Part shown: positions 1-22,873 of the stretch, piece after piece
Numbering within the stretch: position 1 is the stretch's first letter
Layout of the letters: every line of letters starts with the position of its first letter
Assembly: GCA_037380845.1 (NCBI GenBank)
Contig: JARRRI010000017.1
Coordinates: forward strand, 58,271-81,143
Direction: 5' to 3'
DNA: 22,873 nucleotides
Source of the DNA: Candidatus Sulfobium sp.
Lineage (GTDB): Bacteria; Nitrospirota; Thermodesulfovibrionia; Thermodesulfovibrionales; UBA6898
Position numbers and translations under genes: made by a program
Notes under the pieces: generated by a model
Databases searched by the model: none
The model's input: only the letters and a program-made list of their open reading frames with translations
Told to the model about the DNA's origin: nothing

Positions 1-134
1 TTTAAGGAACAGGGCAGGGCCGGAAAGTATATGGAGCAAGTAAACAGCGATCTGGAAATACAGGACTTATGTGTAATGTTTATACAGGATTATATAAAAT
101 GTTCCTAATTGTAACCTGGATGTCGCATCGCTTT

Positions 135-1481
135 TCACTCACTTGAGTCGTACTCTTTCAATTTGTCAAAAAGATTCTTATAACTTATGCCCAAAATTTC
201 CGCCGCCTTCGTCTTGTTCCCTGCAGTTGTCTCCATAGCCTGTCTGATGAGCTTCTTCTCAAGGTCTTTCACTGCCTCCTTGAGGGACAGGAAGGAATTT
301 GTCTGCCTGGTCCCGGAGATCCCGCCGACCGGAAAATTTATGCTCCCCTCATTGATAACGTCCTCCCGGGTCATCAGTACGGCCCTTCTCATCACGTTTT
401 TCAGTTCTCTGAGATTGCCGGGCCATGGGTATGTCTTCAGCTCTGTCAACGCACCATCCGTAAGTCCTCTGATCTGTCTGTTCAGCTCATTGGCCGCCTC
501 GAAGGCAAATTTCCTGGCAAAGAAAGGGATGTCATCGGCCCTGTCCCTGAGCGGCGGAAGCGTTATTATGAATTCACCCAGACGGTAGTACAGGTCCTCC
601 CGAAATTCCTGTTTCTTCACCCTCATAACCAGGTCCTTGTTAGTGGCCCCTATTATGCGGAGGTCTGCATCGACCGGAACGGTAGAGCCGAGAGGATATA
701 TAGTCTTCTTCTCGATGAAGCTCAGGAGTTTGCCCTGAACGTGGGCCGACATGTTCTCTAGTTCATCAAGGAAGATCGTGCCGTGATCGGCCGTCTCAAA
801 GTATCCCTTCTTGTCCCTGTCCGCGCCGGTAAAAGCCCCTTTCTTGTAGCCGAAGAGTTCACTCTCAACGAGGAGGTCCGGGATCAGCCCGATATCCACA
901 CAGACAAACGTCTTATCGAACCTTTTGCTCATGTTATGGATAGACTCGGCCACGAAAGACTTGCCGGTTCCGGTCTCTCCCTGAATGATAACCGAGAAAT
1001 CCGTCGGTGCGATCTGCTTCACCTGTTCTATCACTTTCTTCATAGCCGGACTCTTTCCGAATTGGTGTTCGAGTGACGAGTCGAGAGCAGCGCTGGTCCT
1101 GTTCATCTGGAGTTCCAGTTCGCGCCTCTCTGTCGCCCTCTTCAGGGTAACCACCAGTCTTTTGAAGTCGGGCGGCTTCTCGGCAAAGTCATAGGCGCCC
1201 CCTCTTATGGCCTCTACCGCCTTCTGGATGTCGCCGTATCCGGTAAGGATAATGACCGGAACACCCGCGTCGATTTTTTTCAGTTCTTTCATTGTCCCGA
1301 TGCCGTCCATGTTCGGCATTTTCAGATCAATAAGGGCGGCATCCGGTCTTTCCGTTCTGAACAACTCGATGGCGCTCAACCCATCTTCAGCTTCGAGAGG
1401 AAGGAAACCCTCCTCCTGCAGGACGTCCCGCACTATTCCCCTTAAATCCCTGTCATCATCTACGATCAGCACTCTATTCAT
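135..1481 (-). CDS. Sigma-54-dependent response regulator (NtrC/AtoC family: receiver + AAA+ + Fis-type HTH)
   Basis: Receiver (VLIVDDD, ALIDLKMP, FAEKP), Walker A GETGTGKS, ESELFG..GAFTGA, Walker B IFLDE, WPGNLREL, C-terminal GNKTKAAEILGIS. Start moved from 1523 to ATG at 1481 (MNRVLIVDD), preceded by GGGAGAGGA. Confidence 0.95.
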   Translation of the reverse strand: MNRVLIVDDDRDLRGIVRDVLQEEGFLPLEAEDGLSAIELFRTERPDAALIDLKMPNMDGIGTMKELKKIDAGVPVIILTGYGDIQKAVEAIRGGAYDFAEKPPDFKRLVVTLKRATERRELELQMNRTSAALDSSLEHQFGKSPAMKKVIEQVKQIAPTDFSVIIQGETGTGKSFVAESIHNMSKRFDKTFVCVDIGLIPDLLVESELFGYKKGAFTGADRDKKGYFETADHGTIFLDELENMSAHVQGKLLSFIEKKTIYPLGSTVPVDADLRIIGATNKDLVMRVKKQEFREDLYYRLGEFIITLPPLRDRADDIPFFARKFAFEAANELNRQIRGLTDGALTELKTYPWPGNLRELKNVMRRAVLMTREDVINEGSINFPVGGISGTRQTNSFLSLKEAVKDLEKKLIRQAMETTAGNKTKAAEILGISYKNLFDKLKEYDSSE

Positions 1482-1509
1482 GTCCGTCCTCTCCCGGGAA
1501 TTTTCGTTA

Positions 1510-3051
1510 TTATGTGCTCTCAACTATCTTTTCCTCCACCAGGGGGAGGTAAATCCTGAATTCGGTCCCCTCGCCTGACCTGCTGCGTACGTCTATCCGT
1601 CCGCCGTGCTGTTCGATGATACCGTATACAATAGAAAGACCCAGCCCGTTGCCTCTGCCCGAGTCTTTTGTAGTGAAAAAGGGCTCGAACATGCGCTCCC
1701 TGGTCTCTTCGTCCATGCCCCTGCCGCTGTCAGAAATCATAACACGGACGTACTTCCTGCGTCCCCCCTTCTGCCTGTCGGCTGCCTCCTTGTCTTCTAT
1801 AATCACCGACGCGCTCTCCATGCTCAACCTTCCGCCGCCGGGCATAGCGTCCCGCGCATTCACGCACAGGTTCATGATGACCTGTTCTATCTGGACGGGA
1901 TCGGCCTTTATGACCATCTCACTTTCCGAAAGGGAAAGCTCCAGGCGGACGTCCTCTCCCAGAATATTGGCCAGGAGCGGCTTCATCTTTCTGATGAGTG
2001 TATTGATTTCGGTCGGATGCAGGATTGTCGTCTGTGTCCGGCTGAAGGTGAGAAGGCTCTGGATAAGGCCCTTTGCTTTTGTGACGGACATATTGACACG
2101 CCGGGTATAATCCCGGAGGGGACTGTTATCATATAATTTCCTTTCCAGCATGTAGACCGAACCCTCAACAGTCGAGAGGATATTGTTGAAGTCATGGGCA
2201 ATACCCCGTGCGAGCGTGCCGATGGCTTCCATTGTCCGGGCGAGCCTGAGTTTCTCTTCAAGAGACTTTTTCTCTTTCTCTCTCTCCCTCAGATTCTCCG
2301 ACATCGCATTGAAAGCCTCTGCGAGTCTTCCCACCTCATCGTGTGTCTCTACAGGCACTTTCCCGACCGACTCACCCATGCCCAGCGACTTCACCGCATC
2401 GGTCAGACGTGTAAGAGGCAGGGTAACCCTCCTGATCGCAAAGAAGATAATTATCGCGCCCATGAAAAGAAATATTGCCGCGATCATGGCGCTCCTGACC
2501 AGGATGGTCGCCGTCTCACTGCCGAGAGCCTTCTTGTCCATGACAACCCGTACAAAACCTATGACACTTTCTTTTCTGACGGGAGGCGTATCCTCGAAGT
2601 AAAGCAGTTCCGGCGGGGCTGCGTGCAACATCAATGTAACCGGCGAGACTATCTCTATAGCGTCTGCGCTTTCCGAGACGACCGGCAGTTCCACACCAGA
2701 GACCATTGACGTGAACTCTTCGGTATTGCCGCTGAAAGATCTTTTTTCCTCATCGAACAGGACCCTCCTGTCCGCGGTCAGCACCTGGACCGCAAGGACG
2801 TTTTTCTGTTTGAGGACGGCCCGCGCCGCGTCCCTCAACAATGTCCTGTTTTCCGCGAAGACAGCTGTCTTCGAACCGTAAGCGAGAAGCGCGGAAAGTG
2901 CCTTACCCTCCTTTACGAGGTTTTCCTTGACCCGGCTCTTCTGATAATAGACAAAGAAAAGAGCGAAGATTGCCGACAGGATCATGATCGAAATGGAAAA
3001 CGACCTGAAGACTCTGAAACTGAAACTCTCTCTTAAGTTCTTAATCCACAT
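1510..3051 (-). CDS. Membrane sensor histidine kinase (2 TM, periplasmic domain, HAMP, HisKA, HATPase)
   Basis: Two hydrophobic segments flanking a ~150-aa extracytoplasmic region; HAMP (PLTRLTDAV..DEVGRLAEAFNAM); H-box GIAHDFNNIL; N-box NLCVNARDAM; DSGRGM, FEPFFTTK, GNGLGLS. Start overlaps the upstream gene by 11 nt. Confidence 0.95.
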   Translation of the reverse strand: MWIKNLRESFSFRVFRSFSISIMILSAIFALFFVYYQKSRVKENLVKEGKALSALLAYGSKTAVFAENRTLLRDAARAVLKQKNVLAVQVLTADRRVLFDEEKRSFSGNTEEFTSMVSGVELPVVSESADAIEIVSPVTLMLHAAPPELLYFEDTPPVRKESVIGFVRVVMDKKALGSETATILVRSAMIAAIFLFMGAIIIFFAIRRVTLPLTRLTDAVKSLGMGESVGKVPVETHDEVGRLAEAFNAMSENLREREKEKKSLEEKLRLARTMEAIGTLARGIAHDFNNILSTVEGSVYMLERKLYDNSPLRDYTRRVNMSVTKAKGLIQSLLTFSRTQTTILHPTEINTLIRKMKPLLANILGEDVRLELSLSESEMVIKADPVQIEQVIMNLCVNARDAMPGGGRLSMESASVIIEDKEAADRQKGGRRKYVRVMISDSGRGMDEETRERMFEPFFTTKDSGRGNGLGLSIVYGIIEQHGGRIDVRSRSGEGTEFRIYLPLVEEKIVEST

Positions 3052-3925
3052 TCTTCGCCCATCCCGCTGTGTTCTTATTTGACTCTATGCCAAGCTTCCG
3101 CAGAACCTTACTGTTGACGATGATCCCGGATACCCTCGCATCAACTCTTATCTGACCCGGTGCGCCCGCTTCATGAAGCCTTTTCGATATTGCACCCGCC
3201 TGGGCACCCATATCGAAGGAGCCCACGGTTAGCGCCGCTGCCGCTCCCATATCGACATATTTTTTCGAGAAAGTGAAAATCGGGACCTTGCTTTCAAATG
3301 AGAAAAGGAGCATGTAATCTACGGTCGCGGAGTTCAGCAGCCCCGGTTCGGGCAGCATCCAGAATATGTCTATTCTTTCCTTCAGGCTGTCCATCAGTGA
3401 AGGCACGGAGCCGGATGTTTCCGCCTTTTCGGCCACGAGCTCGATCCCCCTTGCCGCAGCCTCTCTCATCGCCTCTTTTACGTAGGCATCCGAGTTGTTC
3501 GGATCATACACCAGCCCGATCCTCTTCGCCCCCGGGAACAGCCTTGTCATGGCATCGAGGTATTTCGCAGGTGATATATACATGCTGACTCCAGATATAT
3601 TCCTTCCTTCGCCGTCAGACAGAGGAGCGGGGACCATGACATAGATTACCGGCAGATTTTCGACACTCCGCACCTTCGCGAGCGCGTCCATCCCTATCGC
3701 GACCACAACATCGGGATGGAGCCGATAGATCTGGCTGGTCACCGCATCCTGGTCCGGGGTTAGCGTTGTTACGCTGCAGTCGCAGGAACTTCGAAAACCT
3801 TCAAGGGCCTCGTTATAGGGCCCGATATCGGCGCTCTTCAGAACTGCCGCTTCATAAGCCCACGAACGTCCGGCAAGGCAGAGTATGATTAACAGAATTA
3901 AAAGGAATGATATCCTTCTTTTCAT
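3041..3925 (-). CDS. Periplasmic substrate-binding protein (ABC_sub_bind-like), no cognate permease or ATPase in the window
   Basis: Signal peptide MKRRISFLLILLIILCLAGRSWA; motifs PYNEALEGF, NISGVSM, KRIGLVYDP, FWMLP, FSKKYVDMGA, DMGAQAG, IVNSKVLRKLGI. Start placed at ATG 3925 (ORF track gives 3949) because it begins the signal peptide and follows GGGGA. Confidence 0.85.
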   Translation of the reverse strand: MKRRISFLLILLIILCLAGRSWAYEAAVLKSADIGPYNEALEGFRSSCDCSVTTLTPDQDAVTSQIYRLHPDVVVAIGMDALAKVRSVENLPVIYVMVPAPLSDGEGRNISGVSMYISPAKYLDAMTRLFPGAKRIGLVYDPNNSDAYVKEAMREAAARGIELVAEKAETSGSVPSLMDSLKERIDIFWMLPEPGLLNSATVDYMLLFSFESKVPIFTFSKKYVDMGAAAALTVGSFDMGAQAGAISKRLHEAGAPGQIRVDARVSGIIVNSKVLRKLGIESNKNTAGWAKNVD

Positions 3926-3990
3926 CCGTCCCCACGGAAATGTTTTCAATGAGTTATGATAACGTAACCACCGTTAAAATTCTATATTAT

Positions 3991-4016
3991 TGTAACGCAT
4001 CCGCTGCTTAGTTACA
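3991..4016. promoter_or_regulatory. Inverted repeat TGTAAC-N14-GTTACA, candidate transcription-factor site upstream of the SBP-HK-RR genes
   Basis: TGTAAC at 3991-3996 and GTTACA at 4011-4016 in an AT-rich intergenic stretch. Function is inferred. Confidence 0.35.
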
Positions 4017-4021
4017 TAAAT

Positions 4022-4039
4022 ACGGCCTTTTTCGGCCGT
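4022..4039 (-). terminator. Short GC hairpin, possible weak terminator downstream of the radical SAM gene
   Basis: Minus strand ACGGCC-GAAAAA-GGCCGT followed by ATTTATGT; poor U-tract. Confidence 0.3.
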
Positions 4040-4210
4040 CACCTCTGCGAAAGCCGCGTCTCTTTTTTTAGAATGCATTCCTGCGCGCCGGCAGACGGGC
4101 CCGATTGCTACCGGGAATGAGTCAAACGTGAGGCGGTCTCTTCTTGATAAGGGGGTATAAAGGGGTAAATATGACTCCGGCGGTGCCTCTCTTTTAAACA
4201 GGGAATTCCG

Positions 4211-5518
4211 CTATGCCAGCCCGTATTTGACGTCCTGCCTGACCATCGTTTCCAGGGTAGCATCGAGATAGGGCTTTCTGCAGTCCACTCCGTCCATGTC
4301 GCCGTCGCGGACGAATTTCATGTAGCGACAGCCTCCGAAGCATAAGGGAAGATAGGCGCAGTCGAGACATTCTTTGTTCTTCCAGCTATCCCGCCCATGA
4401 GGTTGTCTCCCCAGGGGCACTCCGCTTTTCAGGTGGCCGACCTTGAATTCCTCCCTGCCGATCATACCGGGACATTTGTAGATACTCCCGTCATAGTTGA
4501 CCAGCAAGTGGAGATCCATATCCATCGAGCAGACTGCGGGCCCTATCCTGTTTGTCTTATAACCACCTCTGAGTATTTCTTCTCTCAACATCAGGGTCGC
4601 TTCCGCAATCCATTCTTCATTATATGTGACACAACCATCACGAAAGCCGGCAGGAGCGATACCTTCGCTTTCGTTAGTTACAGGCTCAAAGCGTATGCTC
4701 CGGATTTTTTCGGGGGTGAGACCGCGCTCCCCGAGATCATCAAGCAGTTGCGGGAAAACCCCGTAATTGTGCTCCATGTAATTTCCCGTCACGGTGACTT
4801 TCAGGATATCACTGACTTCCCGAAGGTTCTTCACGATGGCATCGAAGGAGCCTTTCCCGCCTTTGAAAGGCCTGCACCGGTTATGTATGTATTCAGGCCC
4901 GTCGATCGGCACGGCAACCTCCTTAAGGCCGGCATAGGCAAGACTCTCAGCCATGCGAGCAGTCAGGAGACTTCCGTTTGTATTCATATAGCCAAGATAC
5001 AGAATGCCGTTTTCATCGGCGCACTTCTTCAATCTTCGCGACAGAGACAATACGGCATCCTCGCTTAAGAGCGGTTCGCCACCATAGAAGGTGACAATAA
5101 TCTTTTCATCGCCCTTTCTCCCTTCGAGCGATTCTGCCCACTTCTCCACAGCAGCGGTAACAGATTCAGCGGTTTCATCGGTCATATAAAGCCAGCCCTT
5201 CCTCCGCCCTTCGAAGCAATAAATACAATTGAGATTACAGTCCAGGTTCACGGCAACTTTGAGGCCCAGAACCCTGCTTTCCGCATTCAGGCACTCCATG
5301 AATCCAAGCATCTCCCTTAGCTCCTCTTCGCGACTGCCGACCAGTATGCCGAGACCTGTCAGAGTGTTTTGCTCTTCTTTGGTGACGACGCCGGACTTCA
5401 AGTCCTCCAGCATGGAGTCAGGAACTGAGATGATGGAAGCCTTCCTGGTAGAAAAGAGTATCACCGATGAGGAGTCATCAGGATCGGGATAAATTAGACA
5501 ATATTTGGAGAGTGTCAT
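4211..5518 (-). CDS. Radical SAM/SPASM-domain peptide maturase (resembles the 'geopeptide' radical SAM maturase family)
   Basis: CxxxCxxC (CNLNCIYC), FYGGEPLL, TNGSLL, IDGP..HN..R; complete SPASM pattern C-x13-G-x4-C ... Cx2Cx5Cx3C (CLDCAYLPLCFGGC) ... C; ~80-aa N-terminal extension; directly downstream of a short Cys-Cys peptide gene. Family name is from memory, not from a search. Confidence 0.92.
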   Translation of the reverse strand: MTLSKYCLIYPDPDDSSSVILFSTRKASIISVPDSMLEDLKSGVVTKEEQNTLTGLGILVGSREEELREMLGFMECLNAESRVLGLKVAVNLDCNLNCIYCFEGRRKGWLYMTDETAESVTAAVEKWAESLEGRKGDEKIIVTFYGGEPLLSEDAVLSLSRRLKKCADENGILYLGYMNTNGSLLTARMAESLAYAGLKEVAVPIDGPEYIHNRCRPFKGGKGSFDAIVKNLREVSDILKVTVTGNYMEHNYGVFPQLLDDLGERGLTPEKIRSIRFEPVTNESEGIAPAGFRDGCVTYNEEWIAEATLMLREEILRGGYKTNRIGPAVCSMDMDLHLLVNYDGSIYKCPGMIGREEFKVGHLKSGVPLGRQPHGRDSWKNKECLDCAYLPLCFGGCRYMKFVRDGDMDGVDCRKPYLDATLETMVRQDVKYGLA

Positions 5519-5535
5519 AACTGACTCGTTAAAGG

Positions 5536-5561
5536 GAGGGAAGGGACACGCCCCTTCCCTC
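5536..5561 (-). terminator. Perfect 10-bp stem-loop between the peptide and maturase genes (leaky terminator or 3' stabiliser)
   Basis: Minus strand GAGGGAAGGG-GCGTGT-CCCTTCCCTC followed by CCTTT; begins 11 nt after the peptide stop codon. Confidence 0.6.
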
Positions 5562-5572
5562 GTTCATTCCGC

Positions 5573-5674
5573 TTACTTGATCATTCTCGCACCGCCGCCC
5601 GCGGCGCAGCATGCAAACAGCGCAATGTCTTTCGTCTTCATACCCTCCGTTAGCACCTTGACTCGATTCTTCAC
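5573..5674 (-). CDS. Putative RiPP precursor peptide, 33 aa: MKNRVKVLTEGMKTKDIALFACCAAGGGARMIK
   Basis: Translated by hand: GTG at 5674-5672, TAA at 5575-5573; SD TAAGGAGG (5690-5683) 8 nt upstream; Lys-rich leader-like N-terminus, Cys-Cys and Ala/Gly-rich C-terminus; lies immediately upstream of the rSAM/SPASM gene. Not in the ORF track. Confidence 0.88.
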   Translation of the reverse strand: MKNRVKVLTEGMKTKDIALFACCAAGGGARMIK

Positions 5675-5699
5675 CTTCTTTGCCTCCTTAAGGGAATAG

Positions 5700-5716
5700 G
5701 CATCCCAAGGGGATGC
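5700..5716 (-). other. 7-bp stem-loop between the TonB receptor stop and the peptide SD
   Basis: Plus strand GCATCCC-AAG-GGGATGC, no U-tract. Confidence 0.4.
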
Positions 5717-5719
5717 ATG

Positions 5720-7618
5720 CTATAATTTTACCCTTATCCCTCCCTCTACCCAACGATCAGCATTCTTGTAAGTATCGGTCCAGTACTGAGAGCCGTTAAA
5801 GACATTGTGGACGGTCAGAAATCCCTCGACAGTATATCCTTTCCCCTTATAAAGTGTTTTAATCGCATTGGCGTCAAAGACAAAGGCGTTGTATTTGGCG
5901 TTCATGAAGTCGCTGGCATTCCACCAGATGTACCGCCCCCTTAGAGAGGCACGAAAGGTCTTCCCGTCGTCGTATTTGAGCGCCAAATCGTAAGTATATT
6001 GGGGGTTGTCCTTGATCTCTTCATCCGTCTCAAGGTCCTCGCTGTGAACGTATGTCGTCGCAGCCCAGAAGGTAAAGTTATGGAAGGGCATCGTCTTCAT
6101 ATCAACTTCGAAGCCCCGCCTTTGCAGCCTGCCCCCGTTCACTACAGTCCAGGTGCCCTCCTCTGCTGAAATATCCATGTTCTCGAGGGCATCATGAACG
6201 TCGTGTATGAAGCCGGTTACCTTGATCCATACATATCTCAGCGCCCCTGTCTCGACCCCGGCCTGGTAGGACCACACAGTCTCTGATGTAAGGTCAGGGT
6301 TCTTTCGGAAATATACGCTGTCAGAATAAAGAGCGCCTATAGGGGGAATGCTGAAACCCCGGGCGATGTCAGCCCGAAACAGGGTCTTCTCCGCAATCTC
6401 ATATGTCAATCCAAGACTCGGGCTGACGATATTCTCTCCCAGGCTTGTATCTTCTATGTTGACATAATCGTATCTGATGCCGGGTGTCAGGGTCAGCTTA
6501 TCCAATGAAATCGTGTCGTTGACGAAGACCGCGGCGGACTGTTCATCGAACCGTTGACCGCCCAACGCATCTGCTCTCGTCCAACTCGAGTCATAATCGA
6601 ATCCCACTACTACTGAATGTATCCCCTGCCTCAAGTTCCACTTCGCACTGCCGCCGTACACCCCCTCCTTATCAGTGGAAGTGTCTTCGGAAAGTTCGAC
6701 AAGGTCCTTGGTCAGAAAATCGAGCTTTTCGTGCGCGGCCCTGAGTGAGACATCGAGAGTCATTTCATCGCTCAGTCTGCTGTTTACGGAGAGTGTGGAA
6801 AGGAGCGTCTCTGTTCTGTCCTCGAACTTGTATCCAAGATACCCGAAATCCCCTTCCGTTCTGTGGTTCTTTCCGTAAAGGAAGGTCAGAACCGCAGTCG
6901 TGTCCTTTTCAATATCATACGATAACTTTCCATAAAAATTGTTCTGCCAGTTGTCTTCCCATGTTCTCAGGCCGTCAGTCTGGAGTCTACCGGCAAAGAG
7001 ATACCATCCGAACTTGTCCTTTTTCCCCGCGAAGGAACCCCTGAAATCTCCAGTATTACTTTCGCCGTATGACCCTGAAAGAAGGCCCTTTGTCTCCTGC
7101 TTCGCCGAAGGCGGCTTAGTGATGACATTGACTATCCCCCCTAAGGACGAGCCCCAGACAGAAGAGGCGGGGCCCTCGATCACCTCGACCCTCTCGATCA
7201 TCTGGACCGGTATAAGAGCTGGATCGGGCACGCCCCCAACAAGATTAAGATTATTCAGACTCACCCCGTCGATCAAAATTACCACATGCTCGTTGCGGGA
7301 GCCCTGAATCTGGGCTGCAGCAATGTTTCCGGGACTCGCCCCTGCAAAAGATACCTGTACGCCGTTTATAGTATTGAGCACGTCGGCCAGGGTATGGGCA
7401 TTCATCAGCTCGATATCATCCGCGGTCACGACCTCCACGTTCTCTGCGACGCGCGAGATAGATTTAAGGCTCCGGGTTGTCGAGATAACCTTCAACTCCT
7501 CCGGTTTGAAATACAGGAGCAGAAAGTTCTTCTCCTGTTGAGTCATGGAAAAAGAAGGGACCGTAATGCAGAAGATGGTAAAAAGGATTACCAGGAATAT
7601 GAGAGTTTTTCTAACCAT
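5720..7618 (-). CDS. TonB-dependent outer-membrane receptor (plug + beta-barrel)
   Basis: Signal peptide MVRKTLIFLVILFTIFCITVPSFS; plug motifs VISTTRS..VEVVTADDI..TLADVL, IQGS..VVILIDGV, IERVEVIEGPASSVWGS..GGIVNVITK; barrel motifs LTPGIRYD, NPDLTSE, VHNVFN. Start moved from 7639 to ATG 7618 (GAGG upstream). Confidence 0.93.
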   Translation of the reverse strand: MVRKTLIFLVILFTIFCITVPSFSMTQQEKNFLLLYFKPEELKVISTTRSLKSISRVAENVEVVTADDIELMNAHTLADVLNTINGVQVSFAGASPGNIAAAQIQGSRNEHVVILIDGVSLNNLNLVGGVPDPALIPVQMIERVEVIEGPASSVWGSSLGGIVNVITKPPSAKQETKGLLSGSYGESNTGDFRGSFAGKKDKFGWYLFAGRLQTDGLRTWEDNWQNNFYGKLSYDIEKDTTAVLTFLYGKNHRTEGDFGYLGYKFEDRTETLLSTLSVNSRLSDEMTLDVSLRAAHEKLDFLTKDLVELSEDTSTDKEGVYGGSAKWNLRQGIHSVVVGFDYDSSWTRADALGGQRFDEQSAAVFVNDTISLDKLTLTPGIRYDYVNIEDTSLGENIVSPSLGLTYEIAEKTLFRADIARGFSIPPIGALYSDSVYFRKNPDLTSETVWSYQAGVETGALRYVWIKVTGFIHDVHDALENMDISAEEGTWTVVNGGRLQRRGFEVDMKTMPFHNFTFWAATTYVHSEDLETDEEIKDNPQYTYDLALKYDDGKTFRASLRGRYIWWNASDFMNAKYNAFVFDANAIKTLYKGKGYTVEGFLTVHNVFNGSQYWTDTYKNADRWVEGGIRVKL

Positions 7619-7641
7619 ATAGCCTCGCCCCCAAAACACAA

Positions 7642-7647
7642 ATTATA
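7642..7647 (-). promoter_or_regulatory. Candidate -10 box (TATAAT) for the TonB-peptide-rSAM transcript
   Basis: Perfect TATAAT 23 nt upstream of the 7618 start; no good -35. Confidence 0.3.
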
Positions 7648-7738
7648 TTAACGACAGAAAAGTCCGGAACAGTATACCTGATATAGAGCGGGGTTTTCCA
7701 CGACACGCAAAAAAATTTGCTATCCGAACCGGACAATA

Positions 7739-8152
7739 CTATTTGGCCCTTCTCACCTCCGCTACCTGTATCCTCGTCACGGCACGTTCAAGGGAAGACT
7801 CTGCACGCGCAAAATCTATCTCTTCAGCTTTTCTAAGTCTCTCCTCTGCCCGTTTCATGGCCGCTTTGGCCCTGTCAACGTCGATATCCTCGGACCTCTC
7901 GGCACTGTCGGCCAGGACAAGCACTTTTTCCGGCCCGACCTCAGAGTATCCCCAGTTCACAAAGAAATATATTGACTGGTTCCCCTTTTTCGCGGTGAGC
8001 ATGCCTATTTTCAGGGTAGTGACAAAGGGGACATGGCCCGGCAGTACTCCAAATTCCCCCTCGCTGCCGCTGGAAGTGACCCCGTCAACCTCCTCGCTGA
8101 ACACAAGCCCCTGGGGGGTGACTATTTCGAGAAGCAGTTTTCCTTCACCCAT
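7739..8152 (-). CDS. atpC: F1 ATP synthase epsilon subunit
   Basis: LEIVTP, GEFGVLPGHVP, IDVDRA; last gene of the atp cluster. Confidence 0.97.
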   Translation of the reverse strand: MGEGKLLLEIVTPQGLVFSEEVDGVTSSGSEGEFGVLPGHVPFVTTLKIGMLTAKKGNQSIYFFVNWGYSEVGPEKVLVLADSAERSEDIDVDRAKAAMKRAEERLRKAEEIDFARAESSLERAVTRIQVAEVRRAK

Positions 8153-8157
8153 TCTTT

Positions 8158-10480
<2,323 letters not shown>

Positions 10481-10514
10481 TTTCTTCCCTTATCTACCGA
10501 TTCCTGCGGCCTCA

Positions 10515-12023
10515 CTAAGGCTGAAAACCCTTCTTGAAGTCTTCAATAGCCGCGGTCAGCTTGGCCTTGATGTCGTCGTCGATCGCCTTTTTCTGTTCCA
10601 GCTCCTTCTTGACTTCCGCCTTCCGGTCGTTCATATACCTGACGAGATCCTCCTGGAACTTCGATATCGATTCCACGGGAACGTCATCGACAAATCCCTG
10701 GGTGGCGGCGAAAAGGACGCATACCTGGTCTGTCATGGACATCGGCACATACTGGTTCTGCTTCAGGAGTTCGACCATCCTCTTGCCTCTTTCAATCTGC
10801 GCCAGAGTCGCCTTGTCGAGGTCGCTGCCGAACTGTGCGAAAGCCGCCAGCTCCCTGAACTGGGCAAGGTCCAGCCTCAGCGTACCTGCGACCTGTTTCA
10901 TGGCCTTCGTCTGGGCCGCACCGCCGACTCGGCTGACCGAAAGGCCGACGTTGACTGCGGGCCGCACACCGGCGTAAAAGAGTTCCGGTTCGAGGTAAAT
11001 CTGACCGTCCGTAATCGATATGACGTTCGTGGGGATATACCCTGAAACGTCACCGGCCTGTGTCTCGATTATCGGGAGAGCAGTCAGTGAACCGCCTCCG
11101 AGTTCGTCCGAAACCCTCGCCGCCCTCTCGAGCAGCCTTGAATGGAGATAGAATACGTCGCCCGGAAATGCCTCACGTCCCGGAGGGCGCCTGAGGAGAA
11201 GCGAAAGCTGACGGTAGGCGGTGGCCTGTTTGCTGAGGTCGTCGTAAATGATCAGCGCATGCCGTCCGCTGTCCCGGAAATATTCTCCCATCGCGCACCC
11301 CGTATATGGCGCTATATACTGCAACGGCGCAGGCTCGCTGGCCGTGGCGGAGACTATAATGGTATGCTCCATGGCGCCGTTCTCTTCCAGGACCTTCATC
11401 ACACTCGCCACATTGGAACGTTTCTGGCCGACCGCAACATAAATGCAGGTAACATCCCCGCCCTTCTGGTTGATGATGGCGTCTATGCCTATGGCGGTCT
11501 TGCCGGTCTGACGGTCGCCGATTATAAGCTCTCTCTGTCCCCTTCCGACCGGTATCATGGAATCTATCGCCTTCAGTCCGGTCTGCATCGGCTGGTTAAC
11601 GGGCTGCCTCTCGATGATTCCGGGGGCAAGCATGTCTACTATCCTCATCTCGGAGGTGTTTATCGGACCTTTTCCGTCGATGGGCTGTCCTATTGCGTTT
11701 ACGACCCTGCCCCTGAGAGCCTCGCCCACCGGTACGGACATGATCCTGCCCGTGCGTTTTACCACATCGCCTTCATGGATAAGTGAATCTTCACCGAAGA
11801 GAACGGCACCGACGCTGTCTTCTTCAAGGTTCAGCGCCATGCCCATAACCCCGTTGGGGAACTCCAGCAGTTCGGACGCCATGCATTTATCCAGCCCGTA
11901 GATCCTGGCGATACCGTCACCGACCGACATGACCGTACCGACCTCGCTGACATCAACCTTCTTCTCGAAGTCAGTGATCTGCTTCCTCAAAAGTTCACTT
12001 ATCTCGTCTACTTTAATCTCCAT
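10515..12023 (-). CDS. atpA: F1 ATP synthase alpha subunit
   Basis: [46 protein letters not shown]. Confidence 0.99.
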
Positions 12024-12027
12024 CTCT

Positions 12028-12567
12028 TCACCCCTTTATAAGCTCATCTTTCAAAAGCCGAAGCTGGCCTTTAATGCTGCTGTCGTACATGGTGCTGCCC
12101 ACCTTGACCAGCACGCCGCCCAGCAGGGACGGATCCATTACATACTCGATGTCTACGTCCCTGTCAATAAGTCCCTTAAGTGAATTCTTCAGACGCCTTT
12201 CATAATCTCCCCCGATCTCCACAGGAGACAGTACAACGGCCTTCGCCCGCTTCTTCTTTTCAAGATAGATGGCCGTGGCAGTCTTTATTATCTGTGAAAG
12301 GCCGGCGATCGCCTTGATTCCGGCGATGTGAACGACAAATTTGGTGACCGTCTCCGACAGCTTCGCCTTTTCCGCGACCTGTCTCAGCGCCTTCTCTCTC
12401 TCTTCCCCGGTAAATCCCGGGTTTATGAGAACACTCCTGAACTCCCTGCTTTCCTCCATCATCTTCTCGATCACAGAGAGTTCGGCGATGGCCCTGGGAG
12501 CATCCTCCAGGCCGACGGCACTGATCAATGTTTTGGCGTACTTTTTGGCTTCCTTTAGCGGTTTCAC
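12028..12567 (-). CDS. atpH: F1 ATP synthase delta subunit
   Basis: AKKYAKTL at the N-terminus, [25 protein letters not shown] at the C-terminus; lies between atpF and atpA. Confidence 0.96.
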
Positions 12568-13190
12568 TTTTTACCCTCTATTTTTGAGACCGATTCTTCG
12601 AGCAGTTTCATCTGCTCTTCCTTGGTCATTTTCTCCCTGAGTTTCTTTTCGGCGAGCTCCATGGCGATTTCAACGGCCTCGTCCCTTATCGATGATTTGG
12701 CCTGTCTGACCTCGAAGTCGATATTGTTCCTGGCCTGCTCCAGGATTCTCTCCTTCATCTTCTCGCCTTCTTCGACAAGTCTCCCTTTCTCCTTCTCGCC
12801 CGAGATCTTCGAAGACGCGATAATTTCCTCGATCTCTTTGTCCTTGACCCTGAGCCTCTCCTCCACCTGGGCTAGTGCCTTCTCGGCCAGCTCCCTGGCC
12901 TGCTTTGCTTCATTCAGACTCTGTTCAATAAGTTCCGTCCGGCGCTTGAAGTAGCCCTTGACGTCCATCTTTTTGAACAGGTAGACCAGCAGGAAGACAA
13001 GTATGAGAAAATTGACTACCGGCCAGAGAAATTCCTTGAAAAGAGACTCGTGCATCTCCCCGCCTTCGGCTGCAAAGGCAACGGAGACAGACATGACAGA
13101 CATGACAAACGCCAAGGGGAAAGAATGAAATATTATGGAGATTATTCTTTTCGCTTTTTGACTGATTTCCGACTTCAGGCTTTTTTTCAT
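12564..13190 (-). CDS. atpF: Fo ATP synthase subunit b, with an N-terminal extension
   Basis: WPVVNFLILVFLLVYLF membrane anchor followed by a long charged coiled coil; overlaps atpH by 4 nt. Exact start uncertain. Confidence 0.92.
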   Translation of the reverse strand: MKKSLKSEISQKAKRIISIIFHSFPLAFVMSVMSVSVAFAAEGGEMHESLFKEFLWPVVNFLILVFLLVYLFKKMDVKGYFKRRTELIEQSLNEAKQARELAEKALAQVEERLRVKDKEIEEIIASSKISGEKEKGRLVEEGEKMKERILEQARNNIDFEVRQAKSSIRDEAVEIAMELAEKKLREKMTKEEQMKLLEESVSKIEGKK

Positions 13191-13612
13191 TACGCCCCTA
13201 CCAGCTTTCTGACTATTTCTTCGGAGAACCGTTCAACGTCCGCCCTGAGGGCCTGCCTGGCCCTGGAGACCTCTCCCTTCAGTTCCTCTCTCGCCGTCTG
13301 TATCATGGCAGCCGAGCTTTCCTCTGCCTCGGAGAGGAAAGTCTTCTGCATTTCCAGCCCCTCCGATCTCATTGAATCGAAGACCTCCCTGGCCTTGGCG
13401 CGGGACGCAGCTATTTCTTTGTTCATCCTTTCGATACCCTCTTCTTTCCTGCGTTCCATCTCTTTTGCGGCATCGAGCGAACCCTTGACGGTGTTATCTC
13501 TCTCTTCGAAGATCTTCAGAACGGGTTTGTAAAGGATGATATTGAGAATAAAAATCAGCGCCAGGAAATTTACGGTAAGGAGAATAAGCCAGTTTAGCTG
13601 AATATTGAGCAT
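13190..13612 (-). CDS. atpF: Fo ATP synthase subunit b' (second b-type subunit)
   Basis: VNFLALIFILNIILYKPVLKIFEER followed by a coiled coil. Start moved from 13762 to ATG 13612, preceded by AGGAAGAAGAGGA. Confidence 0.92.
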   Translation of the reverse strand: MLNIQLNWLILLTVNFLALIFILNIILYKPVLKIFEERDNTVKGSLDAAKEMERRKEEGIERMNKEIAASRAKAREVFDSMRSEGLEMQKTFLSEAEESSAAMIQTAREELKGEVSRARQALRADVERFSEEIVRKLVGA

Positions 13613-13656
13613 CGTATCCTCTTCTTCCTGAGATATTATTGATCGAAAACCTACGA

Positions 13657-13686
13657 AGACTATCACATCGAGGAAAAGTTTGTCAA
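13657..13686 (-). promoter_or_regulatory. Sigma-70-type promoter of the atp cluster
   Basis: TTGACA-N18-TAGTCT with extended -10 TG and AT-rich sequence upstream (UP-element-like). Confidence 0.6.
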
Positions 13687-13783
13687 GACATTTTATATTT
13701 AGAAATAAGAGGTTATCTAAAAATTTACCTATAAGTCGATAAGTTATCTTTATTCTTCGCAAACGAGGGGGGGAACAGGCCGT

Positions 13784-15034
13784 TCATTCCCGTTCCCCCA
13801 TCGAGGGCGCTACCAGTTTTTTTATGGTCAACCCCTGCACCAGGATCGAGAATAATACGATGCTGTATGTCATGGTTATCACCACATCCCTCTCCCGTCC
13901 GTGGGGAAGTGACAACGCCAGGGCCACGGCTATGCCGCCCCGCAGTCCTCCCCAGGTCATTACCTTCAGGGCATCGGCGGGCAGTTTGACCAGGAGCCGC
14001 ATCAGGGAGAGGGGGATTCCGACGGACACCAGACGGGCCAGAAGCGCGACCGCTATCGCAACGGCTCCCGCGACAAGGTAGGGGCCCGAGAGGGTCACCA
14101 CCAGGAGTTCGAGGCCTATCATGACAAAGAGAAGGGAATTCAGGATCACGTCGACAAGTTCCCAGAACATATCGAGGTTGTGACGGGTCTTTTCGGACAT
14201 GGCGAATTTCCGCCCCCGGTTCCCGATCAGGAGGCCGGCAACCACTATTGCAATCGGTCCGGATGTATGCAGCGACGCAGCCAGTGCATACCCTCCCGTC
14301 ACCAGGGCCAGGGTCACAAGGATTTCCACCTGATAATTGTCTATGCTCTTCAAAACCCTGTACGCCAGCCATCCCAGCATAAGGCCGAGGACGAACCCGC
14401 CTAAAGCCTCTTCGAGAAAAAGGAATAAAGCCCCCTGCAAAGACGCTGCGCGCTCTCCCGAGGCCATGCCGGCCAGAACTACAAAGACAACCACCCCCAC
14501 ACCGTCGTTAAACAGGGATTCACCCGAAATTATTATTTCCAGACTCTTGGGCGCCCCGGACTTCCTCAGGATACCCAGAACCGCAATGGGGTCGGTGGGG
14601 GAAATAAGCGCCCCGAAAAGGAGGCTCGTAATAAACCTCAGATTCAGTCCAAGCCATCCGGAGACGTAATATATGATTGTGCCGGTAACGAAAGTGGAGA
14701 TGACGACTCCCGCCGTAGCAAATGTGCCTATCTCCCATTTGCGTTTCAGCAGTTCCTCGCTGTCGACATGCAGGGAGCCTGCAAATAGCAGGAACCCGAG
14801 CATCCCCACCATCAAAGACTTGTTGAAGTTGATATTATGGAGGAAAGACTTCCAGTGTTCCTCGATGCCGAGCGTGGAGGGGACCAGACGTCCGAGGGTC
14901 ACAAGTCCCAGAGACACCAGAATCGAGATCAGCATCAGGCCTATAGTATTGGGCAGCTTGATGAACCGGTGATTCAGGTAGCCGAATGTCGCCGAAAGCG
15001 TTATGAGGACAGCGACGATATTGAATAGATTCAT
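13784..15034 (-). CDS. CPA1-family Na+/H+ antiporter (NhaP-like)
   Basis: Highly hydrophobic; LFGALISPTDPIAV, GESLFNDG, WGGLRGG, SILVQGLT. Confidence 0.93.
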   Translation of the reverse strand: MNLFNIVAVLITLSATFGYLNHRFIKLPNTIGLMLISILVSLGLVTLGRLVPSTLGIEEHWKSFLHNINFNKSLMVGMLGFLLFAGSLHVDSEELLKRKWEIGTFATAGVVISTFVTGTIIYYVSGWLGLNLRFITSLLFGALISPTDPIAVLGILRKSGAPKSLEIIISGESLFNDGVGVVVFVVLAGMASGERAASLQGALFLFLEEALGGFVLGLMLGWLAYRVLKSIDNYQVEILVTLALVTGGYALAASLHTSGPIAIVVAGLLIGNRGRKFAMSEKTRHNLDMFWELVDVILNSLLFVMIGLELLVVTLSGPYLVAGAVAIAVALLARLVSVGIPLSLMRLLVKLPADALKVMTWGGLRGGIAVALALSLPHGRERDVVITMTYSIVLFSILVQGLTIKKLVAPSMGERE

Positions 15035-15120
15035 CTTCCCCCCAAATAAGCTATATTATACGTTCTTTATTACAAGAAGTGGAGCGGCGGCAGTAACGCT
15101 TCACTACCTCTTTTCCTCCC

Positions 15121-15150
15121 TTGACCCTTCCCGCGGGACTGGGCTAGAAT
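15121..15150 (+). promoter_or_regulatory. Sigma-70-type promoter upstream of mutS2
   Basis: TTGACC-N18-TAGAAT. A divergent minus-strand TATAAT at 15055-15060 may serve the antiporter. Confidence 0.5.
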
Positions 15151-15228
15151 TATTTATAATGCATTTTATATATTCCGAATATCTGACTGTCGCCGCGAAG
15201 GCGCGTACCTCTTAAAAAAACTCCGTCG

Positions 15229-17592
15229 ATGGAAAATCTCTCTCTGGAACTGCTCGAATTTCGCAAATTACTATCCATAATTTCGGCTTTAGCAAACAGC
15301 GAGGCATCCGGGAAGCGCGTACTGGAGGTGCTTCCCCTGGGGAGCAAAGACGACATTCTGGCACGTCAAAGGCGGATCGGGGAAATCATCAGGATGTCCC
15401 AGGAGGGCTTCCCGCTCAGGCTCTCGGCCTTCAGCGGTCTGTCTTCTCTCATGCTGAAAGTCAGGCCCGCGGGCGCCGTGCTGGAGGCAGGGGAACTGGC
15501 GGGTTTCATGCCGGTGCTCGAAATAGCCGAGACTGTATCCGAACAGATCGCCGTCAGGGACGACCTCCCGGCGCTGAAGGAGTATGCCGGAGACTTGACC
15601 GGGTTTCCGGACATTCTGAGACTTCTCAGACGGTCCGTGGACAGTGAAGGCAATATACTTGACGGCGCGTCCGCCATGCTTTCGGACCTGAGGGAACGGA
15701 CGAGGAGACTCGATGCCAGAATAGTGAAGAGGCTCGAAGAGATGGTGCGGGACGAAAGCCTCTCGGTCTTCCTCCAGGACGATTTCATAACAAAGAGGTC
15801 GGGAAGGTGGGTCATCCCCGTAAGGATGGATTCCAAGGGACAGGTCGCGGGCGTGGTGCACGATGTCTCGAAGTCGGGCGAAACCGCTTTCGTCGAACCC
15901 CTCGCAATCATAAACCTCGCAAACGAACTTGAAAACCTCATTGCGGAACAGAGGGCCGAGGAAATACGTATTCTGAGAAATATTTCTGCCGCGATACGCG
16001 AGGCGGCCGATGGCATAGCCGCCGAGTACGAGACTGTCGTCGGCCTCGATATCCTTAACTGCATGGCCCGCTTCGCTGAAGAACTGGACATGGAAATACC
16101 TTTAATAAATGAAACCGGCGGCATAAGCGTCGCCCGGGCAAGGCATCCCCTTCTTCAACTGGCGTTCAGAAACGCGGGAGGAACCCGGAACATCGTACCT
16201 CTGGACATAAAGCTGGGAGACGGCGACACCGTGATGGTTATAACCGGTTCAAACGCGGGCGGCAAGACAATCGCGGTTAAGACCATCGGACTGCTTACCC
16301 TGATGGCGCTGTCGGGCATGCCCGTTCCTGCGGACTCTTCGTCCAGTTTTCCCCTCTTAAAGGGTCTCATGGCGGATATGGGAGATGAACAGTCGATAGA
16401 GAGCAGCCTCTCCACTTTCTCCGCTCACGTTTCCAACATTTCACGTATCCTCAGGGGAGCAGACGGGGCGACGCTTGTGCTCATAGACGAACTCGGCACC
16501 GGCACCGACCCCGAGGAGGGCGCGGCCCTTGCCTGCGCCGTCCTTAATGAGTTGAGACGGAGCGGCGCCCTCGTGTTTGCGACGACCCATCTGGCTCAGA
16601 TAAAAGGCTTTGTGCACAGGACGGAAGGCATGCTGAACGCCTCGATGGAATTCGACGGAAAAACCCTGTCCCCTCTCTATAAGTTGCGGATAGGGGAACC
16701 GGGCCAGTCCCATGCCCTCGAGACGGCAAGGCGCTACGGACTGCCCGACAGCATCGTAGATTCGGCAAAGGCCATGCTCGGCGGCGTCCAGGTCGAATTC
16801 GACAACCTCATCGCCGACCTGAACGAGAAGAGAGCGCGTTATGAGGCCGCCCTCGGCGACATGAGCCGCCGGCAGGAAGAAATGGAAAAGGAGAGGGGGC
16901 TCCTTGAAGCCGCGCTGGCGGAAGCGGAAGAACGTCGAAAAGAAATATTGGCCGGGTCTTACAGGGAAGCGGCTGAAATGATTTCAGGCGTAAAGAGGGA
17001 AATGAACAGCCTGATCGAAGAGCTGAAGGCAAAAGAGAAGACAAAAAGGCGCGAGGTAGTCAGGGAGGTTGAGGCAAAGCAGAGGGAGATTACCGAAAAA
17101 CTGAGCCGGCTGGAAGGCGACGAGACAGATACGCTCTCAGTTGAGGAGATCGAGGCCGGCGATACCGTATTCATACGTTCGCTGGGATACGACGCTGCAG
17201 TGTTAAGCGTGATGGGGCAGCAGAACCGCGTAAAGGTGGCGGCCGGCAACATGGAGATAGAAGTCCCTCTTTCGGACGTCGCCCGCAAAAAGGGAAAGGC
17301 GGTTCAGAAGGAGATGCCGGCATTCAGAACGGAGACGATGGAGGAGACAATGTCGTCCAGCATCAACCTGATCGGTCTTAGGGTGGATGACGCCCTCTCG
17401 CGACTTGAACCGTTCCTCAATCATGCTTCGCTCGCCGGCCTTCCGGAAGTCACGGTTATCCACGGCCTCGGCACAGGTACGCTGTCGAAGGCGGTAAGGG
17501 AATACCTTGAAGGACATCCGCTCGTCGGGAGATTCAGGCCCGGCAAAAAGTATGAGGGCGGCGATGGCGTTACCGTTGTCACAATGGTGTAA
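15229..17592 (+). CDS. mutS2: MutS2 endonuclease / ribosome-collision factor (ATPase, coiled coil, KOW, Smr)
   Basis: GVVHDVSKSGETAFVEP, ARHPLL, TGSNAGGKT, GDEQSIESSLSTFSAH, DELGTGTDP, ATTH, Smr INLIGLRVDDA..IHGLGTG..GGDGVT. Confidence 0.97.
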   Translation: MENLSLELLEFRKLLSIISALANSEASGKRVLEVLPLGSKDDILARQRRIGEIIRMSQEGFPLRLSAFSGLSSLMLKVRPAGAVLEAGELAGFMPVLEIAETVSEQIAVRDDLPALKEYAGDLTGFPDILRLLRRSVDSEGNILDGASAMLSDLRERTRRLDARIVKRLEEMVRDESLSVFLQDDFITKRSGRWVIPVRMDSKGQVAGVVHDVSKSGETAFVEPLAIINLANELENLIAEQRAEEIRILRNISAAIREAADGIAAEYETVVGLDILNCMARFAEELDMEIPLINETGGISVARARHPLLQLAFRNAGGTRNIVPLDIKLGDGDTVMVITGSNAGGKTIAVKTIGLLTLMALSGMPVPADSSSSFPLLKGLMADMGDEQSIESSLSTFSAHVSNISRILRGADGATLVLIDELGTGTDPEEGAALACAVLNELRRSGALVFATTHLAQIKGFVHRTEGMLNASMEFDGKTLSPLYKLRIGEPGQSHALETARRYGLPDSIVDSAKAMLGGVQVEFDNLIADLNEKRARYEAALGDMSRRQEEMEKERGLLEAALAEAEERRKEILAGSYREAAEMISGVKREMNSLIEELKAKEKTKRREVVREVEAKQREITEKLSRLEGDETDTLSVEEIEAGDTVFIRSLGYDAAVLSVMGQQNRVKVAAGNMEIEVPLSDVARKKGKAVQKEMPAFRTETMEETMSSSINLIGLRVDDALSRLEPFLNHASLAGLPEVTVIHGLGTGTLSKAVREYLEGHPLVGRFRPGKKYEGGDGVTVVTMV

Positions 17593-17645
17593 GCCAATGC
17601 CTTCTCCCATTGCCTCCTGTTTCCTGTATCTTTTCCGTTTATATG

Positions 17646-17674
17646 TTGATTAACGGGAAATCTCCTGCTATCTT
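17646..17674 (+). promoter_or_regulatory. Sigma-70-type promoter for the ferritin-like gene
   Basis: TTGATT-N17-TATCTT with extended -10 TG. Confidence 0.45.
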
Positions 17675-17711
17675 ATGAAAAAACGCCGAAAAGTCGGATA
17701 AGGGGGTGCGC

Positions 17712-18002
17712 ATGCTGTCACAAATACCGTTCAGACTCGAAAAGGTCAACAGGAAGAACCTGGATAAGGAGATTCTGAGGGCGGCGATCATTGCGGAACT
17801 GGATGCGATAAACCTGTATGAACAGCTGGCTGCACTGTTAGGAAACCCCGGGGTGAAAAAAGTCCTCCTTGATGTGGCGAAAGAGGAGAAGACACATGTG
17901 GGCGAATTCCAGGCCCTCCTGATGAAGGTGGATAAAGAACAGGAAAGGGAGCTCGAAGAGGGAAGAAGAGAGGTGAATGACCTGACCAGCCGGACCACAT
18001 AA
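17712..18002 (+). CDS. Small two-helix ferritin-like protein (EncFtn/Flp, rubrerythrin-like)
   Basis: AELDAINLYEQ and EEKTHVGEF (E..Y / ExxH di-iron ligands), 96 aa. ATG 17712 follows AGGGGGTG; ORF track starts at GTG 17706. Confidence 0.85.
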   Translation: MLSQIPFRLEKVNRKNLDKEILRAAIIAELDAINLYEQLAALLGNPGVKKVLLDVAKEEKTHVGEFQALLMKVDKEQERELEEGRREVNDLTSRTT

Positions 18003-18028
18003 GCTGCCCTCAGGCCGGGTGATCGGAC

Positions 18029-18562
18029 TCAATCCCCTTCAAACTCTGTCAGGGCAAAAAATTCATATCCGTTTTCGCTGAGTTTTTTTGCCCCGCCTAC
18101 GTCCGGAAGATTTACGATGAAGGCCATTTCCCGAACAATTCCACCGAGCTTCTCTATGAGAACTGCTGAAGCCAGAGCGGTTCCGCCAGTCGCAAGCAGA
18201 TCGTCTACCAGAAGGACCCTGGTTCCCGGCCGGAAAGCGTCTTTGTGTATCTCTATAACGTCAGTCCCATACTCCAGTTCGTACTCGTGGCTTATTCTCT
18301 CGCCGGGAAGCTTGCCTTTCTTCCTTATAGGGACGAAGCCTTTTCCCAGTGTGTAGGCCAGGGCCCCCCCTATAATAAATCCCCTTGATTCTATCCCCAC
18401 AATCATATCGAAATTCGTATCTCCCGTAATATATCGCTGGGTAAGGCTGTCTATAACGAGTCTGAAGCCCACCGGGTCCTTTATGAGTGTGGTAATATCC
18501 CGGAACATAATCCCTTTTTTGGGATGATCCCGTATCGTCCTTATTCTGGATTTGATCGGCAT
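18029..18562 (-). CDS. apt: Adenine phosphoribosyltransferase
   Basis: GIMFRDITTL, GIESRGFI, IRKKGKLPG, YELEYG, PRPP motif VDDLLATGGT. Confidence 0.97.
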   Translation of the reverse strand: MPIKSRIRTIRDHPKKGIMFRDITTLIKDPVGFRLVIDSLTQRYITGDTNFDMIVGIESRGFIIGGALAYTLGKGFVPIRKKGKLPGERISHEYELEYGTDVIEIHKDAFRPGTRVLLVDDLLATGGTALASAVLIEKLGGIVREMAFIVNLPDVGGAKKLSENGYEFFALTEFEGD

Positions 18563-18575
18563 GGCAGATCTCCTG

Positions 18576-19340
18576 TTATCCGCATTCGCAGTCGGTGCGC
18601 GTGATCCTCGTAATAGTATCGAGGAGCAGCTTCTTCACGTTCTCCGCATTTTTGTTCATAATGGCGAGGATCATCTCCCACGTCACCGGTTCCTCACCTT
18701 CCTTCCAGCAGTCGTAATCGGTAGACATGGCGATGGTCTGGTAACAGATTCCCGCCTCCCTCGCCAGGATGACCTCCGGCACGGTGGACATGTTGATCAC
18801 ATCCGCCCCCAGTTTCCTGAACATGTGAGACTCGGCCTTTGTAGAAAACCTCGGTCCTTCGATAGTTACCACCGTGCCCGTCTTATGGTATTTGAAGCGG
18901 CATGCCTTTGCCGAATCCGTCAGAAGCGACCTCAGGTACCTGCAGAACGGCTCGTCCATGGGGGTGTGGATCACCTTTTCATCGTGGAAGGTAAGAGGCC
19001 TGTGCTTCGTAAAATCGATGAACTGGTCGACGAAGACGAGGTCCCCCGGCTTAATCTTTTCCCTGAGGGACCCGACGGCGGTCGTAGCCAGGATATGCGT
19101 ACACCCTTCTTTCTTGAGGGCATGGATGTTCGCCTTGAAGTTGACACCGGTCGGGTATATGGAGTGGTCTTTGCCGTGCCTGGCAAGGATTACGGTGTTG
19201 ACGCCGCCTATCTTCCCTATCGTGAGCGGCGAAGAAGGACTCCCGTAAGGAGTCTTCACCCTTTTCAGCCTGACATTACTGATCAACCCGGGATCGTCGA
19301 GCCCTGATCCGCCGATGATGCCGACCTTTATCGCCGCCAT
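18576..19340 (-). CDS. mtnP: S-methyl-5'-thioadenosine phosphorylase
   Basis: GIIGGSG, TPYG, LARHG, AVGSL, DQFIDFT, IEGPRFSTKAES, NMSTVPE, TDYDCW. Confidence 0.93.
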   Translation of the reverse strand: MAAIKVGIIGGSGLDDPGLISNVRLKRVKTPYGSPSSPLTIGKIGGVNTVILARHGKDHSIYPTGVNFKANIHALKKEGCTHILATTAVGSLREKIKPGDLVFVDQFIDFTKHRPLTFHDEKVIHTPMDEPFCRYLRSLLTDSAKACRFKYHKTGTVVTIEGPRFSTKAESHMFRKLGADVINMSTVPEVILAREAGICYQTIAMSTDYDCWKEGEEPVTWEMILAIMNKNAENVKKLLLDTITRITRTDCECG

Positions 19341-19372
19341 TCCCTCTCCTTTATTGGGTGAAGTGACTAAAA

Positions 19373-19402
19373 AAGATAAATAAAGGAGGAGATGAAAGTC
19401 AA
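19373..19402 (-). promoter_or_regulatory. Candidate sigma-70 promoter for mtnP-apt
   Basis: TTGACT-N18-TATCTT; SD AGGAGAGG precedes the mtnP ATG. Confidence 0.4.
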
Positions 19403-19480
19403 GTTCCGGAACTCGGCATATCGCACAATTTAGAAATGTGCTCTCTTCCCCGGTATAAAATGTCCAGAACCCTGAAGTGC

Positions 19481-20707
19481 CTACAAGCCTTCAAACAGAC
19501 TTTTGAGTATGCTGAACCTCGACGGCCTTTTCACCCCCTCTTTCAAATCGGGGAGGGCCTTAAGTTCCTTTTCGCCGCCTTCTCCGGCGACTTTCACTGC
19601 AAGATCCCTTATCGCGGTGTTCAGTTCCGAATCCGGACTGTAAGAGTTGAAAGGGACCCCCTTGTTCAGGCATTTTATAGCCAGATCATAGGCATTCGGG
19701 ATTACAGAAAAGATTTCCCGGCCGATGATCTCCTCGGCATCCTTGAGACCTATGTCGCCTTTCTTATGGTACCTGTTGACGATCAACTTGACCCTGTTGC
19801 GCGAAATAGACCGTTCGAAATAGGAGAGGTGCCTCCGGACATTCTTGATGCCTGGAAGACTGAGCACGAAAGGAAGCAGCAGGAGGTCGGACACTCTTAC
19901 AGCCGCCATGGTCCTCCTGTCCAGAACGGTTTGCGTATCGATGATGATATAGTCAAACATTTTTTTCAGCAGTTCGAGGACCTTCCCCAGTTCATCCTCC
20001 GAAATTGAAACGCCTTCTTCAACTCTATGAGGTTCGGCCAGAACAAAAATTCCTGAATCATGCCTGGTCACGACACTCTTGAGAAAACGTCTGTCAAGCC
20101 GGCTGATGTTCACGGTAACATCGCTTATGGTGTACGAAGGGCTGAGATTGAGAAAAGTGCTGACATCGCCCGCGCTGAGATCAAGGTCTACAAGGATGGT
20201 GGATTTGCCGGAAAGCTGGAAAATGTTCGCCGCGAGATTTATTGCAAGGGTCGTAACGCCCACTCCTCCCTTGGGACTGAAAAGAGCGCAGATGCGGCCC
20301 GTCTTGTCCTTCGGAACGGCTTCCAAACCCCATACCCTCTCCAGTTTCCGGAAAGCGGAGACAAGATCGGCTTCATTAATCGGCCTGAGGAGATATTCCG
20401 CCGCCCCGGCCCTCATTGCACTTAGAATTGTCTCGGTCGAAGAGTCATCGCAGACAGCAAATATACTCGTACCGGGAAAACGGTCAAGGACAGTACTGAT
20501 CTTCTTTATGTCAGCACCCTGTTCGCCACATATGTCCATAATGATAACAGAGGGCTTCTTCTTATGGATCATTTCGTAGCCAGTGTTGAAGTTTGAGGCA
20601 ACACCTTCGACGTCCACCGGAATATCAGACTTCCTGATGTACTGCACCATGGCATTTATGGAATTGACGTCAGTGTCAATGACCACTACCGACATTCCCT
20701 TCGGCAT
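19481..20707 (-). CDS. CpaE/TadZ-like protein (atypical receiver domain + MinD/ParA-like domain)
   Basis: Receiver-like N-terminus (IIMDI, AMRAGAAEYLLRP); degenerate deviant Walker A SPKGGVGVTT; LVDLDL..GD; FDYIIIDT; LIVNRY; IPN..NKGVP. Confidence 0.85.
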   Translation of the reverse strand: MPKGMSVVVIDTDVNSINAMVQYIRKSDIPVDVEGVASNFNTGYEMIHKKKPSVIIMDICGEQGADIKKISTVLDRFPGTSIFAVCDDSSTETILSAMRAGAAEYLLRPINEADLVSAFRKLERVWGLEAVPKDKTGRICALFSPKGGVGVTTLAINLAANIFQLSGKSTILVDLDLSAGDVSTFLNLSPSYTISDVTVNISRLDRRFLKSVVTRHDSGIFVLAEPHRVEEGVSISEDELGKVLELLKKMFDYIIIDTQTVLDRRTMAAVRVSDLLLLPFVLSLPGIKNVRRHLSYFERSISRNRVKLIVNRYHKKGDIGLKDAEEIIGREIFSVIPNAYDLAIKCLNKGVPFNSYSPDSELNTAIRDLAVKVAGEGGEKELKALPDLKEGVKRPSRFSILKSLFEGL

Positions 20708-20828
20708 ACGTACCCCCTTTGAGCGATTAATGCGTCAGCACCTTGAAGCCGCCCTCCCGCGTCATTTCGATAAGCCCGGAGGAGAAGTGACGGAGTGTAT
20801 TGCATCATGACACACTCCATTCAACCGC

Positions 20829-20857
20829 AGTCTATCATGCGAAAGGTGGCATGTCAA
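20829..20857 (-). promoter_or_regulatory. Sigma-70-type promoter of the cpaE-like gene
   Basis: TTGACA-N17-TAGACT with extended -10 TG; implies a leader of about 115 nt. Confidence 0.65.
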
Positions 20858-21017
20858 TCCATACTTTGGTACTAAATTAAAGTGGACTGAGAATCTAACG
20901 CCAGGTCAGAGTGCTGGTCCATAAGTTCATGCTTCGGGAGAGCGCCATACCCGATCGTGTCCCTGCCTTCGCGAAGAGGGCAAGTCATTTGTTCAACATG
21001 TCGGCAATGGAGACAGG

Positions 21018-21605
21018 CTATTTCTTCCCCGTCACGAAACTGTGGAAGGCCAGCACGGGACGCTCCCCGATCTGTAAGAACCCGGCCGCCTTCATCTGTC
21101 TTTCTATCGTTTCAGCCGTCACTCTAAACGAAAGCGGTGGTCCTTCGGGCGTATCCTCCCTCTTCCAGTCTATCACCGCCAGACTCCCGCCCTTCCGAAG
21201 CAGTCGATATGCCTCTTTCGTCATCTTCTCAGGTTCTTCGAGTTCGTGGTGAAGATTTATCATGTAAACCAGGTCGGCTATGCCGTCCGGAAGCGGGACT
21301 GAACTCTCTTCCATCTTTAAGGGGATAACCGAGTCCTTCAGTTCCCCGGGGAGGTTTTCCTTCATCCACTTCACCATAACGTCCAGCAAATCACAGGCGT
21401 ACGTTCTTCCGCCGCTCATCCTCCTGCTGAACTGAAATGCAAAAACACCCGTGCCGGCGCCGATGTCCACAATCGTCCGGGGATTTTCCAGATTAAGGGT
21501 ATCCCAAATCACATCCGGGTCCAGGTATTCAAGTCTCTTCGGATCGTTGAGTTTCGCCAGCTTCTGGGGGTCGAATTTCTTTGATTCCAAGGGATTAATT
21601 GTCAT
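21018..21605 (-). CDS. Class I SAM-dependent methyltransferase
   Basis: Motif I IVDIGAGTG, ADLV..LHHEL, LRKGGSLAVIDW, GPP; ATGA overlap with the upstream regulator. Confidence 0.9.
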   Translation of the reverse strand: MTINPLESKKFDPQKLAKLNDPKRLEYLDPDVIWDTLNLENPRTIVDIGAGTGVFAFQFSRRMSGGRTYACDLLDVMVKWMKENLPGELKDSVIPLKMEESSVPLPDGIADLVYMINLHHELEEPEKMTKEAYRLLRKGGSLAVIDWKREDTPEGPPLSFRVTAETIERQMKAAGFLQIGERPVLAFHSFVTGKK

Positions 21606-22273
21606 CCGTCCCCTTTGAGTACATAACCGGTGCCCCTCACCGTGTGTATAAGTGCCTTATTGTAGCCCTTGTCTATCTTTTCTCTCAGGAACTTTATGTG
21701 GACGTCTACGATATTGGTGCTCGGGTCGAAATTATATCCCCACACATTTTCTATTATCTGCGTCCTGGACAGAACCCTGCCCTTGTTCCTGAGGAGATAC
21801 TCGATCATGGCAAACTCTTTCGGCGTCAGCAGGATCTCCTTTCCTCCCCTGTAGACCCTCCGTGCCAGGAGGTCAATCCTCAGATCTTCCAGCACCAGCT
21901 CGCTGGAAGAATCGGCAGAGCGCCTGAGCAGCGCCTTCAGCCTCGCCAGCAGTTCGGAAAAAGCGAAGGGCTTGGTAAGATAATCGTCGGCGCCGCTTTC
22001 GAGGCCTTCCACCTTGCTGTCCACGGAATCGATGGCCGTCAGCATCAAGACAGGTTTCTTCACCCCCTGCTCTCTCAGCTTACGGCACAAATCCATGCCG
22101 TTCATGCCCGGCAGCATAATATCAAATATCATGACGTCGTATTCACTCGAAGAGCCCATAAGGAGACCTTCGGCGCCGTCTTCCGCGACATCTACGGTAT
22201 AAAACTCTTCCTCCAGCCCCTTCTTTATGAAGGCGGCAACATTCTTCTCATCTTCTACCAGCAGTACTCTCAT
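21602..22273 (-). CDS. OmpR/PhoB-family response regulator (CusR/CzcR-like)
   Basis: VLLVEDE, DIMLPG, LTA, GADDYLTKPFAFSELLAR, LTPKEF, NIVDVHI..LREKID, IHTVRGTGY. Confidence 0.95.
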   Translation of the reverse strand: MRVLLVEDEKNVAAFIKKGLEEEFYTVDVAEDGAEGLLMGSSSEYDVMIFDIMLPGMNGMDLCRKLREQGVKKPVLMLTAIDSVDSKVEGLESGADDYLTKPFAFSELLARLKALLRRSADSSSELVLEDLRIDLLARRVYRGGKEILLTPKEFAMIEYLLRNKGRVLSRTQIIENVWGYNFDPSTNIVDVHIKFLREKIDKGYNKALIHTVRGTGYVLKGDG

Positions 22274-22312
22274 AATCTATATTATATCCGGAGGCAGGGA
22301 CAAAATTGTTGA

Positions 22313-22331
22313 AACAGGGGACGTCCCTGTT
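22313..22331 (-). terminator. Stem-loop, possible terminator for the MBL hydrolase gene
   Basis: Plus strand AACAGGG-GACGT-CCCTGTT (7-bp stem); imperfect U-tract. Confidence 0.35.
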
Positions 22332-22416
22332 GACGGCAAACCGTTCAGGTATCTCCCCCCCGAAAATGAACATGAGAAAGCCGGACTGTGATCGTTGCTG
22401 AGACCGGGACCGAGGG

Positions 22417-22873
22417 TCAGAGGCTTAGTATTCCTGTTGCACCCGACCTGCCCGCAACATGGAGAGGCATGTCCCTCCGGAGGATCTGGCGATGCCTCAG
22501 GACAGCTGTTTCAGGGCGGTTATTCTGTCCGGACAGATGAGAAAGGCATGCCCATTTCAGCCTTGTACAGGACCGAAGAAGTTCCGCTGCCTCGATATTT
22601 GAGATATGCCCTTCCGGACCTGCTATGCGTCTTTTCAGAGAAGCCGGATAAGGCCCCGCATCGAGCATCGACGGTTCATAATTGCTCTCTAAAAATACTG
22701 CGTCCATACCTGCCATTATATCTTCCAGGCCGGCGAAAACATGTCCCAGATCGGTCATTATCCCCAGTCGCTTGCCGCCCGCATCTATTACGAAGGCCGC
22801 CCCGTCCGCACCGTCATGAGGCGTGGGTACGGATTCGACCGATATTCCTCCGAATTGCAATGTCCCCCCCGCA
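22417..22873 (-). CDS. MBL-fold metallo-hydrolase (YycJ/PhnP-like), 5'-truncated by the window end
   Basis: PTPHDG, TDLGH, LESNY, GPYP..LKRRI, GHISN, LSHLSGQNN; frame stays open to the window edge. Confidence 0.88.
   Translation of the reverse strand, partial: AGGTLQFGGISVESVPTPHDGADGAAFVIDAGGKRLGIMTDLGHVFAGLEDIMAGMDAVFLESNYEPSMLDAGPYPASLKRRIAGPEGHISNIEAAELLRSCTRLKWACLSHLSGQNNRPETAVLRHRQILRRDMPLHVAGRSGATGILSL

Follow-up and report, generated by a model that had tools for sequence, protein, structure and literature searches.

A geopeptide-type radical SAM cassette with a TonB-dependent receptor and a predicted binding-protein/kinase sensor in an anaerobic Nitrospirota bacterium

Described systems and the locus compared with them

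Sensor kinases that depend on a periplasmic binding protein, such as LuxP-LuxQ and TorT-TorS, are known, and for PfeA with PfeS/PfeR, TonB import reportedly feeds a periplasmic two-component sensor. The NCBIfam 'geopeptide' system pairs a precursor peptide model (TIGR04229) with a maturase model (TIGR04280); to our knowledge, these family definitions omit the receptor, binding protein and kinase that accompany the maturase/peptide pair described below. Methanobactin is matured by MbnBC, where the present locus encodes a radical SAM/SPASM enzyme, and is regulated by a sigma/anti-sigma pair. Methanobactin itself is a ribosomal peptide that is modified at cysteines, secreted, re-imported via MbnT and bound by MbnE (PMC7558416). 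For Parabacteroides, an uncharacterised radical-SAM RiPP cluster has been described in which a TonB-dependent receptor accompanies a two-component system (PMC9389541).

We analysed a stretch of 22,873 nt (the window, whose numbering is used throughout) from contig JARRRI010000017.1 of Candidatus Sulfobium sp., an anaerobic Nitrospirota bacterium. Sequence, open reading frames (ORFs) and profile searches identified six genes, all on the minus strand and spanning 135-7639, encoding a TonB-dependent receptor, a precursor peptide, a maturase, a periplasmic binding protein, a sensor histidine kinase and a response regulator. The co-orientation and identities that the first-pass annotation had proposed were thus confirmed by ORF, Pfam and TIGRFAM evidence. 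The genes upstream of the cassette form an F1Fo ATP synthase operon. In the minus-strand interval 7671..7736, consensus scans returned a terminator-like hairpin 3' of atpC (7736-7720) and a sigma-70-like promoter match 5' of the receptor gene (7700-7671), both in numbers no higher than in shuffled sequence. The same type of scan placed a terminator-like hairpin at 4039-4022, again with counts not above shuffled expectation, inside the 261-nt gap between the maturase and binding-protein genes (3950..4210, minus strand). This gap is probably the boundary between two transcription units, as judged from sequence.

The cassette is a member of the database-defined 'geopeptide' system and has two modules, receptor/peptide/maturase and binding protein/kinase/regulator. 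Its gene identities, their conserved linkage and a modelled contact between binding protein and kinase are grounded in the present data. Our reading of the whole is tentative, plausible yet short of probable: the cassette would form a loop in which the modified peptide is released, re-imported and sensed by the binding-protein/kinase pair.

Methanobactin operons (MbnA, MbnT, MbnE) combine a Cys-modified ribosomal peptide with a TonB-dependent transporter of its own and with a periplasmic binding protein (PMC7558416). They resemble this arrangement, in which peptide modification and re-import are proposed. However, MbnE is OppA-like whereas the binder here is a PF04392 protein coupled to a histidine kinase, and the MATE exporter is absent here. 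The Parabacteroides cluster likewise belongs to a diderm and combines a radical SAM enzyme and a precursor peptide with a two-component system and a TonB-dependent receptor, but its precursor is a 61-mer, it also encodes nucleotidyltransferases and a peptidase-ABC exporter, and its description reports no binding protein (PMC9389541). The cluster comes from a different phylum and is compared here by gene content.

The peptide, its putative maturase and the receptor

The maturase (4211..5518, minus strand; 435 aa) matched TIGR04280 over its full length (1-432 of 428 model positions) with 499.3 bits, over the curated cut-off of 400, and contained a TIGR04085 SPASM domain (52 bits). Its radical SAM CxxxCxxC cysteines (C94/C98/C101) and seven SPASM cysteines (C330, C349, C384, C387, C393, C397, C413) were invariant in an alignment of 44 sequences. 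The AF2 model (pLDDT 92.7) predicts an RRE-like beta3-alpha3 domain at the N-terminus and, among solved structures, agrees best with CteB, an enzyme that forms thioethers (5why/5wgg; full-length TM 0.67-0.70). The domain order, an RRE-like N-terminus followed by a radical SAM core and a SPASM domain with two auxiliary clusters, is that of CteB/SCIFF and of sactipeptide/ranthipeptide maturases; CteB is the best match among solved structures in both sequence and fold, and the substrate is a Cys-containing peptide in both cases. Identity to CteB is, however, only ~20%, SCIFF has six spaced cysteines whereas the predicted substrate here has two adjacent ones, and the present enzyme comes from a diderm and is accompanied by an import and a sensor module.

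Close relatives in Thermodesulfovibrionales and Nitrospirota MAGs carry the NCBI name 'geopeptide radical SAM maturase'. At E≤1e-60, the family comprises at least 2,164 clusters (90% identity) among the 7,999 candidates scored, and 44 of the 401 Nitrospirota genomes sampled, approximately a tenth, were maturase-positive. A full-text literature search returned no paper on 'geopeptide' or TIGR04280, and the maturase model is a hypothetical equivalog, in agreement with the earlier view of the family as bioinformatically defined and without a characterised product. Enzyme and peptide families already have database names; the window adds a member and new tests.

The 33-aa peptide is encoded at 5573..5674 (minus strand), 55 nt upstream of the maturase gene, with an AGGAGG ribosome-binding site 8 nt ahead of its GTG start. 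A K/E-G-x-x-K-x-K leader motif lies 12 residues ahead of the invariant Cys-Cys (residues 22-23), which is followed by a 10-residue tail, AAGGGARMIK. As in the NCBIfam system, a maturase over cut-off has a short Cys-Cys peptide directly upstream, but this peptide stays below the TIGR04229 cut-off (13.4 bits, E 0.054; cut-off 30). Of the 48 related loci with 250 nt or more upstream of the maturase, 45 have a homologous Cys-Cys ORF there (44 found by script, L075 by inspection), which argues against a chance frame. Among these 48 loci, no Cys-Cys peptide ORF was found upstream of the maturase in L080 and L082; L060 has a one-Cys variant. Position-specific conservation revealed the Cys-Cys-x-Gly-Ala core as the invariant part of the peptide, with a freely varying tail and a fixed spacing between leader and Cys-Cys. 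Adjacency, this spacing and the RRE-like domain of the model point to the peptide as the putative maturase substrate. Its leader would be held by the N-terminal RRE-like domain, and the Cys-Cys region would be modified, most likely by thioether cross-links, as in CteB. The chemistry, export and re-import of the peptide, the identity of the ligand and the regulon are inferred.

Linkage was evaluated in the window together with the 50 further loci of the 401-genome phylum sample whose maturase exceeds the family cut-off; 30 loci with at least 6 kb upstream and at least 5 kb downstream served as the fully flanked subset. The first-pass annotation had suggested scoring how often this receptor subfamily, the binding protein and the kinase accompany maturase homologues, and the outcome was strongly positive: the receptor was present at 29 of the 30 loci, the binding protein at 26, the sensor half of the kinase at 26 and all three at 26 (binding protein and kinase missing at four), counts that overstate independence because the loci are kin. 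Unbiased clustering of 736 neighbouring ORFs retrieved only cassette families and regulators in more than five loci. An independent metagenome sample of 13 family-level loci had the receptor adjacent at 9 and a Cys-Cys peptide at 11. All loci come from one phylum sample and a few metagenome contigs, and with one-phylum sampling shared ancestry inflates linkage; adjacency might then reflect descent only, the peptide-maturase pair and the receptor/binding protein/kinase having no shared function. We regard this as highly improbable, since the linkage outlasts rearrangement, persisting in co-directional, divergent and split layouts and in varied surroundings (ATP synthase here, def/fmt in L038), and since pairwise identities among the loci go down to 25-45%. 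Two loci (L094, L098) carry receptor, binding protein and kinase without maturase or peptide, and at a further locus the maturase is frameshifted with all other genes intact. Such loci are compatible with a diffusible product that is used or sensed by others.

The receptor gene (5720..7639, minus strand) encodes 639 aa if translation begins at the GTG at 7639, or 632 aa if it begins at the ATG at 7618. Pfam searches identified Plug (70.7 bits) and TonB_dep_Rec_b-barrel (114.1 bits) domains behind a signal peptide, with a barrel of the 22-strand type, and the plug is preceded by ELKVISTTR, which we take to resemble a TonB box. BtuB was rejected as its identity (125.8 bits against a cut-off of 599.7 for TIGR01779, the best named family; 104.1 against 836 for NF007926). 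Within 1-8300, Rfam at E≤1 gave three chance-level matches only and no cobalamin riboswitch. The host genome has TonB_C twice, ExbD once and only two Plug-domain genes, of which the one outside the cassette lies behind a cobalamin riboswitch. A B12 role is unlikely for the cassette receptor, given that the riboswitch is absent here and present at the other receptor; cobalamin, which had been named as a possible refuting ligand, is disfavoured by these observations together with the score far below the BtuB cut-off. With only two TonB receptors in the genome, one of them for B12, the cassette receptor should serve something of value to the cell. Its subfamily (E≤1e-50) occurs in 42 of the 44 maturase-positive genomes, the maturase lying at a contig edge in the remaining two, and in 54 of the 401 genomes overall. 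Among 37 loci with enough room, 34 have the receptor gene at the head of the peptide-maturase unit.

The distance between peptide tails tracked that between receptors (Mantel test on 21 loci, r=0.46, p=0.001; with the maturase partialled out, r=0.21, p=0.04). No co-variation was detected between tail and binding protein or kinase sensor domain (r=0.17, not significant; partial correlation negative), contrary to what a direct fit of tail to binding protein predicts. The co-variation with the peptide that the first-pass annotation had envisaged therefore held for the receptor and failed for the binding protein. The cassette contains no exporter, and neither an exporter nor a leader protease is conserved among the 51 loci. 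A half-size MFS protein, absent from the cassette, follows the maturase in 5 of the 51; searching the host genome with it gave weak matches only (E 5e-5 or worse).

These data also bear on a metallophore-like function, in which the Cys-Cys peptide would chelate a metal scarce in sulfidic anoxic habitats, the complex would be imported by the receptor and caught by the binding protein, and the kinase would only report the loaded ligand and induce uptake (compare PfeS/PfeR for ferric enterobactin and MbnT/MbnE in methanobactin uptake). An invariant core with a free tail would suit a chelator, receiver-only genomes resemble siderophore piracy, and a genome with just two TonB receptors has given one of them to this cassette. 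A peptide product with its own TonB transporter and periplasmic binder is moreover the methanobactin layout (PMC7558416). Yet none of the families conserved next to the cassette is an inner-membrane importer, a reductase, a metal regulator or a metal enzyme, and the binding protein is wired to a kinase rather than a permease. Single genomes can also hold several cassettes with different tails, unusual for chelators; where there are two, tails and leader types differ (e.g. L069/L081 of G370 and L048/L074 of G322). We consider the metallophore reading unlikely and prefer a signal-like role (density sensing, recognition of self or kin) to the scavenging of nutrients or metal.

The binding protein, the kinase and the regulator

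The binding protein (3041..3949, minus strand; PF04392, 94.6 bits, cut-off 25.9) has a Sec signal peptide and no lipobox and is encoded by a single-copy gene that shares 11 nt with the beginning of the kinase gene. Neither an ABC permease nor an ATPase was found nearby, and no transporter family is conserved among the 51 loci. The TrpX identity was rejected (58.2 bits; equivalog cut-off 390). The AF2 model of the protein (pLDDT 91) matches 3lkv, 3lft and 6hni/6hnj, its nearest solved structures being family members that bind aromatic amino acids; solved PF04392 relatives bind single aromatic amino acids (L-Trp, L-Tyr, L-Phe), not peptides, and the tail of the window's peptide has no aromatic residue.

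The kinase (1510..3051, minus strand) consists of TM1, a periplasmic sCache_4 domain (about residues 37-184), TM2, HAMP, HisKA and HATPase_c. The binding protein is predicted to dock on the periplasmic domain with a complex-prediction score of 0.72, compared with 0.39 for the best control. Of 157 solved complexes, 116 attained the mark for this score, as did 2 of 215 mismatched pairs, a calibration that is only rough because our own alignments were used for the complex prediction. Three runs shared at least 97% of contacts, with partner pLDDT of at least 78; the score may partly reflect solved complexes of binding proteins with sensor kinases (LuxP-LuxQ). The modelled interface comprises strand-end loops of both binding-protein lobes, loops that make up the ligand cleft in this fold, and includes the kinase periplasmic loop 144-156 with an E-x-L-Y-F motif. 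This motif occurs in 29 of 38 maturase-linked sensors versus 2 of 13 unlinked ones. Gene overlap and a complex prediction that passed its controls thus lend support to the coupling of binding protein and kinase suggested from the sequence.

A transporter-less periplasmic binding protein that docks on a sensor kinase, as modelled here, is also found in LuxP-LuxQ and TorT-TorS, and passage of the ligand through a TonB transporter before the kinase senses it, as proposed here, is the point of likeness to PfeA/PfeS/PfeR. Neither group, however, unites both features or senses a ribosomal peptide of the same operon, and PF04392 with sCache_4 is a different protein pair from those employed there.

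The regulator (135..1523, minus strand; annotated TTG start at 1523, ATG at 1484 likelier) combines REC, Sigma54_activat with the AAA+ GAFTGA motif and a Fis-type HTH (HTH_8), as revealed by Pfam and sequence. With the HisKA/HATPase kinase it makes up an NtrC-type sigma-54 two-component system, and rpoN is present in the host genome. The cassette showed no match to the sigma-54 promoter consensus; the window has 4 matches versus 7.1 expected, none intergenic. A sigma-54 regulator occurs at only 8 of the 30 fully flanked loci, the others having NarL-type regulators or hybrid kinases, so that its inclusion in the circuit as a conserved part was not borne out: kinase output differs between loci. 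Given that sCache_4 and HAMP were present in 24 of 24 sensors scanned while kinase core and regulator vary, it is the input side that travels with the peptide.

The binding protein was found in 170 of 401 genomes compared with 44 for the maturase, and binding-protein/kinase pairs are common without a maturase, so the sensor module could have its own ligand. It might recognise a non-peptide compound, e.g. an aromatic amino-acid derivative like those bound by PF04392 relatives, and merely control a peptide that acts elsewhere as an antimicrobial, cofactor precursor or intracellular product. Consistent with this are the loci in which receptor, binding protein and kinase stand without peptide and maturase, the lack of co-variation between tail and binding protein, and a cassette without exporter. 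It is difficult to reconcile with the receptor, whose subfamily is nearly coextensive with the maturase (42 of 44 genomes) and missing from f29 and f30, two large families that carry either binding-protein homologues or none at all; whose gene is the first of the peptide-maturase unit; and with which the tail co-varies. The loop motif is specific to maturase-linked sensors, and amino-acid-sized ligands, which pass porins within their size limits, would need no TonB transporter. We judge a separate sensor ligand to be rather improbable.

Proposed sensing of the peptide after import

If the make, re-import and sense loop operates, the modified peptide, at about 1-3 kDa too large for porins, would exit the cell and be pumped back into the periplasm by the dedicated TonB-dependent receptor. 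The complex of the transporter-less PF04392 protein with the periplasmic sCache domain of the kinase would detect it, and phosphotransfer to the sigma-54 activator would alter transcription, probably of the cassette itself. A more specific version, which we put forward as doubtful, would be TonB-gated signalling in diderm anaerobes. In this version, the cross-linked Cys-Cys peptide, once released and pumped back, would be read by a PF04392 protein pre-docked on the sCache kinase via the conserved aromatic E-x-L-Y-F loop at its ligand cleft, and would compete with or clamp this tethered pseudo-ligand. Variable tails and parallel cassettes would then represent pherotypes, and receiver-only genomes eavesdroppers.

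We found no description in the literature of such import-to-sense wiring. The loop, if true, would join two known principles, TonB re-import of a ribosomal peptide product and the coupling of a binding protein to a kinase. The cassette is a ready test case, with five to six genes and a substrate of 30 residues open to expression, modification and assay. Given its size (at least 2,164 clusters; 44 of 401 Nitrospirota genomes), the family leaves a considerable gap in what is understood of sediment and marsh anaerobes. If the loop is true, it would be a peptide signal or shared-good system of outer-membrane-bearing anaerobes that is sensed only after active import.

Composition and conservation of the cassette

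The cassette occupies positions 135-7639 of the window, and its six genes all lie on the minus strand with the domains that the first-pass annotation had assigned to six co-oriented genes. In order of transcription they encode a TonB-dependent receptor with Plug and barrel domains (5720-7618, from ATG), a 33-codon peptide ORF (5573-5674; GTG start 8 nt after AGGAGG; product MKNRVKVLTEGMKTKDIALFACCAAGGGARMIK), a radical SAM/SPASM maturase (4211-5518) and, beyond a 261-nt gap 3' of the maturase gene, a PF04392 periplasmic binding protein (3041-3949), a histidine kinase with a periplasmic sCache_4 domain and HAMP (1510-3051), and an NtrC-type sigma-54 activator carrying GAFTGA (135-1523). The kinase and binding-protein genes share 11 nt at the kinase start. 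On TIGR04280 ("geopeptide radical SAM maturase"), which has a cut-off of 400, the maturase reached 499.3 bits; the peptide reached only 13.4 bits on TIGR04229, below the cut-off of 30. NCBIfam names both families, and NCBI annotates relatives under these names; the geopeptide family takes its name from Geobacter. Full-text searches of openly licensed papers and preprints, which subscription work may escape, returned no paper on the geopeptide or TIGR04280 families.

The closest named record, a Thermodesulfovibrionales MAG (Nitrospirota), has counterparts of all six genes (67-81% identity), with a 33-aa peptide ending in CCTGGGGSKMIK; a one-protein search of genome contigs returned a single locus (L108, 77% identity). 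TonB, ExbD and rpoN are all encoded in the window's genome. Promoter and terminator scans of the window gave matches at chance level; for sigma-54 promoters (TGGCAC-N5-TTGCW, up to 2 mismatches, whole window) there were 4 matches versus 7.1 expected, none of them intergenic within the cassette. Genes downstream of the sigma-54 regulator were not conserved among relatives. An unrelated F1Fo ATP synthase operon lies upstream of the cassette; it includes two b-type subunit genes and has a Na+/H+ exchanger gene ahead of it on the same strand (12564-13762 and 13784-15034). Further along, the window holds a 119-aa ORF without Pfam match between MutS2 and phosphoribosyltransferase genes (17639-17998), and a response-regulator receiver domain fused to a ParA/MinD-type ATPase (AAA_31/CbiA; 19481-20707) beside an OmpR-type regulator (21602-22273).

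TIGR04280 scored above cut-off in 44 of 401 genomes of the phylum sample. All 50 other places with a maturase over the cut-off were fetched with up to 9 kb per side, and the window's proteins were mapped onto them. Among the 30 fully flanked loci (at least 6 kb upstream and 5 kb downstream), the receptor was present in 29 and the binding protein and the kinase sensor half in 26 each. All three occurred together in 26, which bears out the association with the maturase that the first-pass annotation had put forward. Gene order was the same as in the window in 22 of these loci; in four the binding protein and kinase were divergent from the receptor, three had the receptor alone, and one (L080) had no receptor, binding protein or kinase and also lacked the peptide. 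Where the sequence left room for it (37 loci), the receptor gene stood immediately upstream in the same orientation in 34. Unbiased clustering of 736 neighbouring ORFs yielded just six families common to more than five loci, namely maturase, receptor, binding protein, sensor, NarL-type regulator (20 loci) and sigma-54 regulator (9 loci), and no conserved ABC transporter, permease or protease. Genome-wide, the receptor subfamily occurred in 54/401 genomes. It was present in 42 of the 44 genomes with a maturase, and the two exceptions have the maturase at a contig edge. An independent metagenome scan kept 80 loci, only L109-L124 being at family level (at least 38% identity); 20 loci (L108-L125, L133 and L188) were examined and the remaining low-identity SPASM enzymes dropped. 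Thirteen family-level loci had an adjacent receptor in 9 cases, a Cys-Cys peptide in 11 and a binding protein in 5, and those lacking parts were mostly on short contigs. One metagenome locus (L109, 2288-6325) has two tandem receptor genes ahead of one peptide-maturase pair.

Together, these data show a single conserved system. It consists of a receptor-peptide-maturase module and a binding protein-kinase module, which usually occur together and sometimes apart, and each of which can be lost.

The peptide and its maturase

Of the 48 loci with upstream sequence, 45 have a Cys-Cys ORF ahead of the maturase. When 44 peptides were aligned on this motif, Cys-Cys was invariant, position +2 was Gly in 29 and position +3 Ala or Gly in 37. 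The leader favours K-G at -12/-11 and K-K at -8/-7 relative to Cys-Cys, indicating a fixed distance from leader to core. The tail C-terminal of Cys-Cys comprises 7-13 residues and varies freely, also inside the window's own family. Eight of the 44 peptides have a long Lys/Ala-rich repeat leader where the others carry the usual type, K-R-I-V-V-L-K-K-G. Repeat leaders of this kind (AKKKATKKK...), which recall histone-like tails, occur in L042, L045, L046, L049, L055, L061, L081 and L112. One peptide (L060) is a one-Cys version, and two loci (L040 and L053) have two tandem precursor genes upstream of the maturase.

Across 44 maturase sequences, the cysteines of the radical SAM site and seven in the SPASM region are invariant. 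Its AF2 model (pLDDT 92.7) has an N-terminal domain of three strands and three helices, of the RRE type. The best full-length fold match of this model was the thioether-forming CteB (TM 0.67-0.70), followed by anSME, ChlB, TigE and SuiB. Because CteB is matched best over the full length, thioether cross-linking at Cys-Cys would be the likeliest chemistry of the maturase.

The receptor, export and receiver-only loci

The receptor is BtuB-sized, and its best solved match is BtuB. Cobalamin, a ligand that would speak against peptide import, is nevertheless disfavoured: the receptor scores far under BtuB cut-offs and no riboswitch was found within window positions 1-8300. The only other Plug-domain gene in the genome, a TonB-dependent receptor on contig C41 (locus L189, 837-2816, minus strand), stands directly behind a cobalamin riboswitch (2974-3138, minus strand; 78.5 bits). 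As this receptor already covers B12 uptake, the window's receptor should serve something else. A second, partial cobalamin riboswitch (8912-9000) on the same contig begins where the retrieved sequence ends.

Co-variation was assessed in the 21 of 51 loci with all five parts as intact ORFs. Tail distance followed that of the receptor (r=0.46) and that of the maturase (r=0.42); no such correlation was seen for binding protein or sensor domain (r=0.17). In a partial Mantel test on the maturase, the only control for kinship, the correlation with the receptor persisted at r=0.21 (p=0.04) and that with the binding protein became negative.

No exporter was found at this locus. Five of the 51 loci (L038, L053, L069, L072 and L080) encode 3' of the maturase a half-size MFS protein, absent from the window, that is a candidate exporter; it has about 189 aa and overlaps the maturase stop codon (8411-8980 in L038). 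In the window's genome it found only weak matches (E 5e-5 or worse, 25-27% identity).

Two loci, L094 (genome G031) and L098 (G217), combine a geopeptide-type receptor with binding protein and kinase, with no maturase or Cys-Cys peptide nearby; neither genome has a maturase at E<=1e-60. Frameshifting or misassembly has left the maturase of a further locus (L190, genome G226, contig C26) in three separate reading frames at about 3566-4850. All its other cassette genes, from receptor and peptide ORF to binding protein, kinase and sigma-54 regulator, seem to be intact, and the locus may represent a producer turning into a receiver.

The sensing module and the proposed loop

The first-pass annotation had drawn a chain from binding protein through kinase to sigma-54 activator, of which the input half proved to be conserved and the regulator did not. 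All 24 sensors scanned have N-terminal sCache_4 and/or HAMP, whereas their outputs vary between HisKA with a sigma-54 regulator, HisKA_3 with a NarL-type regulator, and a hybrid kinase with receiver. The input half, not the regulator, thus belongs to the system.

The window's genome has one copy of the binding protein, which lacks a transporter partner. Complex prediction for the mature binding protein with the periplasmic domain of the kinase scored 0.72 versus 0.39 for the best control, possibly aided by solved binding-protein/sensor-kinase complexes known to the model. This mark was reached by 116/157 solved complexes and 2/215 mismatched pairs, counts that apply only roughly because the prediction used our own alignments. 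At least 97% of contacts agreed between runs, with partner pLDDT of at least 78. The predicted contacts on the binding protein (39-44, 86-88, 105-107, 200-215, 227-230 and 242-244) map to loops at C-terminal strand ends of both lobes, the same loops that form the fold's ligand site and hold most near-invariant residues. On the kinase they are predicted to fall in loop 140-156 bearing E-x-L-Y-F, a motif found in 29/38 maturase-linked sensors versus 2/13 unlinked ones. Relatives of the binding protein have been solved with L-Trp, L-Tyr or L-Phe bound, and one idea raised by this is that the aromatic loop of the kinase could sit in the cleft, or cap it, as a tethered pseudo-ligand.

Binding-protein homologues occurred in 170/401 genomes and are far commoner than the maturase (44/401). 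At 20 binding-protein places remote from a maturase, a homologous sensor half followed the gene in 14 and some kinase core was nearby in 19, which argues that the pair is an older, general sensing module. That this module responds to a ligand of its own is a serious rival to peptide sensing, and the flat co-variation on the sensing side is compatible with it; the joint occurrence with the maturase and the enrichment of E-x-L-Y-F in maturase-linked sensors fit peptide sensing. Openly licensed papers retrieved by the name PF04392 included none on kinase coupling.

The mechanism with the best support is a loop: the cell would make the peptide, the maturase would modify it, the product would be released, and the receptor would pump it back into the periplasm, where it would be sensed. 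Binding-protein-coupled kinases, and PfeA with PfeS/PfeR, are near precedents for parts of such a loop. Others are the re-import of methanobactin by MbnT/MbnE, as outlined in PMC7558416, and an uncharacterised Parabacteroides cluster of radical SAM enzyme, TonB receptor and two-component system (PMC9389541). Searches of the openly licensed literature yielded nothing relevant on a radical SAM RiPP with a TonB-dependent receptor in Geobacter, or on a RiPP combined with TonB, histidine kinase and periplasmic binder.

A metallophore-like role, for which methanobactin offers a parallel layout, is a further serious rival. We lean towards a signal-like role for the peptide, because the tails of close relatives diversify, because some single genomes hold parallel cassettes differing in tails and leader types, and because receiver-only and maturase-decayed genomes exist.

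Follow-up and report, generated by a model that had tools for sequence, protein, structure and literature searches.

An open reading frame (ORF) of 33 codons on the minus strand, at 5573..5674 of the window (the whole stretch of 22,873 nucleotides that was analysed), is probably a translated precursor gene for a RiPP of the geopeptide type, with the radical SAM/SPASM enzyme encoded 54 nt downstream acting on its product. The features that bear directly on this reading are:

5683..5690, minus strand: Shine-Dalgarno sequence TAAGGAGG, read directly, followed by an 8-nt spacer (5682-5675) and then the GTG
5573..5674, minus strand: candidate geopeptide-type precursor gene of 33 codons, with a GTG start at 5674-5672 and a TAA stop at 5575-5573
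5536..5561, minus strand: GC-rich stem-loop in the spacer that separates the peptide and maturase genes, with a 10-bp stem (GAGGGAAGGG/CCCTTCCCTC) and a 6-nt loop
4211..5518, minus strand: radical SAM/SPASM maturase of 435 aa, TIGR04280 (NCBIfam/Pfam, alignment and fold model)

The probable precursor gene and its relatives

The ORF translates as MKNRVKVLTEGMKTKDIALFACCAAGGGARMIK (33 aa), which consists of a leader of about residues 1-16 containing V5-K-V-L-T-E-G11, the pair Cys22-Cys23 and a small-residue tail, AAGGGARMIK. Coordinates and translation, with the GTG 8 nt after TAAGGAGG, are exactly those of the first-pass annotation, and GGAGG-type sites are also found 5' of homologous peptide genes in related loci. 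The same annotation described the ORF as missed by the ORF track, which fits our observation that the exact peptide, with either M or V as first residue, was not found in a collection of 15 billion proteins that does contain the adjacent enzyme, unnamed. A Pfam search of the peptide gave no match. A start at M12 in place of the GTG was ruled out, the conserved leader lying upstream of M12 and the ATG of an orthologue being equivalent to the GTG. A reading of L-F-A-C as a lipoprotein signal was ruled out by eye, because the segment before it is charged and not hydrophobic.

When a profile of 27 relatives, excluding the window peptide itself, was run against all six frames of the 3.18-Mb genome, positions 5597-5671 of the window gave the top match (21 bits, E 0.0013), the runner-up having an E value of 0.44. 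The orthologue from the same genus (L040), whose neighbouring enzyme is 76-77% identical to that of the window, has an ATG at the same place and likewise 33 codons, and is identical at 18 of 33 residues. Of those 18 conserved codons, nine carry synonymous differences, the codons of the two cysteines (TGC to TGT) being in this group, and pS between the two genes is 0.76 (saturated) against a pN of 0.25. These comparisons indicate that the amino-acid sequence of the peptide is under purifying selection and that the ORF is a real gene, conserved as a protein beyond chance. The stretch is present as DNA in marsh and salt-marsh metagenome runs, and the ORF reads the same in DNA contigs of runs X9 and X10, which speaks to its presence only.

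Proteins above the cut-off of TIGR04280 are encoded in 86 of the 390 genomes of the window's class. We examined 35 distinct class loci (L009-L038 together with L039, L040, L056, L057 and L058), and in 34 of them the enzyme gene is preceded by a short ORF in the same orientation that encodes a hydrophobic V/I-L-x-x-G leader, with Cys-Cys about 10 residues later; of these 34, one is truncated at a contig end, another is partly N-masked, and in two the ORF lies 455 and 709 nt upstream. The sole exception, L057, has no Cys-Cys peptide ORF upstream of the enzyme. A second set of 30 cross-phylum loci (L063-L092) comes from genomes of Nitrospirota, Thermodesulfovibrionales, Geobacteraceae, Desulfuromonadales, Desulfobulbales and Desulfurivibrionaceae and from one Gammaproteobacteria MAG; the search behind this set reported roughly 570 TIGR04280-like loci. 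Two of these loci begin too near the enzyme gene to be judged, and the peptide ORF is present in all 28 informative ones, 11 of which have a profile E value above 0.1 and were accepted by position and motif. One carrier of the system, Geotalea toluenoxydans JCM 15764 (L086), is cultured.

Across an alignment of 28 peptides, which the window peptide joins without gaps, G11, C22 and C23 never vary; the window peptide shares with its relatives a leader of the form I/V-x-V/I-L/I-x-x-G with Cys-Cys at a fixed distance from it. The first-pass annotation had singled out VLTxG and CC as motifs to look for near homologous radical SAM genes; a V-L-x-x-G leader and Cys-Cys are indeed kept upstream of the homologous enzymes. 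Its description of the ORF as a precursor-type peptide of the adjacent radical SAM/SPASM enzyme is supported by this conservation and by the TIGR04280 partner. The pairing of peptide and maturase holds across phyla.

Several loci depart from the common arrangement. The number of cysteines differs in L078 (2567-2704, a Desulfurivibrionaceae MAG), where a single Cys stands in ...NCAPGSPK, and in L088 (2756-2932, a Desulfobacteraceae MAG), where there are three (...VCCCGPL...). A leader rich in Lys, Ala and Thr, with AKKK repeats and at least 38 residues long, is found in L043/L026/L027, L064, L068 and L073; Cys-Cys is kept in these peptides, the I-V-V-L-D-x-G strand motif is absent, and their enzymes are 42-51% identical to that of the window. 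L054/L021 carry tandem peptide genes (6650-6748 and 6843-6941 in L054) whose products are distinguished by a single residue (N/S), and a separate Shine-Dalgarno sequence stands ahead of each copy. The usual distance between peptide and maturase genes is 50-140 nt, compared with 455 nt in L053/L018, about 709 nt in L058 and about 1.75 kb in L085; in these loci something may have been inserted between the two genes.

The maturase, the modelled complex and the proposed chemistry

The maturase gene is co-oriented with the peptide gene directly upstream of it, 54 nt separating the peptide stop (5573) from the maturase ATG (5518). Its product scores 499.3 bits against the NCBIfam model TIGR04280, 'geopeptide radical SAM maturase' (a hypothetical equivalog with a cut-off of 400), and stays far under the cut-offs of all other radical SAM/SPASM families, the best sub-threshold NCBIfam matches being maturases of Cys-rich peptides and PapB. 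Its nearest named relatives belong to Nitrospirota and Thermodesulfovibrionales MAGs, at 48-51% identity, and the window probably derives from this group.

An alignment of 28 enzyme sequences has the radical-SAM motif CX3CX2C (C94, C98 and C101) invariant, together with C330, C349, C384, C387, C393, C397, C413 and G344 of the SPASM domain. The spacing of the cysteines would assign C330, C349 and C397 to auxiliary cluster 1 and C384, C387, C393 and C413 to cluster 2. This 3+4 spacing mirrors the scheme described for CteB, which has three cysteines at auxiliary cluster 1 and four at cluster 2, PapB and Tte1186 being alike; the cross-linking Cys of the substrate binds auxiliary cluster 1 at an open iron in this scheme (PMC10177961).

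The fold model of the maturase (pLDDT 87.9, pTM 0.88) has an N-terminal domain (residues 1-80) of three strands and three to four helices, with strands at 7-11, 18-23 and 28-33 and helices at 35-42, 47-55 and 63-80, which is followed by the radical-SAM barrel. The best fold match in the PDB is CteB (5why/5wgg; E 1e-20, TM 0.67-0.69), over the full length and including the N-terminal domain; anSME comes second (E 2e-15), followed by TigE, SuiB and ChlB. CteB is also the top solved relative by sequence (E 1.6e-16).

The model of the peptide-enzyme complex reached a score of 0.85 (0.84, 0.85 and 0.85 in three runs), against 0.01 for the best of three controls. Among solved complexes 116 of 157 attain this mark, as do 2 of 215 mismatched pairs, a calibration that holds only roughly here, since our own alignments were used in the model. 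The partner pLDDT is at least 57, and at least 53% of the contacts agree between runs. Peptide residues 4-12 (RVKVLTEGM) contact enzyme residues 26-33, and also 18-23 and 49-56, with a predicted strand pairing between peptide 5-9 and enzyme 28-32 at an expected error below 1 A; peptide residues 17-23 contact enzyme residues 326-337, 349 and 397. As modelled, leader residues 4-12 would add as a strand to beta3 (26-33) of the N-terminal recognition domain, and residues 17-23, ending in Cys22-Cys23, would lie against C330, C349 and C397; these three being assigned to cluster 1 by their CteB-like spacing, the Cys-Cys pair would sit at the ligands of auxiliary cluster 1. Because a solved CteB-CteA complex exists, the favourable score may partly be memory, and the model supports binding rather than showing it.

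We propose that the leader docks on the N-terminal domain of the enzyme with Cys-Cys placed at auxiliary cluster 1, where an open iron would bind a substrate cysteine, as the analogy with CteB, PapB and Tte1186 suggests. The enzyme would then abstract a hydrogen atom near the dyad and bond sulfur to carbon in one or two thioether links, whose acceptors would be either C-alpha atoms of the backbone in the variable tail or positions around the Cys-Cys pair itself. A thioether is our best guess at the chemistry, held at only just short of even confidence, because the nearest relatives (CteB) and the open-iron cluster scheme point to it by analogy. The term sactipeptide or ranthipeptide, in its chemical sense, would here express a resemblance of fold and cluster ligands only. 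The 28-peptide alignment contains no conserved acceptor residue in the core, which counts against a fixed link of the ranthipeptide type, and since L078 has a single Cys, two cross-links cannot be the rule in the family. An aromatic cross-link through the Phe, which the first-pass annotation had entertained, is not supported: F20 is Ser in the orthologue L040, and the column is variable across the family.

A different chemistry on the same genuine substrate is the strongest competing explanation, although we consider it rather unlikely. Here the enzyme would oxidise Cys to a formylglycine-type carbonyl, in the manner of anSME, or would produce some other metal-binding or reactive group centred on the dyad. 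The invariance of only G11 and Cys-Cys, in peptides whose tails lack a conserved acceptor, agrees with this, as do the single-Cys relative L078 and the position of the anaerobic sulfatase-maturing enzyme, which oxidises Cys without making a cross-link, as second-best fold match (E 2e-15). On the other hand, the nearest relative by both sequence and fold, N-terminal recognition domain included, is the thioether-forming CteB, the highest NCBIfam scores below threshold go to maturases of Cys-rich peptides and to PapB, and the 3+4 cysteine scheme would leave an open iron as it does in thioether formers (PMC10177961).

Receptor, sensor and candidate transcript signals around the pair

The peptide-maturase pair is embedded in a larger module of minus-strand features:

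5720..7639, minus strand: TonB-dependent receptor with Plug and 22-strand barrel (domain search), below all curated subfamily cut-offs
5700..5716, minus strand: small stem-loop GCATCCC-CTT-GGGATGC with a 7-bp stem, between the stop of the TonB-dependent receptor and the Shine-Dalgarno sequence of the peptide
3041..3949, minus strand: PF04392 periplasmic binding-protein homologue (Pfam) lacking a neighbouring ABC permease; counterparts in 14 of 20 related loci
1510..3051, minus strand: sensor histidine kinase (sCache_4, HAMP, HisKA, HATPase), neighbour of the binding protein at 13 of 20 related loci
135..1523, minus strand: sigma-54-dependent response regulator, present in the co-linear relatives L040, L047 and L055

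A TonB-dependent receptor gene adjoins the pair in 45 of 50 loci, namely in 19 of 20 class loci with wide flanks and in 26 of 30 cross-phylum loci, where a receptor within 3 kb was counted; contig ends truncate three of the four cross-phylum loci that did not count, and the fourth, L090, lacks a receptor gene. The genes for the binding protein and the kinase are either co-linear with the receptor gene or divergent from it in related loci, and L064 and L068 have the same whole order of atpC, receptor, peptide, maturase, binding protein and kinase (atpC 81-82%). Domain searches of the module and its flanks found no exporter, leader peptidase or immunity gene in or beside it. Past the regulator follow a DUF3108 gene, a glycosidase-like gene and an AhpC/TSA gene.

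Sub-threshold matches of the receptor are to the NCBIfam PCPU, PUIUD, FCYXU and CU motif types (57-96 bits against cut-offs of 700-850), and its best general matches are to BtuB and haem receptors (119-126 bits). The DUF3108 gene (L143 6389-7264, just beyond window position 1) is co-oriented with the sigma-54 regulator gene and downstream of it, across a gap of about 870 nt without an ORF of at least 100 aa.

The conserved TonB-dependent receptor, the orphan binding protein, the kinase and the sigma-54 regulator together point to a product that acts beyond the cytoplasm and is re-imported across the outer membrane and sensed, a reading to which we give somewhat less than an even chance. More speculative, and doubtful as a whole, is the wider picture in which geopeptides are widespread radical-SAM-modified Cys peptides of anaerobic bacteria with an outer membrane (Nitrospirota, relatives of Geobacter, Desulfobulbales). 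They would be released, regained through a dedicated TonB-dependent receptor and sensed in the periplasm by a transporter-less binding protein, a Cache kinase and a sigma-54 regulator, serving as a cell-to-cell signal or as a thiol-based metallophore with new Cys-Cys chemistry, and the trio of receptor, peptide and enzyme could be exchanged as a cassette between close relatives. A constant association of this kind with a TonB-dependent receptor and a sensor module is uncommon among radical-SAM peptides, and if the product is truly a re-imported signal or metallophore, it would represent a new form of peptide traffic among the anaerobic bacteria of sediments.

Comparisons within the genus bear on the exchange of the trio. 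Receptor and maturase of the window are 76-78% identical to those of L040. Compared with L039, from the same-genus genome G271, the receptor is only 48% and the maturase 52% identical, and the L039 peptide, MKEGIVVLSKGVEKTAAATSTCCASGAGSVRK, is a different allele, while the frame (135-8152) is the same, with atpC 92%, the binding protein 71% and the kinase 75-76% identical. Against L039, receptor and maturase thus reach 48-52%, with the flanks kept, and binding protein and kinase are 67-75% identical in all three pairs within the genus. The receptor-peptide-enzyme trio of L039 thus looks to have been exchanged as a cassette, the evidence within the genus amounting to a single difference. Over the larger set of loci, the maturase co-varies with the receptor (Spearman rho 0.63, 276 locus pairs) as it does with the binding protein (0.64, 170 pairs), and there is therefore no receptor-specific signal. 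In another pair of loci, L026 (G238) and L027 (G263), a segment of 3180 nt with the end of the receptor gene, the peptide gene and the maturase gene is 99.94% identical between genomes placed in different families, which points either to transfer in the recent past or to an artefact of binning.

Many thioether peptides made by radical-SAM enzymes act as antimicrobials, and a variable core would suit an arms race. We nevertheless find it improbable that the product is an antimicrobial RiPP, akin to a bacteriocin-like sactipeptide or ranthipeptide, rather than a re-imported signal or metallophore, because neither an immunity gene nor an ABC exporter nor a leader peptidase lies in or beside the module, and the conserved partners are a TonB-dependent receptor of the importer type and a binding-protein/kinase pair.

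The stem-loop that follows the peptide gene (5536-5561) has a folding energy of -21.9 kcal/mol (z -2.3). Its sequence is kept in L040, and L039 has an analogous hairpin formed from a different sequence. In 25 of 29 loci, the spacer between peptide and maturase genes has a folding z of at most -2 relative to mononucleotide shuffles, and T-runs follow in many cases. The hairpin is likely a partial terminator or a transcript stabiliser, and in the mechanism proposed here it would lead to more precursor mRNA than enzyme mRNA. The smaller stem-loop at 5700-5716 is also kept in L040, and its energy is weak (z -1.7). Matches to a sigma-54 promoter (TGGCAC-N5-TTGCW, up to 3 mismatches) are not above chance (61 matches, 72 expected), and none falls in the spacers before the receptor, peptide and binding-protein genes. 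A scan of 3900-7800 for sigma-70 promoters and terminators likewise stayed at chance level, the hairpin after the peptide gene having been missed by the terminator scan because its T-run is weak.

Most loci have a strong hairpin behind the ORF, in many cases with a T-run, and this might also mean that the ORF is a cis-acting leader or attenuator that regulates the maturase, the real substrate being encoded elsewhere. This is very improbable in view of the purifying selection on the amino acids and the invariant Cys-Cys, a complex model that passes its controls, and a genome in which no other Cys-Cys peptide match was found. Eight ORFs of at least 20 aa overlap positions 5450-5760 (311 nt), so that an ORF of this size is by itself no evidence, and no RNA runs containing the window region 4200-7700 were found; even so, a chance ORF in an intergenic spacer is effectively refuted by the profile match, the alignment, the codon evidence and the presence of the ORF upstream of homologous enzymes in several phyla.

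Comparison with known systems

The closest catalogued counterpart of the pair is the geopeptide system of NCBIfam, with which it shares a partner enzyme above the TIGR04280 cut-off and the position of the peptide directly upstream. The difference lies in the peptide, which falls below the cut-off of the curated 'geopeptide' model TIGR04229 (13.4 bits, E 0.054, against a cut-off of 30). This is the sole NCBIfam family that the peptide touches, its residues 7-24 matching profile positions 3-19 from the leader through Cys-Cys, and a six-frame TIGR04229 search of the window's genome did not find the ORF, the top match lying elsewhere (E 0.077). The first-pass annotation had looked to the NCBIfam short-peptide models, geopeptide among them, for confirmation; this came for the enzyme and not for the peptide, which by the curated definition is not a recognised member. 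None of the 27 class and 19 cross-phylum partner peptides reaches the cut-off either (best 24.4 bits), which implies that the curated model spans only a narrow part of the real family and that the failure of the window peptide reflects the model rather than the peptide. The window peptide belongs to a subtype with a small-residue tail (CC-A/T/P-G...K/R), and its nearest named relatives are in Nitrospirota, not Geobacter.

A literature search, with subscription journals largely outside its reach, retrieved no study of geopeptide, TIGR04280 or TIGR04229, and in the available portion of one paper Geobacter is mentioned only for lasso peptides (PMC4289311). With this peptide, a catalogued family that is named in databases and for which we found no study gains a new member, divergent and hitherto unannotated. 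Since gene callers and the curated HMM miss both the window peptide and 46 related ones, an entire family of RiPPs goes unseen in public annotation, although its enzyme is named.

The SCIFF/ranthipeptide system CteA-CteB (PDB 5wgg, 5why), together with PapB and Tte1186, resembles the present pair in its N-terminal leader-binding domain, radical-SAM core, 3+4 SPASM cysteines and cysteine-peptide substrate. The identity of the window maturase to CteB is, however, just 20-22%, and it remains well under the cut-offs of both the SCIFF maturase model TIGR03974 (78.5 bits against 425) and the PapB model (105 against 340). In its 33 residues the window precursor has two Cys, compared with six in forty-five for SCIFF, and it carries neither a CX3D motif nor a Thr acceptor motif. 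Its neighbourhood includes a TonB-dependent receptor and a sensor, an arrangement that to our knowledge has not been reported for SCIFF.

Methanobactin operons comprise the precursor MbnA, MbnBC, the TonB-dependent MbnT and the periplasmic MbnE. The likeness to the window lies in a tiny Cys-containing precursor, a maturase, a dedicated TonB-dependent importer and a periplasmic binding protein. In contrast, the maturase of the window is a radical SAM/SPASM enzyme, its binding protein is tied to a kinase rather than to an ABC importer, and it has no exporter; a Pfam scan of the 8 module and flank proteins, moreover, found no DUF692/MbnB-type protein of the kind that would mark an MbnB/MbnC system.

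In the PqqA-PqqE system, a short peptide is likewise paired with a radical SAM/SPASM enzyme that has a leader-binding domain, and the product is imported via the TonB-dependent PqqU in some bacteria. The receptor of the window scores 31.5 bits on the PqqU model, against a cut-off of 1200, and PqqB/C/D genes are absent. The conserved residues of the two peptides also differ, being Glu and Tyr in PQQ and Cys-Cys in the family described here.
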